DNA from: a virus | Strand: one strand, 5' to 3' | IMG/VR virus record: IMGVR_UViG_3300006749_000011 | Location: 1 to 64,000 of that record | DNA: 64,000 nt | Shown here: piece by piece, positions 1-64,000 of the stretch | Layout of the letters: every line of letters begins with the position of its first letter | How positions within the stretch are numbered: position 1 is the stretch's first letter | Notes under the pieces: model-generated | Seen by the model: only the letters and a program-made list of their open reading frames with translations | Told to the model about the DNA's origin: nothing | Database searches by the model: none | Position numbers and translations under genes: made by a program

Positions 1-1119
1 ACTATTAACGAATCAAACCAACCAACACAACAAGAGATAGTAGCTGCACTTGGACAAGATGGCTTTGATTCATTTGTGAAAAAGTTTTCACAACCAATGG
101 CAGTTGGAAAAGCCAGAGAGCTTTTAGGCAAGTTGAAACAATTAGTTCAAAGAGTAAAAGAAAAAAGAGAGGGACCTGGCGAAACTGAACGTTTGAAAAT
201 AGGAGATAAATACAAATATGTTGGAAAAACGGACTTCGGCACCCCTAGTGAAAACGAGATTCGTATTATAGCAGGCCAATATGCCGATGGAAGATATTAT
301 TTTAAAGATCTGGAAGGGTATGAACATAAAATAAAGAATCAACTATCCACCAAAGAAGAAATTTTGAATCCAGAATTATGGCAAAAAATTGAAGACTCAG
401 AAGAACCTCCAGCTAAGCCCGAACATGAACAAAAAATTCAACAAGCTGTTGAAGAGAAAGTAGAAGAACAAGAAATTGATCTTCAAAACTCAACACCACA
501 ACAAGATCAAACTATAGTTATCGACGCGACAGAAGAAGTTATAGGAAATAAAGGCGTCTCTCCCAAAGCTAAGGAAACACTTAAACAAATGGCCGAAGAA
601 GAACTTGAAAAATTGAAAGAAGAAGGTTCGGAAACAGAACTTGATTCAATTTTGCGAGAAATTGAGGAAAAATTTAAGGGACCTCCCAACTGGCATCTAG
701 GAGTTATCGATGACTACAGACAAGACACCAAAGATAGCTTAGGTGGCAAATTACAATCGCACTTGGTAAAGCTTGCTTATGATGAATTTTCAACGTTAGT
801 CAACGAGATGTATGATTCACACAATGGCGAAGATTATGATAAAGAAATCGTCGAAACAAATCTTCCAAAAATTAAAAAGATACAACAAGAATTTAAGAAG
901 TTTGATGAAACTTTTAAAGAAAAAGCAGAGTTAATCATTCCACCACTTTGGGACGAAGAATACTTAGTTATTCACAATGAGGATGAAGTAGAGACAATCG
1001 CATCCACACAAATGTCTTGGAGTTTTAAGAACCAAATAACAGCGATATTTATACCAGGAATAAAGTCACTAGATGACTCCTTTGAAACAATAAAAGCAAA
1101 AGTAAAGACTGCAGTTTAA
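1..1119 (+). CDS. Acidic hypothetical protein, 5'-truncated
   Basis: Frame 1 is open from base 1 (TINESNQPTQQ...), so the GTG at 76 is probably not the true start; Glu/Lys-rich, no recognisable motif. Confidence 0.7.
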   Translation, partial: TINESNQPTQQEIVAALGQDGFDSFVKKFSQPMAVGKARELLGKLKQLVQRVKEKREGPGETERLKIGDKYKYVGKTDFGTPSENEIRIIAGQYADGRYYFKDLEGYEHKIKNQLSTKEEILNPELWQKIEDSEEPPAKPEHEQKIQQAVEEKVEEQEIDLQNSTPQQDQTIVIDATEEVIGNKGVSPKAKETLKQMAEEELEKLKEEGSETELDSILREIEEKFKGPPNWHLGVIDDYRQDTKDSLGGKLQSHLVKLAYDEFSTLVNEMYDSHNGEDYDKEIVETNLPKIKKIQQEFKKFDETFKEKAELIIPPLWDEEYLVIHNEDEVETIASTQMSWSFKNQITAIFIPGIKSLDDSFETIKAKVKTAV

Positions 1120-1134
1120 AAATAGGAAACAACA

Positions 1135-2472
1135 ATGGCAAAAAAAAATTATGTGATCGATACCTCGGTCTTCTTAACAGACAGCTCTTGTCTGTTCAAG
1201 TTCGGCAACAATGATTTATTCATTGCCCACAAGGTCCTCGAAGAAATTGACAAACACAAAAAACGTCAAGACTCCGTCGGGTTCCATGCAAGGCAGACAA
1301 TCAAAGTTCTCGATGAATTGCGCGAAAAAGGCTCTTTAAGCAAGGGAATTCGTCTTGGTAAGGGATTGGGTATCTTAAAGGTTGAAGAAGCTTCTAGGCC
1401 CCTTCCCGGCTCTTTATCAATGAAAGTTCCGGACCATCAAATTCTTGGCGTTGCTCTTGCTGTACAAGAACAGTTTCCAAAACGAAAAACTATCATGTTA
1501 TCTCGAGATATCAACATGCGAGTCATTGCTGATGCTTGTGGTTTAATATCTGAAAGTTATGAAACTGAAAAGGTAATTGAAAATGCCGAAAAGATTTATG
1601 CTGGATTTATTGAAATTGTTGTTGATGATGAATTGATAGAACAATTTTATAACGACGAAGAAGTTTTCTTTGATGAGTTATTTCAACAAGAAAAAAAGAT
1701 CAAACTATATCCAAATCAATTTCTTATATTGATATCTTCATCAAATCCAAAGAAATCAGCTCTTGCAAGATTTGTTCTTGATGAAAAACCTATAGAGAAA
1801 GTAAGAGATGACTATGCTAATTTGACTATGGGAATCTTTCCAAGAAACAAAGAACAAAAGTTCTCTTATGACTTGTTATTTGATGATTCAATAAAGTTTG
1901 TTTCTTTGATTGGAAAAGCTGGATCTGGAAAGACTCTTATGGCAATTGCAGCTGGAATGGAACAGACTCTCTCCTTAAACCCTAAAAACAATAAGTATCG
2001 AAAAATTGTTGTGTCCCGACCAGTTCAACCCCTCGGAAAAGACATTGGGTTCCTACCGGGGACAATGCACGATAAGATGATGCCTTGGTTGATGCCAATT
2101 CAAGATAACATGGAAACCATTTTAGGTAAAGATAACGTGTACTTAGCTGAATATGTTGAAAGAGGCAAGATACAAATTGAAGCCTTGACGTATATTCGAG
2201 GTCGTTCCATAAACAACGCCTTTATAGTTATTGATGAAGCACAAAACCTTACAGCACATGAGGTTAAAACCATCTTGACTCGTGTTGGAGAAAATACAAA
2301 GATTGTTCTTACAGGTGACATCGAACAAATTGATAATATCTATACAAATGAAACATCAAACGGTTTAACATATGCTGTTGAGAAATTTAAATGCCATGAT
2401 ATATCAGGACACATAACGTTCTTAAAAGGTGAACGTTCAAGATTAGCAACAATTTCTTCAAAAATTCTTTAG
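1135..2472 (+). CDS. phoH: PIN-domain PhoH-family ATPase
   Basis: N-terminal PIN motif (VIDTSV...LEEID...D...SRD), Walker A GKAGSGKT, GFLPG, YIRGRS, DEAQN, GDIEQID. Confidence 0.95.
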   Translation: MAKKNYVIDTSVFLTDSSCLFKFGNNDLFIAHKVLEEIDKHKKRQDSVGFHARQTIKVLDELREKGSLSKGIRLGKGLGILKVEEASRPLPGSLSMKVPDHQILGVALAVQEQFPKRKTIMLSRDINMRVIADACGLISESYETEKVIENAEKIYAGFIEIVVDDELIEQFYNDEEVFFDELFQQEKKIKLYPNQFLILISSSNPKKSALARFVLDEKPIEKVRDDYANLTMGIFPRNKEQKFSYDLLFDDSIKFVSLIGKAGSGKTLMAIAAGMEQTLSLNPKNNKYRKIVVSRPVQPLGKDIGFLPGTMHDKMMPWLMPIQDNMETILGKDNVYLAEYVERGKIQIEALTYIRGRSINNAFIVIDEAQNLTAHEVKTILTRVGENTKIVLTGDIEQIDNIYTNETSNGLTYAVEKFKCHDISGHITFLKGERSRLATISSKIL

Positions 2473-2500
2473 TTTGACAAAAAAAGATTCTATTTAAGCC

Positions 2501-2529
2501 TTGACAAATTTATTCCATTGTGTTATAAT
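2501..2529 (+). promoter_or_regulatory. Sigma70-type promoter with extended -10
   Basis: TTGACA (2501-2506), 17-bp spacer, TG-T-TATAAT (2524-2529); GGAG RBS before ATG 2553. Confidence 0.9.
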
Positions 2530-2552
2530 TATAATACTACTTTGGAGAATAA

Positions 2553-3224
2553 ATGAACTGGTTAGAAGAATCCGTTAAAAAGTCAAAAAAACTAAAGGAT
2601 CATTATATGCTAGGTGATGTTAACATATACGTCAAAGATCAACTTCCTGAGAATGTTGATATTGATTTTGTTATTCGTTATGTTGCTAAGCGTTTACCTA
2701 ACCATGTTTTAACCAACATAGACATTATTTATGTTGGTCACTTTCAAGATCTTGTTGATCGAGATGTTAACGCTTTGTGGCAAAACGGAGCAATTTATAT
2801 TACAAATGAACAAGACAATGAAATGGATATGATCGATGATTTAATTCATGAGATTGCTCACTCAAATGAAAAACAACATGAACAAATTATCTATGAAGAT
2901 GGAAAGCTTGAAAGAGAGTTTTTGGTCAGAAGAAAGAAAATAGCGTTTATCCTAAAAGATAAAGGTTATAATTTACCAACAGGCTTTATTTATAACTCAG
3001 CTTATGATAAGTTAGTTGATGACTTTCTCTATCAAGAAGTTACTTACGAAACCCTTTGGCAATTAGTCCCTGGGATCTTTCCTTCACCTTATGCTGTTAC
3101 CTCTTTAAGAGAGTATTGGGCAAAAGGATTCGAACAGTTTTATATGGGAGAACAAGAATCTCTTAGAAAAACCTCACCAGTTTTATTTTCCAAGTTGATG
3201 CAATTATATAACTTGGAGGATTAA
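2553..3224 (+). CDS. Zincin-like metallopeptidase-fold protein
   Basis: HEIAH (HExxH) plus downstream REYWA glutamate, the usual third zinc ligand. Confidence 0.6.
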   Translation: MNWLEESVKKSKKLKDHYMLGDVNIYVKDQLPENVDIDFVIRYVAKRLPNHVLTNIDIIYVGHFQDLVDRDVNALWQNGAIYITNEQDNEMDMIDDLIHEIAHSNEKQHEQIIYEDGKLEREFLVRRKKIAFILKDKGYNLPTGFIYNSAYDKLVDDFLYQEVTYETLWQLVPGIFPSPYAVTSLREYWAKGFEQFYMGEQESLRKTSPVLFSKLMQLYNLED

Positions 3225-3997
3225 TGCATATTTCATATTCAGAACTTAAAACATGGGCAGATTGCGCATGGAAACACAAACTTATCTACATCGAGAAGGT
3301 TAACAAATTCGTTGGAAACGAATATACAGCTTTTGGTAGAGCCTTGCACCTATTGTGTGAACACGCAATAGAAGAAAAGATACAAGATGAGGATTATGAT
3401 GACTTTTTTGAGTTAGCTTTTGAAAAAGAGTTGATGGATCTCATGAGAAAAAATGTTGAATTAAATCAACAAATGACTGATGACATGCTTGGTCAAGCAA
3501 GACGAATAGCACCTCAAATTATTCCACAAGTAATCAATAAGTTTGAAAACTATGAAGTGTTCTCAGTTGAAGAAAGACTTTACCTTGATATTCCTGAGCT
3601 TGAAGATTGTAAGTTCAAGGGGTTTATAGATTTAGTTTTGAAAACAGATGATGGCAAATATCATGTTATCGATTGGAAAACTTGTTCTTGGGGTTGGGAT
3701 GCAAAAAAACGTTCTGATAGATATGTCACTTATCAATTGACTCTTTATAAAAAATTCTTTTGCTTAAAGCACGACATTGATCCAAAACTAGTTGAAACCC
3801 ATTTCGCTCTTTTAAAAAGAACAGCAAAAAAAGATAATGTTGAGATTTTTCGTGTTACCTCTGGTCCTCGTAAAGTTAAAAATGCAACTGACCTTCTGGT
3901 AAAGGCAGTGAAGTCAATTTATAACAAAGCACATTTCAAAAACAGAGGGTCGTGCACTTATTGTGAATTTAAGAATACTGAGCACTGCCCAAGATAA
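3224..3997 (+). CDS. PD-(D/E)XK nuclease, Cas4/RecB-like
   Basis: ISYS...C at the N-terminus, GFID...IDWKT, YQLxxY, and C-terminal CxxC...C (Fe-S staple pattern). Confidence 0.9.
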   Translation: MHISYSELKTWADCAWKHKLIYIEKVNKFVGNEYTAFGRALHLLCEHAIEEKIQDEDYDDFFELAFEKELMDLMRKNVELNQQMTDDMLGQARRIAPQIIPQVINKFENYEVFSVEERLYLDIPELEDCKFKGFIDLVLKTDDGKYHVIDWKTCSWGWDAKKRSDRYVTYQLTLYKKFFCLKHDIDPKLVETHFALLKRTAKKDNVEIFRVTSGPRKVKNATDLLVKAVKSIYNKAHFKNRGSCTYCEFKNTEHCPR

Positions 3998-4021
3998 AAT
4001 AAAAAAAATATAAAAAAAAAC

Positions 4022-4050
4022 TTGACAAAGTAAAACTAACGTGTTATAAT
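4022..4050 (+). promoter_or_regulatory. Sigma70-type promoter heading the glycan operon
   Basis: TTGACA 4022-4027, 17 bp, TGT-TATAAT 4045-4050; A-tract (UP-element-like) at ~3995-4020; GAGG RBS before TTG 4072. Confidence 0.9.
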
Positions 4051-4071
4051 AGTAATAAAAAGAGGTGACCT

Positions 4072-5316
4072 TTGTCAAAAATAAAAATATTAACACTTTC
4101 CGACCACCCTCTATCACCTTCCGGCGTTGGAACTCAAACGAAGTATTTCTGCGAGTCCCTTCTTAAAACCGGAAGGTATTCTATTATTAGCATGGGTGGC
4201 GCTATAAAACATCAAAATTATAATCAAGTTCTTGTTGACCCATATGGAGAAGATTGGAAAATAATTCCTGTCGATGGTTATGGAACACAAGAAATGATTC
4301 GCTCAATTATAAGACTAGAAAAGATTGAACTTATCTGGTTTATGACTGACCCCCGATTTTGGGGCTGGCTTTGGGAGATAGAAAATGAAATTCGTCCATT
4401 ATGCAAGATGGTTTACCATCATGTGTGGGATAATTATCCCTATCCTTATTTTAACAGGGACTATTACTTATCTAACGACCATGTGGTTAATATTTCGAAA
4501 CTTACTCATGATATTGTAAAAACAGTAGCACCAGAAGTTTCATCTACATACTTGCCACACTCAGTTAATCCAGATATTTTCAAGCCTTTGAGTGACCTTC
4601 AGATTGAAGAGATACGTACAAGTTCTCTACAAGAAGAAGATCGTTCAAAGGTTATTTTCTTTTGGAATAACAGAAATGCTAGGAGAAAACAATCTGGGAC
4701 TCTTATATGGTGGTTTAAAGAGTGGCTTGACAAAGAGGGCCTACATGATAAATCAAGCCTTATAATGCACACTGAACCTAAAGACCCTCATGGACAAGAT
4801 TTAGAACATATTATAGAACATCTAGGTCTAAATGATAGGCAAGTAATGCTCTCAACTCAAAAGATACCACCAGAAAGCTTAGCTCAAATTTATAATATGG
4901 TTGATTGTACAATTAATATATCAGACGCTGAAGGTTTTGGCTTAGCTACATTAGAGTCTTTATCTTGTGGTACTCCAATTGTTGCCACAATGACCGGCGG
5001 GCTTCAGGAACAAGTCACAGATGGAGAAAGTGAATTTGGTATTGGCCTCTACCCGAGAACCAAATCTGTCATTGGCTCTCAAGCAGTTCCCTACATTTAT
5101 GAAGATAGGGTAGACAAAGCACAATTTCACTCTGCTTTATCTAAGATATACAAAATGGGTAAAGAAGAAAGACGAAAGCTTGGGACTCTTGGTAGAGAAC
5201 ATGTTGAGAAAAATTACAATTTTAACAAACTACAAGAAAAGTGGGTTGAAATAATTGACAAAATTATAAAAAAAGAAGAAAGTTACAACGGAATTAGATT
5301 CAAGGAGGTTGCATAA
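4072..5316 (+). CDS. Glycosyltransferase, GT4 (GT-B)
   Basis: N-terminal SGVG loop, RNxxRK, EGFGLxxLESxxCG motif. Confidence 0.9.
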   Translation: MSKIKILTLSDHPLSPSGVGTQTKYFCESLLKTGRYSIISMGGAIKHQNYNQVLVDPYGEDWKIIPVDGYGTQEMIRSIIRLEKIELIWFMTDPRFWGWLWEIENEIRPLCKMVYHHVWDNYPYPYFNRDYYLSNDHVVNISKLTHDIVKTVAPEVSSTYLPHSVNPDIFKPLSDLQIEEIRTSSLQEEDRSKVIFFWNNRNARRKQSGTLIWWFKEWLDKEGLHDKSSLIMHTEPKDPHGQDLEHIIEHLGLNDRQVMLSTQKIPPESLAQIYNMVDCTINISDAEGFGLATLESLSCGTPIVATMTGGLQEQVTDGESEFGIGLYPRTKSVIGSQAVPYIYEDRVDKAQFHSALSKIYKMGKEERRKLGTLGREHVEKNYNFNKLQEKWVEIIDKIIKKEESYNGIRFKEVA

Positions 5317-6551
5317 TGAAAAAGAAAGTATATATTAAAGCACCAATTTTATCACAATCAGGATATGGAGAACAATCTAGATTTGCTTTGAGAGCCCTTA
5401 AGAGCAGAGAAGACCTTTTTGATATCTATATACAACCTATATCTTGGGGTAAAACTGGATGGATTTGGAAAGACAATGAATTTAGACAATGGATGGATTC
5501 TAGAATTAAAATAACTCAAGAGTTGCTTTCTCAAAAATCCTTGACTCCTGAAATTAGTTTGCAAATAACAATTCCAAATGAGTTTGAAAAATTATGTCCT
5601 GTTAATATTGGCTATACCGCTGGTATTGAAGCGACTAGGTGCTCACCCCAATGGTTACCAAAGTGCAATGAAATGGATAAAGTGTTAGTTGTTTCTAATC
5701 ACGCAAAAACATCCATTATAGACACAGTTGCAAACGCAAAAAACAATCAAACTGGTGAAGAGTTCCCATATAAATGTGAAACCCCTGTTTCTGTTGTGTG
5801 GGAAAACACTGAAAGACATGACCCTGAGCCCTTGGAACAACTAGAATTGGAATATAACAATAATTTCTTAGTGGTTTCGCAACTTGGTCCAAGAAAAAAT
5901 TTTGAAAACACTGTCTGCTGGTTCGTTGAAGAGTTTATTGATCAAGAAGTAGGATTAGTTGTTAAAACTAACTTTAAGTCAAACTCAGTAGGTGATTTCT
6001 CAAAAGTAGAGGAGCACCTCAAGGCTTTACTTAAAAACTACAAAAATAGAAAATGTAAAGTTTACCTGTTACATGGTGACCTAACTGAAGGACAAATGAC
6101 CACTTTGTACACGCACCCTAAGATATCTGCTTTGATTAACATATCTCATGGTGAAGGTTTTGGCTTACCAATGTTTGAAGCTGCGAGAGAATCCTTGCCC
6201 ATCATCACAGTAGGGTGGTCCGGCCAGCTTGATTTTCTCTGTCATAATGGAAAAGAATATTTTCAATCTGTAGATTTTTCATTACGACCAATTCAAGACC
6301 AAGCTGTTTGGAATGGTGTTTTAGAAAAAGATTCTATGTGGGCTTTCGCAGACCAAGGTTCTTATAAAATGGCTTTAAGATATACCTTAAAAAATCTAGA
6401 CAAAGCAAGAGAACAGGCACTAGAATTACAAAAGAAAGTAAAAGATGAATTCTCAAACGATAAACTGTATAAACTGTTTATAGATGAAGTGTTGGGGTTT
6501 GACTCCTCTGTGATAAAACCTGAAGAAGAAGTGGTACTGGAGTTTGAATGA
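5316..6551 (+). CDS. Glycosyltransferase, GT4 (GT-B)
   Basis: SGYG, RKN, GEGFGLPMFEAA motif. Confidence 0.9.
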   Translation: MKKKVYIKAPILSQSGYGEQSRFALRALKSREDLFDIYIQPISWGKTGWIWKDNEFRQWMDSRIKITQELLSQKSLTPEISLQITIPNEFEKLCPVNIGYTAGIEATRCSPQWLPKCNEMDKVLVVSNHAKTSIIDTVANAKNNQTGEEFPYKCETPVSVVWENTERHDPEPLEQLELEYNNNFLVVSQLGPRKNFENTVCWFVEEFIDQEVGLVVKTNFKSNSVGDFSKVEEHLKALLKNYKNRKCKVYLLHGDLTEGQMTTLYTHPKISALINISHGEGFGLPMFEAARESLPIITVGWSGQLDFLCHNGKEYFQSVDFSLRPIQDQAVWNGVLEKDSMWAFADQGSYKMALRYTLKNLDKAREQALELQKKVKDEFSNDKLYKLFIDEVLGFDSSVIKPEEEVVLEFE

Positions 6552-8158
6552 AAAAAATAGTCTTTATAGCTGACTTTTTTGAACACCAAGTTCAAGGAGG
6601 AGCAGAAATATGCGACAGTGTCTTGATAAAAACACTAAAAGAGATGGGTTGCAAAGTTGCAACCTTTAATTGTAATGAGTTTGGTGTTAAACATTTGGAA
6701 CTTTATCTTAACAATGGGTATAACTTCATAGTATCCAATTTTATGCTACTTCATGAGCATGTAAAAAGAAGATTAGAAGCAGTTGGTCATAGATATGTTA
6801 TAATGGAGCATGATCATAAATACATAACTAATAAAAACCCTGCACAATTCAAAAATTTCATTGCTCCCAAACATAACCTAATGAATGTGTCTTTCTACAA
6901 AGCAGCAAAAAGAGTACTATGTCAAACATCCAAACACCAAGAAGTGTTACAAAAAAACTTAGAGATATCAAATGTGGAGTCTCTAAGTTTTTCTCTTTGG
7001 TCTGACGAGCAATTAGACTTTTTAAGAAGTGTAGATACAACAAAAAACGGCAAAGCTTTTATTATGAAAGACCCAAATCCTATAAAAGGCTTACATAAAG
7101 CAGAAGAGTATTGTAAAAAAAACAACATTGAATATGATTTGATAGACAAACTTCCATACAAACAATTTATAAAAACTTTGGCAAAATATGAGAAGTTTGT
7201 TTTTTTTCCTACTTCTCTAGAATCATTCTCAAGAGTTATACTAGAGGCAAGGATGCTAGATTGTAAACTATTGACAAACAATCTCAATGGTTGTACATAC
7301 GAAGAATGGTTCAAAAAATATAAGGGTAAAGAGCTGATTAATTTAGTTCAATCCCAAAGACAAAGTGTAGCGGGTAGAATACTAGATTATTTGTTTAAAC
7401 ATGAAGAAACAAAAGATGGAGATGTAACCGTTATTCTTAATTGCTACAGAAGACCATACAATCTAAAAATGCAAATTGAAGCAATAAGAAATCAAACTGT
7501 CAAACCAAAGCAAATATGGCTTTGGATAAATCATCATGAAGATAATGAAGGTTTTGACTTTTCTGATATAGAAGCTGATAGAGTGTTTAAGAATGATTAC
7601 AACTGGAAGTTCTACGGCCGTTTCGCAGCTGCGTTATTAGCAGATACAGAATTTGTAGCAATGTATGATGATGATACAATTCCTGGAGCAAAATGGCACA
7701 ATAACTGCCTTGAAACTATGAAGACCCATGAGGGTATACTTGGTTCTGCTGGGGTCATTCTAAACGGTTCTAGGTACATGCAACACGATAGATGTGGTTG
7801 GCCCACAAGAAATGAAAAGGTGACACCTGTTGACCTTGTTGGACATTCTTGGTTTTTCAAAAGAGAGTGGTTAAGATACCTATGGCAAGAAAAACCTATT
7901 ACTTGGGATAACGGAGAAGACATACAATTTGGATTTATGGCAAAGATACATGGAGGAATACAAACATATTGCCCACCACATCCTGCTGATGATAAATCCA
8001 TGTATGGATCAATCCTTGGAAACGAATTAGGTATTGATGACAAAGCTACATCAAATAATAAAACTGTTTCACACCAACAATTCTTTTCTGAAAGAGATGA
8101 GTGTGTACAAGAAGGATTGAAAAAAGGGTGGAAAACCGTTAGAGGTGTTAAGCTGTGA
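6548..8158 (+). CDS. Two-domain glycosyltransferase (GT-B-like N-terminus + GT2/GT-A C-terminus)
   Basis: GGAE and ESFSRVILEA in the N-half; VTVILNCYRR, DDD and GED in the C-half. Confidence 0.8.
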   Translation: MKKIVFIADFFEHQVQGGAEICDSVLIKTLKEMGCKVATFNCNEFGVKHLELYLNNGYNFIVSNFMLLHEHVKRRLEAVGHRYVIMEHDHKYITNKNPAQFKNFIAPKHNLMNVSFYKAAKRVLCQTSKHQEVLQKNLEISNVESLSFSLWSDEQLDFLRSVDTTKNGKAFIMKDPNPIKGLHKAEEYCKKNNIEYDLIDKLPYKQFIKTLAKYEKFVFFPTSLESFSRVILEARMLDCKLLTNNLNGCTYEEWFKKYKGKELINLVQSQRQSVAGRILDYLFKHEETKDGDVTVILNCYRRPYNLKMQIEAIRNQTVKPKQIWLWINHHEDNEGFDFSDIEADRVFKNDYNWKFYGRFAAALLADTEFVAMYDDDTIPGAKWHNNCLETMKTHEGILGSAGVILNGSRYMQHDRCGWPTRNEKVTPVDLVGHSWFFKREWLRYLWQEKPITWDNGEDIQFGFMAKIHGGIQTYCPPHPADDKSMYGSILGNELGIDDKATSNNKTVSHQQFFSERDECVQEGLKKGWKTVRGVKL

Positions 8159-9339
8159 AAAGTAATATCAAATTTATAAACCACGCTTGTTTTTTAATTG
8201 AAAATGATGACGGAGATGTGCTGTTTGATCCGTGGTTTTTTGGTAAAGTTTTTAATAATTCTTGGAGCTTGTTGAGAGAAACAGAAGACATTGATTTAAG
8301 CAATGTGAAGTACGTAATATTTACACACGAACATCCAGACCATCTACATTGGCCTACATTAAAAAAAATATCCAACAACAGTAGACATAAAATAAATGTC
8401 TTAGTTCCACTTAGAGAAAACAAAAACATTGTTGAAAATATTAGAAAACTAGGATGCAAATGTGCTGAAATTCCAAATAATTTAGAAGTTAAATTGGGCA
8501 ACTTTATGCACATAACAAATTATACCACTGGTCATGATTCAGCTTATGTCTTTAAAATAAATGATAAGGTTTATTTAAACCAAAATGATTGCCAGTTAAG
8601 TAATAAACAATGTGAAACAATATCTAAAAAATATCCAAATATTGATTTTTGGATGATACAATTTTCACTAGCTGGATATTACGCTAACGAAGCTGACCAT
8701 GAAGGACTCCAGAGAGCGAAAGATTTTCACATAAATATGATAAAAAGTTATCACAATTTTTTTAAACCACGGATTACTATTCCTTTCGCTAGTTTTGTAT
8801 TTTTCTGCAAGAAACACAATTCTTTTTTAAACAAATGGATAATAGACATAGAAGAGATAGGCAGTAAACTTAATGAAGTTGAAATACAAATTTTATTTTA
8901 TAACGATGAAATAAAAGATAACGACTATGACGAAAGAAATAATATAAACAAACAGAGATGGAACAAGGTTTTTAATAATAAAAAAGAAATTATCGAACAC
9001 CAGACAAAAACCGATGAAGAAATATTATTTGAGAGTGGAAAGTTTATCGATCTAGCGAACTCTAAAAATGGATACAAGCCTGGTTTGCTTTTTCTTGATC
9101 TTTACGACAAAACTAAAAGATACAAACTTGATCTAACAAATAGAGTCGCAAAATTTGTTGAAAAACAAGAACAGGATGATGCAAATGTTGCTGGAAAACT
9201 ACATTCCGAAGAGCTACTGTTTTTTTTAAGATTTCCATGGGGAGCTGACACTTTAAATATTACTTCTTGTTTTGAAATAAAAAATGAGGAACTTTGGAAA
9301 AACATACTACACTTTAAGGATCACTTATATGAGAGATAG
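8155..9339 (+). CDS. Metallo-beta-lactamase-fold protein (UlaG/CMP-Neu5Ac-hydroxylase-like)
   Basis: NHACF...DPW, THEHPDH metal motif, HDS, NQND, IPFAS. Confidence 0.75.
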   Translation: MKSNIKFINHACFLIENDDGDVLFDPWFFGKVFNNSWSLLRETEDIDLSNVKYVIFTHEHPDHLHWPTLKKISNNSRHKINVLVPLRENKNIVENIRKLGCKCAEIPNNLEVKLGNFMHITNYTTGHDSAYVFKINDKVYLNQNDCQLSNKQCETISKKYPNIDFWMIQFSLAGYYANEADHEGLQRAKDFHINMIKSYHNFFKPRITIPFASFVFFCKKHNSFLNKWIIDIEEIGSKLNEVEIQILFYNDEIKDNDYDERNNINKQRWNKVFNNKKEIIEHQTKTDEEILFESGKFIDLANSKNGYKPGLLFLDLYDKTKRYKLDLTNRVAKFVEKQEQDDANVAGKLHSEELLFFLRFPWGADTLNITSCFEIKNEELWKNILHFKDHLYER

Positions 9340-10144
9340 AAACTATAAAAAAGAATTTGATAAAATGCTTGAGCTTGTAAAAGGAGATGAAGGTTTTTCT
9401 TTTGCAAGATTTTCCGATGGAGAAAGAACAGTAATGTTTAACAAGAAGCTAGTAATAGCAGAAAATTATTTTATCCAAGAAGATGTTTATGGAGATAGAA
9501 AAATTTCCGCACCAAGACCATATCTAGCAGAAGAAAGAAAAGAGTTTGATCCTAAAAAACACCACTTTTATCATAAAAAATTACTAGAAGCGTATAGGTT
9601 CAATAAAAAAAATTACTTTAAAGGAATTTGTGGAGCAAACGAAACAGAATTTGGACCATGTCACAAAATCATGCTTGACTTGCATGGAGGAGATAATGAC
9701 TCTTTGACATATTCAAATGTTCTACAAAATGGAAACTACTCAGATTTTATAGAAAGGATGGTGCCTGAGTTCAGCTCACAAACAGTATTTTTTGTTTCAA
9801 ATAGAAATTCAAATGTTGATAACTTGCCTTTTGATGTAGAGAGGTTTTTTCCAATTGGTAACAACTGTATGATAAATGATTATAAGCTTGTGGACGAGAT
9901 AAAAGAATTTATACAAAAGGAAAATGTAAAAAACTCTTTATTTTTGTTCTCAGCTGCCACACTTAGCAATTTTTTGTGTTATGAGTTATATAGCGAATTT
10001 GATGATAACAAGTATATGGATATTGGTTCTACTTTGGGGCCTCTTCTTTCTTTAAAAGGTTGGATGAATTCTAGAAATTATTTATTATCATATTGGTATG
10101 GACAACCTGGGCACCATATCAAGCAGGAGGATGTATGGAGCTAG
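9329..10144 (+). CDS. GT-D fold (DUF1792-like) glycosyltransferase
   Basis: FARFSDGE and DIGS resemble GT-D RFGDGE / DIGH; start moved to ATG 9329 (AAGGA RBS). Confidence 0.6.
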   Translation: MRDRNYKKEFDKMLELVKGDEGFSFARFSDGERTVMFNKKLVIAENYFIQEDVYGDRKISAPRPYLAEERKEFDPKKHHFYHKKLLEAYRFNKKNYFKGICGANETEFGPCHKIMLDLHGGDNDSLTYSNVLQNGNYSDFIERMVPEFSSQTVFFVSNRNSNVDNLPFDVERFFPIGNNCMINDYKLVDEIKEFIQKENVKNSLFLFSAATLSNFLCYELYSEFDDNKYMDIGSTLGPLLSLKGWMNSRNYLLSYWYGQPGHHIKQEDVWS

Positions 10145-10518
10145 TACAGTGTGAAGAAAAGTATTGGGAAGATGTTAGACTACTAAGAAATATGGATGGA
10201 GTAAAACAAGGCTTCATACAACAAGAAGAAATTACTCCTGAACAACACATAACTTATATGAAAAAAAATAGTAATTTTTTTTATATTTGTGTTGACAAAG
10301 AAGAATTTTTAGGGTATACTGGAGTTATTAATAAAGACATACGTGTTGCTACCCACCCTAAGCATCAAAAAAAAGGTGTTGCTAAATTTATGATTAATGA
10401 AATAATGAAGATACACCCTGATGCTTTTGCAAAAGTTAAGCTAGAAAACAAAGCCAGTTTGAAACTTTTTGAGTCTTGTGGTTTTAAAAAGAAATTTTAT
10501 ATACTGGAGAAAGAATGA
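10135..10518 (+). CDS. GNAT N-acetyltransferase (PseH-like)
   Basis: QKKGVA acetyl-CoA motif, NxASxxLFExxGF; start moved to ATG 10135 (AGGAGG RBS). Confidence 0.85.
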   Translation: MELVQCEEKYWEDVRLLRNMDGVKQGFIQQEEITPEQHITYMKKNSNFFYICVDKEEFLGYTGVINKDIRVATHPKHQKKGVAKFMINEIMKIHPDAFAKVKLENKASLKLFESCGFKKKFYILEKE

Positions 10519-11129
10519 GACACAATCCTTTTGAAATAGTTAGAATGTTTGAGGAAACTGTAGCTGATTATACCGGTGCACCATATGCTGTATCGACTGA
10601 CAATTGCACTGATGCCCTTTTAATTTGCTGTGAGTACCTTGGGGTAGAAGAAGTCATAATACCTTCTAAAACCTACCTTTCGGTCCCGCAATCAATAATG
10701 CATGCTGGTGGTAAAGTTAAGTTTAAAGACTACCTATGGAATGGCGTTTACCAATTAGAGCCCTATCCAATATGGGATGCTGCAAAGAGACTTACATCTG
10801 GAATGTATATCCCGGGTTCCTTTATGTGTCTTTCTTTTCACATTAAGAAACATTTAAAAATTGGAAAAGGTGGAATGATTCTTACAGACAATAAAGATGC
10901 TGTAGAGTGGTTAAAAAAGGCTCGTTATGAAGGAAGAGGTCCTGTTAAGTATCACGAGGACAATATACAAATAAATGGCTATAATGCCTATATGTCTCCT
11001 GAAATGGCTGCAAGAGGTTTAATGCTCATGCAAAACTATCCAGAACATATGCCAGACTTACCAGAAGAGCCTTATTATAGAGATCTTCGTGAATTTGACT
11101 TATTTAAAAACATTGAGGTGATAGGGTGA
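10515..11129 (+). CDS. Short DegT/DnrJ/EryC1/StrS PLP sugar aminotransferase
   Basis: FE...YAV...CTDAL, DAA, SFHxxKHL (PLP lysine), GGMILT; only 204 aa. Confidence 0.85.
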   Translation: MRHNPFEIVRMFEETVADYTGAPYAVSTDNCTDALLICCEYLGVEEVIIPSKTYLSVPQSIMHAGGKVKFKDYLWNGVYQLEPYPIWDAAKRLTSGMYIPGSFMCLSFHIKKHLKIGKGGMILTDNKDAVEWLKKARYEGRGPVKYHEDNIQINGYNAYMSPEMAARGLMLMQNYPEHMPDLPEEPYYRDLREFDLFKNIEVIG

Positions 11130-11935
11130 AAATAGCAGTTTGTTTACATGGATATTATGGAACAGTTAGTACTGGTGACTTTTCCACTTCTAAAGGTGGA
11201 AAACAACACATCGAAGAACAGATTTTAAGTAAATGCAAAAATGCAGACTTTTATGTTCATTGTTGGCAACCAGAATTTAAGCAAGAAATAATCAACAACT
11301 ACAATCCAAAACAAAGTATTTTTGAAGAACAAATAGACTTTAAAAAAATTTGCTTAAAAAACAAAATTTATCAAAACTATTTTGATGAACTGTTTCAAAG
11401 AGAAAAAACAATGTATAAAAATGCTAATATCTACAGGATACTTAGTTTTTATTATTCTAGATGCGAATCTATTAAAATGGCACTAGATAAAGGTTATGAT
11501 TGGATTATCACCACTAGGTTTGATATATCTCAAAGGGGCGGTGATGAAGTTAATCAAATCAGGTTTTTAGTTGATCAAGAAAGAGACTATCTTTACACAA
11601 CTGAGTGGAATCAAAAAAATGCTGGATACGGAGATATGTGGTTCTACGGTTCAAATGAAATCATGAAAGAGTATTCAAAGATTTATAAAGCAGCTTTATC
11701 TGATTTCAAACCATTATCAAAATATGAAAAAACAGTAACAACAGCTTGGCCAGATTCAAATTATTTTGATGTACATAGTTTTTCTGATACAAGACAATTT
11801 ACAAACGAAGTTGACAAAAAAGAAAAAAGTAAATCATTAATGAAATTTCCTAAGTGGAGAGTAACTGATAGTCATTTATATCATAAATGGTTTTGCATGA
11901 ACAATGGTTTGTATGAAAAAACAAGGTGGGTGTAA
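11126..11935 (+). CDS. Putative glycosyl/polyol-phosphate transferase
   Basis: MKIAVCLHG...HCW...YDxIIxxRFD...D.WFYG pattern typical of uncharacterised transferases in glycan loci; position in operon. Confidence 0.5.
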   Translation: MKIAVCLHGYYGTVSTGDFSTSKGGKQHIEEQILSKCKNADFYVHCWQPEFKQEIINNYNPKQSIFEEQIDFKKICLKNKIYQNYFDELFQREKTMYKNANIYRILSFYYSRCESIKMALDKGYDWIITTRFDISQRGGDEVNQIRFLVDQERDYLYTTEWNQKNAGYGDMWFYGSNEIMKEYSKIYKAALSDFKPLSKYEKTVTTAWPDSNYFDVHSFSDTRQFTNEVDKKEKSKSLMKFPKWRVTDSHLYHKWFCMNNGLYEKTRWV

Positions 11936-12648
11936 TGGAGGCTTATGTATTTTATTCACATTATGATTATTCTGATATTTGGCCTCTTATGTTTGGGCAA
12001 AGTAGAAAGTTTTTATCTGATAAAAAGAAGTATCTTGTAACAAATAAGATAGAACAAAAATTAAGTAACGACTGGCAGGTCGTACTCTATAACGACAACA
12101 AACCTTATCAACAAAGAGTTTATGAAAGTTTAGAAAAAATAGATGAAGAAATTGTAATCTTTCATCATGAAGACATGTTTTTGTTAAACAATCCTAACTG
12201 GAAAGTCATGAATAATTTGATAGACTTAGTTAAAAATGAAAAAATTGATTTAATTAAGTTACTAAAAGCCTCATACGACAACAGAGAGCATTATAAAGAA
12301 AGAAATAATATTTTCTATAATCCTGAAAATCTATTATTTGCAATACAACCAACAATAATAAAAAAAGAAAATTTAACAAAAATCTATAAACACACAAAAG
12401 GTGACAATATTTGGCAATTTGAAAAAAATTCAAATTCATTAATTAACTATTTGAACTATTCTAGTTGCTATTATCACGAAGGAACAGAAAATAAAAGAGG
12501 TATGTTTCACTGGGATAGTAATGTATACCCTTATATTGCCACGGCAGTTGTAAAAGGTCAGTGGGATTTTGGAACATACAAAGAAGAATTAACAACTCTA
12601 CATAAAGAATATAATATAGACACAAAAAAGAGAGGTAAATATGTCTGA
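11935..12648 (+). CDS. Putative GT-A-type glycosyltransferase
   Basis: HED acidic motif, WQFE; TAATG coupling sets the start at 11935; operon context. Confidence 0.45.
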   Translation: MEAYVFYSHYDYSDIWPLMFGQSRKFLSDKKKYLVTNKIEQKLSNDWQVVLYNDNKPYQQRVYESLEKIDEEIVIFHHEDMFLLNNPNWKVMNNLIDLVKNEKIDLIKLLKASYDNREHYKERNNIFYNPENLLFAIQPTIIKKENLTKIYKHTKGDNIWQFEKNSNSLINYLNYSSCYYHEGTENKRGMFHWDSNVYPYIATAVVKGQWDFGTYKEELTTLHKEYNIDTKKRGKYV

Positions 12649-13372
12649 AAAAATGAAAGTTTTAATACCACTAGCTGGAGCTGGGTCTAGATTCTCCAAA
12701 GCTGGTTATAAAGACCCAAAACCATTGATAAATGTAGCCGGAAAACCAATGATTCAAAGAGTTATAGAGAACATAGGTCTAATAGAAAACGAGCATATTT
12801 TTATTGTTCAAAAAGCTCACATGAAAAAATACCCAAAAATGAAAGAATATTTATTGAGTTGTGTAAAAAACAGTGTTTTAGTAGAGATTGATTCATTAAC
12901 AGAAGGAGCTGCATGTACCACTTTATTAGCTAAAGAGCATATAAATAATGATCAACCACTTTTTATTGCAAATGCCGACCAATGGGTTGATTGGGACTCT
13001 AAACACTTCCAAAACTACTGCAAAGGATTAGATGGTTGTATACCTTATTTCTTATCAGATAGCCCAAAACACTCATACTCTAGAGTAGACTATAGTACTG
13101 GTAATATAACACAAGTTGCTGAAAAGCAAGTTATAAGTAATTTTGCCACAGTTGGAATGTATTATTGGGCTAAAGGTTCTGAGTATGTTTCTTGCGCAGA
13201 AGAGATGATAAAAAGAAATATTAGATTTAATAATGAATTTTATATATGCCCAGTATATAATATTTTAATTAATTCAAGAGGCGGAGTGGTAAAACCATAT
13301 CCAATTTATGAAATGAGAGGAATGGGAACACCGGAAGAGCTTGACAAATTTTTAACTAAACTGGAGAAATAA
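12641..13372 (+). CDS. Sugar/polyol-phosphate nucleotidyltransferase (NTP_transferase family)
   Basis: IPLAGAGSRF...PKPLI, EGAACT, NAD, AEK, EFY, GTPEE. Confidence 0.9.
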   Translation: MSEKMKVLIPLAGAGSRFSKAGYKDPKPLINVAGKPMIQRVIENIGLIENEHIFIVQKAHMKKYPKMKEYLLSCVKNSVLVEIDSLTEGAACTTLLAKEHINNDQPLFIANADQWVDWDSKHFQNYCKGLDGCIPYFLSDSPKHSYSRVDYSTGNITQVAEKQVISNFATVGMYYWAKGSEYVSCAEEMIKRNIRFNNEFYICPVYNILINSRGGVVKPYPIYEMRGMGTPEELDKFLTKLEK

Positions 13373-14562
13373 TGAAAATTTTTAGAAATATTAACGAGAT
13401 TAACAAAGACAAATACATTTTGTGTGATTATTTTTTATCTTCTAACAAAACACTTAGAGACGCTGCATGGGGTCTAAGTATAGGACAAAGTGTTGGGAAT
13501 CCCAATGTAAGAAATCACTGGGAAACCGATGAATTATTCGAGAATCATTCTTGTTTTGTGATTGGAGATGAAGAAGAATTAAAAACCAAAACTGAAGGAG
13601 AAGTCACTATTGCTTTTCCAATAGCAAATACAGACTTTAAGACTGATGGTATGTCACACCTATTATGTCAATTTATGGGTGGACAAATGGACATTGACAT
13701 TGTCAAAAAATGTCACCTTTTGAAAGTTTCTTTTCCCAAGCATATTGAAAATGATTACTTTTTAAAGCCAAAATACGGAATTAAAGGAATTAGAAAATTT
13801 ACCAGTACCCAAGACAAGCCTTTGTTCGGTGGTATTGTAAAGCCTAAAATTGGTGTTAATAGTGATATACTCTTAGAGATGGTAAAAGAGATGGTAGAAG
13901 GTGGTATTAATTTTATTAAAGAAGATGAAATTATGTCAAACCCTGCTTGTTGTCCGATTGAAGAAAGAGTGCCAAAAATTATGGAATACTTAAAAGATAA
14001 AGATGTAATTTATGCTGTTTGTATTAATTGTGATCCACATCATGTTATAGATAGAGTTAAAAGAGTTTATGAATTGGGAGCAAATGCTGTACATATTAAT
14101 TTTTGGAGTGGTCTCGGAGTCTATAAGTCAATCAGAGAACTGGATCTACCTATTTTCATTCATTTTCAAAAAAGTGGAGACAAGGTTTTAACAAACAAAA
14201 GTCATGATTATCATATCTCTTGGGATGTTATATGTGATTTTGCTGGTCTTATGGGTGTTGATTTCATACACGCAGGAATGTGGGGTGGTTATATGTCTGA
14301 TAATGAAGATGAATTGAGAGAAACTTTGAGAGTATTACACAACAGAGGAGTTATGCCGGCTCTAAGTTGTGGGATGCATGCAGGTCTAATAGAAGCCATA
14401 AACAAACGTTTTGGTATAGACTATATGGCTAACGTAGGTGGAGCTATACATGGCCATCCTGGTGGTTCTAGAAGCGGAGCTAAAGCGATCAAACAGTCTA
14501 TAGACAGAGAATATGGAAAAGAATATGAAATTGCTATTAAAAAATGGGGAATTGTTGAATGA
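13372..14562 (+). CDS. RuBisCO-like protein (form IV type)
   Basis: GIVKPKIG, GGINFIKEDE (carbamyl-Lys/Mg motif), DFIHAG, PALSCG, GGAIHGHPGG; 396 aa. Confidence 0.92.
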   Translation: MKIFRNINEINKDKYILCDYFLSSNKTLRDAAWGLSIGQSVGNPNVRNHWETDELFENHSCFVIGDEEELKTKTEGEVTIAFPIANTDFKTDGMSHLLCQFMGGQMDIDIVKKCHLLKVSFPKHIENDYFLKPKYGIKGIRKFTSTQDKPLFGGIVKPKIGVNSDILLEMVKEMVEGGINFIKEDEIMSNPACCPIEERVPKIMEYLKDKDVIYAVCINCDPHHVIDRVKRVYELGANAVHINFWSGLGVYKSIRELDLPIFIHFQKSGDKVLTNKSHDYHISWDVICDFAGLMGVDFIHAGMWGGYMSDNEDELRETLRVLHNRGVMPALSCGMHAGLIEAINKRFGIDYMANVGGAIHGHPGGSRSGAKAIKQSIDREYGKEYEIAIKKWGIVE

Positions 14563-14993
14563 TATTAATTTCCCACAGAGGAAACACAAATGGTGTAAAC
14601 AAAAAACTAGAGAATGACCCAGTTCATCTACAGTCCTTATCTGATATAGGAACCAATGTTGAGATAGATGTTTGGTTTGATGGAGAGCAATTGCTTCTTG
14701 GTCACGATGAGCCTAAACACAAAGTAGATTTAGATTTCTTACAAAATGAAAATTTTTGGTGTCATGCAAAAAATCTTTTAGCTTTAGAATATATGTTAGA
14801 AAATAAGATTCATTGTTTTTGGCACCAGTCTGATGATTACACTTTAACAAGTAATGGAGTCATATGGACTTACCCAAACAAATTAGCCACCAGTAAGTGT
14901 ATAATTGTTTGTAAAACATTTGAAGATACAGAATATTATTCAAACCTTAATATTCTTGGTATTTGTAGTGATTATATAGGAGAAATAAAATGA
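14559..14993 (+). CDS. Small GDPD/PI-PLC-like phosphodiesterase
   Basis: ISHRGN...EN...VEIDV...LGHD...HAKN...GICSD. Confidence 0.75.
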   Translation: MILISHRGNTNGVNKKLENDPVHLQSLSDIGTNVEIDVWFDGEQLLLGHDEPKHKVDLDFLQNENFWCHAKNLLALEYMLENKIHCFWHQSDDYTLTSNGVIWTYPNKLATSKCIIVCKTFEDTEYYSNLNILGICSDYIGEIK

Positions 14994-15943
14994 AACTAGT
15001 AGTAATAACAGGCTGTCTAGGCCTAATAGGTTCACACTTAACAAGACAATGTTTAGAAAAAGGTTGGCAAGTGTATGGTATTGACAAGTGCACATATGCA
15101 TCCAACGTACAATTTTTACCTGATTTTTATAAATATAATAACTTTACTTTTGTACAAGAAGATATCGCAGATTTAAAACATCTTCCTCATTGTGATTACG
15201 TTATAAATGTAGCCGCTGAATCTCATGTTGGCAATAGTATAATAGAATCTCAAGACTTTATAAAATCAAATGTTGAAGGTGTTAAAAATTTGTTAGATTT
15301 AATAAGAAAAAAACCTGCAAACATTGAACAAAGACCTGTATTCTTCCACTTTAGCACTGATGAAGTGTATGGCGATATTACCGAGGGCGAACATATCGAG
15401 ACAGATATTTTAAAACCTTCAAATCCATACTCTGCATCAAAAGCAGCAGCTGATATGTTGGTGTATGCTTGGGCTAGAACTTACGACATTGAGTATGTTA
15501 TTCTTAGACCCACTAACAACTATGGCATTGGACAGTATCCTGAGAAACTGATCCCTATTTGTGTAAAACAATTAATGCGTGGTAAGAAAATTAGATTACA
15601 CGACAAAGGGCTACCAATTAGAAACTGGCTTCACTCTGACGACACAGCAAACGCTGTTGTTACAATAATAGAATCAGGAATCACTAATCAAGTTTTTAAT
15701 GTAGCAGGTGGTTTTGAACAAAAAAACATTGAAACTACAATTCAAATTATAAAAGCTTTCTATGGAAACACACATAGAAACATTGAATCTTATCTAGACT
15801 TAGGTTACAAAAGACAAGGCCAAGACGTAAGGTATGCATTAAATGATAATAGATTAAGAAACTTGGGATGGAAACCAAAAAAGAAATTTGAGGAAGAACT
15901 TCCAAAAATAGTAGAATACTACAAAAATAATTTTAAATGGTAA
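14990..15943 (+). CDS. rfbB: dTDP-glucose 4,6-dehydratase (extended SDR)
   Basis: TGxxGxIG, AAESHV, STDEVYG, YSASK, NNYG..QYPEKLIP. Confidence 0.9.
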   Translation: MKLVVITGCLGLIGSHLTRQCLEKGWQVYGIDKCTYASNVQFLPDFYKYNNFTFVQEDIADLKHLPHCDYVINVAAESHVGNSIIESQDFIKSNVEGVKNLLDLIRKKPANIEQRPVFFHFSTDEVYGDITEGEHIETDILKPSNPYSASKAAADMLVYAWARTYDIEYVILRPTNNYGIGQYPEKLIPICVKQLMRGKKIRLHDKGLPIRNWLHSDDTANAVVTIIESGITNQVFNVAGGFEQKNIETTIQIIKAFYGNTHRNIESYLDLGYKRQGQDVRYALNDNRLRNLGWKPKKKFEEELPKIVEYYKNNFKW

Positions 15944-15957
15944 AAAGGAGAAAACAA

Positions 15958-16149
15958 ATGAAATTATCTGATCAAGCACTTGGAGCTATAATGATGGCTC
16001 TTCAAAAAGCCCTAACAGAGCAAACGGACATTGTTCCTGTTCTTAAATCTTTTGAACTGGACTTAATGGACAATGGAGAAATTCTTGTTAAGAACCCTCC
16101 GGTTGTGAAAACAACACCAAAAATACATACAGGTGAAGAAAATGCCTAG
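15958..16149 (+). CDS. Small hypothetical protein
   Basis: AGGAG RBS before ATG 15958 (MKLSDQALGAIMMALQK). Confidence 0.65.
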   Translation: MKLSDQALGAIMMALQKALTEQTDIVPVLKSFELDLMDNGEILVKNPPVVKTTPKIHTGEENA

Positions 16150-16390
16150 GTACGTTTACAAATGTACAAAATGTGAAGAAGAGTTCCAAGTTCGTCATGG
16201 AATGAGTGAAACTCAAGAGTCTTGCGAATTATGTGAATCGAAAGGAACTCTTCAACGCATTCCCCAATTGACTTCTATCTCTAAACCTCCGTCGGAAGAG
16301 GGAAAGAGAATCAAGGAAGCTATTGAGGATAATAAGAAAATTTTCAAAGAACTATATAACGAAGCGAGGACACAAACTTATGACGATTGA
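16142..16390 (+). CDS. FmdB-family zinc-ribbon protein
   Basis: MPxYxYxCxxC...CxxC; start at ATG 16142. Confidence 0.85.
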   Translation: MPRYVYKCTKCEEEFQVRHGMSETQESCELCESKGTLQRIPQLTSISKPPSEEGKRIKEAIEDNKKIFKELYNEARTQTYDD

Positions 16391-16805
16391 TGCTGCTCTT
16401 ACAATTGTGCTTTTAATGAGCTTAGGATGCAATATATTGGCCGCTGTTTACATTAGAGACATACTAGGTAGGCTTGGCTGGTTAACGCAAAATTTAGGCA
16501 ATTTAACTCAACTAATAAGGGGTTTTGAAAACCACATTAGAAGTGTTCATGAACTTGAGAAGTTTTATGGAGATGAAGATTTGAAACTGGTTGTGCAACA
16601 CACAAGCGACTTAATTGAGGTAATGGATGATTATTTAGAGGTCGGTTTGGATTCTGAATTAATCGAGGAAGAACTAACCAAGGACAACACAAATGACAAC
16701 GAGAAAGAGAAAGAAGAGAACAAAGAGAATGTATTTTACTCAGATACACAAGGACGCGATTCTGAAGTATTGCGCTCCAAATACAACATACCTGGAAAGG
16801 TGTGA
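16380..16805 (+). CDS. Membrane-anchored hypothetical protein
   Basis: GAGGA RBS, ATG 16380, hydrophobic N-terminal helix. Confidence 0.6.
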   Translation: MTIDAALTIVLLMSLGCNILAAVYIRDILGRLGWLTQNLGNLTQLIRGFENHIRSVHELEKFYGDEDLKLVVQHTSDLIEVMDDYLEVGLDSELIEEELTKDNTNDNEKEKEENKENVFYSDTQGRDSEVLRSKYNIPGKV

Positions 16806-17391
16806 GCTATACGAGTCCCTAATACAACCAGCATTCTCTGAGATGGTGGATAAAATAGTGTTTACTTATCGCTTTACTACTCTACCCAATATTGAAGAAC
16901 TAAGAACAGACTGTAAGGTTTGGCTTACCACTATATTGGCAAAATATGATCCCAACAGAGGATCAAAAGCGTTCTCTTATTTTTCAGTAATAACTAAAAA
17001 TTGGTTTATTCACCAAGTAAAAAAGAACACAAAAAGAGCAAAAAGAGAAGTTGACTTTGCTGATGCCGCTAAAGAAGTTTATGACAAGCTTGAAGCAAAA
17101 GAAGAAACTTATTATGAAATGCAAGTAAAGAAAGAGTTTTGGGAACAATTATTTAACGAAATTGCCTCTTGGGATTCAAAAAACATGTCAGAAAACGAAA
17201 AGAAAGTTTACGACGCAGTTGTAATAGTTTTGAACTCTGTTGAAGAAATAGAGATATTTAACAAAAAAGCTGTATACCTTTACTTAAGAGAGATTACAGG
17301 TTTGAGCACAAAACAGATTGTTTCTCAATTAAACAAGATGAGAGCAAAATATCAAATATTTAAAAAAGATTGGGATGAAGGCAAAATTTGA
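16693..17391 (+). CDS. Phage sigma factor, T4 gp55-like (late transcription)
   Basis: KYDPNRGSKAFSYFSVITKNWF resembles sigma region 2 of the gp55 family; lies directly before the structural module. Confidence 0.75.
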   Translation: MTTRKRKKRTKRMYFTQIHKDAILKYCAPNTTYLERCELYESLIQPAFSEMVDKIVFTYRFTTLPNIEELRTDCKVWLTTILAKYDPNRGSKAFSYFSVITKNWFIHQVKKNTKRAKREVDFADAAKEVYDKLEAKEETYYEMQVKKEFWEQLFNEIASWDSKNMSENEKKVYDAVVIVLNSVEEIEIFNKKAVYLYLREITGLSTKQIVSQLNKMRAKYQIFKKDWDEGKI

Positions 17392-17409
17392 CCTAAAACT
17401 AATTAATGT

Positions 17410-17706
17410 ATGTCAAAAAAACTAGATGAAATTATAAAAAAAGCTTTAGATAACATTGAAGAGGACCGTTTGGTTACTCGTGATTTGTTAGAAGATGCTA
17501 TGCAATACTTAGCCAAAGATGAATCAAGGCATAGAGATATTGGTCTTACATTAGCTAAGTATGTAGAAACTCTACAACGTTCAAACGAACAAATGGTAAA
17601 GGTAGCCACTCTTATTCAAAAAGAAGATAAGAAAGAAGATGGTATTTCCCAAGAAGAAATGGAAAACTTGTTTTCTGCAATAGCGGAGGAGAAGAACGAT
17701 GACTAG
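17410..17706 (+). CDS. Helical hypothetical protein heading the baseplate module
   Basis: 98-aa ORF overlapping the next gene; preceded by ACTAATTA motif. Confidence 0.65.
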   Translation: MSKKLDEIIKKALDNIEEDRLVTRDLLEDAMQYLAKDESRHRDIGLTLAKYVETLQRSNEQMVKVATLIQKEDKKEDGISQEEMENLFSAIAEEKNDD

Positions 17707-18979
17707 AAGAAAAGGAAAGTTCGGTTCTGCTGTAATAAAAAAGTTTTTCCAGAACGATGCTGGTTCTTATTTTGATTATATAATGAATAATATAGCAGAT
17801 GCTGTTGATGACGTTCAAACTACAAATCAACCAGAAGAGTTTGATGCTTTAATCATTTCGAAAGAAAGGGGAAAGGTAAGAAACAAAGTAAAGGGAACAG
17901 ATAAAGACTACCCATCTTATTATATAAGGTTTCTTGATGAAAATTATGGAACAGACACATCAGCCCTACCTGATCCTTTTCAAGTTTCTAGTATGGAAGA
18001 TTACAAAAGAAGACTACAGTATCACCCAATAGCAGTTGCTATGGAAGAAGGAGTAAAACACGAATTAAAATTTGGTTCAACTGTTATTGTTAAAAAGCAA
18101 GAAGGCACTTGGGTTATTAATAAATATGTGCTTGATACTAGTGAGAGTTATGAAGATTTTGTTAAAAGGGTGGCTGAAAAACAGAAAAATATCAAAGATT
18201 CACAATTTAAACCGCCACCAGAAGACCCACCAGAAGTAGATGCTGATACTGAAGAAGGTGCTAAAAATTATGATGAAGATGATACTATTCCAGGTAAAAG
18301 CCAACACGCCCCTTACATTGCAGAACTTAATCCCACAATGCAACCTATGGTTAAACACTTTATTTATGAAGTTTGGAACAGATTAAAAGTAGATATATAC
18401 TTTAATAGTGGCTATAGATCACCTGATCATCAAAAAAGACTTAGAGATGCTTATGATAATGGGGATGCTGATTATAAAAAAGATCATGCAAGACCAGCAA
18501 AACCACCCGTCTTTGAAAATAGTAAATGGTCTGGAGGTAGTCGCCACAATGTTGGCTTAGCAATTGATGTTAACGCAACATTAACCAAAACTGGTGTAAC
18601 TTTGGGAAAAAGAAGCCCGAGTGATCCAGAAGAAAATAAAAAATTGTGGATTGATTCAAGTGTCGTATCAGTTGCAGAATCAGTTGGGTTGAACTGGGGA
18701 GGGCACTTTACCTCCAATTTTGATCCCATACACTTTGATTTAAAAGTAAGTACTGTTGAAGAAATATTAAATACAGCAACTGAAAAAGGTATAGAAGCTA
18801 ATAAAGTAGATTTAAGCTCTTTTATGCCAAAAAAAGAAAAAGAATACGAGTTAGATGCAGAAGAGCAAACACTACTACCAGAAAACTATAGCTCAGAAGA
18901 AGAATTTGTGTCTGATGGTGGAACACTTGAAGCTTGGCAAGATTACGAGCAAATGCAATATAATCAGGAGTTTTATTAA
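17699..18979 (+). CDS. Baseplate-hub-type protein with M15 (VanY/Ply500-like) peptidoglycan peptidase domain
   Basis: SGYRS..Q, SRHNVGLAID (SxHxxGxAxD), WGG.F...DPIH. Confidence 0.8.
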   Translation: MTRRKGKFGSAVIKKFFQNDAGSYFDYIMNNIADAVDDVQTTNQPEEFDALIISKERGKVRNKVKGTDKDYPSYYIRFLDENYGTDTSALPDPFQVSSMEDYKRRLQYHPIAVAMEEGVKHELKFGSTVIVKKQEGTWVINKYVLDTSESYEDFVKRVAEKQKNIKDSQFKPPPEDPPEVDADTEEGAKNYDEDDTIPGKSQHAPYIAELNPTMQPMVKHFIYEVWNRLKVDIYFNSGYRSPDHQKRLRDAYDNGDADYKKDHARPAKPPVFENSKWSGGSRHNVGLAIDVNATLTKTGVTLGKRSPSDPEENKKLWIDSSVVSVAESVGLNWGGHFTSNFDPIHFDLKVSTVEEILNTATEKGIEANKVDLSSFMPKKEKEYELDAEEQTLLPENYSSEEEFVSDGGTLEAWQDYEQMQYNQEFY

Positions 18980-19965
18980 TGAGTGACGAACAATCACATG
19001 ATAACATAAAAAACGCACCAAAAGAAAAACAAGAAATCCAAAATAAAGAAAGAAAGGATTTAGGCTTTGATGGTGTCGATGGAGGACAAAAGACCTCTAA
19101 CTTTCCTTTATTTAACAAAGCTAAGTGCGAGAAGGTTTTGTCTCACGAAAATTCTTATATAGTTTTGGGTAAAGACAGGAACGCTAGTTTAAGATCTGGT
19201 AAGAGTGGCATGGGAGCTGATAACTGTTATGCTATAGATCTGGTTGTTGGTAGAAACTCATCAGCAAAACAAACGGGTTCACAAAATTCTAAAACCATGG
19301 TAGATACCAACTTTTTCACAGACGCAGCTAGAATATATATATCACAAAAATCTAACATAGATCACTATTTAGGGCTTGCTAAAGGTTCTGAAACTGGTGA
19401 AGATGATTCAAATAATCGATCTGCTGCTGCAATAAAAGCCGATCATGTAAGAATTGTTGGAAGGAACCACATCAAAATAGTTACAGGTAGAGGAAAAACA
19501 AGTGGAGTCGGAACAGGAGGGGAAAGAAACTCTCAAGGTGGAGACATAGAAGTAGTTGGAAAAATTGATTTTATTGCTGGAAATAACACAGACCCAACTG
19601 TTGGTTTAAGTATGCTTACTGCTGGTCCCGGAAGCTCTGTGAACAAACTACAACCATTAGTAAAAGGTGAGAACATGCTTGAATTGATGGAAGAAATGGT
19701 AGAACACGTTAGTAATTTATATAACTTTTTGCATAGTACAAACAGAGATTTAGCTTCCCTGCATTACCTGCTATCAGGATATTTTGCAGTTATACCCCCT
19801 TTAGCCCCATTGTCACCAGCTCTTCTTACAATGCCTGCGCTGATAGAAGCTAGAAAGATAGATATAACATTTCAACAAAATAACTTAGAAATAGGCACAA
19901 AAACTGACTATTTGACAGAGAAAGGCGAGAGATACATTAACAGTGCATATGTTAATACAACTTAA
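18979..19965 (+). CDS. Putative baseplate spike/hub protein
   Basis: Short beta-strand repeats (AARIYISQ, ADHVRIVGR, IKIVTG); sits between the peptidase gene and the gp25-like gene. Confidence 0.45.
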   Translation: MSDEQSHDNIKNAPKEKQEIQNKERKDLGFDGVDGGQKTSNFPLFNKAKCEKVLSHENSYIVLGKDRNASLRSGKSGMGADNCYAIDLVVGRNSSAKQTGSQNSKTMVDTNFFTDAARIYISQKSNIDHYLGLAKGSETGEDDSNNRSAAAIKADHVRIVGRNHIKIVTGRGKTSGVGTGGERNSQGGDIEVVGKIDFIAGNNTDPTVGLSMLTAGPGSSVNKLQPLVKGENMLELMEEMVEHVSNLYNFLHSTNRDLASLHYLLSGYFAVIPPLAPLSPALLTMPALIEARKIDITFQQNNLEIGTKTDYLTEKGERYINSAYVNTT

Positions 19966-19973
19966 GGTATAAA

Positions 19974-22900
19974 ATGACAACTAATAATTACAGAGATTTA
20001 CAAGAAACAGTTTGCGATACAGACAAAGAAAAGTCATTAGAAGAGTATTTGGAAGAAACTCTAGGTGAAGACTTGACCTTGGCTGATCCAGATATCTGCC
20101 CTGATTGTATCCCTAACAATGCTTTTGTTGAACCAGACATTACGGTACACGAAGGTGTGTATTATGATGAAAAAGAGTGTGACTATGTTGTTGTATTTAC
20201 CGCTCCAAATGGAGTCAATGACATATTCAAAGTACTAAACTTTGAATCCATTGATGAATATATAAAAAAACACAAAACAAACAAAATAGACACTGTGTTG
20301 AGATTTGGTCTGAAAAAGATCACACTTGAGTATAGTAAAACACAACAGAACGAATTTTATAATATTAAATCCAAGTCTGTTGACGAACCATTAGAGGCTG
20401 TTGCTAGGTTTGATTATTTATCAGACCCTACTGTCTCCTCAAACAGTCCGGTAAAAATAAGAATTAAGGTGTCAAAAAGAGTGATTGATGCCCTGCCAAT
20501 GGAAGAATCAGGTGAAGAAGATGAGACTATTCAAGCCGGTATAGACAAAGTAGAGATTGATGCTATTAAATTTTATGGTATGATGCTTAGAATGAGTTTT
20601 GGTTTAAGAGTGTATTCAAGTTATTGGAATCTACACCATACAAAAAGCAATGGGTTTCTTTATAAGAAAAAAGATGAGACAAAAAGTCCTATATTGCCAA
20701 ATAAAATCTATAGTTCTGATAACAACAAAGTCACACTAGAATCTGTAATTATGGATTTTAGAGCAGAGCTAACTGAGCTAATAAGAGACAAAGGATATAG
20801 AATCAATATTTATGCTTCTTCGCTTCCTTGGGATAATAAAAAAATAGAGAAAATAAGAATATTGTTTGACAACAGTGATCCTGAGAACTTATATAAAATA
20901 AAAAGAATATCCGTAAAACCATACGGGTGTAGATTTAGACCAATACACAGAGCAAACAAAAACCCAGATCGTTTTAAATCAGGATTCAAAGTTTTTAATG
21001 CCATGGCCTTGATTGCCAATATAAATGATATAGACGATGATTTAAGAGCTCCTGAACCTCCTACATGGCACGAGTTTTTACAGAAATATCTAGTACCAGC
21101 TGTAGCTTTAGAGTATGGAAACGAAACAGGAATAGTATCAGACCAAACATCTGCTTTGGCTTGTGCACTAGACTATTTTGACACAACTGCTTTTATACAA
21201 GGTGCTCTTGGTACTTTGGAGGCTGTATTTGGACTTTTAGCTTTCGAGAGCAACAAAGCTGCTTGTGAAGCCACACAAGGAAAATTAGACTCAAAAAATG
21301 ACCCACCAGAAGAGTTTGACTTTGATAGGGCTTGGACCAAGTATTACAACTCAGGTGATTCTTTTATATTAGAAATATACAAAAGACTTAGTAACATTGG
21401 TGACGGTAACAGTAACTATGGTGGAGGACAAGGGTTATACAGAGTTATAAATGCTTTAACTTTTTGTGAACTAACAAATTTAATTAAAAAATTAATTGAA
21501 TGTTTGCTTAGAGGAAAACCTTTTGAAGAAGTAGTCCCTTTAATCGTTAATCGTTTGATGAAAGATTTAAGCATGCGGCACTTAGGAAAATTATTAACAT
21601 CTCTTCCACCAGACCAAAGAGCAGAGGTTACTAGAGAAGTGTCCGCTATATTAGGACAACCCGCACCAGAGCCATGGTCTGATTCATGGGCTGAAGGCGG
21701 CTCAGCAGATGTCGAAGCAGCAAGCAATTTAGAATTCGGCACAGATAAAAGTGGACAAATTAAACAAACTTCAACAAAAGAAAGAGACGAGCTAACAAAA
21801 AAGAAAGATGAGTATGACCCAGACGAAGCTCAAAATATGATAGACGAAAAACAACAAGAAGTTGATAACTATACAGAAGAACTAAGACAAGAAGAAGAAA
21901 AGCGTGATGCCCTAGGCCCCGATCCGGTTCTTGTAAATACACAATCAGAAGACCCAATGCAGACTTCTTATGGAGGAAGTACGTCTATATACAAATCAGG
22001 CACTGATGATAAATTAAGACAAGCCCAGGATGACTTGGCAACCTTGGAACAAGAAAAAACGCATACTGAACGGAATATCAAAGCAAAAGAACAAACAATA
22101 GCAGACAACGAAGATGTCGAAGGTTATACTTTTGGATTTGTTTCAGGCCAAGCCGGTACATCAACACAACAGCAACTAAAACAAATGAACTTTGATGGAA
22201 AAATGAGCCAAGTTGTACAAAAAATAGCAGGAGCTTATATTGAAGCTTTCATGAAAGTTGTAGATCCTAGTGATCTTTTAGGATACTTAGACAAGCTACC
22301 AGTATCTACAGTTGTAAGAAATCTTTTAGCCATAATATTTCAAAGAGCGTATTGCCCAACACCTACTCTCAAAGCCTTTAGTGATATTGGTCAACTAATA
22401 CCAAAGTTTAAAATTGACATATGTGATCCAACATTTGCAATAAAAATACCAAAGCTTCCAAGATTACCAAGACTTATACCAAACTTTAGAGAAGAACTGT
22501 TTAAGAGAGTAAAACAAAAAATAATGGAATTAATAATGAAGCTCTTACTTAGCATAGTTATTAAAATTATTAAACTAATTGATGATGCTATTTGTAAAGG
22601 TTTGAATGCTTTGCTAGAAGGTCAAAATGATTTCCTAAATTTTCTAGGAAACTCTCTATGTGATGATGATGATCCTTCAAAAAACAATAGAAACCCCCAA
22701 CGCGCATTGGACGATGCTCTAAGAAAAGCTGGCTTAGATCCAAATGATAGAACTGTTAATTGCTTATCAAATTCAGTTGCTTCAGTAATGACAAAAAGAG
22801 AAATGATGTCTGCGTGTATAGGCACTTTGAATACACCTGGAGCTTATGATAGAGTTGCTAGATCAATACAAGTGAGCTGTCCGGACTTAGGAGATATGTT

Positions 22901-25900
22901 TCCAAATGGCGTGGCTGTAAAGTCTATATTCGATATATGTTCTGATTATATACCTTTAGACATAAAGTCAGCCATCGCAGATCAGTTATTTGATGAATCC
23001 TTGCAAGACACATTGGAAAGTCCAACTTGTGACTTGTTATGTTTATCTAATCAAGACTATAACAATTGGAATAAATATAGAGAGGGGCTATTAACTGGAC
23101 AGGGCATGCCGTCTGATCAAGCTCAAGAAGAAGTAGATAAAATGAATCAAAACACATCTGATGCTTTAAGAGATGCTTTAGATGATATAGAAAATGTTCA
23201 AGATAAAATAAGAGACGCTATAGCTGATCTTTACGGAGCAGGATCTGGTGGTCCAAAGCCGCCGGGTTGTGATCAAAATGGCCTAGCAGGTGGTGATGGT
23301 GATGATTCTAACTTGCCGGCTACTGCTTTTAATTCTAATAAATTGTCTGAGGATAAAAGTGATGATGAGATGTTTGTGCAAACAATCGAATCTTCATTTT
23401 ATAGACAACTAACAGGTAAAAGAAAATCAATTTTAGGCTTTATATTATCTGATACAAATGGAAATGTATACAGGTATCACCAATTCATGTCAAATGCTTT
23501 TATATTCAAAGATATAGTGTACGACACACAAGAAGATGCTGATGCTGATGAATTTAGATTAGCTTTTGGCGTTGATCCGCAAGCGTTTTTTCCTAAAACT
23601 ATAGGAGCTCATTGCAGAAACAGTCTGCTAGAGACCTTTGAGGGTGAAGATTTAGCTTATAAAAATGAAAATAATATAAATATTTTTACACCTGTTGAGT
23701 CAACTAAAAAAAGTGTTGACATATTTTCACAAAAAGACGCTAGTAAAAAAGCAGATTTGAAATTTGCTTACACAGAGGATGAAGAATACTATATTGAAAC
23801 TGCTTTTATTAATTCTTATAACAACGCTGATGGTGCTTCATACAAAGAAGAAGAAGACTTCGGCTTCACAGTTAGGTCAAGAAATACAGATGGTAACGAT
23901 ATAATGATTAATGAAAAATTTAGAAATAGCTATTCGGGGAGCTATTTTCTTAACCTAGAGTCTGTAAACGAACCATTTAACAGAGCTGCTTTTAAACATC
24001 TATTTAGAACAAAGATGCCATTTCCTAAGGGATATGATTTAATTTATAATGAACTTCAAACAATGTTCTTTAAATATGCAACAACTGCAATATTAAGTAG
24101 AGACATAGATTTATCAACAAATGAATTGCTACCAGATATTGATAGAGAAAAAGTTAAAAAGAAAAATGTTAGCGAGACATTAGAAGAGTTTGACACATTT
24201 TCGGAGCAAAGCTCAGCTGGGTTTGTATTTGGCCATAAGAGAAATAATATAACTGACGAAGATCTGATTTATTATAACCCAGATGGCAAAACTGAATATG
24301 ACCACGAAGAAGATGAAGAAATTTTAGGTATTAGTGCAAATCCTGATAAGGTGATATTTTTAGATCCTGAAATATATGGTGGAAAATACACTAAACCAAA
24401 AATATACATAAGTCCCGAGCCTCAATCTGGTTGGAAAAAAGTTTTTGATGCCATGTCAAAGAGCAACAGAGTTTGTGATGAATATGTAGATATTGTATTT
24501 CCATTTAAAAAATATAGAGAGAGGTTGGACAAATTAAAAAATGTAATACCTTTTGATAAAAGACTATATGAAGATAGAAGTTGTTTTCCTGATGTACCTT
24601 TTGACACTATATTACCACCTGAAACACACGCTCAAATAGATTTTATATGCAGGTCCTCTCTGTTAACCTACTCAATGTCAGAAATAGTAAAAACTTTACC
24701 TATTTTAACAAACTTGCACTACAATAAAGTAAACTATACAAATGTTTTAGAAAGTATAATTTTTAAAAACATGAAAAGAGAGATGTTCAAAGTAATCGGC
24801 GCAGCTGCAACAAGAGACAACAAGTATATCAGAAGACATAGGCATTGGCTAATCTTCTTAGAACAATGTGCGCAAATTTTTGAAAGAGAAGTGCAAATGA
24901 AAACAATAGAACCTACTGAAGAAGAAAAGAAAGTATTGGAAAAAATATTAATGATTAAAAAATATTATCATGATCCAACATTCGATGACATCTCAAAACT
25001 AAGAAAACCTGAAAACTTACAAGTTTCTTTAGGAGAAGAATACAGAAATTTTACCCTAGATGAGGAAACTATCAAAGATGAATTTTTTAGATTGGCTATT
25101 GGGTATGATGAAAATCAAGAACTATGTTACAAAGCATCAGGTTCTCAAACTAAAGACATTCAAAAGCCAAAAAGAATTAGAATAAATAAATTCAAGTTAC
25201 AAACTAGACTTTTTGCTATTAGAACAATTGAAAACGACATTTCAATTCTGGTTAAATCTTTACTAAATCAAGAAATAAAAAGATTTTTTGATGTTTTTAA
25301 CAAACAACTAGAGCCTTCAATCTTTGATTTGTCTAAGTATATGTTATCAGAGAACAAGATGTTTGTTGGTTCTCAACTTAATATTGGAAAATATCAAGAG
25401 ATAAAAAACCTTTCTAATAATTTTTCTCATAACTATGGTGACATATCAGAAGTTGAGCCAAACTTAGAAGGTAACTTTATAGATAACCTAGAGCTAAATG
25501 ATTCTCGGCTTGATGATATTAGAAAGCACGGTGGCTTTGCTTTGCAAAAATACATAAGAATAAATGAAAAAGAAATACCAATTGAACAAAAACCAGTGTC
25601 ATTTACCGAGAGAACTGTTGTGGATAAAAATGTTACCACCTTGCAAAATGTAAAGAATATATTATCCAAAGAAGATATAGATAAAGAAAAAAACTTATCT
25701 GATTATTTTGGTAATCTTAGAGTAGAAAATGACGAATTAACAGGCGAATCACCATTACACATGGGAGTTCGAATTTTATATATATGTTCCGAAGGTTTGT
25801 TGAAAAAATTTCAAAATATAGAAGAGTTTGATAACTTTTTAGAATTACAGCCAACAATTAACAGAGAAAAAGCAATATATATGGGAAAAAGCGATCATGG

Positions 25901-26450
25901 TGATAATTTTTCTTTTCAATTCCCAGTAATAAGTTATGAAATACCGTTAAAAGACCAAAAAATTTCTGAATTTTTAGAAAAGTCAAGTCACTACGACATT
26001 GAGTGTTTAATTAAAAATTTAACAAAACAAGAAGAATATAAAATCTTGTTTCACCATATATTCTCAGTTAAAGGTGTTTCCTCAGCCGTATTGGCTCAAA
26101 CCCACTCAACGTTTATAAATTCAATTGGATACAACGATGGTTGGGCTTTGGACGGAATAGGTATAGGAAGAGATCCTGAAAATAGAATTTCAGACTATGA
26201 AACTATACTGAAGGGTACAAAAAAACTTTTAAGAAGCAATTTGTCAACACTTGTTAAACTGAGAGATGAAGACTTAGAAAAAGATAGTAGAAAAGATGCT
26301 TCTATGAGTCTGTTAGGTTTTTTAAAAGACCTGGTTCCAAAATACGATTTCAAAGCAGAACTAAAGTGGCCATATTTTAGAAGAATAGTAACTGAACTTG
26401 ATGATTGCGACGAAAGACTACTAGATCAGTTTTTTCCTGATGAAGAATAA
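19974..26450 (+). CDS. Very large (2158 aa) putative virion structural protein
   Basis: Uninterrupted ORF within the baseplate module; no motif recognised. Confidence 0.5.
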   Translation: MTTNNYRDLQETVCDTDKEKSLEEYLEETLGEDLTLADPDICPDCIPNNAFVEPDITVHEGVYYDEKECDYVVVFTAPNGVNDIFKVLNFESIDEYIKKHKTNKIDTVLRFGLKKITLEYSKTQQNEFYNIKSKSVDEPLEAVARFDYLSDPTVSSNSPVKIRIKVSKRVIDALPMEESGEEDETIQAGIDKVEIDAIKFYGMMLRMSFGLRVYSSYWNLHHTKSNGFLYKKKDETKSPILPNKIYSSDNNKVTLESVIMDFRAELTELIRDKGYRINIYASSLPWDNKKIEKIRILFDNSDPENLYKIKRISVKPYGCRFRPIHRANKNPDRFKSGFKVFNAMALIANINDIDDDLRAPEPPTWHEFLQKYLVPAVALEYGNETGIVSDQTSALACALDYFDTTAFIQGALGTLEAVFGLLAFESNKAACEATQGKLDSKNDPPEEFDFDRAWTKYYNSGDSFILEIYKRLSNIGDGNSNYGGGQGLYRVINALTFCELTNLIKKLIECLLRGKPFEEVVPLIVNRLMKDLSMRHLGKLLTSLPPDQRAEVTREVSAILGQPAPEPWSDSWAEGGSADVEAASNLEFGTDKSGQIKQTSTKERDELTKKKDEYDPDEAQNMIDEKQQEVDNYTEELRQEEEKRDALGPDPVLVNTQSEDPMQTSYGGSTSIYKSGTDDKLRQAQDDLATLEQEKTHTERNIKAKEQTIADNEDVEGYTFGFVSGQAGTSTQQQLKQMNFDGKMSQVVQKIAGAYIEAFMKVVDPSDLLGYLDKLPVSTVVRNLLAIIFQRAYCPTPTLKAFSDIGQLIPKFKIDICDPTFAIKIPKLPRLPRLIPNFREELFKRVKQKIMELIMKLLLSIVIKIIKLIDDAICKGLNALLEGQNDFLNFLGNSLCDDDDPSKNNRNPQRALDDALRKAGLDPNDRTVNCLSNSVASVMTKREMMSACIGTLNTPGAYDRVARSIQVSCPDLGDMFPNGVAVKSIFDICSDYIPLDIKSAIADQLFDESLQDTLESPTCDLLCLSNQDYNNWNKYREGLLTGQGMPSDQAQEEVDKMNQNTSDALRDALDDIENVQDKIRDAIADLYGAGSGGPKPPGCDQNGLAGGDGDDSNLPATAFNSNKLSEDKSDDEMFVQTIESSFYRQLTGKRKSILGFILSDTNGNVYRYHQFMSNAFIFKDIVYDTQEDADADEFRLAFGVDPQAFFPKTIGAHCRNSLLETFEGEDLAYKNENNINIFTPVESTKKSVDIFSQKDASKKADLKFAYTEDEEYYIETAFINSYNNADGASYKEEEDFGFTVRSRNTDGNDIMINEKFRNSYSGSYFLNLESVNEPFNRAAFKHLFRTKMPFPKGYDLIYNELQTMFFKYATTAILSRDIDLSTNELLPDIDREKVKKKNVSETLEEFDTFSEQSSAGFVFGHKRNNITDEDLIYYNPDGKTEYDHEEDEEILGISANPDKVIFLDPEIYGGKYTKPKIYISPEPQSGWKKVFDAMSKSNRVCDEYVDIVFPFKKYRERLDKLKNVIPFDKRLYEDRSCFPDVPFDTILPPETHAQIDFICRSSLLTYSMSEIVKTLPILTNLHYNKVNYTNVLESIIFKNMKREMFKVIGAAATRDNKYIRRHRHWLIFLEQCAQIFEREVQMKTIEPTEEEKKVLEKILMIKKYYHDPTFDDISKLRKPENLQVSLGEEYRNFTLDEETIKDEFFRLAIGYDENQELCYKASGSQTKDIQKPKRIRINKFKLQTRLFAIRTIENDISILVKSLLNQEIKRFFDVFNKQLEPSIFDLSKYMLSENKMFVGSQLNIGKYQEIKNLSNNFSHNYGDISEVEPNLEGNFIDNLELNDSRLDDIRKHGGFALQKYIRINEKEIPIEQKPVSFTERTVVDKNVTTLQNVKNILSKEDIDKEKNLSDYFGNLRVENDELTGESPLHMGVRILYICSEGLLKKFQNIEEFDNFLELQPTINREKAIYMGKSDHGDNFSFQFPVISYEIPLKDQKISEFLEKSSHYDIECLIKNLTKQEEYKILFHHIFSVKGVSSAVLAQTHSTFINSIGYNDGWALDGIGIGRDPENRISDYETILKGTKKLLRSNLSTLVKLRDEDLEKDSRKDASMSLLGFLKDLVPKYDFKAELKWPYFRRIVTELDDCDERLLDQFFPDEE

Positions 26451-26481
26451 TATTTCGTAATATTTATATTGAGGTACAGAT

Positions 26482-26880
26482 ATGATTTTAACACCAGACT
26501 TTCCACTTTCTTTTTCAAATAAAGGTGGATATGAAAAAATTAGAACTAGAAAAAAATTAGCAAAATTTCATTTAACCAATTTACTTTTAACAAATCCGGG
26601 TGAAAAAATAAGCATACCAGAATATGGTGTTGGTTTGAGAAAGTATTTATTCGAAAATATGTCTGATCAAGTTTTTCAAGAAATTTCTTCTAATATAAGA
26701 AGACAAGTCCAAAACTATTTATCTTATATAAATTTGCAAAACGTATCTGTAGTACCAAACGAAGAGAACTCCATAAAGATTTCACTATCATACAATTTAG
26801 CTGGTACAAATTTAACAGACCAACTAAACATAGAAATTAACAATTCTTCCAGTTCTTTGGGACTTGGTTCTAGCTATTGA
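26482..26880 (+). CDS. Baseplate wedge protein, gp25/GPW-like
   Basis: NLLLTNPGEK...PEYGVGLRKYLFE signature. Confidence 0.9.
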   Translation: MILTPDFPLSFSNKGGYEKIRTRKKLAKFHLTNLLLTNPGEKISIPEYGVGLRKYLFENMSDQVFQEISSNIRRQVQNYLSYINLQNVSVVPNEENSIKISLSYNLAGTNLTDQLNIEINNSSSSLGLGSSY

Positions 26881-26889
26881 GGATAACAT

Positions 26890-28680
26890 ATGAAAAATAA
26901 AAAACCACTTATAAGATACACAGACAGAGATTTTGATTCAATCAAGAAGTCTCTAATAGAGCATGCAAAAAGGTTTTACCCTGATCAATATAATGATTTC
27001 AACGATTCTTCTTTTGGTTCAATGGTTTTTGATGCTGTGGCCTATGTTGGAGACATTATGTCTTTCTATTTAGATTTTCAAGTTAATGAAAGCTTTTTAG
27101 AAACAGCATTACAATACAATAACGTTAGAAAAATAGCAGAACAAATGGGCTATAAATACTATGGTCGACCATCCTCTTACGGTACTGCAACATTTTATAT
27201 ATCTGTTCCATCTAATATACTTGGTTCGGGCCCTAATACGGAATACATACCTGTTCTTAAAAAGGGTAGTCAATTTTCTGCTGGTAGTGCAAATTTCATA
27301 TTACTAGAAGATGTTGATTTTAATAAAAATAACATAGAACAAGTAGCTTCTAAGTTTGATGACACAACAGGAAAACCATCCGAATATGCATTTAGATCTT
27401 ATGGCAGAGTTAAATCAGGAGCTAGATTTACTAAACAAATTCCAATCGGTGAGCCTAGAAAGTTTTTAAAAGTTAGGGTTGGCCCATCTATAATTAACGA
27501 AATAGAAACAGTTTATGATACAAATGGAAATAGATTTTATGAAGTCAACTACCTAACAGAAGATACAGTTTATTTAGAAACCACCAACCCTAGAGCTCAA
27601 CAAGATGGCGTACCATCAATTATAAAACCAAAAGTTGTTGCTAGAAGGTTTACTATGGAACAAGATAGTTCCGGAACTTATCTTCAATTTGGATATGGGT
27701 CTGATGACGAAACTGTCATAAAAGACGTAACAGATCCGTCCACAGTGGTATTAAAAAAAGCAGGTAAAGGGTACATAACAGATGATGAGTTTGACCCAAA
27801 TGAGCTATTAAATACAGATAAATTTGGCGTTACTCCATCTAATACCACATTAACAATAACATATGGCGCCAACACTCAATTAAATGTAAGTGTTGGTATC
27901 GGTGAAATTAACACAGTTACAGACAATATTATGGAGTTTCCAAACACAAATGACTCTAGTACTGTCTCATTTGGTTTAGTTAAGTCTTCATTAGAAGTCT
28001 CAAATGATGAAATCATAACAGCCAACACAGCTGCGCCAACAACAGAAGAATTAAAATACAGAGCATATGCTTGTAGAGCAGCACAAAACAGAGTTGTTAC
28101 TAGAAATGATTACGAAGCATATTGTTACAAAATGCCTCCAAGTCTAGGTTCCATTAAGAGGGTTTCTATACATAATGACCCATCTGGTACAAATAGAAGA
28201 ATAGCAATGTATGTTATTTCTGAAGATGATAGTGGATTCTTAACAGACACAAATATGAGTATTAAAAGTAATTTAAAAACATGGCTACAGAAAAGCAAAA
28301 TGATTAATGATGGTATTGATATTATTGATGCACATGTTATAAATATTGGTTTTTCGTACGAAGCTGTTGTAGACCCAAATTTAAATTCACTGACTGTCTT
28401 GGCTGATGTTGATGTAAGATTAAGAAACTTGTTTACTGAAAAAATGTATATTGCTGAGCCTCTTTATATAAACCAAATTTACAACACAATTAACAAAACA
28501 AGAGGCGTAGTAGATACTGTTAAGGTGACCTTGGAAGTTAAAAAAGGAGCAGGATATTCTTCTATGCCAATTGATATAAGTGATATAACCTCGCCTGATG
28601 GCTCTTATATTAAAACACCAAAAAACTGTATTTTAGAATTAAAATATTTAGATAGAGACATCAAAGGAGCCTCAGTATAA
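26890..28680 (+). CDS. Baseplate wedge protein, gp6/baseplate-J-like
   Basis: DFDSIK..L, YVGD..SFY.D...NE.FL.TA, QFG.G, QNRVVT..DY. Confidence 0.9.
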   Translation: MKNKKPLIRYTDRDFDSIKKSLIEHAKRFYPDQYNDFNDSSFGSMVFDAVAYVGDIMSFYLDFQVNESFLETALQYNNVRKIAEQMGYKYYGRPSSYGTATFYISVPSNILGSGPNTEYIPVLKKGSQFSAGSANFILLEDVDFNKNNIEQVASKFDDTTGKPSEYAFRSYGRVKSGARFTKQIPIGEPRKFLKVRVGPSIINEIETVYDTNGNRFYEVNYLTEDTVYLETTNPRAQQDGVPSIIKPKVVARRFTMEQDSSGTYLQFGYGSDDETVIKDVTDPSTVVLKKAGKGYITDDEFDPNELLNTDKFGVTPSNTTLTITYGANTQLNVSVGIGEINTVTDNIMEFPNTNDSSTVSFGLVKSSLEVSNDEIITANTAAPTTEELKYRAYACRAAQNRVVTRNDYEAYCYKMPPSLGSIKRVSIHNDPSGTNRRIAMYVISEDDSGFLTDTNMSIKSNLKTWLQKSKMINDGIDIIDAHVINIGFSYEAVVDPNLNSLTVLADVDVRLRNLFTEKMYIAEPLYINQIYNTINKTRGVVDTVKVTLEVKKGAGYSSMPIDISDITSPDGSYIKTPKNCILELKYLDRDIKGASV

Positions 28681-30122
28681 TGGCAATACATAGAATAACA
28701 GCAAGTGCTGACAACACAATCACAAACGCTTTTGGAGCCAACTTGACAACTAGAGGAACGGGCTCTAATATGGGTGCTTCTGATATTTTGGAAGTGTTTA
28801 CCATATATGGACAGAAAACAACCAACTCATCAGAGATTGCAAGAACACTAATACAGTTTCCTTTAGATACTATAACTACGAAAAGAAACAACAATACCTT
28901 ACCAGAAAGTGGTAGTGTTAATTGGATTTTAAAACTATATAACGCTAAGCATGTCGAATCAGTTCCGACAAGTTTTGATTTTTTTGTTTTACCTATATCA
29001 AAGCAATGGGAAGAAGGTGTTGGCTTAGATATGGAAGACTATTCTGATTTAACTTTTGACAGCACAGGTTCTAATTGGCTACAAGCCATACACTCTGCTT
29101 CTCATGATGCTGATGGTAAATGGACAACAGCAGGTGGAGACTATCTATATAATCAAGGGGTAACTGCGTCTTTTAAGTCTGGCTTAGAAGATTTAGAAGT
29201 TGATGTAAGTAATATAGTTGAGGATTGGGTAAAAGGAGCATCTGGTGGCGAATATAACAACTATGGATTTGGAATTTTTCTATCTTCCTCGCAAGAATCA
29301 GCACAAAAATCATATTATACAAAAAAATTCTTTGCAAGAGGTACTGAATTTTATTATAAAAGACCTGTACTAGAAGCAAGATGGAACAGCTCAGATAAAG
29401 ATAATAGAGGCAACTTTTTCTTAAGCTCATCGTTAGCCACAGGTGAACAAAATTTAAACAAACTGTACCTTTATAATAAACCACGAGGGGTGTTAACTAA
29501 CATACCTGGATTGCAAAATTCACAAATAAGCGCCTCTTTGTGTTCAAGTATAGGTGGTTCTTTTCTTGGTACTTTTACTGGTGGACAAGAACTTCCATCA
29601 ATTGGCATTTACACAGCATCTGTTTTTATAGCAGGAACTTATGACACTTTATATGATGTTTGGCATAACGGAGCTGGTGTTCAATATCACACAGGAACTA
29701 TATCTCCTAAATCTTTATCAGCAAACGTTAATAGTGAAGATACAAAATATGTTTTATCATTAACTAATAATAATCATGAGTATCATGTAAACCAAACAGC
29801 AAGGTTTAAATTATACAGTAGGTTAAAAAACTGGTCTCCAAATCTTTTTACAGTTGCGCAATCAAAACCAGAAAATATAATAATTGAAGATGCTTTGTAT
29901 AAGGTGCTCAGAATATCCGATGATTTAACAGTTATTGATTATGGTTCTGGTTCAACAAGTCACACCCAATTGTCATATAATGTATCAGGAAATTATTTTG
30001 ATTTGGACATGTCTTTATTTGAACCAAACTATCAATATGGTATCAAGTTTTCTTTTTACAACACATACTTATCTTCATATGTGGAACAGCCTTATATATT
30101 TAAATTTAGAGTGGTGGATTAA
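28680..30122 (+). CDS. Tail/baseplate structural protein
   Basis: Beta-rich, RTLIQF / WEEG.G / RPVLEARW pattern; coupled (TAATG) to the gp6-like gene. Confidence 0.6.
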   Translation: MAIHRITASADNTITNAFGANLTTRGTGSNMGASDILEVFTIYGQKTTNSSEIARTLIQFPLDTITTKRNNNTLPESGSVNWILKLYNAKHVESVPTSFDFFVLPISKQWEEGVGLDMEDYSDLTFDSTGSNWLQAIHSASHDADGKWTTAGGDYLYNQGVTASFKSGLEDLEVDVSNIVEDWVKGASGGEYNNYGFGIFLSSSQESAQKSYYTKKFFARGTEFYYKRPVLEARWNSSDKDNRGNFFLSSSLATGEQNLNKLYLYNKPRGVLTNIPGLQNSQISASLCSSIGGSFLGTFTGGQELPSIGIYTASVFIAGTYDTLYDVWHNGAGVQYHTGTISPKSLSANVNSEDTKYVLSLTNNNHEYHVNQTARFKLYSRLKNWSPNLFTVAQSKPENIIIEDALYKVLRISDDLTVIDYGSGSTSHTQLSYNVSGNYFDLDMSLFEPNYQYGIKFSFYNTYLSSYVEQPYIFKFRVVD

Positions 30123-33100
30123 TGTCAATTAAGAACTTATTTAATAATGATAAAAAAAGCAAAATCATTTCTGCCAATACAGTCCAATCAGCTTCGGTTG
30201 AAGTTGAGGGCGTAGAATTTGTAAAAACCAAAACTAAAGAAAAAAACAAGTTTGTTCCTCCCTTAGACTTTTCGACTGCTTCAAATTTTGCTAAATTTGG
30301 TTCCGCAAAGCTTTACTATGAGTATGGCTTTAAAAGAATATATCAACAATATCCTTATGATGGCACATTAGCAGAAAAACAAGCATTTGAATACAGTGGT
30401 AGTTATCTAGATACTTACATATTTGATAATCTTTATCCTCGAACCAATGGATACGTCAATTTTAATATTCTAACAGATGGTAAGATAACTGGTGGCTCTG
30501 TTAGTAATGGTTATTATCAAAGTGCTAACAATAAAGAGTATATTCAAATTCTTGGAGGTCCACATACTGCATCAGGTGGTATGACTGGTCTTAAATATCA
30601 TGACACTTTTGATGAGTCTACTCTTTACGACCCAACAAACAAAAGAGAAAACAACTTAAAAGTGGATTTGTTGACTGGTAATACGATTGAGTTTTGGTTA
30701 AAGAAAACAGGATATGATGTCTCTTTAGGACACAGAGAAGTTCTTTTTGACCTAACAGATCAAGAAAACAAAAGTTTACAATTATTTTTATCTGCTTCTG
30801 GGCATGACCACGCAGGTAGAAACGCTTTAAACATAAGATTCAAAGGAGTTGGGCCCCTAGCTATAGATGCTCCTTTAACTTTAGATTCTTATACAACAAA
30901 CTCTGTAGGCGACGGGAATTGGCATCACTATGCGGTCACTTTGAAAAGTAACTCTACTGACAAAGTAACAACCAAATTATTTATAGACTCTGTCTTGCAT
31001 AAAGAACAAGAAATAGCGTTTCCTGCTTCTGTATGGACTGAAATTGATTCAAACACATATGGTTTGTTGGCAACAATAGGAGCAGGAAGTGGTCACTATA
31101 TTCCAACAGGGAAAGGAGACGGACAGCTTTTTTCAGCCTCTGTAGATGAGTTTAGGTTTTGGAAATCAGAAAGAAATGGTAAACAAATAGGTCAAAACTG
31201 GTTTACTCCAATTGGTGGAGGTACGGATGACAGTTTAGACAACATTAACTTAGGTGTATACTTTAAATTTAACGAAGGTATAACCCTAACATCTTCCACA
31301 GATTCTACAATATTAGACTACTCTGGTCGTTTATCTAATGGAACGTTTGTGGGATATCACGCAGATACAAGAGAAACAGGTTCTGCTATAGTAGAATCGG
31401 GAGTAGTCACATCAGAATTTAAAGATCCTATTATATATTCTTATCACCCAGATGTTGTGTCAAAACAAGCTGAGCTAACCACAACAGGCTCTTTACAAGA
31501 CTATGAGAATACTTCATTGTTTTATCACTTGATGCCATCTTGGATTATCGAGGAAGACAAAGAAAATGGAAATTCTAATTTAGAATATTTATCACAGATA
31601 ATAGCTAGTTATTTTGATACTTTAAACGCTCAAATTTCCTATTCTAATAGGTTTAAAGACAAAAGGTACTATGGTCCTACCGTAAACAAAGATAGGCTCA
31701 CTGATGAGACATCTGTGACGTTTTCTGGTTCAATGAAACCAATGCCGTTTACAAATAAATTGTTAAGAGAACAAGGTTTTGTTTTACCTGAATTGTTTGT
31801 TGATGCTGACATTATTCAAGAGTTTAGAAAATATGACCAAAATCAAATTTACGAAAGAGATTTATCAGAGGTAAGAAATTTAATATATCAAAATCTCTAC
31901 AACAACTTAACAAACATATATAAATCAAAAGGTACTGAAAAATCATTTAGAAACTATCTCAAATGTTTTGGTTTAAATAGTGACTTGATTAAATTGAACT
32001 TATATGCCGATGGAGCAACGTACACTCTAAAAGACAATTATGAATTAAAAGCATTAGATACAAGAGTTTTAAACTTTGATCATGAAAACAATCATTCCGC
32101 AAACGTCTACATGAATACAGGCTCTGGTGATTTTGCCTACATCAAAGGAAATGTAAACACAGATACTATGCACAGTGCTTTTAGTATCGAATCGGAAGTG
32201 ATAATTCCTCAAAAACTTAAAGAAGACCATCCATCTTATACAAATAAATCATTTACCACATCCAGTATATTCGGTTTTCACCAAATAGATACAACTTCCG
32301 CCCCTTTTAATGATTATTACGGTGGTGCTCAACTAGATGCTCCAAATAAAAATATAAAAATTCTTTTAGCATCTACAACTAATCGTGACGAAAGTAAGTT
32401 TGTAATATCTGGTTCTGATAATTTATACTTAACCTCTTCAATAATAAAAAACGCCTATAGCAATTCAAAGTGGAACTTAGCTTTAAGAGTCAACAATTCT
32501 AAGTATCCTTATTCTCAACTGAATGGTACAGGAACACCAACTGTAGATGTTAGTTTCTATGGAATAGAGTTGGTGAATGGAGAGATTAATAATTATGTAA
32601 ATTTAACAGCTTCAAATATTACTGATGGTAGACAATACCTAACATCAAGCAAGAAGGTTTTTGTCGGAGCAGAAAAAGAAAACTTTTCTGGTAGTATTAT
32701 AAACCATTCTGACATTAAGATTGGAGATGTTAAGTATTGGCAATCTTACATCACAAATGAAGACTTGAAGCAACATGCACTGGATTTAGACAATTCAGGG
32801 TTTTTAAACCCTTATAGATCAGATAATATATTTACACTAGATAACCAGCATGTGCCAAAAATAGATACTTTGGCGTTCCACTGGAATTTTAATCAGAACA
32901 CAACAACAGATACAAATGCAGAAATGGAAGTGTTAGATATATCTTCTGGGTCTGCTAGCTTAATTAATAGATATAACTGGCTTAGTAACATAACAAAAAG
33001 AAAATATCACGGACTAGCTCATGGGTTTCCAGCTTCCTCTACCAATGTAATTGAAAAAACATACATCAGTACAGCTAAGAAAAAATCACCAAGCTCAGTC

Positions 33101-36100
33101 TACACTTCTGATATGGTAAAGATAGTAGACAATGAAAAGAAAAACTTTTTTCAAGATGATGATGTGTCTGACAATTTTTTCTCTTTTGAAAAGTCTATGC
33201 AAGCTGTTATAACTGATGATATATTAAATATTTTTGCATCTATAAAAGATTTTAATAATTTAATTGGGAACCCAATCAACAAGTATAGACCAAACTACAA
33301 AGAAATGCAAGCTTTAAGGTCTTTGTATTTTGAGCATATTGAAAATGAACCTGATCAAGAAAGGTTTTTTGAATTTTATAAGTGGATTGATTCTTCTGTT
33401 TCGTTCGGAATAAATCAATTATTACCAGCTTCCTCTAGATTCTCAGAAGGAATAAAAAACACTATTGAAAGTCACGTCCTAGAGAGAAACAAATATCAAC
33501 ATAAGTTTCCACTAGTCTCGCAAAAAACCTCTACTGAAGGTGTTATCAAATCTGTTAATGAACTTAAGTATAACTGGAAGCATGGTCATTCACCATTACA
33601 GACTAAAGCCACTGCCACAATTGTTGTCTCTAATGCTGGTGGTGTATTTAATGGAGATACATTTGTTTTAATAGACCCATCAGGGATTAGCACAACCTAT
33701 ACTGTAAATGGTGGTGTTGCACAAGCATCTGGTGGTGGTTCTGGTGGTTCTGCAACTGTTGGTTTTGCTGGTGTTGGTGGAGGAGTATCTGGAAAAATAG
33801 CAGCTGCATCTGCAATCGCTATAGCAATCAACGCCACAACAGATGCTAATTATACGGCTATCTCTAATGGTGTTGATACTGTAACTATTACACAGGGAGT
33901 ATTTGGCAATACAGGAAACAGAACAAATACTGATTCAATCTCAGGAGTAACTGTTTCTAACTTCACCGGTGGCAATAGCAAACATAATGAAAACTGTCTC
34001 TGGGATAGAAAACGAAGAGAAAGAGAAACAACAACAGCAGAAACTATTAGAAAAGCTATAAACACTACAAGTAAAGTAGAGAATAAGATACTTGCCGAGG
34101 TAGATGGTACTAGATATTTTTTAGAAGATGATTTAGAAAAAACAACAGCCAGAGTCCATCAAATAGAATTGATCAAAAGAAATACAATTCATGGTGGAAT
34201 AAATTATAGAAACAACAAAAATAGAGATTATTATTTAGAAAAAACCCACATTCACGGAAATATAAACTCAGAAGGTGTACCCGAAAATGTTTTGGTAGTT
34301 GGTGTAGGAGAAGGTCAAGGTTTAGATACCAATGTTTCTTGCCAAAGTGAAGTTGATTCTCGAAAAAAATACCACTGGGATTTCACAGCAATTGTCGGTA
34401 TGTTTTCAACTACAACTGGAGATCATCCTTTAGATGATTTATACTCTAGTAAAAGCTTAATCAAAGGACACTATGCTTTTCCGTTTAACTTTATATCGGG
34501 AAACATTAGCTCAGGGTACAACAGAGAAGTAAGTAGTAGTTACAGAGGTGATGTAATCTTAACCAACATTCACTCTGATACCACTTATCGCTCAAATGAT
34601 GTACCTATGCAAGGTCCATTTACTGAAAGACATGTTGGTGGATTACAGTCAAGACACCAACCAATTAACAGTTATAACTCTTCTAAAAATTCTATTAATA
34701 AAATAGATGATGCTTTATTAAGAGCTGAATCATTTTTAATATTAATTGGTGAGCATCCTGATGAGTCGATAACAGACGGTGCTTTAGGTATAACTGGTCC
34801 TGACTATGGAGGCCCTTATCCTGCTAAAAACCAACCTTTTGGAATAAGATATAGAAATCAAAGAGCTAAGCGACCATTAAATGTAAGAAACATTCAACAT
34901 AACACTTCTTCCAATATTGCTGGTAATTATAATAAAAATTATGAATTTTTTAGTTCTGTTGGAAGAAAAGAAAACAATTTTAGATTTAGATCAATTGAAG
35001 ACCAAGTTGATTTTGTAGAGCCAACTTTAAAAGCGGCATTGCCTCATACTAACGTGAACGCTTCTTTAGTTGCACAGAAAACAGGCGGAGATGGAAATGT
35101 GTTGTCCAGTAATTCAAACCGGTTTAATGACAACGTAAAGTCTCACTTAACACCAGAATTATCAACAGTCGAAGACAACAAGCCAACAAAATCAATAATA
35201 ACACAAAAGTTCTCAGCTCCTGGTGGGTTTGAAACAATGTCCAGAGTTTTTCTGGATGCTATAGATGGCGAGAGAAGTGTCTACAATGCTTTACCGTTTA
35301 GAAATTTGTCTGTAAGGTCGAGTGGTAGTGGAGAGTTTGTAGAAAATACAAGTCGTTCTTGGCTACCAAGCGATGACCACGACAGTACAGATCTTGCAAT
35401 TTGGCTATCGCAAGACTCTGGTTTGGTCGAAAACTCAGGAAGAGTTGACACTTGGACAGATAGACAAAATGGTGTTGTATTTCGAATGCAAGCTGGTAAC
35501 CACAATACATATAATACAGGCACAAACTCTCCCTCAATAGTATCAGCAGGATCGTATAATTTTATACGTTTTGATGCGTCAAACCATGAATTTCTAGCTG
35601 CAACCTTTGACAATTCTTTAATGAACCTCTATAATTCAGACTACTCTATTGTGGTTGTGTATAAAGCTTCTACATCAAATTCTCCACCAAGTGTTGGAGA
35701 TCTTCAGCAACAAGGCTCCAATATACGTAGAGGTCCTCTCTTAAACATTGGAGAAGACTTAGAACTATCTTTAATGGAGGATACACTTGGTAGTGGCTTT
35801 GACAACGCAATTATAATCGAAAACGAAACAAGTGCTACCTCATATCTTCAAAGTATAACGAAGGGAAGTGAATTTCAAGTTGTAATTTATGTATATAAAG
35901 ATGGAGGCGGAAGTAATTATGGATTCTTTGCTGATGGAAAAACATCAACAGTTTTGGAAGCTAGAGGCTTGTCCAACGACAATCCACAAACCCTAGTGCC
36001 TATGAGTCTTTTATCTTCTGATTCTAATGGAAGTACACCTAATATGAGAATAGGTAGAGATCCTGATTACGCATATGGCAATCAAACTCAACAATTTGAT

Positions 36101-36679
36101 TATGCATTTGGAGAGTTTGATTTAGTCGAAGTGATGCTCTTTAAAAAAGCTTTAGAAACAGATGAAAGGGAAAAGATAGAAGGTTACGTATCACACAAAT
36201 ATAGCATCGAATCTAACTTAGTTAGTGGCCACACCTATGAATCAAGTCCTCCACCCGGAATCGTTAGTACAGGCATAAACACTCCAAGAGTAAACTCTCA
36301 CAACAACAGAAGAGAAGGTCTAAGAACTCTCTTAACAAGACCTATGGGTAGGTTTGGAATTGACTCTCAATACGGAACAGTTACCGCTGAAACATACACA
36401 ACAGAGGCAAGCTTCCAGAAACAACACAGAAACAACAGATACAGTGTGTCTTCTTCAACAGAAGGTTACAATCCAATAAGTGATAATGCTTTTGTATCCA
36501 CACAAATACCAGCAACTGATTTACAATATTCTTGGACGGCTAAGTTAGCCAAAAACGAATATAGTATGACCGGAGGTCTCCATAACACCTTTAGATATGG
36601 AAATAAAACAGGTAAAGTGATAATTAATAATCAGGTAGAAAATATAATTAATTACCCAATATCATCATCTTTTGATTAA
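30122..36679 (+). CDS. Large baseplate wedge (gp7-like) protein with LamG-like domains
   Basis: TIEFW...WHHYAV...DEFRFW (LamG); IYKSKGT...FG wedge motif; second lectin-like domain near the C-terminus. Confidence 0.65.
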   Translation: MSIKNLFNNDKKSKIISANTVQSASVEVEGVEFVKTKTKEKNKFVPPLDFSTASNFAKFGSAKLYYEYGFKRIYQQYPYDGTLAEKQAFEYSGSYLDTYIFDNLYPRTNGYVNFNILTDGKITGGSVSNGYYQSANNKEYIQILGGPHTASGGMTGLKYHDTFDESTLYDPTNKRENNLKVDLLTGNTIEFWLKKTGYDVSLGHREVLFDLTDQENKSLQLFLSASGHDHAGRNALNIRFKGVGPLAIDAPLTLDSYTTNSVGDGNWHHYAVTLKSNSTDKVTTKLFIDSVLHKEQEIAFPASVWTEIDSNTYGLLATIGAGSGHYIPTGKGDGQLFSASVDEFRFWKSERNGKQIGQNWFTPIGGGTDDSLDNINLGVYFKFNEGITLTSSTDSTILDYSGRLSNGTFVGYHADTRETGSAIVESGVVTSEFKDPIIYSYHPDVVSKQAELTTTGSLQDYENTSLFYHLMPSWIIEEDKENGNSNLEYLSQIIASYFDTLNAQISYSNRFKDKRYYGPTVNKDRLTDETSVTFSGSMKPMPFTNKLLREQGFVLPELFVDADIIQEFRKYDQNQIYERDLSEVRNLIYQNLYNNLTNIYKSKGTEKSFRNYLKCFGLNSDLIKLNLYADGATYTLKDNYELKALDTRVLNFDHENNHSANVYMNTGSGDFAYIKGNVNTDTMHSAFSIESEVIIPQKLKEDHPSYTNKSFTTSSIFGFHQIDTTSAPFNDYYGGAQLDAPNKNIKILLASTTNRDESKFVISGSDNLYLTSSIIKNAYSNSKWNLALRVNNSKYPYSQLNGTGTPTVDVSFYGIELVNGEINNYVNLTASNITDGRQYLTSSKKVFVGAEKENFSGSIINHSDIKIGDVKYWQSYITNEDLKQHALDLDNSGFLNPYRSDNIFTLDNQHVPKIDTLAFHWNFNQNTTTDTNAEMEVLDISSGSASLINRYNWLSNITKRKYHGLAHGFPASSTNVIEKTYISTAKKKSPSSVYTSDMVKIVDNEKKNFFQDDDVSDNFFSFEKSMQAVITDDILNIFASIKDFNNLIGNPINKYRPNYKEMQALRSLYFEHIENEPDQERFFEFYKWIDSSVSFGINQLLPASSRFSEGIKNTIESHVLERNKYQHKFPLVSQKTSTEGVIKSVNELKYNWKHGHSPLQTKATATIVVSNAGGVFNGDTFVLIDPSGISTTYTVNGGVAQASGGGSGGSATVGFAGVGGGVSGKIAAASAIAIAINATTDANYTAISNGVDTVTITQGVFGNTGNRTNTDSISGVTVSNFTGGNSKHNENCLWDRKRRERETTTAETIRKAINTTSKVENKILAEVDGTRYFLEDDLEKTTARVHQIELIKRNTIHGGINYRNNKNRDYYLEKTHIHGNINSEGVPENVLVVGVGEGQGLDTNVSCQSEVDSRKKYHWDFTAIVGMFSTTTGDHPLDDLYSSKSLIKGHYAFPFNFISGNISSGYNREVSSSYRGDVILTNIHSDTTYRSNDVPMQGPFTERHVGGLQSRHQPINSYNSSKNSINKIDDALLRAESFLILIGEHPDESITDGALGITGPDYGGPYPAKNQPFGIRYRNQRAKRPLNVRNIQHNTSSNIAGNYNKNYEFFSSVGRKENNFRFRSIEDQVDFVEPTLKAALPHTNVNASLVAQKTGGDGNVLSSNSNRFNDNVKSHLTPELSTVEDNKPTKSIITQKFSAPGGFETMSRVFLDAIDGERSVYNALPFRNLSVRSSGSGEFVENTSRSWLPSDDHDSTDLAIWLSQDSGLVENSGRVDTWTDRQNGVVFRMQAGNHNTYNTGTNSPSIVSAGSYNFIRFDASNHEFLAATFDNSLMNLYNSDYSIVVVYKASTSNSPPSVGDLQQQGSNIRRGPLLNIGEDLELSLMEDTLGSGFDNAIIIENETSATSYLQSITKGSEFQVVIYVYKDGGGSNYGFFADGKTSTVLEARGLSNDNPQTLVPMSLLSSDSNGSTPNMRIGRDPDYAYGNQTQQFDYAFGEFDLVEVMLFKKALETDEREKIEGYVSHKYSIESNLVSGHTYESSPPPGIVSTGINTPRVNSHNNRREGLRTLLTRPMGRFGIDSQYGTVTAETYTTEASFQKQHRNNRYSVSSSTEGYNPISDNAFVSTQIPATDLQYSWTAKLAKNEYSMTGGLHNTFRYGNKTGKVIINNQVENIINYPISSSFD

Positions 36680-36696
36680 AATAATAAGGAAACATA

Positions 36697-39600
36697 ATGC
36701 CAACAGAAGCAATACACATCAATACAAACCTTGAACTTATTGATCCAATTGAAACCGATGAAGGTTCTTTTGGTGAATATAGTAATACTTTTGGTTTAGC
36801 GAATTACAAAGTACTTGTCGCACCAGCGCTTGCGGGATACATTGTAGCAAAACCAGTTCGAGAAAATAATGCAGATTTTGTAAGACTACCACTTCTTAAT
36901 ATAAAAAGAAATGGCCCTTATGGTTATCCTTCGTGGAAGCAAATACGAGCCGGAGAAAACAATATATCTAGAACACATAGAAAGAACAACATTTTGACTT
37001 TTGTTAATCATCCCGTAGAAAAAATTATAATTCAAAATGGCAAAAGACATGTTGTATCTCATCGAGACGACACAATTCAAGTTTATGACGAACCAGCTGT
37101 TGTTGCGAAACACAAGCCTTTAGAAATAATGTTATCAAGACCTCTGAGAGAAGGAGGGTCTCCATTTCCATTTTTAATTAAAGTTGATTACAACAATGGC
37201 TTAAACATGATGACAAACAAAGAAGTCAATGCTTATGCAAAAGCAATTACAAAAGAACCAGAGTCTTACAATAGCATCAAGAATATGTATCTAGATGGAG
37301 GTCTTCAAGACCCATCTTCACCAATTAGTGGATTTCACTATTTAAAATTTAATCAAACAGTATTTCCAGTAGAAAAAAGAACTTTTAAAGCAGAAAACAG
37401 GATCAGAGTGAGCATTCCAACAGGAGAATTTTGGAAAGACAGAAGGTATGAGAGATCGGCAAATACTGACAAAGAAGCAGTAACAGCTGATGGTTTTTGG
37501 TACAATGGTGAAAGAACAACTCGTAAAGTAAACAGTTCTGCTTGGCCATTGGATGTATCACAGACCTGGGCAACTAGAACCACAGCGCCTTTACTTGATA
37601 GCCAGCCATCTTTTTTCACTCAATCAAATTCCACAGGTATTGGTGGAGTTAACACTAGAGTTGATTTTGGTATTTTACAAAATAACTATAACATGATTGT
37701 TTCCGGAGGATTACAGATATCAGGACCATCAGACAATCTAGATGCATTAAATATAGCATATGGTGGCGCAACAAGAGCAGCACCACTATACAGTAGAAAA
37801 CACACAAGATTAGAGAGGCTTTCTGTTGTAGCACCCTCTGGTAGACGAGATTTAATTCCTGCTAATGACTTAGAGGCTGATGAAAGATATGCGGGAGAAG
37901 CCGCTTGGGATGCCCCTGCACAAGCTGGTAGGGGCCCTTTTGATGATAATGTAGAAGTTTTTACTCAACACACAAAAACAAAATATAAAAACTATGGTGT
38001 TGTTCCTGAATACAAAATCAATTCTCATATAGATTTTTATCTAGAAAATGGAATAAAAGCTCAAAACTTAGATTTATTTGAATTACCAGAAGGTGGACCT
38101 GGTGGACAAGAAACAGATGTTTCCTCTGAAGAGAATTTTTATAAAATATATTCCACATCCGATTTTTTAGAAAATTTTAATATAATAACAGAAGAACATA
38201 AAGGTTTTGCTGAACCTTCATCTATTAAATTAACCTGTAATGCAGTTTTAAAACTAATGCCTTACGACGGTTTTTACCCAGCTCAAAGATCAGTAGATCT
38301 AGCTCAGACCTTTTATGATTCTTATAAAGATAATATTAAATACCTTCAGATCAGTTCTACAGATGATAAAAGACTAAAGGACCCATTTGGAACTAGTTTG
38401 TACGGATATGATTATACAAAACCTTTTTTACAACCATTATTCTCACCAGGTGTTTTTTTTAATACAATAAAATCTGGCATAGCAGTAGACCATGCTATTC
38501 ATAATTCCAACCTACTTCAAATCCCAGCTGGAGACTCGAATGCTGCTGCCAGAAACCCAATATACAACGTAGGCACTGGTACAAAGCAAAATGCTTTTGT
38601 TTATAACTTCGCAGGTACAGTTACAGGCTCTCGCAATCAAGATTTGGATAGAATACCTTTTGAAGCTTTAGTTGAACCAGAAGAGTTTTTAAAAAATAAA
38701 CTTATATATCAACAAGAACCAAATCTTAGCGCTTCTATTGATATATTAAACGATGCATCACTAAGTACGACTGAGAAAGAGCAATCTGCTAAACCTATAA
38801 TTTGGGACGGTCAGGGAAAAATTAATTATAAAAAAATGATCAATAATTTTTTAGCTGAAACACCAGAATTTTTTCTAGAAAACAAAAACTTCACAACTTA
38901 CAAGTCGCTTAGACAGGATGATCCAAGCTTTGGTAACTTAAAAAGAAACGTCAAATATGCAATGAGAGTTGCAATAGCAAAATCTACTTTTGGTGGAAAA
39001 TTCAAAATATCGGGCTCGTCTGACGATCAAGAGCCACATGAAGTTCCTAGTATGACTTCGTTTTTAACTGGTGCATACACAAATGACCCAACAGATGACA
39101 ATGAATCAAAGATTATGGAAAATATAACTATGTACTCTAGACCATCAGCTTTCGGCCCTGACTTTCTTATGGCAGACATTAAGGACGATTGCACTACTGG
39201 TCATTATCAAGTCCACACTCCACCGTATTATGACGGAGCAGCTTGGACACACATTGAATTTACACCAACTGAAACAAAAAAATATACTAGTAAAGAAATA
39301 TTAGAGGGAAGTAGTATGTCTCACTATAGATATTCTTATATAATGCTTACCTCAAGTCTCGCTCAGGGTCATATCTATGGTATGGGTAAAACATTTCTTG
39401 AAGGTGTAACAACTTCAATAAACTTAGTTGCTATGCAAAATGATGCTAGCTTAAACATATTTAATATAGAGAGTAAAAACGAAGGAACAGTTCTTTTTAT
39501 TTCTTCAAGCCAAGGAGACAGTATTGAACAATCTGATTCCAGATTAACTATACAAACAAAATTTGAAACGCCAATACTAAACTTTAATAAATCCCATTTA

Positions 39601-40554
39601 CTTACAATCCCTCAAAAAGGTTCCGGTTCGGTTCCGCGTGGGATGTGGCATCAATTTGGTTCTATACCAAAAAAAGACGAACTAATATCCCTAGAGATAT
39701 CCGACATACCGTCTGAGTGGTATGATCAAGCAGCAGGAGCAAAGGGTGGTGGTACTAGTGCCGAGTCTCTCGCAGACGCTCTTGGCTTTGAAAAAAGTCG
39801 AAGAAGGCTTGGAGAGTTAGCAAAAAGCAAAAAAATAAAAGAAGCTGTTGTTGCTGTTCCTTTTTATGACCAAGGAGCAGAAAGAAAGTTTTTTAGAATA
39901 CCAAGAACAGACATAGATAATGCGATAGGAAATAACGAACAACAAAAACTAGTTGGCTCTACTGTGCTCGATATGGTGAACAAGATGAAACAGTACAACT
40001 TTCCTCCATCAATGGATTTTCTAACGTATAACAATGTAGATCCTTTTGCAATGTATATATTTGAATTTGAGCATGTTTTATCTAGACAAGATTTGTCATA
40101 TATTTGGCAAAATTTACTACCAGATATTGGCATGCAACACAAAGAGGCGTCTGCTACTATTACACACGAACTACTAGCTCATGAGCTTTTAGGTGGTGGT
40201 TCTAAAGTTGTTAACACCGGTGGAGGAAAAGTACTAGACATATCTGCTAAAGGAAAAGACTTTAATCCTGAGATACGTTGGATGGTTTTTAAAGTAAAAT
40301 TTAAAGCTAAGCACGATTACTACGAAAAAATAATAGGTAAAAGGTCTAAGCTTGACGTAACAACGGCTAACATAAATTACAATTGGCCTTATGATTTCTT
40401 TTCTCTTGTAGAACTAGTTAAATTAGACGCATCTGTCGAGTTATCTCAAATTGAACAAGATGAGAAAACTGGTGTAAGAAAACTTAAACCCGTAAACTCT
40501 CCAAACCCGATGCCTGTTACAAGAAACTTTAGAAATGGAATTAAGAAAAAATGA
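36697..40554 (+). CDS. Large putative structural protein
   Basis: 1285-aa ORF with AAGGA RBS in the tail module. Confidence 0.55.
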   Translation: MPTEAIHINTNLELIDPIETDEGSFGEYSNTFGLANYKVLVAPALAGYIVAKPVRENNADFVRLPLLNIKRNGPYGYPSWKQIRAGENNISRTHRKNNILTFVNHPVEKIIIQNGKRHVVSHRDDTIQVYDEPAVVAKHKPLEIMLSRPLREGGSPFPFLIKVDYNNGLNMMTNKEVNAYAKAITKEPESYNSIKNMYLDGGLQDPSSPISGFHYLKFNQTVFPVEKRTFKAENRIRVSIPTGEFWKDRRYERSANTDKEAVTADGFWYNGERTTRKVNSSAWPLDVSQTWATRTTAPLLDSQPSFFTQSNSTGIGGVNTRVDFGILQNNYNMIVSGGLQISGPSDNLDALNIAYGGATRAAPLYSRKHTRLERLSVVAPSGRRDLIPANDLEADERYAGEAAWDAPAQAGRGPFDDNVEVFTQHTKTKYKNYGVVPEYKINSHIDFYLENGIKAQNLDLFELPEGGPGGQETDVSSEENFYKIYSTSDFLENFNIITEEHKGFAEPSSIKLTCNAVLKLMPYDGFYPAQRSVDLAQTFYDSYKDNIKYLQISSTDDKRLKDPFGTSLYGYDYTKPFLQPLFSPGVFFNTIKSGIAVDHAIHNSNLLQIPAGDSNAAARNPIYNVGTGTKQNAFVYNFAGTVTGSRNQDLDRIPFEALVEPEEFLKNKLIYQQEPNLSASIDILNDASLSTTEKEQSAKPIIWDGQGKINYKKMINNFLAETPEFFLENKNFTTYKSLRQDDPSFGNLKRNVKYAMRVAIAKSTFGGKFKISGSSDDQEPHEVPSMTSFLTGAYTNDPTDDNESKIMENITMYSRPSAFGPDFLMADIKDDCTTGHYQVHTPPYYDGAAWTHIEFTPTETKKYTSKEILEGSSMSHYRYSYIMLTSSLAQGHIYGMGKTFLEGVTTSINLVAMQNDASLNIFNIESKNEGTVLFISSSQGDSIEQSDSRLTIQTKFETPILNFNKSHLLTIPQKGSGSVPRGMWHQFGSIPKKDELISLEISDIPSEWYDQAAGAKGGGTSAESLADALGFEKSRRRLGELAKSKKIKEAVVAVPFYDQGAERKFFRIPRTDIDNAIGNNEQQKLVGSTVLDMVNKMKQYNFPPSMDFLTYNNVDPFAMYIFEFEHVLSRQDLSYIWQNLLPDIGMQHKEASATITHELLAHELLGGGSKVVNTGGGKVLDISAKGKDFNPEIRWMVFKVKFKAKHDYYEKIIGKRSKLDVTTANINYNWPYDFFSLVELVKLDASVELSQIEQDEKTGVRKLKPVNSPNPMPVTRNFRNGIKKK

Positions 40555-41579
40555 GTTTTTTCAATAAAAAAGAAGATGTCCTCCACATAGAATTAACGCC
40601 ATACGGAAGGCACTTGCTTTCTCTTGGAAAACTAATGCCGGACCATTATCGCTTTTTTGATGATGATATAATGTACAATTCAAATCACATACCAGCTGGT
40701 GGCTTCAGTGAAAACCAGAATGATGCACATGGTAGGATATTAAATGATACTCCTAAAATAAAACCAAATGGTAATTTTAAAGGTGTAGAAAGTGATATAA
40801 ATAAATTAAATAGTGATGAAATTGAAGGCTATGAAGTAGGCAAGGACCTTAGAAATTATAGAAAAGAAAATAATGAAATACATATAAATAAATTACCCTA
40901 TTCTATGGGAAGTATCAAATACGACCAAATACAGACCCCTGCCTTGAAAATTGATATGTTTAACGGTGAAATTTCAGATTCAACTGATAAGTTTTTAACA
41001 GGCTCTAACAACCATGTCATCAACATACCACAAATAGAAATTGATGTTGAATGGAATTACTCTGTTGTAGAAACTCAAAATGCCTCTTTAGTGTCCAATA
41101 TTAACAATATAAAGTCCGTTTACAAGACAGAAGAGGTAGGAGGGCAAGTTGTAAAAATAATGCCTGAAATACCCATTATTAGAACTAAAATGGAAGGCGC
41201 CTTTGACGTAAAAGATAGCTTCTATATAACTGCGTATATGTGTGAAGAACTTGACGGTGAAATTGTATATAATAAATTAAAAAGAACACCGGTTGGCAAT
41301 TACATAAAAGATGATATGTTGGTTCTTAATGAAATGGAGTTAAACAACGATTTTTTATCAGATGGAGATATAAATCCGGATTATTTAGAACACTACCTTA
41401 GTATTGTCACAGATCGTTTAATACCAAACGAAGATTTGTGTGCTACGGTTGGAGAACTTGAGGTAAAAAATATATACTTAGATGAAAAGCTTGATTGCGA
41501 AGACTACCAAGGTGATGACCTCACACTTAATCCATACGCCTCTAGAGTAACTTTAGATGACCTTAAGGGAGAGTGCTAA
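40551..41579 (+). CDS. Putative baseplate/tail protein
   Basis: LTPYGR..L...FFDDDI.Y N-terminus resembles that of 46753..47703. Confidence 0.5.
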   Translation: MSFFNKKEDVLHIELTPYGRHLLSLGKLMPDHYRFFDDDIMYNSNHIPAGGFSENQNDAHGRILNDTPKIKPNGNFKGVESDINKLNSDEIEGYEVGKDLRNYRKENNEIHINKLPYSMGSIKYDQIQTPALKIDMFNGEISDSTDKFLTGSNNHVINIPQIEIDVEWNYSVVETQNASLVSNINNIKSVYKTEEVGGQVVKIMPEIPIIRTKMEGAFDVKDSFYITAYMCEELDGEIVYNKLKRTPVGNYIKDDMLVLNEMELNNDFLSDGDINPDYLEHYLSIVTDRLIPNEDLCATVGELEVKNIYLDEKLDCEDYQGDDLTLNPYASRVTLDDLKGEC

Positions 41580-44371
41580 TGATAGATAAAATTGGTTTTG
41601 AAGTATTACCAAATGTATATTTTAGAGACATCTTTGTTACAAAAGTTGTTACTCATAGTGATAATGTAAATAAAAGAATTTTCAAAAGATTAGAATTTAA
41701 AGTAAAACTTATTTGTTACGACGACATAGTAACCAAAACTTGGTCGAAAAATGATTCAACGATAATGCCATTAATGCAAATTAAACTAAATGTCCTTTTT
41801 GGCGATGATATACAAGAAGAATATGTTATTCCTATATCTGCTAATAAAGAGATAGAGCATCAGTTTATGCTATCAGAATCAACAATGAAATTGTATAGCA
41901 ACTATAGAAAAGAAGATAACATATTATTAGAATGTTGTGTTTTTTTAGATAGTAATAAACTAAAATCATATTATGCTATTGATATAAACGAGGAAATAAG
42001 AGGACCAAAAAGCTCAGAAATAATAATCAATGGCAAAGAACATAAACATGTAACACCTCAAAAAACATATATTTATGTTTATGAAGACGGTAGACCTGTG
42101 TATGGTCCGTATCATCAACATATAGCACCTCCAGAAGTAACTCAGGAAGTTGTGATGCAAGGTTCGTTTCATAGGAACAAAGCGCATAAAAAGATTTTTA
42201 GAAAAGAAATAGCAAGTGCACAAAAAATATCATATAATGTAAAGCATGAACCAATTTTTAATATTAACTTGAATGACCCTAAGCCAATAGGAAACCTTCC
42301 CTATGATTTTAATTTTAAAGGGGATAATATCCCCTTGTTATCAGAAGAGATATTAAACAGATTAAAGCCTACCTTAATAAGCAACTTTTCTCAAAATGAC
42401 AAAAAATCAAAATTTAATATATCTTTTTCTAAAAACATCATGGGTCTTCAAAACAAGAATTGCAAAACCTTATACAAGACAAACCCAGAGTTGTTTCTAT
42501 CTTTACAAAATAAAATTAGTGTAAAAAGTATGACTGTTTTAAGAGCAGAGATAAACTCTCAAGTCATAAGAAACAGATGTAATGTTATAATAGGAGAAAC
42601 CGAACAGGAACTTAAATATGAAAAAGTTTCTTATATTGTTTTTAAAGATAACAACGTTGATGAAACAATAACTTTTAGAACCAACGATGGCCGCCTTAGA
42701 TACATCGATAAGAAATCAATTAAAAAATTAGAAGATAACAATTATAAAACAAACGATTTCACAACAAGAGGCTTGAGAGACTCTAAAGTGATTTGTTCTG
42801 TAAAAAAATCATCCGTGCAAATGGAGGATGTGGAGACTTTAGATTTTGTAGACAACTCCCTAGATGAAACAAGTAATACTAAATACAAATATTCAATTGA
42901 ATATGAAGTAGAAACAAAACTTGATAGTATTATAGCAGAAACTGTTAACAATTTAAGAAAGCAAGTTTCTGAAATTAATGGTATATTAAGAAGAGTCGAA
43001 AGAAAAAAACATTTTAATTTTAGAACTAATCGGTTTACAAAATCTTTTATGATTGAACTACACAGTTATTATGACATGGTGCTTTTTGAAGAGAACGGAT
43101 TATTAAACCTAATACAGAACAACTCTACAAACAATGTTAAAGCTTATTGGATTCAAGCGCCTTTTTTATTATCAAAAGTCACAGAGTTCTCTAGAGGCAA
43201 AGGTGACCAAATATATAAGGATGTCTACAACTTGTTATCCCCAATGACTACATCTCCGATAAAAATTAGAAAAGCTGTCACCATAATGAATAAGGAAATT
43301 AAATATATAGAAGACAAATACAATCTACCAAGTAATAAAAAAACCAGTAAGGTAGTGAAAAAGAATCAAAGTAAACCAAAAAACAAGTTTACTATAAGAC
43401 ACAGTTCAAACAAAATTATAAAAAATAAAAAAATGTTAAACAAAACTTCTTTTATAAAAAACATAAAAAATGGAAAACTAAAGAAATCAGAATTAATCAA
43501 AAGAGGCAATGTTGAGGTTAATAAGTTTTTTAACACTCAACCTGTGACCTCAAATTTAAAATTTGAGTCTCTAGATAATGATGAAAAGATAGCCTTATCT
43601 GATATCACTGAAAATTTGACTTACTTCACTCCTCAATCTATAAAAATAGGTTCTCAAGAAAAAGACCTGTCGGGTAACAATATTGATAAATTTAATCTGG
43701 ATTTTTTTGATAAGATTGTTGATGCAAAAATAAAAAATTCTTTACAGTTTTCAACTCCAAAAACTAATGTAGCAAATCTAATTTCATTACAAGTGGTTGA
43801 TGACCCTAACGTAAAAGATTATTTAGGTGATGATACTCTATTTGTAAGTGAAAACTTACAAGCAACCGAGCAGTTTAAAAGACTTAAAGCTTTTAACAAT
43901 AGTTTTGCAAAAAATTTGTCTATTAATAAAAAGAACAAGTTAAACACCGCAAAGTTTGATCCTGATTCTAATAAGTTTTCTTTAAAAAAATATAACAAAG
44001 TAGATAAAAAATCAAAACTAAAAAATCTTCCGCTTTCCATAAAGTCTATATTACTTGGAAATAACGAAACTATTACAAAATTTCCAATAAGAAATGGTCT
44101 GTTTGACCCTTTAAAAAGCCCAGAAACCAGTGAAGCCACAAAACAAAACTTTACTAGAATAAAAAAACTTGAATATTTAAGCGGCTATAGTTTTAAAGGT
44201 GGCTTTCCTATACTTAATAAACCAAAGTGGGTCAAGTTTGATAAAAGCTCAATAAATTATTCTAAAAAAATACTATGTAGAATGATTGATTATGAAGACG
44301 AAGATTTTGATATAACAGTTGATAACAACGAAATACCATCTGTTGATGATGTGTTTACACTAGAGGATTGA
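41579..44371 (+). CDS. Lys/Asn-rich hypothetical (probably structural) protein
   Basis: TAATG coupling puts the start at 41579; ~930 aa. Confidence 0.5.
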   Translation: MIDKIGFEVLPNVYFRDIFVTKVVTHSDNVNKRIFKRLEFKVKLICYDDIVTKTWSKNDSTIMPLMQIKLNVLFGDDIQEEYVIPISANKEIEHQFMLSESTMKLYSNYRKEDNILLECCVFLDSNKLKSYYAIDINEEIRGPKSSEIIINGKEHKHVTPQKTYIYVYEDGRPVYGPYHQHIAPPEVTQEVVMQGSFHRNKAHKKIFRKEIASAQKISYNVKHEPIFNINLNDPKPIGNLPYDFNFKGDNIPLLSEEILNRLKPTLISNFSQNDKKSKFNISFSKNIMGLQNKNCKTLYKTNPELFLSLQNKISVKSMTVLRAEINSQVIRNRCNVIIGETEQELKYEKVSYIVFKDNNVDETITFRTNDGRLRYIDKKSIKKLEDNNYKTNDFTTRGLRDSKVICSVKKSSVQMEDVETLDFVDNSLDETSNTKYKYSIEYEVETKLDSIIAETVNNLRKQVSEINGILRRVERKKHFNFRTNRFTKSFMIELHSYYDMVLFEENGLLNLIQNNSTNNVKAYWIQAPFLLSKVTEFSRGKGDQIYKDVYNLLSPMTTSPIKIRKAVTIMNKEIKYIEDKYNLPSNKKTSKVVKKNQSKPKNKFTIRHSSNKIIKNKKMLNKTSFIKNIKNGKLKKSELIKRGNVEVNKFFNTQPVTSNLKFESLDNDEKIALSDITENLTYFTPQSIKIGSQEKDLSGNNIDKFNLDFFDKIVDAKIKNSLQFSTPKTNVANLISLQVVDDPNVKDYLGDDTLFVSENLQATEQFKRLKAFNNSFAKNLSINKKNKLNTAKFDPDSNKFSLKKYNKVDKKSKLKNLPLSIKSILLGNNETITKFPIRNGLFDPLKSPETSEATKQNFTRIKKLEYLSGYSFKGGFPILNKPKWVKFDKSSINYSKKILCRMIDYEDEDFDITVDNNEIPSVDDVFTLED

Positions 44372-44375
44372 ATAA

Positions 44376-44651
44376 ATGCCAACCGAAGCAGAGTTATTAG
44401 AAGATTACACAATAGAATTAAAAAATTTAATTAATGCAAACATAGATGCAGCTAGCACAAACCCTTTAGTTGAACAAGAACCTAACTTTGCTGGGGATTT
44501 TATTAAACAAAATTCACCAGTAAAAGATATTTATGAATATGAAGATATACTAAACGAGAATTTAAATGAAGTTAATACAACAGAAACACAACCTACTGAT
44601 TCCAGAAACACTACAGAGCCCAACAACTCTGGACAGTCTTCTAGCTACTAG
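44376..44651 (+). CDS. Short acidic ORF, possibly the N-terminal part of the next gene
   Basis: GAGGA RBS; overlaps the next ORF by 86 nt in another frame. Confidence 0.5.
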   Translation: MPTEAELLEDYTIELKNLINANIDAASTNPLVEQEPNFAGDFIKQNSPVKDIYEYEDILNENLNEVNTTETQPTDSRNTTEPNNSGQSSSY

Positions 44652-46719
44652 TTATAACTCAAGTGGTGATTTGGTCGAAAGTGATCAGGATTTCAGCTAT
44701 TCAATCCCTGAAGCATTTATTACTGATACTGATAATGATTTATCCGAAATTATCACCATTTTGTCTCCAAGGAACTCAGAAATAAACGATAACTTATCAA
44801 ACACAGGTGATTCATTTGTATACAGCTTATTAGCTAACAAACCAGCAACTTTTTCGTTACATTCAATTTACAATTATGAATTTTTTACTTATGAACAGTT
44901 AACAAAAAACTTAGACAGCTTATTATTGCCAAGCTACAATCTGTTTAGACATGACGTTAACACAGATATAAATACAGTTAAATCTTACGGAGGCAAATAC
45001 AATCCCAATGATGTAGCATCGAAAGTTTTAATTAAGAATATTAACGACAACACTATAAATCACTACTATACTTTTTTTGATAAAGCCAACCAAAAGCTTG
45101 GAAACGAGGTAAAAGATTACGATGATAACTATTACAAGTGGCTTACTGATACAGAAATGAGAAACCCTTCTTTACCAAACGACTATCACTTAAAAACAAA
45201 AAATATTTTTATGGAATCTACCAGCAACAAAGATACTGCATATATACCTTTTTATAATTTAATAAAAATTAATAAAATGCAAAAATCTGATGAATATTCT
45301 TTGATAGACATATTGAAAGATTTAGATATATTTTTCAACATCATGGTTCACACAAAAAGAGAACAACCAGAAGTATCTAGACACAAACAAGGTGCAAGGA
45401 ACATTTCTATAAAAAAATGGGATTTAAACCTTGAACAATTAAACGATGGTGTACAAGAACTAGATGATGAGACATTTTTAAAAAACAAAAGTATTAAAAA
45501 CAACAAAACACTAAGCACTTCGCGCCCAATAGAAAAATTAAAAAACTATTTTGATGATAGATTAAAAAAGTTTATTTTATATAAAAAATTACAACAAGTC
45601 AAAAAAGAAAATGTTCTAAACTTTGTGGACATGATTATAAACAAAAAACCTATAAACAAAGTTTTTATAGGTTTCAAAATAGAGAAAAAACTTTCTTTAG
45701 GCGGAACAACTACACAGACCTTTTACATTCAAAGTAATGATGTACAATTAATAGATACACAAATACAATATGACAGAACATATTATTATAAAATTTCAGA
45801 ACTTTTTTTGTCATATGAAAACGAATATAGCTATTCAACCAGTGAAGAAATAGTCCTTAGTTATGATGATTTTGATTACCAAAATAAAATTGAACTTTTG
45901 TTTTCATCAAACGTAAATATGAAAATTATAGAAATACCAACAGGGATGCTTGAAAGAAGGGTCCTTGCTCCTCCACTATTTAAACCAGATATTAGAGTTT
46001 ATACCAACACACAAGTAGACCATAAAGTAAAATTTTTAGTTAGCGATAGATTTGGTAACTCAACAACAAGAGAAGATTTTTATACTGTTTTAAACGAATC
46101 AGACAGAGAATACAGAGAAAGACTTAAATTAGCTGGTATAGTAAACTCTTCAAATCGATCTTATTTCTCATACAGAAGCAGGACAGGTACTTTTAGAGTG
46201 TATAAATTAGAAAAGAAGCCTACAAAATATGAAGATTTTGCTGATTCTTTCTTGGGAGTAATTGGAGATACAAGCAATCTTGACGGAGTGCCATCAGCAT
46301 TGTTCACTGATCACATAAAGTACGAACAAAAATATTATTATCTATTTGTACCAATAAGTAGGCAAGGACAAGGAGGTAACCCTTCTTTTGTTCAAGAAGT
46401 TCAGTTGTTAAAAGATGCTGATGAAAATATATTAAGATACAGTTCTTATGAATTATCAGAACCTGAAGAAGACTATATCAACGAAACATCTTATAGAAAA
46501 TTTATTCAAGTTGTACCTAATTATAATCAGACAATACCAAAAAGTAATTTAGACATGGTACAAATAAGCGAAACTAATGAAAATCCAAAATTACTTGGAC
46601 CTGATGAAAATAGCTTATGGGATTTAAGAGGAAACAAGTTTATAAAACTTAGAGTAGAATCAAAATCAACAGGAAAGAAATTTGATTTGAACTTAAGATT
46701 TAAATTAAAAAAACCATAG
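44566..46719 (+). CDS. Hypothetical structural protein (start uncertain)
   Basis: 717-aa ORF; D..I.Y...YYY motifs reminiscent of FN3-like strands. Confidence 0.55.
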   Translation: MKLIQQKHNLLIPETLQSPTTLDSLLATSYNSSGDLVESDQDFSYSIPEAFITDTDNDLSEIITILSPRNSEINDNLSNTGDSFVYSLLANKPATFSLHSIYNYEFFTYEQLTKNLDSLLLPSYNLFRHDVNTDINTVKSYGGKYNPNDVASKVLIKNINDNTINHYYTFFDKANQKLGNEVKDYDDNYYKWLTDTEMRNPSLPNDYHLKTKNIFMESTSNKDTAYIPFYNLIKINKMQKSDEYSLIDILKDLDIFFNIMVHTKREQPEVSRHKQGARNISIKKWDLNLEQLNDGVQELDDETFLKNKSIKNNKTLSTSRPIEKLKNYFDDRLKKFILYKKLQQVKKENVLNFVDMIINKKPINKVFIGFKIEKKLSLGGTTTQTFYIQSNDVQLIDTQIQYDRTYYYKISELFLSYENEYSYSTSEEIVLSYDDFDYQNKIELLFSSNVNMKIIEIPTGMLERRVLAPPLFKPDIRVYTNTQVDHKVKFLVSDRFGNSTTREDFYTVLNESDREYRERLKLAGIVNSSNRSYFSYRSRTGTFRVYKLEKKPTKYEDFADSFLGVIGDTSNLDGVPSALFTDHIKYEQKYYYLFVPISRQGQGGNPSFVQEVQLLKDADENILRYSSYELSEPEEDYINETSYRKFIQVVPNYNQTIPKSNLDMVQISETNENPKLLGPDENSLWDLRGNKFIKLRVESKSTGKKFDLNLRFKLKKP

Positions 46720-46752
46720 TTTGAGATAATTATAGAGAATAGGAGAATATAA

Positions 46753-47703
46753 ATGGCATTTCAAGACAACAGTGGAGACATAATCTTTGACGTAGTTCTT
46801 ACCGATGAAGGTAGAAAACGCTTAGCAAAAGGTGATGGTAGTTTTAACATAGCACAGTTTGCCCTCGGAGACGATGAGATAAATTATGCCTTGTATGATA
46901 AAACAACCACAACAGCAACACAAGATTTATCTATTTTGCAAACACCTGTGTTTGAAGCTTTCACTAACAATATGTCTTCTATTAAGACAAAACTTATGAC
47001 AATACCAAGAAACGATTTGTTGTACCTTTCTGTTTTAAAATTAAATGAATTACCAAGAGGCGCAGCCATGCACTCTAATGGCGCATTTGTTGTAGCTGTT
47101 GACGGAACAACAGAAAACAATAACGAAGCAGAAACACCCACAACAGCAATTGGTATAGCCAGCGATAAAAAAATAAACGAAGGTATAATTTTTGGTAAGA
47201 CAATCAAAGAACAGTCAACCTATATCAGAATCGATTCTGGTTTAGATACCACCGAAATACCACCAGACGGCACATATATTTCAGATTTGCAAGAAACTGG
47301 TTTTATAATTGAAATTGATAATAGGTTAGGAAACATATGTTCTAAAGATGGTTCAATAATTAAAACACCAGATTTTATTGATGATGATAATGTCGCAAGT
47401 TATTCATTCCAAGCAGGAACTGCTGGAGACCCTCAGTTTGTTCAGTTTAATACCAGCACTGTGAATGGTGGAACAGAAACTATTGCCGGTCCTCGTGGCA
47501 TCATGATTGAATTTAAAATTAAATCATCTATTGATTTAGAAAAAAGCTCACACTTGTTTACTTTGTTGGGAACAGATAGCACTATGACTAAAGCTGCAAC
47601 TGGTCAACAAGCAATTAAACAAATAGACTCTGTTGTTAGAGTTATAGGTGAAAGCACAGGCTACGCTGTAAGCGTTCCTGTTAGATTTGTTAAAGTAGTA
47701 TAA
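46753..47703 (+). CDS. Tail/baseplate structural protein
   Basis: AGGAG RBS; VLTDEGRKRLA...FALGDDEINY resembles the N-terminus of tail-fibre attachment domains. Confidence 0.6.
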   Translation: MAFQDNSGDIIFDVVLTDEGRKRLAKGDGSFNIAQFALGDDEINYALYDKTTTTATQDLSILQTPVFEAFTNNMSSIKTKLMTIPRNDLLYLSVLKLNELPRGAAMHSNGAFVVAVDGTTENNNEAETPTTAIGIASDKKINEGIIFGKTIKEQSTYIRIDSGLDTTEIPPDGTYISDLQETGFIIEIDNRLGNICSKDGSIIKTPDFIDDDNVASYSFQAGTAGDPQFVQFNTSTVNGGTETIAGPRGIMIEFKIKSSIDLEKSSHLFTLLGTDSTMTKAATGQQAIKQIDSVVRVIGESTGYAVSVPVRFVKVV

Positions 47704-47716
47704 AAAAGGATATAAA

Positions 47717-48865
47717 ATGGCTAATACGTTTAAAAATATAGAACCAAATGATGTAATATCAACAAGAACTCTTCTTCATGAAGCAATTCCATTAACAGGA
47801 ACAATTGTTAGTGGAACTTACGGAACAACTAATAAAATACTTGGTGATGAAGAGAATGTAAAAAACTTTTCACACGGAATGTTCCAGTCTGTTTATGATT
47901 ACCCGTTTCTCAGTTCTTCAGCAAATCATATTTTTGATATAACTGTGGGATATGCTAATAGTTCTACTCTAAGTTCATCTGCAAACGCTCAAAATGCTAA
48001 GAAAATTAATTTATATAATCAAATGGCACAAGTTTGTATGGGTTATGACAAAACAGGTTCTATACAATTGTTTGATGAAGATGGAGATTTAGCGTCTGGT
48101 ACAAAAATGAAAGAGTGTATGTTTTTTAACTTTTCAAGACTTCTTGTCAAAGATGAGATTAAAAAAGGCTCTTTTCAATTAGAGTTAGGAATCCACCCGA
48201 GTTTTGAACAAGCAGGTGCTACTACAATGAACAATAGAATTAAAATAACTGATTCCAGTGGCTCTAATGGATACAAGACTAATTCACCTGTTGGCGAATA
48301 TGGTGTTCTTTTTGCTACTAGTAGTACAACCACCCCAGCAAATACTCTTCAAGCTGGTGTCACATCTACAGGTGTTGGTCAACCTGCTGTTGGTTTAATA
48401 TTTTATCAAGCAGGAATCGCAGTAATTTCGGGATCAGTATTCAGCAAAGCTAATGCTGGAGGAATACTTAATAATTCTGCCACTGGAATAGATACAGTAA
48501 AACTTTCAACTAATAGTGGTAACACTGGTTTTGGCTTTGTGACAGGTTCTCAAATTTCATCTTCCGCCGATGCAATAAGAAACAGAATTTATAATATTCA
48601 ATTCAATAATACAACGGAATTAAATTCAACAATATATTTCTGTCGTGTAAATCACAATGAGTACAACTATTCTGGTAATCCAACTTATCTTTCAAGTTCA
48701 AAGATTGTTGTAAAAGACAACATTGGAGACCAACCAATATCTTATATTACCTCTGTTGGGCTTTATAGCGCAGATGGTGCTCTTATGGCTGTTGGTAAAT
48801 TATCAGAACCTCTTCGTAAAGACCCATCAATTGAATATACTTTACGAGCTAGACTAGACTACTAA
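47717..48865 (+). CDS. Tail/baseplate structural protein
   Basis: IKKGSF, GLIFY..G, FC...N.S.NPT, YITSVGLY...VGKLS.P.RK...LDY. Confidence 0.6.
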   Translation: MANTFKNIEPNDVISTRTLLHEAIPLTGTIVSGTYGTTNKILGDEENVKNFSHGMFQSVYDYPFLSSSANHIFDITVGYANSSTLSSSANAQNAKKINLYNQMAQVCMGYDKTGSIQLFDEDGDLASGTKMKECMFFNFSRLLVKDEIKKGSFQLELGIHPSFEQAGATTMNNRIKITDSSGSNGYKTNSPVGEYGVLFATSSTTTPANTLQAGVTSTGVGQPAVGLIFYQAGIAVISGSVFSKANAGGILNNSATGIDTVKLSTNSGNTGFGFVTGSQISSSADAIRNRIYNIQFNNTTELNSTIYFCRVNHNEYNYSGNPTYLSSSKIVVKDNIGDQPISYITSVGLYSADGALMAVGKLSEPLRKDPSIEYTLRARLDY

Positions 48866-48866
48866 A

Positions 48867-50099
48867 ATGAATTATGAAAAGTTTAAACCAGATGACATCA
48901 TTATCAATAGAATAAAAGCTCATCCAAAACAAAGCTTTTTCATATACGATCAAGAAGTCTACATAAACACAAGAAATAATCTTGTTGGAGCATATGCAAA
49001 CGAGTTTTCTGTTGCAACAGGTTCTGTAAGTTTGTATGAATTAAACATAGACAGAGCGCCTGTGGTAGATGGCAAACAACAATCTTTTATAGAACCATCA
49101 GTTGTTGGATACAAAACTGTTCTAGCTGATAAGAAACAGTTTAATACCATGTTGGGCAAAGCACACTCAGATTCTCTCTACAGCCCAGCTTCCTCCGGTG
49201 AGTACAGGATGAGTGCTTCTATAACAAGAATATACTCTGAGCCTACATCTGTTAAATATTTAGGTGTTGAACAAAATAAAAATACCCATATACTAGCTTT
49301 ACAAAATTCTGCTGATACTTATACAACATTAAGCAAGCACTATAACTTTACATCCTCGAACTATTTGTCTCGAGACCTTACTGAAGCAACTGTGAACATT
49401 ATCGACATACCTACAATATTTTATGAATCATCACTTAAAAAAGGTTCTGTAAATTTAAAGTTTTATTTAACAGGATCGTTAATCGGAGAATGTGCTGATA
49501 CAAAAAGAAACGGTGAGTTGATAGAAACCACAGGCTCTAATGCCGGACAGTGCGTTGGTATTGTTATGTATAATGAAGGTGTTATTGTTTTAACTAGTTC
49601 TAATGCCATAGACTCAACAGGTGGTTCTTGGGTTAATTTTAATGGAACTGCTGGTACTGAACAAGCATCTTGGCTTTACTATGCAGCTGGTGCAAATGAC
49701 GGAATAACTCACGACACCGCAGGAGCAGATCAAATTGCTAATGCTAGTTTTAATTTAGAGTTTGAGGGTACTTCTTATACTAATACAATGACATTGTTTT
49801 GCCATGCGGATAAAGGTAAACTTAACTATTCCAATAATCCAACGTTCCTAGAGAGTGGTTCATTTTGTTCTACTTTTAACACTTCATCCTATTCTTACTC
49901 TGAGCCGGCCATAAGTATTAAAAATGTTGTATCATCTTCTTATTCTGGACATAATGAAAACTTTGAAAGAACAACTTATATATCCAAAGTTGGTATTTAC
50001 GATGAAGAAGGACACTTAGTCATGATTGCATCTTTAGCAAAACCGATAAGAAAGAAAGAGAACGACGAGTATACATTTAAATTAACTTACGATATTTAA
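48867..50099 (+). CDS. Tail/baseplate structural protein, paralog of 47717..48865
   Basis: Shares LKKGS, GIVMY.EG, FC...NYSNNPT, YISKVGIY...LAKPIRK...YDI. Confidence 0.6.
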   Translation: MNYEKFKPDDIIINRIKAHPKQSFFIYDQEVYINTRNNLVGAYANEFSVATGSVSLYELNIDRAPVVDGKQQSFIEPSVVGYKTVLADKKQFNTMLGKAHSDSLYSPASSGEYRMSASITRIYSEPTSVKYLGVEQNKNTHILALQNSADTYTTLSKHYNFTSSNYLSRDLTEATVNIIDIPTIFYESSLKKGSVNLKFYLTGSLIGECADTKRNGELIETTGSNAGQCVGIVMYNEGVIVLTSSNAIDSTGGSWVNFNGTAGTEQASWLYYAAGANDGITHDTAGADQIANASFNLEFEGTSYTNTMTLFCHADKGKLNYSNNPTFLESGSFCSTFNTSSYSYSEPAISIKNVVSSSYSGHNENFERTTYISKVGIYDEEGHLVMIASLAKPIRKKENDEYTFKLTYDI

Positions 50100-50108
50100 A
50101 AAAAATAC

Positions 50109-50137
50109 TTGACAAACCAAAATTTATATGTTATAAT
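50109..50137 (+). promoter_or_regulatory. Sigma70-type promoter
   Basis: TTGACA 50109-50114, 17 bp, TG-T-TATAAT 50132-50137. Confidence 0.9.
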
Positions 50138-50145
50138 AGATTATT

Positions 50146-50670
50146 ATGATTATTTTAGGACTAGATATAAGTTCAAGCAGAATAGGTTATTGCTTGATAA
50201 ACGAAAACGAAGACCTGCTTCTTGTTGATGAGATAAAACTAAAACCATCTCAATCTCTCGAAGAACGTGCTGATATCTTCAAAAAAGAAATGGAATGTAT
50301 TATAAGGTCTTTACAACAACAGGAGGTAGATTATGTTTTTATTGAACAACCATTCGTGGCATTCTCGGGAGGCAAGACAACAGCAGCGACAATGGCCAAG
50401 TTACAACGTTTTAATGGTATGTGTAGCTATGTGGTGCACGATTTATTTGGCGGCCCTGCAACTCTCCTTCAGGCGAACAAAGCTCGGGGTCTCGTTGATC
50501 TCAAAATCAAAAGGGGTGATAACACGAAGCTCAAGGTTATTGAGTGGGTTAGTGATAAATATCCAAAAGAATTCATAGTTGAGTACACAAGACACGGCAA
50601 TCCAAAACCCGGAACCGATGATAAAGCCGATGCAATTGTTATAGCAAATGCTGGGTTAAAAACTATTTAG
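50146..50670 (+). CDS. RuvC-like Holliday junction resolvase
   Basis: ILGLDIS, FIEQP, DKADA acidic tetrad. Confidence 0.85.
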   Translation: MIILGLDISSSRIGYCLINENEDLLLVDEIKLKPSQSLEERADIFKKEMECIIRSLQQQEVDYVFIEQPFVAFSGGKTTAATMAKLQRFNGMCSYVVHDLFGGPATLLQANKARGLVDLKIKRGDNTKLKVIEWVSDKYPKEFIVEYTRHGNPKPGTDDKADAIVIANAGLKTI

Positions 50671-50681
50671 ACATAAAGAGG
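50657..50681 (+). repeat. Repeat B copy 1 (25 bp; candidate late promoter + RBS)
   Basis: TAAAAACTATTTAGACATAAAGAGG, identical to 51202-51226. Confidence 0.95.
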
Positions 50682-50688
50682 AATTATT

Positions 50689-51156
50689 ATGTCAAACGAT
50701 ATGAAACTTATAATGGAATCTTGGAGAACAAACCAACTTTTGTTAGAATCAGGCCAAAAAAATGTTATAAACTTTGCAAAAAACATTGCATCCAATAAAG
50801 TATCAGATGAAAAAATCGAACAGGTTTTTGATAAATTAGAGAAGAATGAAGACTTTTTAAAACTTGTAGATATCTTTAAAAAATTAGAAGAAGAACCTAT
50901 TGAAGAAGGAGCTTTGCTTGACGCTGAAGCAACAGTGTCGATTAAAGGAATGCAACTTATGGATTACATAAAAAGACAACCCGGCGGGAATGCTCTATTA
51001 AAAGCATCAGGCCCAATTATGGCTATGGCTTATATATATACCAAAATAAAAATGGGTCGAGGAGATCTTGACCCTACAGATCTACAATCCGCAGCCGAAA
51101 TAGCCACAAAAGGAACTAGTGCAGATCTTGTAGATATCGCCACTGGTGGTGGATAA
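50689..51156 (+). CDS. Hypothetical protein with MKLIMESW leader
   Basis: GAGG RBS; leader similar to that of 51234. Confidence 0.7.
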   Translation: MSNDMKLIMESWRTNQLLLESGQKNVINFAKNIASNKVSDEKIEQVFDKLEKNEDFLKLVDIFKKLEEEPIEEGALLDAEATVSIKGMQLMDYIKRQPGGNALLKASGPIMAMAYIYTKIKMGRGDLDPTDLQSAAEIATKGTSADLVDIATGGG

Positions 51157-51174
51157 AAAAAATAAAAAAATAAT

Positions 51175-51206
51175 TTGACAAATTTTCAAAACGTGTTATA
51201 CTAAAA
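51175..51206 (+). repeat. Repeat A copy 1 (32 bp; sigma70-type promoter)
   Basis: TTGACAAATTTTCAAAACGTGTTATACTAAAA (TTGACA-16-TATACT), identical to 51956-51987. Confidence 0.95.
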
Positions 51207-51226
51207 ACTATTTAGACATAAAGAGG
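51202..51226 (+). repeat. Repeat B copy 2
   Basis: Identical to 50657-50681; overlaps repeat A copy 1 by TAAAA. Confidence 0.95.
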
Positions 51227-51233
51227 TACCTTT

Positions 51234-51959
51234 ATGCAATTGATTATGGAAAACTGGAAACAATTTATAAAAGAAAATGTTGGCTCAAAGTTCAAAATTT
51301 TTTTAGATATGGACGGAGTTCTAGTAGCATTTACCAAAGGTCATGCAGAAGCCATCATAGCATCTATTCAAAAAGACCCAGAGACAATCAAATCTAAAAG
51401 TTCAAAAAAAATATTAAAAAAAATTAACGCCTATCAAGGAGAAGATCGAGAAGAGATTACCATAGACTTTTTAAATAATTTATTAGTTAAAAGAGACAAC
51501 AAACTTGAAATGACAAAGTGGGAAAAACTAATAAAAAGTTTTCAATTTAAACCAATAACCAACAACATGGACTATTGGGTTAATTTAGAAAAGGCTGAAG
51601 GTTGTGATGAACTAGTTAAAGGTTGCCGCGATCTTGTTGGCTATGAAAATGTTTACATTTTATCTGCTCCAATAAACAACGACGAAGGCTCTTATCAAGG
51701 AAAAATGGAATGGTTAAAAAACTCTGGTCTTGGCTTTGATGAGGAGCACATTATTTTAAATTCAGAAAAACAAGAAGTGACTGATCGGTTTCCAAACGCT
51801 ACATGTATTTTAGTAGATGATAGAGAAAAATATTTAAATAAATTTGCAGATGAAGATTTGGAAAATCCTGGAATTGGAGTGTTACATTCGCCAAAAGCAT
51901 CATTAAATGGAGCTAGCAACTCTTTAAACAAACTTAAAGAAATTATAAAAACTTCTTGA
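51234..51959 (+). CDS. HAD-family 5'(3')-deoxyribonucleotidase-like protein with N-terminal leader
   Basis: FLDMDGVL (motif I), ILSAP, K..W, K, LVDD. Confidence 0.8.
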   Translation: MQLIMENWKQFIKENVGSKFKIFLDMDGVLVAFTKGHAEAIIASIQKDPETIKSKSSKKILKKINAYQGEDREEITIDFLNNLLVKRDNKLEMTKWEKLIKSFQFKPITNNMDYWVNLEKAEGCDELVKGCRDLVGYENVYILSAPINNDEGSYQGKMEWLKNSGLGFDEEHIILNSEKQEVTDRFPNATCILVDDREKYLNKFADEDLENPGIGVLHSPKASLNGASNSLNKLKEIIKTS

Positions 51960-51987
51960 CAAATTTTCAAAACGTGTTATACTAAAA
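51956..51987 (+). repeat. Repeat A copy 2 (promoter of the primase gene)
   Basis: Identical to 51175-51206; contains the TGA stop of the upstream gene; GGAGG RBS follows. Confidence 0.95.
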
Positions 51988-52001
51988 TCACGGAGGAAAT
52001 T

Positions 52002-52937
52002 ATGGAGGAAAAAAGAAAGATGTTAACCGACATGCTCGGTTCATATCATCGTAAGGGTAATGAACATTTGTATCACTGTCCTTATTGTAAACACCACAAA
52101 AAGAAAATGTCTGTAAACTTTGCAAATGGATTCTTTAAATGTTGGGTTTGCGATATTCGTGGAAAGAACATTTACAGGATTGTAAGAAAATTTGGCAATT
52201 ACCAACAGAGGCAACGTTGGTTAGAGCTTGATGGTAGACTTGATCTCAAAGACTTTGATAAAATATATAAAGAAATAAACGAAATCGAAGAAGAGCCAAC
52301 CTGCGACCTGCCAAAAGAAATAATTTCTCTTTGTAATAAAAGACTTCCACGCTCATCTCGTAAAGCAATTGATTATCTTCACAATAGAGGTATTGACGAT
52401 TACCAAATAAAACTATGGAAAATTGGATATTGTACCGAGGGTAGATACGGAGGTAGAATCATTATCCCATCTTTCAATTCTAACGGAGATCCAAACTTCT
52501 TTATTGCTCGTTCTTATGTCGGACACAGAATGAAGTACCTCAATCCAAGAACCACAAAAGACATTATATTTAATGAATTAATGATTGACTGGGATGAGCC
52601 TGTTACAATTGTTGAGGGAGCCTTTGATGCTATCGTCGCAGGAACACAAGGCATTCCAATTCTTGGTTCAACTCTTAGACCACAGTCTCGTTTGTTTCAA
52701 GCTCTTGCGATAAACGACACACCAGTCTACATTGGTCTTGACCAAGATGCGGAGAAGAAAGCATCGTGGATGATTAAGAAAATGATTGAATACGACATGG
52801 AGGTCTACAAGATAGACACTTCTGCCGTTGAAGATGTCGGTTCTATGACTCCTCGACAATTCGAGAACGCAAAAGATAGGGCTCAACCTATAGACCCCGA
52901 CTATTTCTTTTTTGATAAATTACTAAACGCTATCTAA
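52002..52937 (+). CDS. DNA primase (Zn finger + TOPRIM)
   Basis: CPYC...CWVC, RIIIP, KYLN, VEGAFD, LDQD. Confidence 0.9.
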   Translation: MEEKRKMLTDMLGSYHRKGNEHLYHCPYCKHHKKKMSVNFANGFFKCWVCDIRGKNIYRIVRKFGNYQQRQRWLELDGRLDLKDFDKIYKEINEIEEEPTCDLPKEIISLCNKRLPRSSRKAIDYLHNRGIDDYQIKLWKIGYCTEGRYGGRIIIPSFNSNGDPNFFIARSYVGHRMKYLNPRTTKDIIFNELMIDWDEPVTIVEGAFDAIVAGTQGIPILGSTLRPQSRLFQALAINDTPVYIGLDQDAEKKASWMIKKMIEYDMEVYKIDTSAVEDVGSMTPRQFENAKDRAQPIDPDYFFFDKLLNAI

Positions 52938-52950
52938 CCATGGAGGATAT

Positions 52951-55900
52951 ATGATAAAAATAGCACACTTTGCGGATACACATATTCGTAATCTTAAATT
53001 TCATGACGAATACAGGTTTGTATTCAATCAGATATACAAAAAACTACAAAGCCAAAAGCCGGACTACATTGTTCATTGTGGTGACTTGGCTCATACAAAG
53101 ACACAGTTGTCACCAGAGTATTTTGCTCTGGCCTCTGAGTTTTTAAAGAATTTGGCAGACATAGCACCGACCTACATCATTCTTGGGAACCATGACGGTA
53201 ATCTAAAGAACTCTGATAGGGAAGATGCTGTATCGCCTATTGTAAATGCACTAAACCACCCACAGCTCCACTTGTTGAAGAACTCTGGTCGTGTTTCTCC
53301 ACAAGACGGTTTATGGTTCAATGTTCTTTCTATTTTTGATAGAGGTGCTTGGATGCGACCAAAAACCGGAGATATAAATATTGCTCTTTATCATGGTGCT
53401 GTTATGGGCTCTAGAACAGGTTCCGGCTGGGCTATGGAACACGGAGATGATGATATTAGTATCTTCAAAGGTCATGATTATGTTATGCTTGGAGACATAC
53501 ACAAACCACAGATTTTAGATACTGAGGGCCGCGTTCAGTATGCTGGTTCTACAATACAACAAAACTTTTCAGAGGACGGAAGAAAAGGATACAAACTTTG
53601 GACAATTAGATCAAAAGATGATTTTGATGCTCAACATGTTATCTTTTCAAATCCCCGACCATTTGTTACTATTAATCTAGATGACAAGGGCAAGATACCT
53701 CAACACTATCACATTCCACATGGGTGTCGTCTTAGACTAATCTCAACTGTAAACATGGATAGCTCATCCATCCGCAAAATTACCGATTTAGCGCGTTCTA
53801 AGTACAATCCGGTGTCTTTATCCTTTTTAAACAAAGGGACGTCTAATTTCACATCCTCAGACGGTCAAGAACACAAAATGGAGAATATGCGAGATGTCTC
53901 CGTTCAAGAGAGGTATATTCGAGAATATCTAAAAGATTATGAACTAGAAGAGGACTTGATGAGTCAAGTGCTAGATCTAAACACTAAGTATAATAAAGAG
54001 GTCGAGAAAATTGAAGAGGTACGAAGAAACGTCAAATGGAATATTAAAGAGATGGAGTTCTCAAATCTCTTTAACTATGGACAAGGTAATACTTTGGACT
54101 TTGCAAATCTCTCTGGAACTGTTGGCATTTTTGGCAAGAACTACAGTGGGAAGTCTTCTGTTATTGATTCTGCTCTTTATGGCATTTATGGCGGAACCAG
54201 CAAAGCCGAGAAGAAGAACGTTCACCTCGTCAATCAAAACAAAACTAAAGCCTCTATCAAGATGGTGGTCGAAGCAGATGGTCAAGAGTACCAAATTACT
54301 CGTAATCTTAATAAATCTTATAAAACCCAACGAGGAAAGTCCATCCCTGTGGCCTCTGGTGATCTTGACTTCCATAATCTCACTACCGATAGTTCTTGCA
54401 ACGGTGATTCTGTAAAAGATACTGAGGCTAACATAAGAAAGATTTTTGGTAATATTGAAGACTTCATGATTACTTCCATGGCATCACAGTTGGACTCTCT
54501 TGCATTTATCAAAGAAGGGTCTACAAAGCGTAAGAATAAATTGGCCAAGTTTCTTGACCTTGACATCTTTGAACAAAAGCTAAGCTTTGCAAAGAAAGAC
54601 TCTTCTGAGATATCCGCACTAATAAAGCGTCTTAAAAATAAAAAAATTACAGAACTGTTAGTAGCCAAGCAAGAAGAGATAGAAGAAATCAATGATGATA
54701 TAGACCACCAAACAGATTTGTGCAAAAAATACAACACACGTTACGAAGAACTACTTGAAGATTTTTTAAAGATAGAAGAAGAGATTAGTTCTATTCCACA
54801 AAATATCATTGATATTGATGAACTAGAAGATGAAATAGATCGTCTTGATTTAGAAATTCACAAAGCTGGTGTAAAAGTATCTGAAAACAAACAGCAGATA
54901 AAACAAAACCAACTTGCTATTCAACAAGCAGATGATATTGTAGACTCTATAAACAAACATAGGCTTACGAAAATTTTAGAGCAGTGTAGTGAGTTCGAAG
55001 AAGCTCTAAAGTCCTCAGAACAAGAACTTAAGAAGCTTAAAACAACAGAAAAACAATCTATTAAAAAAATCAATATGCTTCATGACCATAAGTACGATCC
55101 TGATTGTGAGTATTGCTCTAACAACAAATTTGTCAAAGATGCTACAAAAGCCAAAGATTATCTCCCAACTCTTGAAGAAGAGATTGAGGAAGTAGAAAAA
55201 ATAATTGATGGTTGGAAATTGAGTATCTTTGGCCTCGATAAAGAATCAGCTAAGAAAGAATTGCAAACTTTGGATAACAGTATAACTAAAAGAGACAAGT
55301 TTATGGCTACAAACAAGAATTTAGAAATAACAAACGAATCTCTTGTTTCTAGAATTTCTTTGATGGGTAACCAAAAATCATCTTTGGAACAAGAGCGAGA
55401 TGAATATAATGCTAACCGCCAAGCGATTGAAAATCTTTCCTCCTTGGTAAAATCTAAAAACGCAGTTAAGATAAAAATGTCTGAGTCCAAAGAAAGAAAA
55501 GAAAAATGTGACAAAAAGATTCAAGATTATCTTGTTGAACTTGGAGCTGTCAAAAGTACCATCAAGCGCCTTCATGTCGAAAAGCGAGAGCAAGATGAGC
55601 TGGAAGAGTCGTTTATTGCCTATGAGTTGTTTATGCGCTGTATGCATCCCAACGGAATTGCCTATGAGATAATTAAACAGAAATTGTCGCTTATTAACGA
55701 GGAAATACAAAAGTGTCTTGCAAATATTGTCGACTTTGAAGTTATGTTCGAAGAAGATGGTCGAAACCTTGACATAAATATCAAGCATCCAAAGTATGAC
55801 TCCCGTCCTATCTCCATGGGCTCTGGTGCTGAGAAGACAATTGCTGCCATGGCTATACGCCTCGCTCTGATTGAAATAACGAACTTACCCAAGTCTACTT

Positions 55901-56091
55901 TGTTTATTATGGACGAACCAGCAACGGCTCTTGACCAAGAACACATGGAAGGCTTTGTTCGTTTAATCGATATGATAAAGGATAAGTTCAAAACGGTGTT
56001 ATTGATTTCTCACTTAGATGTTTTAAAAGATTGTGTTGATAAGACGATAGACATACAAAAAGTCGGTGGTTATGCTAAAGTAAACTGTTAA
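52951..56091 (+). CDS. Fused Mre11/SbcD nuclease - Rad50/SbcC ATPase (gp47-gp46-like)
   Basis: DTH, GD, GNHD, GDIH; Walker A GKNYSGKS; coiled coil with CEYC hook; SGAE signature; MDEP; ISH. Confidence 0.92.
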   Translation: MIKIAHFADTHIRNLKFHDEYRFVFNQIYKKLQSQKPDYIVHCGDLAHTKTQLSPEYFALASEFLKNLADIAPTYIILGNHDGNLKNSDREDAVSPIVNALNHPQLHLLKNSGRVSPQDGLWFNVLSIFDRGAWMRPKTGDINIALYHGAVMGSRTGSGWAMEHGDDDISIFKGHDYVMLGDIHKPQILDTEGRVQYAGSTIQQNFSEDGRKGYKLWTIRSKDDFDAQHVIFSNPRPFVTINLDDKGKIPQHYHIPHGCRLRLISTVNMDSSSIRKITDLARSKYNPVSLSFLNKGTSNFTSSDGQEHKMENMRDVSVQERYIREYLKDYELEEDLMSQVLDLNTKYNKEVEKIEEVRRNVKWNIKEMEFSNLFNYGQGNTLDFANLSGTVGIFGKNYSGKSSVIDSALYGIYGGTSKAEKKNVHLVNQNKTKASIKMVVEADGQEYQITRNLNKSYKTQRGKSIPVASGDLDFHNLTTDSSCNGDSVKDTEANIRKIFGNIEDFMITSMASQLDSLAFIKEGSTKRKNKLAKFLDLDIFEQKLSFAKKDSSEISALIKRLKNKKITELLVAKQEEIEEINDDIDHQTDLCKKYNTRYEELLEDFLKIEEEISSIPQNIIDIDELEDEIDRLDLEIHKAGVKVSENKQQIKQNQLAIQQADDIVDSINKHRLTKILEQCSEFEEALKSSEQELKKLKTTEKQSIKKINMLHDHKYDPDCEYCSNNKFVKDATKAKDYLPTLEEEIEEVEKIIDGWKLSIFGLDKESAKKELQTLDNSITKRDKFMATNKNLEITNESLVSRISLMGNQKSSLEQERDEYNANRQAIENLSSLVKSKNAVKIKMSESKERKEKCDKKIQDYLVELGAVKSTIKRLHVEKREQDELEESFIAYELFMRCMHPNGIAYEIIKQKLSLINEEIQKCLANIVDFEVMFEEDGRNLDINIKHPKYDSRPISMGSGAEKTIAAMAIRLALIEITNLPKSTLFIMDEPATALDQEHMEGFVRLIDMIKDKFKTVLLISHLDVLKDCVDKTIDIQKVGGYAKVNC

Positions 56092-56101
56092 ATCTATTTC
56101 C

Positions 56102-56142
56102 AAAGCCTATTTAGTGTAAAAGCTATCTAGGCTTTTTCTTTT
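56102..56142 (+). terminator. Hairpin + T tract (intrinsic terminator candidate) overlapping a CTATTTA motif
   Basis: AAAGCCTA (56102-56109) / TAGGCTTT (56128-56135) inverted repeat followed by TTCTTTT. Confidence 0.55.
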
Positions 56143-56153
56143 GGAGATTAAAG

Positions 56154-56426
56154 ATGAAACTCACAGAAAAACAAATCAAAAAGATTATCAAAGAAGAACT
56201 CAATAAAATTCTTAAAGAAAGTATGAGCCCTGATCACCCTGACTATGATCATGTTGCTGGTATTATTATGAGAACTTTTCAAAACATGATGCACCTTGCT
56301 CCATTGGTAAAACAAGGCATGGGGCATATGTTCGAAAATGACATTTATCATCATGTTGCTGAGGAAGCTCCTGAGCATGCAGAGTATATAACCCAAAGAG
56401 TAATGCAAATGCTTAAGGAAGTGTAA
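56154..56426 (+). CDS. Small protein with MKLTEKQIKKIIKEEL leader
   Basis: GGAG RBS; leader shared with 57841 and 59814. Confidence 0.75.
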   Translation: MKLTEKQIKKIIKEELNKILKESMSPDHPDYDHVAGIIMRTFQNMMHLAPLVKQGMGHMFENDIYHHVAEEAPEHAEYITQRVMQMLKEV

Positions 56427-56701
56427 TGACTAGAGAAGAATTTTTAAAAGCAGGAGAAAAAATGGAACAAGAAAGAAAAGAAAGTCTGAAACAACAACTA
56501 TACCTTGACAATAAACAAAAAGGTATCCTTGATGCTCTACAAGAGAAAGCAATCTCTCGTAAGCTGCTTGTGTTTGTATCAGCAACAGCTTTGTTATGGA
56601 ACGCACAACTAGACCCTGAAACTTGGGGAATGATTGCTATGATGTATATTGGTGGACAAACCGCCGTTGACTTTGCCAAAATGTGGCGACACGGTGGTTA
56701 G
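56426..56701 (+). CDS. Holin-like membrane protein
   Basis: SRK followed by two short hydrophobic helices, YIGGQ..VD. Confidence 0.55.
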   Translation: MTREEFLKAGEKMEQERKESLKQQLYLDNKQKGILDALQEKAISRKLLVFVSATALLWNAQLDPETWGMIAMMYIGGQTAVDFAKMWRHGG

Positions 56702-56703
56702 TC

Positions 56704-57039
56704 ATGATCTGGTTGTACAAAGCAAAGAATTGGATTGTAGCTCATAAGAACTGGTTGGTTCTTATGGGTTTGTTCGTTTTATCTTATGCTCTTGGCAAGA
56801 AAGCAAACAAGAACTATCTTGAAATGGCTAACTTAGCTAAAAAACAATACAAGAAAGATAACGAAGAACTTGAGCATTTACAAAAAGCAAAACAAGCTAG
56901 AGATAAGAAAGCAAAACAAAAAGCAAAAGCTGTAAAGGTTGCTCTTGAATCTGAGAAAGAAAAAAGATTAAAAGAATTAGAAACACAAAAAGCTGATCCT
57001 GATGATGTCTTTAAAAACTTAGGAATAAAAAAGAAATGA
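56704..57039 (+). CDS. i-spanin-like protein
   Basis: N-terminal TM helix then Lys/Glu coiled coil; start moved to ATG 56704. Confidence 0.45.
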   Translation: MIWLYKAKNWIVAHKNWLVLMGLFVLSYALGKKANKNYLEMANLAKKQYKKDNEELEHLQKAKQARDKKAKQKAKAVKVALESEKEKRLKELETQKADPDDVFKNLGIKKK

Positions 57040-57425
57040 TTTTCTTACTATCTTTAGCATTTGCAGACGCACCCGAATACACCTACCTTGAAACAGGGGA
57101 ACCAGCTCCGTTTGCTGGTCGTTTGTTTAACGACGAAGCGTCACAATTGATAGCTAACCAAGTCCAAGATGCAACAGATAAGTGTCTTATTGAACTGGAC
57201 TATCAAGTCGGAATGGCTCTTGCAAAGAAAAACGAAGAAATTCAAGAGATAAGATCAAAGCATATCTACCAAAAGAAAGCCCTAGCATCTAAGATTGAAT
57301 CCCAACAGAAGCGGATAGAAGACTTGGAGAAATTAAAAACACCATCAAAGAAGGAGCTTTGGTTCTCTTTGGGACTAATTAGTGGTGTAGCAATCACTAT
57401 AGCTATAGCAAACGCGGTGAACTAA
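57036..57425 (+). CDS. Secreted coiled-coil protein with C-terminal TM (spanin-partner candidate)
   Basis: MIFLLSLAFA signal peptide, coiled coil, hydrophobic C-terminus; ATGA-coupled to the previous gene. Confidence 0.45.
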   Translation: MIFLLSLAFADAPEYTYLETGEPAPFAGRLFNDEASQLIANQVQDATDKCLIELDYQVGMALAKKNEEIQEIRSKHIYQKKALASKIESQQKRIEDLEKLKTPSKKELWFSLGLISGVAITIAIANAVN

Positions 57426-57427
57426 AA

Positions 57428-57844
57428 ATGTTAATAAAAATTATTAAAAAAGTAAAGGACTTGGTATGCCCACCAGCAACTCAGGACCTAGCTCTTAACA
57501 CAAAGAACCGAGATGCAACAATAAAAAAATATAATTACGGTCCTCTAAATGTTGACGAACCAGCAGATTACTGGAAAAAAATAGCTAAGTATTGGAAAAC
57601 AACTGAAAAAGCAGCTATGAAATCTGTGTGTTATAATTGCGTTGCCTTCGACATCTCTCCTCGTATGAAAGATTGTTTACCTGGAGATACTTTTGATGAT
57701 GACGGTATTTTAGGATACTGTTGGATGCACCATTTTAAATGTCATTCTGCTCGTGCCTGTCACACTTGGGCTAAAGGCGGACCAATAAAAAACAATAAAG
57801 AATCAGCAGAGTGGCAAAAGAAAAACTCTGGTGGTATGAAATGA
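57428..57844 (+). CDS. Cys/His-rich small phage protein
   Basis: CYNC...C...YCWMHHFKC...C..W. Confidence 0.6.
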   Translation: MLIKIIKKVKDLVCPPATQDLALNTKNRDATIKKYNYGPLNVDEPADYWKKIAKYWKTTEKAAMKSVCYNCVAFDISPRMKDCLPGDTFDDDGILGYCWMHHFKCHSARACHTWAKGGPIKNNKESAEWQKKNSGGMK

Positions 57845-58899
57845 AAATAACAAAACAAGATATAAAAAGAATGATAAAAGAAGAACTCCGAAGATTTCTT
57901 GATGAAGACTTATCATTATTAAGAGACATGACGCCCGGCGATGTTCTCGAGTACATGAGACGAGAATTGAACGGAAAGACTTGGTTTTTTTGGGATTTAG
58001 AAACAATTGGTTTTGATGGACAGATTACACAATATGGAGCTATAGCTTATAAGATTGATGATATTGATGGTCCGATTCCAACTAAGCCATTGGCCAGATT
58101 TGATGTAAATGTTGCTTTAAATGAAGAAACACTTGAAAGACATATTCTAGAACAGGACACAATAAACAAAGCAGATAAAGTTTTTAGTGATTTTGAAAAA
58201 ACCCGTGAGCGCACAAGAGAAATAGATTTTTTATTGAAATTACAAGATAAACGAAAAGAAGGAGTACCTTTCACTGTGGCTGATATGATTGGCTACACAA
58301 ATTATGTAACAAGACCCGACGACAGAACTGAGGTTGAAGCTATGGAAGAATTTCTAGCATGGGTTAAAGCTTTAGGTCCAAATGTTGTTTCTGTTGGTCA
58401 TAATATAAAGTCTTTTGACAGAAATAAAATTATAAAAGAAGGGCAAAAACTTGGAATTGATACCAAGGCTTTTGAACAAATAGATATCTTCGACACAGTA
58501 AACTTCCAAAGACAAGTGCTAAAGCAAATAGCACAGTATCAAATGGAACAAGGAGATCCGAGAATGACTCGTTTCTTTGACGGAAAAGAAAAAGAAATAA
58601 AAGGCGAAGTAAAAACCATAATGTCTTTCAATGGAAAACTTCAAAGAATGATGGATATATATGGACCAGGACCAGATTACATTCAATTGCACACGGCAAT
58701 TGACGACACAAGGCAACTAATTACTGCTTTTTTTAATATGTATACTGAAGTGAAAGACCTTATTATGACTAACGAAAAAATAAGAAACCTATCATCAGCT
58801 ATAAATGTACCAAGAGCACAAAAAGAACTAGGTACGAAAGATACAAAAGACCCATTAGATATCAGTAAAGCACTTAAACGAACAAAGAGGGGATTATGA
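57841..58899 (+). CDS. DEDDh 3'-5' exonuclease with N-terminal leader
   Basis: WDLET (ExoI), GHN...FD (ExoII), HTAIDD (ExoIII); start moved to ATG 57841 (ATGA overlap). Confidence 0.85.
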   Translation: MKITKQDIKRMIKEELRRFLDEDLSLLRDMTPGDVLEYMRRELNGKTWFFWDLETIGFDGQITQYGAIAYKIDDIDGPIPTKPLARFDVNVALNEETLERHILEQDTINKADKVFSDFEKTRERTREIDFLLKLQDKRKEGVPFTVADMIGYTNYVTRPDDRTEVEAMEEFLAWVKALGPNVVSVGHNIKSFDRNKIIKEGQKLGIDTKAFEQIDIFDTVNFQRQVLKQIAQYQMEQGDPRMTRFFDGKEKEIKGEVKTIMSFNGKLQRMMDIYGPGPDYIQLHTAIDDTRQLITAFFNMYTEVKDLIMTNEKIRNLSSAINVPRAQKELGTKDTKDPLDISKALKRTKRGL

Positions 58900-59270
58900 A
58901 AAAGAATGATCCAAACTATATTGTAAAAGTGGAAAAAGCAATTGCAGAAAAATACGGTGAAGAAGCAATTGATAATCCAAAGCGACACTGGACTGATGAA
59001 AAAGAGAAAGAATATGTAAAGCAACTAAAAGACCTTTACACAACATCAAACGAAAAAGACAACTTCCAAGTTGAAGTTGGTGGCGTTTTTATTGCAGAGA
59101 AACTAATTACGAAAGAATCTAAACGTTCTTGTCCTGTTTGTAATACTTATTCATTTAAATCAAGAGACGATGTCTATATGGCAAAATTTGATTGTTGTGA
59201 AAAATGTTATATTCAATGGATTGAAGGGCGCGAAGAACGATGGCTTAAAGGATGGAGACCAAATGAGTAA
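58896..59270 (+). CDS. Zinc-finger hypothetical protein
   Basis: CPVC...CCEKC. Confidence 0.65.
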   Translation: MKKNDPNYIVKVEKAIAEKYGEEAIDNPKRHWTDEKEKEYVKQLKDLYTTSNEKDNFQVEVGGVFIAEKLITKESKRSCPVCNTYSFKSRDDVYMAKFDCCEKCYIQWIEGREERWLKGWRPNE

Positions 59271-59817
59271 CACAACATTAGAAATTATACAAGGACTAGC
59301 ACAAGCAGCAGCAAACGTTTATGACGGAGCCCATGACGAAAGATTTTCCTATGATGGTGAATCAAGAACAATGGGTCTAAAACGAGAAGAAGGCTGTCCA
59401 ATAATGGACAGCAGAGTTATAGACGGATTTAAAGTTCGTTTTTATGGAGACTCAATGATTCTTTCATATCAATCAGATATCTTATTGAAAGAAGTTTATA
59501 CAGGTAGGTTTGAACAAGACATAGAATCTATGCTAAATGACATTAAAAAGTTTTTAGAAAAAGAATATAGAGCCGTAACAGGTAAATCTGTCTCTCTCAC
59601 TTCTAAAGGTGAGCCAAATATTCTTGTTCAATCAACATCAAGGGTTCGTTCTTTTGTTGAGGCTAACCAACATTTTAAAATTGGTGGAATAGAATCTATG
59701 CCGATTCTTGAACCCTCAATTGACACTACAAGAGATGTAACAAGAAAGTTTCTAGAACAATTTTCAGACAAGCGACCACCAAACGATAAACGTAAAAAAG
59801 GAGCAAGTTCAAAATGA
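59263..59817 (+). CDS. Hypothetical protein
   Basis: GGAG RBS before ATG 59263 (MSNTTLEIIQGL). Confidence 0.65.
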   Translation: MSNTTLEIIQGLAQAAANVYDGAHDERFSYDGESRTMGLKREEGCPIMDSRVIDGFKVRFYGDSMILSYQSDILLKEVYTGRFEQDIESMLNDIKKFLEKEYRAVTGKSVSLTSKGEPNILVQSTSRVRSFVEANQHFKIGGIESMPILEPSIDTTRDVTRKFLEQFSDKRPPNDKRKKGASSK

Positions 59818-60560
59818 AAATTTCCAATGAGCAATTAAAGCAAGTTATTCGTGAAGAATTAAACAAAGTTCTTAATGAAAATATAACTGAAAATGGCACT
59901 TATCCTATAATAAATTGGCAATTAATAGAAGAGCACGAAGATACAGATACTCCTTTTGAAATTAATGATGAAGTTGTTGAGATGTTTGCTGGAGATGACG
60001 ACACATGGATTCGAAACATCTTAGGTGATGAACGTGCCGATAAAATAAGAAAAATGTTTGAAGGAGAAACAGTAGCAGAGTTTTTTGGTAACCCTGCTAA
60101 TGGGCCAGCAGTTAACCAATTCTTTTCATTAGTAGAGACCTTAACAGACGTAGAAATAAAATATCCTGTTGGTATGTTGATTCTTGGTGGTGACACACAT
60201 ATTCGTGGATACAAATTTACCTTTGTTCCTGGTATTGGGTTTTCCTTTGTAGGCGAAAGCGAAAATTTGATAAGCGCAGTTGAAGCAGAGGGAACTGATG
60301 GTAAGGTTTACTTTGAACCGGGCTACACATCAACTGATAGTTTGTTTGGTAACATGGAATATGTTTTACAAAGATATGGTGTTTTAGAACTTGAAAAAGC
60401 AATAAGAATGCATGGTCGACGTTCCAGGTATAGCGGAACCTCAGTTGATGCTGTTAATTTAGATTTTAACAAACTTATAGAACTTTTAAATAATGGAACA
60501 TTAGCGGCTAAATGGAGCCATAGATATTACGGTTACATTATAACAACTCCCTATGAGTAA
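59814..60560 (+). CDS. Acidic protein with MKISNEQLKQVIREEL leader
   Basis: AGGAG RBS, ATGA overlap; leader shared with 56154 and 57841. Confidence 0.7.
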   Translation: MKISNEQLKQVIREELNKVLNENITENGTYPIINWQLIEEHEDTDTPFEINDEVVEMFAGDDDTWIRNILGDERADKIRKMFEGETVAEFFGNPANGPAVNQFFSLVETLTDVEIKYPVGMLILGGDTHIRGYKFTFVPGIGFSFVGESENLISAVEAEGTDGKVYFEPGYTSTDSLFGNMEYVLQRYGVLELEKAIRMHGRRSRYSGTSVDAVNLDFNKLIELLNNGTLAAKWSHRYYGYIITTPYE

Positions 60561-62146
60561 TGACTTTAAAACTATCAAAACAAGAAATAATAAAAGAAAT
60601 CCTTAAATGCGGCAAAGATCCTCTTTATTTTATAAATAATTATTGTAGGATCTCTCACCCTCTTAAAGGTTTAATTCCTTTTAACACTTATCCATACCAA
60701 GATGATTTGGTCAAGGACTTCAACGATTATCGCTTCACAGTTATCCTTAAAGCAAGACAGTTAGGAATCTCCACGATATCAGCTGCTTATGCTGTTTGGT
60801 TTATGTTGTTTCACAAAGAAAAGAATATCTTGGTCATGGCGACCAAGTTCGGAACAGCAGCCAACTTGGTAAAGAAAGTAAAAATGGTAATGAAAAACTT
60901 GCCAAAGTGGATGCAAGTAGCAAGTATTACAATTGACAACAGAACCTCGTTTGAACTATCAAATGGGTCATCAATCAAGGCAGTCGGAACATCAGCAGAC
61001 GCTGGTCGTTCAGAGGCGCTATCTTTATTAATTATAGATGAGGCAGCACACGTTGACGGCCTTGATGACCTATGGGCAGGTCTTTACCCTACTCTATCAA
61101 CAGGGGGTCGCTGTATTGCTTTATCAACGCCTATGGGCGTTGGAAACTGGTTTCATAGAACTTACATAGACGCAGAGAATGGAGACAATGAATTTCATCC
61201 TGTATCTTTGCCTTGGGATGTTCATCCTGAGCGTGATGAAAATTGGTTTGTTAAAGAAACCAAAAACATGTCAAGAAGACAAATAGCTCAAGAGCTTGAG
61301 TGCAACTTTAATACGTCCGGTGAAACCGTCATACATCCTGATGATATTCATTGGATTTACGAAATCCAACAAGAACCAGAGTACAAAACAGGCTGGGATA
61401 GAAATATGTGGATATGGGAAAAGTATCAAGAAGGTGTTCCTTATCTTATGGTTGCTGATGTTGCCAGAGGCGATGGAGCAGACTCTTCCGTATTTCATGT
61501 ACTAAGAACAGATACTATGGATGTAGTCGCAGAATATCAAGGTAAGCCAACTATGGATCATTTTGCAAAAATTTTATTTGATGCAGGAAAAGAATATAAC
61601 AATTGTCTTATGGTAATTGAAAACGTTGGTATAGGAATAGCAGCATGTGAAAAAGTAAGAGACCTTGGGTATCCTAATCTTTATTATTCAATTAAATCAA
61701 CTCATCAATATGTTGACTCTCTAGAAGGTGAATATAACGATAGAGCTGTTATTGGCTTTACTACTTCGATGAAAACAAGACCACTAATAGTAGCTAAGTT
61801 AGAAGAATACATAAGAAACAAATTGGTTAAACCAAAATCTTCTCGTTTGTTTCATGAGTTTAAAACATTCATATGGAACAATGGTAAGCCACAAGCTATG
61901 AGATCGTATCACGATGATTTAATTATGGCTCTTGCAATTGCTTGTTGGGTTCGAGACACAGCTCTAGAAGTTTCGGAAAAAGATAAGTTATATCAAGAAG
62001 CAATGATAAATTCTATTAAATCATCACAGACCACAATGAATACAGCTATCAAAGGAATGCGAGGCTTTGGTAGTACCAAAACACAAGAATCGTTAGAAGA
62101 CTTTCAAAAGACCTATAAAGATTTTGCATGGATTTTTAAAGGTTAG
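60560..62146 (+). CDS. terL: Terminase large subunit (T4 gp17-like)
   Basis: KARQLGIST, IIDEAA, STP.G, QE..C.F, DVARG..D, HDDL. Confidence 0.95.
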   Translation: MTLKLSKQEIIKEILKCGKDPLYFINNYCRISHPLKGLIPFNTYPYQDDLVKDFNDYRFTVILKARQLGISTISAAYAVWFMLFHKEKNILVMATKFGTAANLVKKVKMVMKNLPKWMQVASITIDNRTSFELSNGSSIKAVGTSADAGRSEALSLLIIDEAAHVDGLDDLWAGLYPTLSTGGRCIALSTPMGVGNWFHRTYIDAENGDNEFHPVSLPWDVHPERDENWFVKETKNMSRRQIAQELECNFNTSGETVIHPDDIHWIYEIQQEPEYKTGWDRNMWIWEKYQEGVPYLMVADVARGDGADSSVFHVLRTDTMDVVAEYQGKPTMDHFAKILFDAGKEYNNCLMVIENVGIGIAACEKVRDLGYPNLYYSIKSTHQYVDSLEGEYNDRAVIGFTTSMKTRPLIVAKLEEYIRNKLVKPKSSRLFHEFKTFIWNNGKPQAMRSYHDDLIMALAIACWVRDTALEVSEKDKLYQEAMINSIKSSQTTMNTAIKGMRGFGSTKTQESLEDFQKTYKDFAWIFKG

Positions 62147-62147
62147 C

Positions 62148-62187
62148 TTGACAAACAGCTAGCTTTATGCTATAATAGAACTATTTA
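62148..62187 (+). promoter_or_regulatory. Sigma70-type promoter plus ACTATTTA motif upstream of portal
   Basis: TTGACA 62148-62153, 17 bp, TG-C-TATAAT 62171-62176, ACTATTTA 62180-62187, AAGGA RBS. Confidence 0.8.
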
Positions 62188-62205
62188 CTACGAAAAGGAT
62201 GAGCT

Positions 62206-64000
62206 ATGCCAAAATATAAAAAGTCGCCTTACAATCCACAGTCGGATTTATTCAAGGCTTTAACAAAATTGTTGTCCGGCCCAATAACACAAAGAAGAAC
62301 ACAAACTGGTCGAATGCTGCGGAGAAGACAGCTAGATAACTATGCAACAAAATTTAAATCAGCATCTGGTGCACAGTTTAAAAAATGGGAATATAATCCC
62401 ATAAACAACGTTACCCTTAACATGATATCAAATAGAAACAGAGCTGAGCGTTATGTTGATTTTGATGAAATGGAATACATGCCTGAGATAGCATCATCAT
62501 TGGATATTTATGCTGATGAGATGACAACTCATACTGCGCTTCGCCCAATGCTTAATATTAAATGTGCGAATGAAGAGATTAAACACATCCTCCATAACTT
62601 ATATCATAATGTTTTGAATATTGAACACAATCTTTTTGGTTGGGCAAGAACAATGTGTAAGTACGGTGATTTCTTTCTATATCTTGATATTGATGAAGAT
62701 TTAGGAATTCGATCCGCTATTGGTTTACCGACAAGAGAGATTGAGCGTCTTGAGGGAGAGGACCAAAGTAATCCAAATTACGTTCAATACCAATGGAACA
62801 CAGCAGGACTAACTCTGGAAAATTGGCAAGTTGCTCATTTCAGAATCCTTGGTAATGACAAACACTCTCCTTATGGAACATCTGTTCTCGAAGCTTGTAG
62901 GCGTATCCACCGTCAGCTTATACTATTAGAAGATGCCATGATGGCTTATCGTATTGTTCGTGCTCCTGAGCGTCGTTTGTTTAAGATTGACGTTGGTGGT
63001 ATTCCACCGCAAGAAGTTGAACAGTACATGCAAAAAGTCATGACTCAGTTAAAACGACACTCTGTTGTTGACCCAACCACTGGTCGTGTTGATTTACGCT
63101 ACAACCCCTTGTCAATCGAAGAAGACTATTATATACCAATTCGTGGAGGCCAATCAGCTACTGACATCTCAAGTTTACCAGGTGCTTCTTACAATGGTGG
63201 TATCGATGATGTTAAATACCTTAGAGATAAGTTGTTTGCTGCTCTCAAAATACCACAGTCTTACTTGACAATGGGTGAGGGCGCATCAGAAGATAAAACT
63301 ACCCTTGCACAAAAGGACATTCGCTTTGCAAGAACAATTCAAAGACTTCAACGTGTAGCAATAGCAGAACTCGAAAAGATTGGAATTATTCACCTTTACA
63401 CGCTTGGTTATAGAAACGATGATCTATTAACTTTCAAGCTACAGCTAAACAATCCGTCCAAAATTGCTGAATTACAAGAGCTCGAGCATTGGGACAAAAA
63501 GTTTCAAGTTGCTGCGAACGCAACAGAAGGATACTTCTCAAAGCGCTGGATAGCAGAAAACATGTTTGGGCTATCTGAAGATGAATTTCTTAGAAACCAA
63601 AGAGAAATGTTTTTTGACAAGAAGTACATGGCCAAACTTGAAGCGGCTGCTGCTGGTGGAGAAGGTGGAGAAGAACCTGGAGGAGGCGGTGGGCTTGCTG
63701 GTGGGCTTGGAGATCTTGGCGGAGCAGGTGGAGACTTAGAAGGTGACCTTGGTGGTGACCTTGGCGGTGGAGACACCGGTGGAGGTGATGTCGGCGGCGA
63801 CGAAGGGGGTGACACTGATCTGCTCGCCGAACCCTCTGCAAAACGTGATGAGCCACCACCAATTAGAGGAAACTATAAACGTCACCAGTCTTCTTATGAC
63901 AAAGGCGGCATGAAAAAATCAATGCTCGGAGCAACAGGTATAGAAGCTGCTCATTCAACTGGTCGTAACATATATAAAGGATACGTTGGGAACGAATATT
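62206..64000 (+). CDS. Portal protein (T4 gp20-like), 3'-truncated; absent from the ORF track
   Basis: My translation from ATG 62206 (MPKYKKSPYNPQSDLF...) stays open to the window end and contains LEDAMMAYRIVRAPERRLFKIDVG, EEDYYIP, DDVKYLRDKLFAALKIP. Confidence 0.95.
   Translation, partial: MPKYKKSPYNPQSDLFKALTKLLSGPITQRRTQTGRMLRRRQLDNYATKFKSASGAQFKKWEYNPINNVTLNMISNRNRAERYVDFDEMEYMPEIASSLDIYADEMTTHTALRPMLNIKCANEEIKHILHNLYHNVLNIEHNLFGWARTMCKYGDFFLYLDIDEDLGIRSAIGLPTREIERLEGEDQSNPNYVQYQWNTAGLTLENWQVAHFRILGNDKHSPYGTSVLEACRRIHRQLILLEDAMMAYRIVRAPERRLFKIDVGGIPPQEVEQYMQKVMTQLKRHSVVDPTTGRVDLRYNPLSIEEDYYIPIRGGQSATDISSLPGASYNGGIDDVKYLRDKLFAALKIPQSYLTMGEGASEDKTTLAQKDIRFARTIQRLQRVAIAELEKIGIIHLYTLGYRNDDLLTFKLQLNNPSKIAELQELEHWDKKFQVAANATEGYFSKRWIAENMFGLSEDEFLRNQREMFFDKKYMAKLEAAAAGGEGGEEPGGGGGLAGGLGDLGGAGGDLEGDLGGDLGGGDTGGGDVGGDEGGDTDLLAEPSAKRDEPPPIRGNYKRHQSSYDKGGMKKSMLGATGIEAAHSTGRNIYKGYVGNEY
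63655..63815 (+). repeat. Gly/Asp low-complexity coding repeat in the portal C-terminus
   Basis: GGDLEGDLGGDLGGGDTGGGDVGGDEGG; GC-rich; generates the Pro-rich reverse-strand ORFs. Confidence 0.8.

What the first reader, a model, noticed from the sequence alone, without database searches (positions are those of the whole stretch)
11126..14993. Phage RuBisCO-like protein wired into a nucleotide-activated glycan pathway
Seen: the RLP (13372-14562) is translationally coupled to a nucleotidyltransferase (TAATG) and a small GDPD-like gene (ATGA), inside a glycosyltransferase operon. By eye alignment to form I numbering, it keeps K175/K177 (KPK), K201-x-D203-E204 (KEDE), H327, S379 and G403/G404. 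It has lost the carboxylase residues: E60->G, N123 absent, H294->Q, R295->K, loop-6 K334->Y. Established: form IV RLPs do enolate chemistry without fixing CO2 (MtnW enolase, methylthioribulose-1-P isomerase, enzymes of apionate and hamamelose catabolism). No methionine-salvage or sugar-catabolic genes are present in this window. Inference: this RLP is biosynthetic. It would make an unusual (isomerised or branched) sugar/polyol phosphate, which the nucleotidyltransferase activates, the 11126/11935 proteins transfer and the GDPD-like protein trims. That would be a new RLP role in viral glycan synthesis.
Basis: partly seen in the sequence, partly recalled or inferred. Interest (0 to 1): 0.9.

Follow-up and report, generated by a model that had tools for sequence, protein, structure and literature searches.

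The report
Phage RuBisCO-like enzyme in sugar-activation cassette
A marine T4-like phage carries an intact RuBisCO relative that cannot fix CO2; it always travels with, and is sometimes fused to, a sugar-activating enzyme, and it sits where sister phages carry an ordinary sugar-phosphate enzyme, so it most likely prepares a sugar phosphate for a surface glycan, a role never tested for this enzyme family.

Summary
13372-14562 encodes an intact RuBisCO-like protein (RLP). It keeps the Mg/carbamate site and the phosphate site and has lost five carboxylase residues. Its start overlaps the stop of a nucleotidyltransferase (NTP), and its stop overlaps the start of a 144-aa gene that folds as a miniature glycerophosphodiesterase (GDPD).

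The RLP belongs to one well-supported clade with a fixed signature (Q at 294, Y at 334). An NTP of one family lies near it in 37/37 viral and 31/32 cellular loci (SAR11, Legionella, Nonomuraea, DPANN, CPR). Fusions exist as NTP-RLP, RLP-NTP, NTP-cupin and NTP-GDPD.

New here: the NTP + mini-GDPD pair is the wider module, found on at least 590 viral contigs. Of its 80 closest loci only 8 carry the RLP; 52 carry a beta-phosphoglucomutase-like HAD and 4 an RpiB isomerase fused to the NTP. A near-identical sister phage has HAD-NTP where this window has NTP-RLP. So the RLP most likely converts a sugar phosphate that the NTP then activates.

The substrate is unknown. A 'trimming' role for the GDPD and an 'unusual' product are not supported.

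The phage RLP clade was reported in 2018/19 with no function (Jaffe et al., PMC6389311). This scan has noted the cassette before on other DNA.

The parts
13372..14562 (+). RuBisCO-like protein (396 aa), 'form IV-like' NTP-linked clade. Mg/carbamate triad, K175/K177, H327, S379 and G403/G404 are kept. E60, N123, H294, R295 and K334 are replaced by G, G, Q, K and Y.
   Evidence: PF00016 E 7e-32. Below all NCBIfam cut-offs. Signature and clade. dN/dS about 0.08 against L002, the one RLP pair not saturated at synonymous sites.
12641..13372 (+). Sugar-phosphate nucleotidyltransferase (243 aa). It is the hub of the cassette and the only NTP_transferase in the 85.8-kb record.
   Evidence: PF00483. 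Not RmlA: TIGR01208 scores 37.9 against a cut-off of 320. Nearest structure is 4evw, an uncharacterised pyrophosphorylase. Linked to the RLP in 37/37 viral and 31/32 cellular loci. Only copy in the record.
14559..14993 (+). Miniature GDPD-like phosphodiesterase (144 aa) with H6, R7, E18, N19, E35, D37, H49, H69, K71, H89 and D92 invariant (D50 nearly so) in the family.
   Evidence: Alignment A2. Profile against PDB GDPD, E 0.003. AF2 pLDDT 95, with GDPDs as top Foldseek hits. Reciprocal HMM hits with full-length PF03009 GDPDs of DPANN cassettes.
11126..11935 (+). 269-aa protein of a recurrent partner family ('F5', DUF7796 lead). The N-terminal half models as a GT-A-like nucleotide-sugar transferase fold. 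Candidate transferase.
   Evidence: F5 HMM E 5e-20. The family occurs in 14/37 viral and 12/48 cellular RLP loci, and in 28/52 HAD-type loci. Model pLDDT 63, weak GT8/GT6/NTP-transferase matches. Atlas lead.
11926..12648 (+). 240-aa protein of unknown function, conserved beside the NTP in the closest sister phages.
   Evidence: 70.6% identical in L098; also found in L099, L104, L145 and L150. No Pfam or NCBIfam hit. Only a weak GT2 lead from the Atlas.
14990..15943 (+). RmlB-like NDP-hexose 4,6-dehydratase (317 aa). Its start overlaps the stop of the mini-GDPD gene (ATGA).
   Evidence: TIGR01181 scores 292 bits against a cut-off of 365; PF16363 and PF01370. 89.6% identical in the HAD-type sister phage L098.
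10093..11129 (+). GNAT acetyltransferase (141 aa) and a short DegT-like protein (204 aa) just upstream. They belong to the same sugar-modification island.
   Evidence: Both are conserved at about 82% in L098.
4072..8158 (+). Two GT4 glycosyltransferases and a 536-aa protein with a weak GT2 match, at the head of the island.

Best explanation
The RLP is a Mg2+-dependent enolising enzyme (isomerase or epimerase type, not a carboxylase). It acts on a keto-sugar phosphate and hands its product to the adjacent nucleotidyltransferase, which makes an NDP-activated sugar (or sugar/polyol phosphate) for a glycan island.

It is one of three interchangeable front ends of a widespread 'nucleotidyltransferase + mini-GDPD' cassette: (a) a beta-phosphoglucomutase-like HAD, (b) an RpiB isomerase plus cupin, (c) the RLP, usually plus the same cupin. 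The cupin is absent in this window.

Shown: the residues, the linkage, the fusions, the slot replacement, and purifying selection.
Inferred: that the RLP acts before activation, the type of chemistry, and that the product enters a glycan.
Unknown: the substrate, the nucleotide, and the job of the phosphodiesterase.
For: - Active site. The carbamate/Mg triad, K175, K177, H327, S379 and G403/G404 are invariant across the clade. Q294, Y334 and the GQS motif at the E60 position are fixed clade signatures.
- The clade is monophyletic, with SH-like support 100.
- NTP of the same family within 5 kb: 37/37 viral loci and 31/32 cellular loci with at least 3 kb of flank.
- Fusions: NTP-RLP in at least 8 protein clusters, confirmed by Pfam for P0031, and RLP-NTP in P0124.
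- Further fusions: NTP-cupin in 15 or more loci, and NTP-GDPD in L053.
- Among the 80 viral loci closest by mini-GDPD, 8 have the RLP, 52 have HAD_2 next to or fused with the NTP, and 4 have an NTP-RpiB fusion.
- The cupin accompanies the RLP (39/45) or RpiB (4/4) but never HAD (0/52). Other accessory genes occur at equal rates in both types.
- Sister phage L098 has flanks 70-95% identical. It carries HAD-NTP-GT2-u239 where the window has NTP-RLP.
- The HAD is nearest to beta-phosphoglucomutase and sugar-phosphate phosphatases.
- Purifying selection: pN is 0.05-0.18 against saturated pS.
- Glycan context in cells: GT2 and methyltransferases in CPR loci, and LicD plus ABC-2 exporter genes in Legionella.
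- Published precedent for an RLP isomerase followed by an adjacent cupin: the MTA-isoprenoid shunt (PMC5893883).
Against: - No biochemistry exists for any member.
- Fusions in both orders do not give the order of the steps.
- This window lacks the cupin that 32/37 viral loci have.
- The RmlB-like dehydratase coupled downstream would fit a plain hexose-1-P nucleotidyltransferase.
- Legionella loci lack any GDPD and carry LicD instead. This points to a CDP-alcohol type donor rather than a glycosyl donor, so the product class may differ between lineages.
- The trees are FastTree only.
- 'Cellular' MAG contigs in the crown group may be misbinned phage.
Confidence: 0.55

Rival explanations
1. The RLP acts after activation, on the NDP-sugar. 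For example, it enolises an NDP-4-keto-6-deoxyhexose made by the RmlB-like dehydratase, as an epimerase or ketoisomerase. The cupin would then be an FdtA/RmlC-type partner.
For: The RmlB-like gene is coupled downstream. An SDR of this superfamily is in about half of the cassettes. The cupin has an HxH..E motif like sugar-nucleotide ketoisomerases. NTP-RLP fusions are compatible with this order.
Against: The RLP slot is filled by HAD and RpiB, and both act on sugar monophosphates. The SDR is missing from half of the cassettes, including minimal SAR11 cassettes set between housekeeping genes. All known RLP and RuBisCO substrates are small phosphates (established knowledge).
Confidence: 0.17
2. 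The cassette makes a CDP-activated sugar or polyol phosphate that is attached through a phosphodiester, in teichoic-acid or phosphocholine style. The GDPD-type enzyme makes or edits that phosphodiester. The RLP supplies the phosphate ester, as in the first reader's polyol version.
For: LicD sits divergently next to RLP-NTP in three Legionella species and a Tatlockia MAG. A GDPD-type gene is in 37/37 viral cassettes and is once fused to the NTP. There are weak IspD-type matches for the NTP.
Against: No LicD in the window or in the viral loci examined. Legionella has LicD but no GDPD. No reductase is conserved that would make a polyol. The GT-A-like F5 and the RmlB-like gene point to glycosyl donors.
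Confidence: 0.2
3. The RLP is a salvage or catabolic enzyme (MtnW enolase, MTRu-1-P isomerase, apiose-type) carried as an auxiliary metabolic gene. It would be unrelated to its neighbours.
For: The best PDB and NCBIfam similarities are to MtnW-type and form III proteins at about 30% identity.
Against: All curated cut-offs are missed: 159 against 409, 124 against 514, 118 against 700. The catalytic Lys of MtnW is absent. No mtn or catabolic neighbours were seen in the window or in the 85 loci examined, while the NTP is almost always there.
Confidence: 0.03
4. The RLP is a decaying or non-catalytic relic.
For: Five carboxylase residues are lost.
Against: The frame is intact. Where synonymous sites are not saturated, dN/dS is below 0.1 for the RLP and the NTP; pN is 0.05-0.18 against saturated pS otherwise. 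There are 28 invariant columns across 20 sequences down to 30% identity, among them the metal site. The substitutions are the same throughout the clade.
Confidence: 0.02

Closest known systems
'Form IV-like' RuBisCO-like proteins of phages and Beckwithbacteria (Jaffe, Castelle, Dupont, Banfield; Mol Biol Evol 36:435; PMC6389311)
   Same: A divergent RLP clade on large myovirus-type contigs from many environments, grouping with Beckwithbacteria sequences and lacking carboxylase residues. The clade found here contains a Beckwithbacteria MAG sequence (L043, 56% identity) and phage contigs of about 170-216 kb.
   Different: The paper leaves the function open and does not mention a nucleotidyltransferase, cupin or GDPD partner in the passages read. 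Here the clade also holds SAR11, Legionella, Nonomuraea, Turneriella and DPANN genes. With an outgroup root, the phage genes are nested inside the cellular ones.
DeepYkr RLP of Rhodospirillum rubrum / Rhodopseudomonas palustris (5-methylthioribulose-1-P 1,3-isomerase) with its adjacent cupin methylsulfurylase (PMC5893883)
   Same: An RLP that isomerises a ketose phosphate by enolisation and is followed by an adjacent small cupin. The product line there ends in the MEP pathway, which contains an NTP_transferase-fold cytidylyltransferase (established knowledge).
   Different: That pathway is sulfur salvage with mtnP/mtnA. Here there are no mtn genes, the partner is a sugar-phosphate nucleotidyltransferase, and the setting is glycan islands. 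Homology of the two cupins could not be tested because no reference sequence was on hand.
MtnW/YkrW 2,3-diketo-5-methylthiopentyl-1-phosphate enolase (PDB 2oej, 2zvi, 4nas)
   Same: Best-scoring solved relatives, E 5e-34 to 3e-29. They share the Mg/carbamate triad and K175.
   Different: The catalytic Lys at the N123 position is Gly-Gln here. The scores are far below the equivalog cut-offs. The gene context differs.
Bifunctional sugar-phosphate isomerase / nucleotidyltransferase enzymes such as type II PMI-GMP (ManC/AlgA: NTP_transferase + cupin isomerase; established knowledge)
   Same: An NTP_transferase fused to a C-terminal cupin occurs in 15 or more relatives. The logic of converting a sugar phosphate and then activating it within one gene cluster or one polypeptide is the same.
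   Different: The cupin is only about 107 aa and matches no PMI family above threshold. An RLP and a mini-GDPD have no counterpart in the GDP-mannose pathway.
Glycerophosphodiester phosphodiesterases (PF03009; PDB 1v8e, 7e0v, 1o1z)
   Same: The fold and the H-R / E-x-D / H-D catalytic motifs. Full-length PF03009 proteins take the same place in DPANN cassettes.
   Different: 144 aa instead of about 220-250. No Pfam hit. It sits in a biosynthetic cassette next to a nucleotidyltransferase rather than in lipid or teichoic acid turnover.

Membership tests
Bona fide RuBisCO (forms I-III) | Complete set of catalytic residues E60, N123, K175, K177, K201, D203, E204, H294, R295, H327, K334, S379 | tested here: not met
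   G, G, K, K, K, D, E, Q, K, H, Y, S in the columns where bona fide-like sequences show the canonical set.
Bona fide RuBisCO (forms I-III) | Score above the curated model cut-off (TIGR03326 form III, 497 bits; NF003252, 438 bits) | tested here: not met
   160 and 143 bits.
MtnW/YkrW DK-MTP-1-P enolase | Equivalog score (NF007095, 409 bits; TIGR03332, 514 bits) | tested here: not met
   159 and 124 bits.
MtnW/YkrW DK-MTP-1-P enolase | Catalytic Lys at the position of RuBisCO N123 (K98 of the Geobacillus enzyme; from memory of Imker et al. 2007) | tested here: not met
   In the HMMER alignment to 4nas, 'GK' of the enolase-type protein faces 'GQ' here. G104-Q105 holds in 88 of 104 clade members.
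MtnW/YkrW DK-MTP-1-P enolase | Methionine-salvage gene neighbours (mtnA, mtnK/P, mtnB, mtnX, mtnD) | tested here: not met
   None among the annotated neighbours in the window or in the 85 related loci. Not every ORF was scanned.
OiaX/OiaC apiose-pathway RLPs | Equivalog score (NF042437, 700 bits) | tested here: not met
   118 bits.
DeepYkr RLP (MTRu-1-P 1,3-isomerase) | Clusters with R. rubrum / R. palustris RLP1, next to the cupin methylsulfurylase and mtnA/mtnP | tested here: inconclusive
   No reference sequence could be fetched (one search names the control genomes but gives no loci). A cupin neighbour exists in 32/37 viral relatives but not in this window. No mtn genes were seen.
'Form IV-like' phage/Beckwithbacteria RLP clade (Jaffe et al.) | On large phage contigs, grouping with Beckwithbacteria RLPs, apart from other form IV clades | tested here: met
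   Monophyletic clade with SH-like support 100. It holds the window, 36 IMG/VR loci and the Beckwithbacteria MAG L043. The paper's own sequences were not compared directly.
RmlA glucose-1-phosphate thymidylyltransferase (for 12641-13372) | Equivalog score (TIGR01208, 320 bits) | tested here: not met
   37.9 bits; no other RmlA model is listed. The nearest structure is the uncharacterised 4evw, not RmlA. Substrate specificity itself cannot be tested here.
GDPD, PF03009 (for 14559-14993) | Pfam model match | tested here: not met
   No hit at E up to 10.
GDPD, PF03009 (for 14559-14993) | GDPD fold and the catalytic His-Arg, Glu-x-Asp, His-Asp motifs | tested here: met
   pLDDT 95, top Foldseek hits are GDPDs with TM(query) 0.41-0.61. 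The motif residues H6, R7, E35, D37 and H49 are invariant and D50 is nearly so. Profile hit to 7e0v. Reciprocal HMM hits with PF03009 proteins of sister cassettes.

The most novel reading that the evidence does not exclude
The RLP, with the small cupin where present, is a mutase-free route to an activatable sugar phosphate. By successive enolisations it would move the carbonyl along a pentulose or hexulose phosphate until it lies next to the phosphate-bearing carbon. A ketose-1-P to aldose-1-P isomerisation, of the MtnA/E2b2 reaction type, would then give the sugar-1-phosphate that the nucleotidyltransferase needs. This would replace the beta-phosphoglucomutase-like HAD of sister cassettes. 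It would be the first biosynthetic role for the RuBisCO fold, and it would be spread by phages among SAR11, Legionella, CPR and DPANN.
Probability: 0.15. Interest if true: 0.85.

Novelty: new variant of a known kind. Interest (0 to 1): 0.68.

Why it matters
Every RuBisCO-like protein with a known function works in salvage or catabolism. A clade locked to nucleotide-sugar activation would give the fold a biosynthetic role.

It would also explain a phage RLP clade that has stood without function since 2018. And it would add a new entry step to glycan precursor synthesis in very abundant marine organisms (SAR11 and their phage-sized viruses), in Legionella, and in the reduced CPR and DPANN lineages.

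The natural swaps between RLP, HAD and RpiB give a direct experimental handle: the three cassette types can be compared product by product.

Tried and rejected
Contexts came from the search for related loci instead.
- Complex prediction on RLP + NTP gave no verdict. It counts neither way.
- Reference RLPs of known function could not be fetched. The control genomes ring but give no loci, and Tabita et al. 2007 is not held. The tree therefore labels outgroups only by catalytic-residue signature. The nearest outgroup proteins (P0162, P0175 and others) also miss every curated cut-off.
- F5 (11126-11935) is not LicD-like by hhalign. 11926-12648 is not an F5 paralogue. The F5 profile found nothing meaningful in the PDB.
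- A large loop-6 deletion was considered and dropped: 31 residues between the H327 and S379 positions, against 36 in form III-like sequences.
- The cupin was sought in the window and in the whole record and not found. No HAD_2 was found either.
- No GenBank phage of 50,697 encodes a relative of the RLP, and DNA similarity to known phages is negligible. No cultured model phage is therefore on hand.
- RNA. One seawater metatranscriptome run holds a 371-base contig, about 96% identical, that crosses the NTP/RLP junction at 13054-13424. An RNA library can hold DNA, so this is only a weak hint of co-transcription.
- Literature searches for an RLP linked to nucleotidyl- or cytidylyltransferases, polysaccharide or SAR11 islands found nothing relevant.

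Full report
WHAT IS THERE

The window is part of an 85.8-kb IMG/VR virus record. It comes from a large T4-like phage with a terminase, a baseplate wedge protein and an SbcC-like nuclease. The nearest cultured relatives by terminase are Flavobacterium and Microcystis myoviruses, at about 44% identity.

Contigs at 99% identity or more to the region occur in marine metagenomes of two further studies (runs X4, X5). A third study (X6) holds contigs at roughly 90-99%.

From 4072 to 15943 all genes lie on the + strand and form a sugar island:
- two GT4 glycosyltransferases and a protein with a weak GT2 match;
- a metallo-beta-lactamase-fold protein and a weak GT-D-like protein;
- a GNAT acetyltransferase and a short DegT-like protein;
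- 11126-11935 and 11926-12648, both without a family;
- a nucleotidyltransferase ('NTP', 12641-13372);
- the RuBisCO-like protein ('RLP', 13372-14562);
- a 144-aa gene (14559-14993);
- an RmlB-like 4,6-dehydratase (14990-15943).

THE RLP

PF00016 matches at E 7e-32. All curated models are missed by far: form III 160 bits against 497, MtnW 159 against 409 and 124 against 514, OiaX 118 against 700. The best solved relatives, at about 30% identity, are MtnW-type and form III proteins.

I mapped the residues on a 183-sequence alignment in which bona fide-like sequences carry the canonical residues in the relevant columns.
- Kept: K175, K177, K201, D203, E204, H327, S379, G403, G404.
- Replaced: E60 to G, N123 to G, H294 to Q, R295 to K, K334 to Y.

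The MtnW catalytic lysine position is Gly-Gln. The by-eye reading of the first stage was therefore correct in every residue. By established RuBisCO enzymology, this protein can bind Mg2+ through a carbamate and enolise a keto-phosphate, but it cannot carboxylate.

A CLADE DEFINED BY ITS PARTNER

Thousands of relatives exist in metagenomes. An exhaustive representative search shows a separate family above about 36% identity.

On the tree, all 104 sequences with the G..Q..Y signature form one clade with SH-like support 100. A truncated 105th sequence falls inside it. In a 20-sequence alignment reaching down to 30% identity, the metal site, Q266, Y307 and a GQS motif at the E60 position are invariant.

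Fetched loci:
- 36 IMG/VR loci.
- 59 loci from species-representative genomes. These include a complete Pelagibacter chromosome, Legionella maceachernii, L. drozanskii and L. nautarum, Nonomuraea rosea, Azospirillum oleiclasticum, a Turneriella chromosome, CPR bacteria (one of them Beckwithbacteria) and many DPANN archaea.

Partners within 5 kb of the RLP:

| Partner | Viral loci | Cellular loci with at least 3 kb of flank |
|---|---|---|
| NTP of one family | 37/37 | 31/32 |
| GDPD-type protein | 37/37 | 22/32 |
| Cupin of about 107 aa | 32/37 | 10/32 |
| Family of 11126-11935 ('F5') | 14/37 | 9/32 |

Gene order and orientation vary, so the linkage is selected rather than inherited synteny.

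The eight loci whose RLP is below 32% identical lack the NTP.

Fusions all centre on the NTP:
- NTP-RLP in at least eight protein clusters, and RLP-NTP in P0124;
- NTP-cupin in 15 or more loci, and NTP-GDPD in a Micrarchaeota protein.

The RLP and the NTP are under strong purifying selection: pN is 0.05-0.18 while synonymous sites are saturated.

With an outgroup root, the deepest branches are cellular (Legionella/Francisellaceae, Turneriella/Nonomuraea, SAR11 + DPANN), and the phage genes sit in the crown. This favours cell-to-phage acquisition. It rests on a FastTree topology, and some MAG contigs may be phage.

THE 144-AA PROTEIN

It has no Pfam hit. The family alignment shows invariant H-R, E-N, E-x-D, G-H and H-x-K motifs (the Asp after G-H is nearly invariant). 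Its profile hits GDPD 7e0v. The model has pLDDT 95, and its best structural matches are GDPDs.

In DPANN and some other loci a full-length PF03009 GDPD takes its place, and the two families find each other by HMM. It is a miniature GDPD with an apparently complete catalytic set.

WHAT THE RLP IS LIKELY FOR: THE SLOT ARGUMENT

Scanning IMG/VR with the mini-GDPD profile gave at least 590 contigs. The 80 closest loci break down as follows:
- 8 carry the RLP;
- 52 carry a HAD_2 domain fused to or directly before an NTP of the same family;
- 4 carry an NTP fused to RpiB (ribose/galactose isomerase), followed by the cupin.

The HAD is nearest to beta-phosphoglucomutase and sugar-phosphate phosphatases.

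The cupin goes with the RLP (39/45) or RpiB (4/4) and never with HAD (0/52). F5, TylF-like methyltransferases, RmlB-like SDRs, the 240-aa protein and DegT occur at similar rates in RLP-type and HAD-type cassettes.

Locus L098 is a sister phage whose flanking genes are 70-95% identical to the window, with the dehydratase at 89.6%. Between the 240-aa gene and the mini-GDPD it has HAD-NTP-GT2-u239 where the window has NTP-RLP. Its NTP is only 48% identical.

On an NTP tree the partner type is clustered but switches several times.

The simplest reading has four parts:
- The NTP + mini-GDPD pair is the core module.
- The RLP (with the cupin), RpiB (with the cupin) and HAD are alternative enzymes that deliver the sugar phosphate.
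- The RLP therefore works on a sugar phosphate before activation.
- The NDP-product is of the same general kind in all three types.

A published precedent for 'RLP isomerase, then adjacent cupin' is the MTA-isoprenoid shunt (PMC5893883).

In this phage the cupin and HAD are absent from the whole record, and 12641-13372 is its only NTP_transferase. The coupled RmlB-like dehydratase may thus use its product.

WHAT REMAINS OPEN

The substrate, the nucleotide and the role of the phosphodiesterase are unknown.
- Legionella clusters lack a GDPD but carry LicD divergently beside RLP-NTP, plus ABC-2 exporter genes. This hints at a CDP-type donor and a phosphodiester linkage there.
- The GT-A-like fold of 11126-11935 (low-confidence model) and the dehydratase hint at a glycosyl donor here.
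- The NTP is not RmlA by model score. Its nearest structure is an uncharacterised pyrophosphorylase.

WHAT IS KNOWN

Jaffe et al. (PMC6389311) reported about 80 phage 'form IV-like' RLPs grouping with Beckwithbacteria and left the function open. The gene itself is therefore a new member of a published clade.

I found no paper that links it to nucleotidyltransferases or glycan synthesis. No deposited phage genome encodes it.

Earlier agents of this scan reached similar readings on other genomes. I re-tested their two main leads here, the Jaffe paper and the replacement by ordinary sugar-phosphate enzymes.

VERDICT

This is a new functional variant of a known enzyme family, not yet tested at the bench.

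Noticed in passing
window 10515-11129: A DegT/DnrJ-like aminotransferase of only 204 aa, where the family norm is about 370. It covers the N-terminal part up to about profile position 212. The short form is conserved at 64-82% identity and similar length in sister phages (L098, L099, L104, L145, L150), so it is not a fresh pseudogene.
   Followed up: partly
protein P0201: A 583-aa protein with an N-terminal TIR_2 domain fused to a full RuBisCO large-chain homologue (N and catalytic domains). This architecture looks like a defence-type fusion.
   Followed up: no
proteins P0170, P0236: Fusions of an IF-2B family protein (ribose-1,5-bisphosphate isomerase type) with a form III-like RuBisCO, 726 and 742 aa. 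Two consecutive steps of the AMP pathway sit in one polypeptide.
   Followed up: no
L055 5815-10724 (SAR11 single-cell genome) and its relatives L052, L054, L058, L059, L061: A minimal cassette of mini-GDPD, NTP, RLP, a second NTP and F5. In L055 it sits between thyX and mrp/hflKC housekeeping genes rather than in a large glycan island. The same five-gene order recurs in the other loci.
   Followed up: partly
L079 3886-9930; also L080, L084, L085 (Legionella/Tatlockia): A conserved cluster: 147-aa, 336-aa, 113-aa and 328-aa proteins without Pfam hits, then LicD, divergent from RLP-NTP (the 336-aa and 328-aa genes are absent from the Tatlockia locus L080). No GDPD or cupin was detected. In L079, ABC-2 exporter genes lie nearby.
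   Followed up: partly
window 1135-2472 and 3224-3997: A PIN-PhoH fusion protein and a PD-(D/E)XK nuclease lie just upstream of the sugar island.
   Followed up: no
window 19974-26450, 30122-36679, 36697-40554: Three very large ORFs (2158, 2185 and 1285 aa) around the baseplate gene, presumably tail fibre or baseplate proteins. The only one scanned (36697-40554) had no PHROG match.
   Followed up: no

Follow-up and report, generated by a model that had tools for sequence, protein, structure and literature searches.

Why would proteins with no other resemblance begin with the same short peptide? The question is raised by the initial 64 kb (the window) of a marine phage record, 85.8 kb long and of the T4 superfamily, where five genes open with one of two leaders: type 1 at 56154, 57841 and 59814, and type 2 at 50701 and 51234, all as the initial annotation had located them. 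The record has a portal gene together with a Peptidase_S77 protease (E 1e-32) and a Gp23 capsid protein (E 6e-72), its TerL shares 44.6% identity with that of Flavobacterium phage immuto, and by its sequence the phage lineage is T4-like. The stretch is contained in marine metagenomes from several studies, no RNA dataset being listed among the sequencing runs that contain it. The answer that we favor, with a probability of roughly two in three, is that both leaders would be T4-style capsid-targeting propeptides, forming two address classes.

The features concerned are as follows (window positions, unless given as record positions).

50663..50669 (+): CTATTTA promoter-like motif within an exact 25-bp element (50657-50681) that also bears a ribosome-binding site
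50689..51156 (+): ORFan, 151/155 aa, type-2 leader MKLIMESWRTNQLLLE at 50701-50748
51175..51202 (+): sigma70-like promoter, TTGACA, 16 nt, TATACT, 11/12
51208..51214 (+): CTATTTA motif, where the 25-bp element recurs (51202-51226)
51234..51959 (+): NT5C/HAD-type 5'-(deoxy)nucleotidase, type-2 leader MQLIMENWKQFIKE at 51234-51275
56107..56113 (+): CTATTTA motif, ahead of tightly packed genes from 56154 into the terminase gene
56154..56426 (+): ORFan, 90 aa, type-1 leader at 56154-56219
57841..58899 (+): DEDD (RNase_T-like) exonuclease, 352 aa, type-1 leader at 57841-57906
59814..60560 (+): lineage-restricted ORFan, 248 aa, type-1 leader at 59814-59879, directly 5' of TerL
60560..62146 (+): large terminase, T4-type, context gene without leader
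62148..62187 (+): perfect sigma70-like promoter, then CTATTTA (62181-62187), ahead of the portal gene
62206..64000 (+): portal gene, gp20-like, extending to record position 64122
Record 64109, just outside the window: type-1 leader gene
Record 68090, just outside the window: type-1 leader gene, 2H phosphoesterase
Record 68587, just outside the window: type-1 leader gene, Pnk-like kinase
Record 69296-69940: S77 prohead protease
Record 69940, outside the window: conserved 139-aa protein with a leader-like start, 39-92% identity across relatives
Record 81732, outside the window: scaffold-like protein, 20 hydrophobic-x-Glu (h-x-E) sites in 346 residues
Record 82796, outside the window: capsid protein, gp23-like

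Two leaders and the genes that carry them

The type-2 consensus, MKLIMENW..[FY][LIV].E, spans 14-16 aa and occurs twice in the record. The 25-bp element upstream of 50701 puts a Shine-Dalgarno sequence 7 nt ahead of the ATG at 50689, and since the identical element fixes this spacing, the protein probably starts MSND-MKLIMESW; MSND is retained in one of its orthologues. In the nucleotidase the HAD motif DMDGVL begins at residue 25, which marks the leader as an N-terminal add-on. CTATTTA directly precedes three of the five genes (50701, 51234 and 56154), as had been noted, and also lies upstream of genes for portal, scaffold and tail. The + strand has 21 occurrences vs two on the - strand, and in relatives the motif is about 12-fold enriched 5' of leader genes. 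Late-only expression is nevertheless a proposal, because the 51234 and portal genes also have strong sigma70-like promoters. The repeat containing the 51175 promoter is found again at 51935-51987, ahead of the primase gene.

The type-1 consensus, MK[IL]T..QLK.IIKEEL..VL.E, is 22 aa long and occurs six times in the record, three times inside the window and three times just beyond it. In the HMM scan of the whole record that the initial annotation had proposed, run against the six-frame translation of the 85.8 kb, the 22-aa HMM gave six matches at E 1e-10 to 2e-14, these being the same sequences from which it was built, and the seventh-best match had E 0.8. All six copies start at an ATG, the first of the frame in five, the copy at 68090 having a further ATG four codons upstream; in this genome the motif is confined to protein starts. 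Neither the HMM nor the N-termini show it in primase, Mre11-Rad50, RuvC, terminase or portal.

That likeness ends with the leader, as had been claimed, is borne out: the mature parts are mutually unrelated, a blastp cross-comparison within a nine-sequence database giving a best E of 0.015 over 28 residues. In the record the cargo comprises a DEDD exonuclease, an NT5C/HAD nucleotidase, a 2H phosphoesterase, a Pnk-like kinase and ORFans. Orthologues of the exonuclease were found on seven related stretches from five or six records, with the leader in all those whose N-terminus is present, and alignments of the kinase with its homologues in cultured phages begin at residue 14-28, mostly 21-28. The genes at 57841 and 59814 overlap the preceding stop with their start codon as ATGA. 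AlphaFold models the 59814 protein (pLDDT 65) with a leader helix (residues 5-21), followed by a disordered linker (23-47) and a globular domain; a Foldseek search of the PDB with this model found nothing similar at E <= 1e-3, and the ESM Atlas had no usable match. We also considered 59814 as the small terminase, and nothing in the model or in the Foldseek search points to it.

The description of the leaders as amphipathic is weakly borne out: their hydrophobic moments (0.33-0.57) exceed the shuffle means (0.22-0.26), p lying between 0.01 and 0.2 for single leaders.

Conservation and spread of the leaders

With relatives included, the type-1 set reaches 100 copies (six from the record), whose cargo forms 84 unrelated clusters. 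All copies share I12 and E14, and the information content, 2.66 bits at Glu22, is at most 0.66 bits beyond, a boundary measured on matches that had been picked by a 22-position model. Identity by codon position is 0.65, 0.77 and 0.51 for the first, second and third positions, and all synonymous codons are used at conserved residues (six for L8, three for I12). Selection on the type-1 leader thus acts at the protein level. An h-x-E is missing at position 22 in 29% of copies, and 94% have one ending within residues 18-30; this is a weak, common motif, present by chance in 26% of random 10-aa windows.

Related records hold from one to 11 leader genes. The S77 protease is present in 16/28 and 11/23 of them, most being fragments, and was found in all those at least 77% complete, with one exception given, at 72%. 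Five leader-bearing fragments without S77 are uninformative, because capsid protein and TerL are missing too, i.e. the head region is absent.

In public data the leader profile matched 13,786 representative protein clusters at E <= 1e-3, the best matches carrying two to four leader copies each. Since 40% of the internal copies are without Met, these are true polyproteins. An h-x-E stands just 5' of the internal copies in 69% of cases vs the 26% background, an enrichment that we treat cautiously: the E-(N/S)-K that recurs there could be left over from a Shine-Dalgarno sequence in fused genes.

These exact leaders are absent from the cultured phages examined. Leader profiles found nothing in Synechococcus phages S-8S55 and S-PRM1, Rhodothermus phage RM378 or Microcystis phage Mel-JY01, and Flavobacterium phage immuto has diverged variants only; the huge uncultured phage LR756508 gave 19 weak type-1 matches. 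A tblastn search with a 25-aa leader found no match in 50,697 phage records, an uninformative result given the short and filtered query. Literature searches with motif strings and for internal proteins of marine T4-like phages returned no description of the leaders in the library covered, although an earlier one may exist.

A probable capsid address and its alternatives

According to the favored capsid-targeting reading, tagged proteins would dock late in infection onto the prohead scaffolding core via their N-terminal helix, and a gp21-type serine protease would then cut following hydrophobic-x-Glu. In type 1 the proposed cut lies behind Glu22, with a second one probable behind the invariant I-K-E14; in type 2 it lies behind Glu14/16, and a second one is possible behind I-M-E6. 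The mature cargo would remain in the head and enter the host with the DNA. What the sequences show is the modular leader, its sharp boundary, selection at the protein level, the presence of the protease, the match to the capsid site and the position among head genes; from these we infer docking, cleavage, head retention and injection.

The protease is of gp21 type (PF03420 E 1.4e-32; phrog_207 E 1.5e-60) and its own first residues are MTKQLLTE. When gp23 sites are aligned, T4 FLTE↓A corresponds to LLRE59↓S in the record and to IVSE↓A in immuto (arrows mark actual or predicted cuts). LLRE59↓S is the predicted maturation site of the capsid protein and matches the leader ends, which read ILKE↓S, FLDE↓D, VLNE↓N, VLSE↓G and VLRE↓N. 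Leader genes occupy the portal-protease interval, which in T4 houses core genes 67 and 68, and are also present in the gene set running into TerL. The modular address tag put forward by the initial annotation is supported in silico, each of its predictions open to such a check being borne out: a gp21-type protease, a motif shared with the capsid site, its restriction to protein starts, its absence from replication enzymes and unrelated cargo in protease-bearing relatives were all found. Packaging, cleavage and injection are its inferred part, and a limit to it is that several of the cargos are enzymes acting on nucleic acids.

The mature cargo has a median pI of 5.0, with 66% below pI 6, and so departs from the small basic DNA-associated cargo of T4 IPI-III. 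Basic cargo is a trait of the T4 internal proteins and not of the targeting mechanism, Alt being an enzyme. In a relative, one type-2 leader is attached to an M23 peptidoglycan peptidase, a kind of virion enzyme that is typically ejected. The proposed cargo also takes in numerous ORFans that are small and acidic. The 2H phosphoesterase and the Pnk-like kinase are an RNA end-healing pair within it; T4 makes its RNA end-healing enzymes only post-infection.

Could the leader be a helix serving a purpose away from the capsid, such as docking elsewhere, oligomerisation or a tag for timed degradation? We consider this improbable, if still the most serious of the competing explanations. It would suit a helix that is charged and modestly amphipathic, some cargo enzymes that are cytoplasmic and not virion-borne in T4, and one leader gene with an early-type promoter, packaging being here a prediction from sequence. 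But it leaves unexplained why the block ends in a protease motif that is the same as the capsid maturation site, why leader genes lie between portal and protease, why leaders associate with S77-encoding phages and why they resemble the N-termini of T4 gp21 and Alt. Slightly less probable again is that the leader does target the prohead core and is cut, the proteins serving assembly like gp67/gp68 before being degraded or expelled. T4 core genes 67 and 68 are located between portal and protease, and 64109 and 69940 stand at their positions beside these genes; 69940 is conserved in relatives, and the scaffold-like protein is rich in h-x-E. T4 gp67 moreover has DLIKEEK...FLIE↓G, which by eye resembles the type-1 core, but we rejected this likeness as evidence, as the profile search of T4 misses it: against the whole T4 genome the profile reached a best E of 0.02, at an unrelated place, the peptides being short. 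Folded enzymes and thousands of non-conserved ORFans are unlikely assembly factors, and T4 proteins with a single N-terminal site are kept in the head, then ejected (PMC8442874).

A functionless peptide encoded by a nucleic-acid feature, either a recombination or shuffling cassette or an enhancer of translation initiation, seems very unlikely. Exact 25-bp and 32-bp repeats with promoter and ribosome-binding elements do frame both type-2 genes, and initiation is favored by A-rich 5' coding regions. Yet the leader DNA copies are just 65-73% identical in this genome, every synonymous codon is used across the 100 copies, and internal copies without start codon exist in polyproteins.

Whether a whole group of uncultured, abundant marine T4-like phages loads its heads by two addresses on a very large scale, with more than 10,000 protein clusters packed and injected, among them RNA-repair enzymes, nucleases and multi-module polyproteins, is a broader proposition to which we would give even odds. 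If it is true, the leader would be a sequence handle for pre-made counter-defence or takeover effectors acting before phage gene expression. Working tags would flag thousands of candidate injected effectors, likely anti-defence, in ocean viromes, make pre-loaded enzymes a common phage strategy and provide new packaging tags for phage engineering.

Comparison with T4 and other packaging systems

The T4 capsid-targeting tag is known from few internal proteins and is already in use for packaging foreign proteins. In T4, changing the Glu to Asp blocks cleavage. Like the leaders described here, it is a short N-terminal tag on unrelated, fast-evolving proteins, with a hydrophobic-x-Glu end and a gp21-type S77 protease; the type-2 end, F-I-K-E/F-L-K-E, resembles its end F-I-A-E. 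The facts on T4 that the initial annotation had cited agree with the literature (PMC8442874, PMC9026906, PMC5694885). The present tags differ in having 14 and 22 aa instead of 10, two predicted cut sites, two address classes in one phage, mostly acidic cargo that includes enzymes, and thousands of cargo clusters as well as polyproteins with internal leaders. Homology with the T4 tag is not demonstrable by sequence, and the system here is known from sequence alone. Compared with T4, the same logic would operate in a distant marine lineage, with two tags that are new and strongly conserved and with a range of cargo larger by orders of magnitude, including whole enzyme sets such as that for RNA end-healing.

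Among T4 propeptides, Alt has MELITE↓, cut at ITE-6, and gp21 has its own site at LIE-9 (PMC5694885, PMC9026906); Alt is itself a packaged and later ejected enzyme. The type-2 start M-K-L-I-M-E↓N-W fits their pattern of L-(I/L)-x-E plus an aromatic residue (LITE↓LF, LLIE↓TW), a six-residue pattern likeness and not a statistical match, type 2 having a second h-x-E eight residues on.

Propeptides of ejection or inner-body proteins in the giant phages phiKZ, 201phi2-1 and SPN3US are cut by S80 proteases after S/A/G-x-E (PMC5694885). They share with the present case head-internal proteins cut after Glu by a gp21-related protease, multi-site propeptides and identical N-terminal propeptides among paralogues, but involve another protease family and motif, propeptides that are long and non-universal, and proof by mass spectrometry. 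In phage P1, the first 30 residues of DarB suffice as a packaging signal, and here too it is by an N-terminal signal that an anti-restriction enzyme reaches the capsid, to be delivered from there (PMC9024508). In the part of that account drawn on here, the signal is described for DarB only, which is loaded last in a stepwise process with five other Dar proteins, and neither removal by a protease nor a tag common to other cargos is mentioned, whereas the leaders of the marine phages would be cleavable addresses shared by many proteins.

Leader copies and their cargo in the record

The record, a virus in IMG/VR, is 85,817 bases long and 47% complete (CheckV), the window being its bases 1-64000; all genes lie on the + strand, and the stretch is present in marine metagenomes from several studies. 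The five leaders of the initial annotation, three of type 1 (56154, 57841, 59814) and two of type 2 (50701, 51234, the two in the record), were all found in place. A type-1 HMM of 22 positions, searched against the six-frame translation of the whole record, brings the type-1 copies to six, at 56154, 57841, 59814, 64109, 68090 and 68587 (E 1e-10 to 2e-14 with an HMM built from these same six; next match E 0.8). All six start with ATG; in five no ATG precedes it in the open frame, and at 68090 one lies four codons upstream. Leaders end in ILKE|S, FLDE|D, VLNE|N, VLSE|G or VLRE|N. As claimed, the likeness stops there, no similarity being detected among nine proteins past their leaders. The proposed amphipathicity is present but modest.

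Leader genes and head genes (record coordinates)
50701, +: ORFan, type-2 leader
51234, +: NT5C/HAD nucleotidase, type-2 leader, DMDGVL motif from residue 25
56154, +: ORFan, type-1 leader
57841, +: DEDD exonuclease, type-1 leader
59814, +: ORFan, type-1 leader
60560-62146, +: T4-type large terminase (TerL), 44.6% identical to its counterpart in Flavobacterium phage immuto
from 62206, +: portal gene, next after the terminase
64109, +: ORFan, type-1 leader
68090, +: 2H/CPD-type phosphoesterase, type-1 leader
68587, +: Pnk-like P-loop kinase, type-1 leader
69296-69940, +, past the window: Peptidase_S77 prohead protease (Pfam E 1.4e-32; phrog_207 E 1.5e-60)
69940-70359, +: 139-aa protein with a looser leader variant ending I-F-E, adjoining the protease gene on its 3′ side
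82796-84718, +, past the window: Gp23-type major capsid protein (E 5.8e-72)

In the nucleotidase the DMDGVL motif begins only at residue 25, which makes the 14-aa leader an add-on. Alignments of the kinase with its homologues in cultured phages begin at query residues 14-28, mostly 21-28, at or just past the leader end; these homologues adjoin RNA ligase genes. For the 59814 protein, which has only nine close homologues among 5.8 billion sequences, the structure model places a leader helix at residues 5-21 and a disordered linker at 23-47, followed by a globular domain without structural match in the PDB.

Some leader genes are placed between portal and protease, the slot of T4 core genes 67 and 68; others lie within an overlapping gene set that starts at 56154 and ends in the terminase gene. 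None of the ORFs ahead of TerL was recognisable as a small terminase. The phosphoesterase and the kinase (68090-69306; 4090-5306 of L002, the record past the window) stand directly upstream of the protease, and synteny of the kinase-protease neighbourhood is kept in several relatives. These two look like an RNA end-healing pair, which would be preloaded in the capsid. The 139-aa protein on the other side of the protease (L002:5940-6359) has a leader-like start, MNKQELKKILKPLIKECIKEVIFE, and 39-92% identity in relatives; possibly it belongs to the prohead core, and the type-1 helix may have evolved from it or dock onto it.

Two neighbouring frames deserve mention. The ORF listed at 59170-59817 overlaps the preceding gene by 100 nt; its real start is likely the ATG at about 59263 (MSNTTLEII...), giving an ATGA overlap. 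At 52951-56091 a single ORF of 1046 aa, whose translation opens like a phosphoesterase (HFADTHIRN) and closes like an ABC-ATPase (LFIMDEPATALD), looks like a Mre11-Rad50 fusion (SbcCD-like).

Upstream elements

Both type-2 genes are accompanied by repeats:

50657-50691 and 51202-51236: copies with an exact 25-bp element that holds CTATTTA and a ribosome-binding site, one ahead of each gene
51154-51206 and 51935-51987: copies with an exact 32-bp element, a sigma70-like promoter (TTGACA-16-TATACT) inside

The 25-bp element is upstream of both 50701 and 51234. The first copy of the 32-bp element follows the first gene, and the second overlaps the end of the second gene, with the stop codon inside; from there it would drive primase expression. 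The arrangement resembles swappable cassettes bounded by promoters. Since the spacing of the ribosome-binding site fits, the first type-2 gene appears to start at ATG 50689, with MSND ahead of the leader, and an orthologue retains MSND.

The + strand has 21 copies of CTATTTA and the - strand 2. Twelve + strand copies lie about 15-125 nt (mostly ≤50 nt) upstream of starts, including those of the portal gene, a scaffold-like gene, four leader genes and several other genes located between protease and capsid gene. In relatives, 13% of leader genes have the motif in the 80 nt before them; the figure for random windows is 1.1%. We infer that it is a candidate late promoter; strong sigma70-like promoters are present at 51234 and the portal gene as well.

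Leaders in relatives and polyproteins

The type-1 core pattern matches more than 597 stretches in IMG/VR; all 29 confirmed matches begin ORFs, with unrelated continuations. Related records carry 1-11 copies each. The type-2 pattern MKLIMENW[KR]x[FY][LIV]xE gives 537 matches, and its 27 confirmed loci all lie at an ORF start or a few codons from an earlier in-frame ATG. Peptidase_S77 was found in 16 of 28 type-1 and 11 of 23 type-2 records, most of which are fragments. None of the records with ≥77% completeness lacks it, the three with ≥90% among them.

Across 100 type-1 instances picked by the 22-position model (six of them from this record and the others from relatives), the information content reaches 4.3 bits at I12 and E14 and 2.66 at E22, and is at most 0.66 from residue 23. 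A hydrophobic-x-Glu motif ends at position 22 in 71% and within residues 18-30 in 94%. These model-picked leaders precede 84 cargo clusters; only 7 of 87 cargos match a Pfam family, and median values for the mature part are 113 aa and pI 5.0. All synonymous codons are used at conserved leader residues, and selection therefore acts on the peptide, not on the DNA.

Among the type-2 cargo in relatives are an M23 peptidoglycan peptidase and an enzyme resembling cytidylyltransferases. The former is encoded in a related 140-kb phage record (L079:1501-2301); peptidoglycan endopeptidases are often carried in virions. Immuto has diverged versions of both leader types, one on its own NT5C nucleotidase. 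The uncultured 484-kb phage LR756508.1, with 39% identity to this phage in the terminase, shows 19 weaker type-1 profile matches (~143-220 kb), most clustered at 153-220 kb.

A profile from 91 leaders, run against 1.84 billion representative proteins, retrieved 13,786 at E ≤ 1e-3 and 209 at E ≤ 1e-10, the top-scoring ones with 2-4 copies each. The first residue is not Met in 69 of 171 internal copies, which are therefore real polyproteins. P0010, P0012, P0018, P0020, P0022, P0040 and P0107, public proteins of 300-720 aa, have 2-4 type-1 copies, several of them internal, without Met and between unrelated modules. In 69% of internal copies a hydrophobic-x-Glu lies ≤10 residues upstream, versus 26% of random windows; part of this excess may be left over from ribosome-binding sites of genes that fused. 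Internal copies argue against a purely translational role of the leader, and fit a cleavable module serving as both address and joint.

Proposed capsid targeting and the T4 system

We consider it fairly probable (about 0.65) that the leaders are capsid-targeting tags, the reading first proposed from the sequence, which all the available sequence evidence supports. In the MAFFT alignment the known maturation site of T4 gp23, FLTE|A, aligns with LLRE59|S in this capsid protein and IVSE|A in immuto. The type-2 start L-I-M-E|N-W resembles the N-termini of T4 gp21 (L-L-I-E|T-W) and Alt (L-I-T-E|L-F); the protease of this phage starts MTKQLLTE. Alt is cut at ITE-6, and it has been proposed that the LIE-9 propeptide of gp21 may guide this protease into the core (PMC5694885, PMC9026906). 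The likenesses to gp21 and Alt are short patterns, the leader profile giving nothing significant in T4. In T4 (NC_000866, - strand, 123450 and 125502) two ORFs share the start MELITELFD, Alt and a short ORF nearby whose first 61 residues are Alt-like.

The 10-aa T4 capsid targeting sequence (CTS) sends internal proteins, or whatever protein is fused to it, into the scaffolding core and is removed once by gp21; the cargo remains in the head and is then ejected (PMC8442874, PMC9026906). T-even internal proteins are varied anti-restriction proteins with only the CTS in common (PMC3012670), and its use as a general loading device for various proteins in T4-like phages has already been suggested (review PMC9026906). 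The leader motif strings appear in no phage paper within the literature searched. Compared with the T4 system, what is new is that a distant marine lineage has a pair of tags that are long and strongly conserved, that the cargo is enzymatic and acidic, that polyproteins occur, and the scale on which the tags are used.
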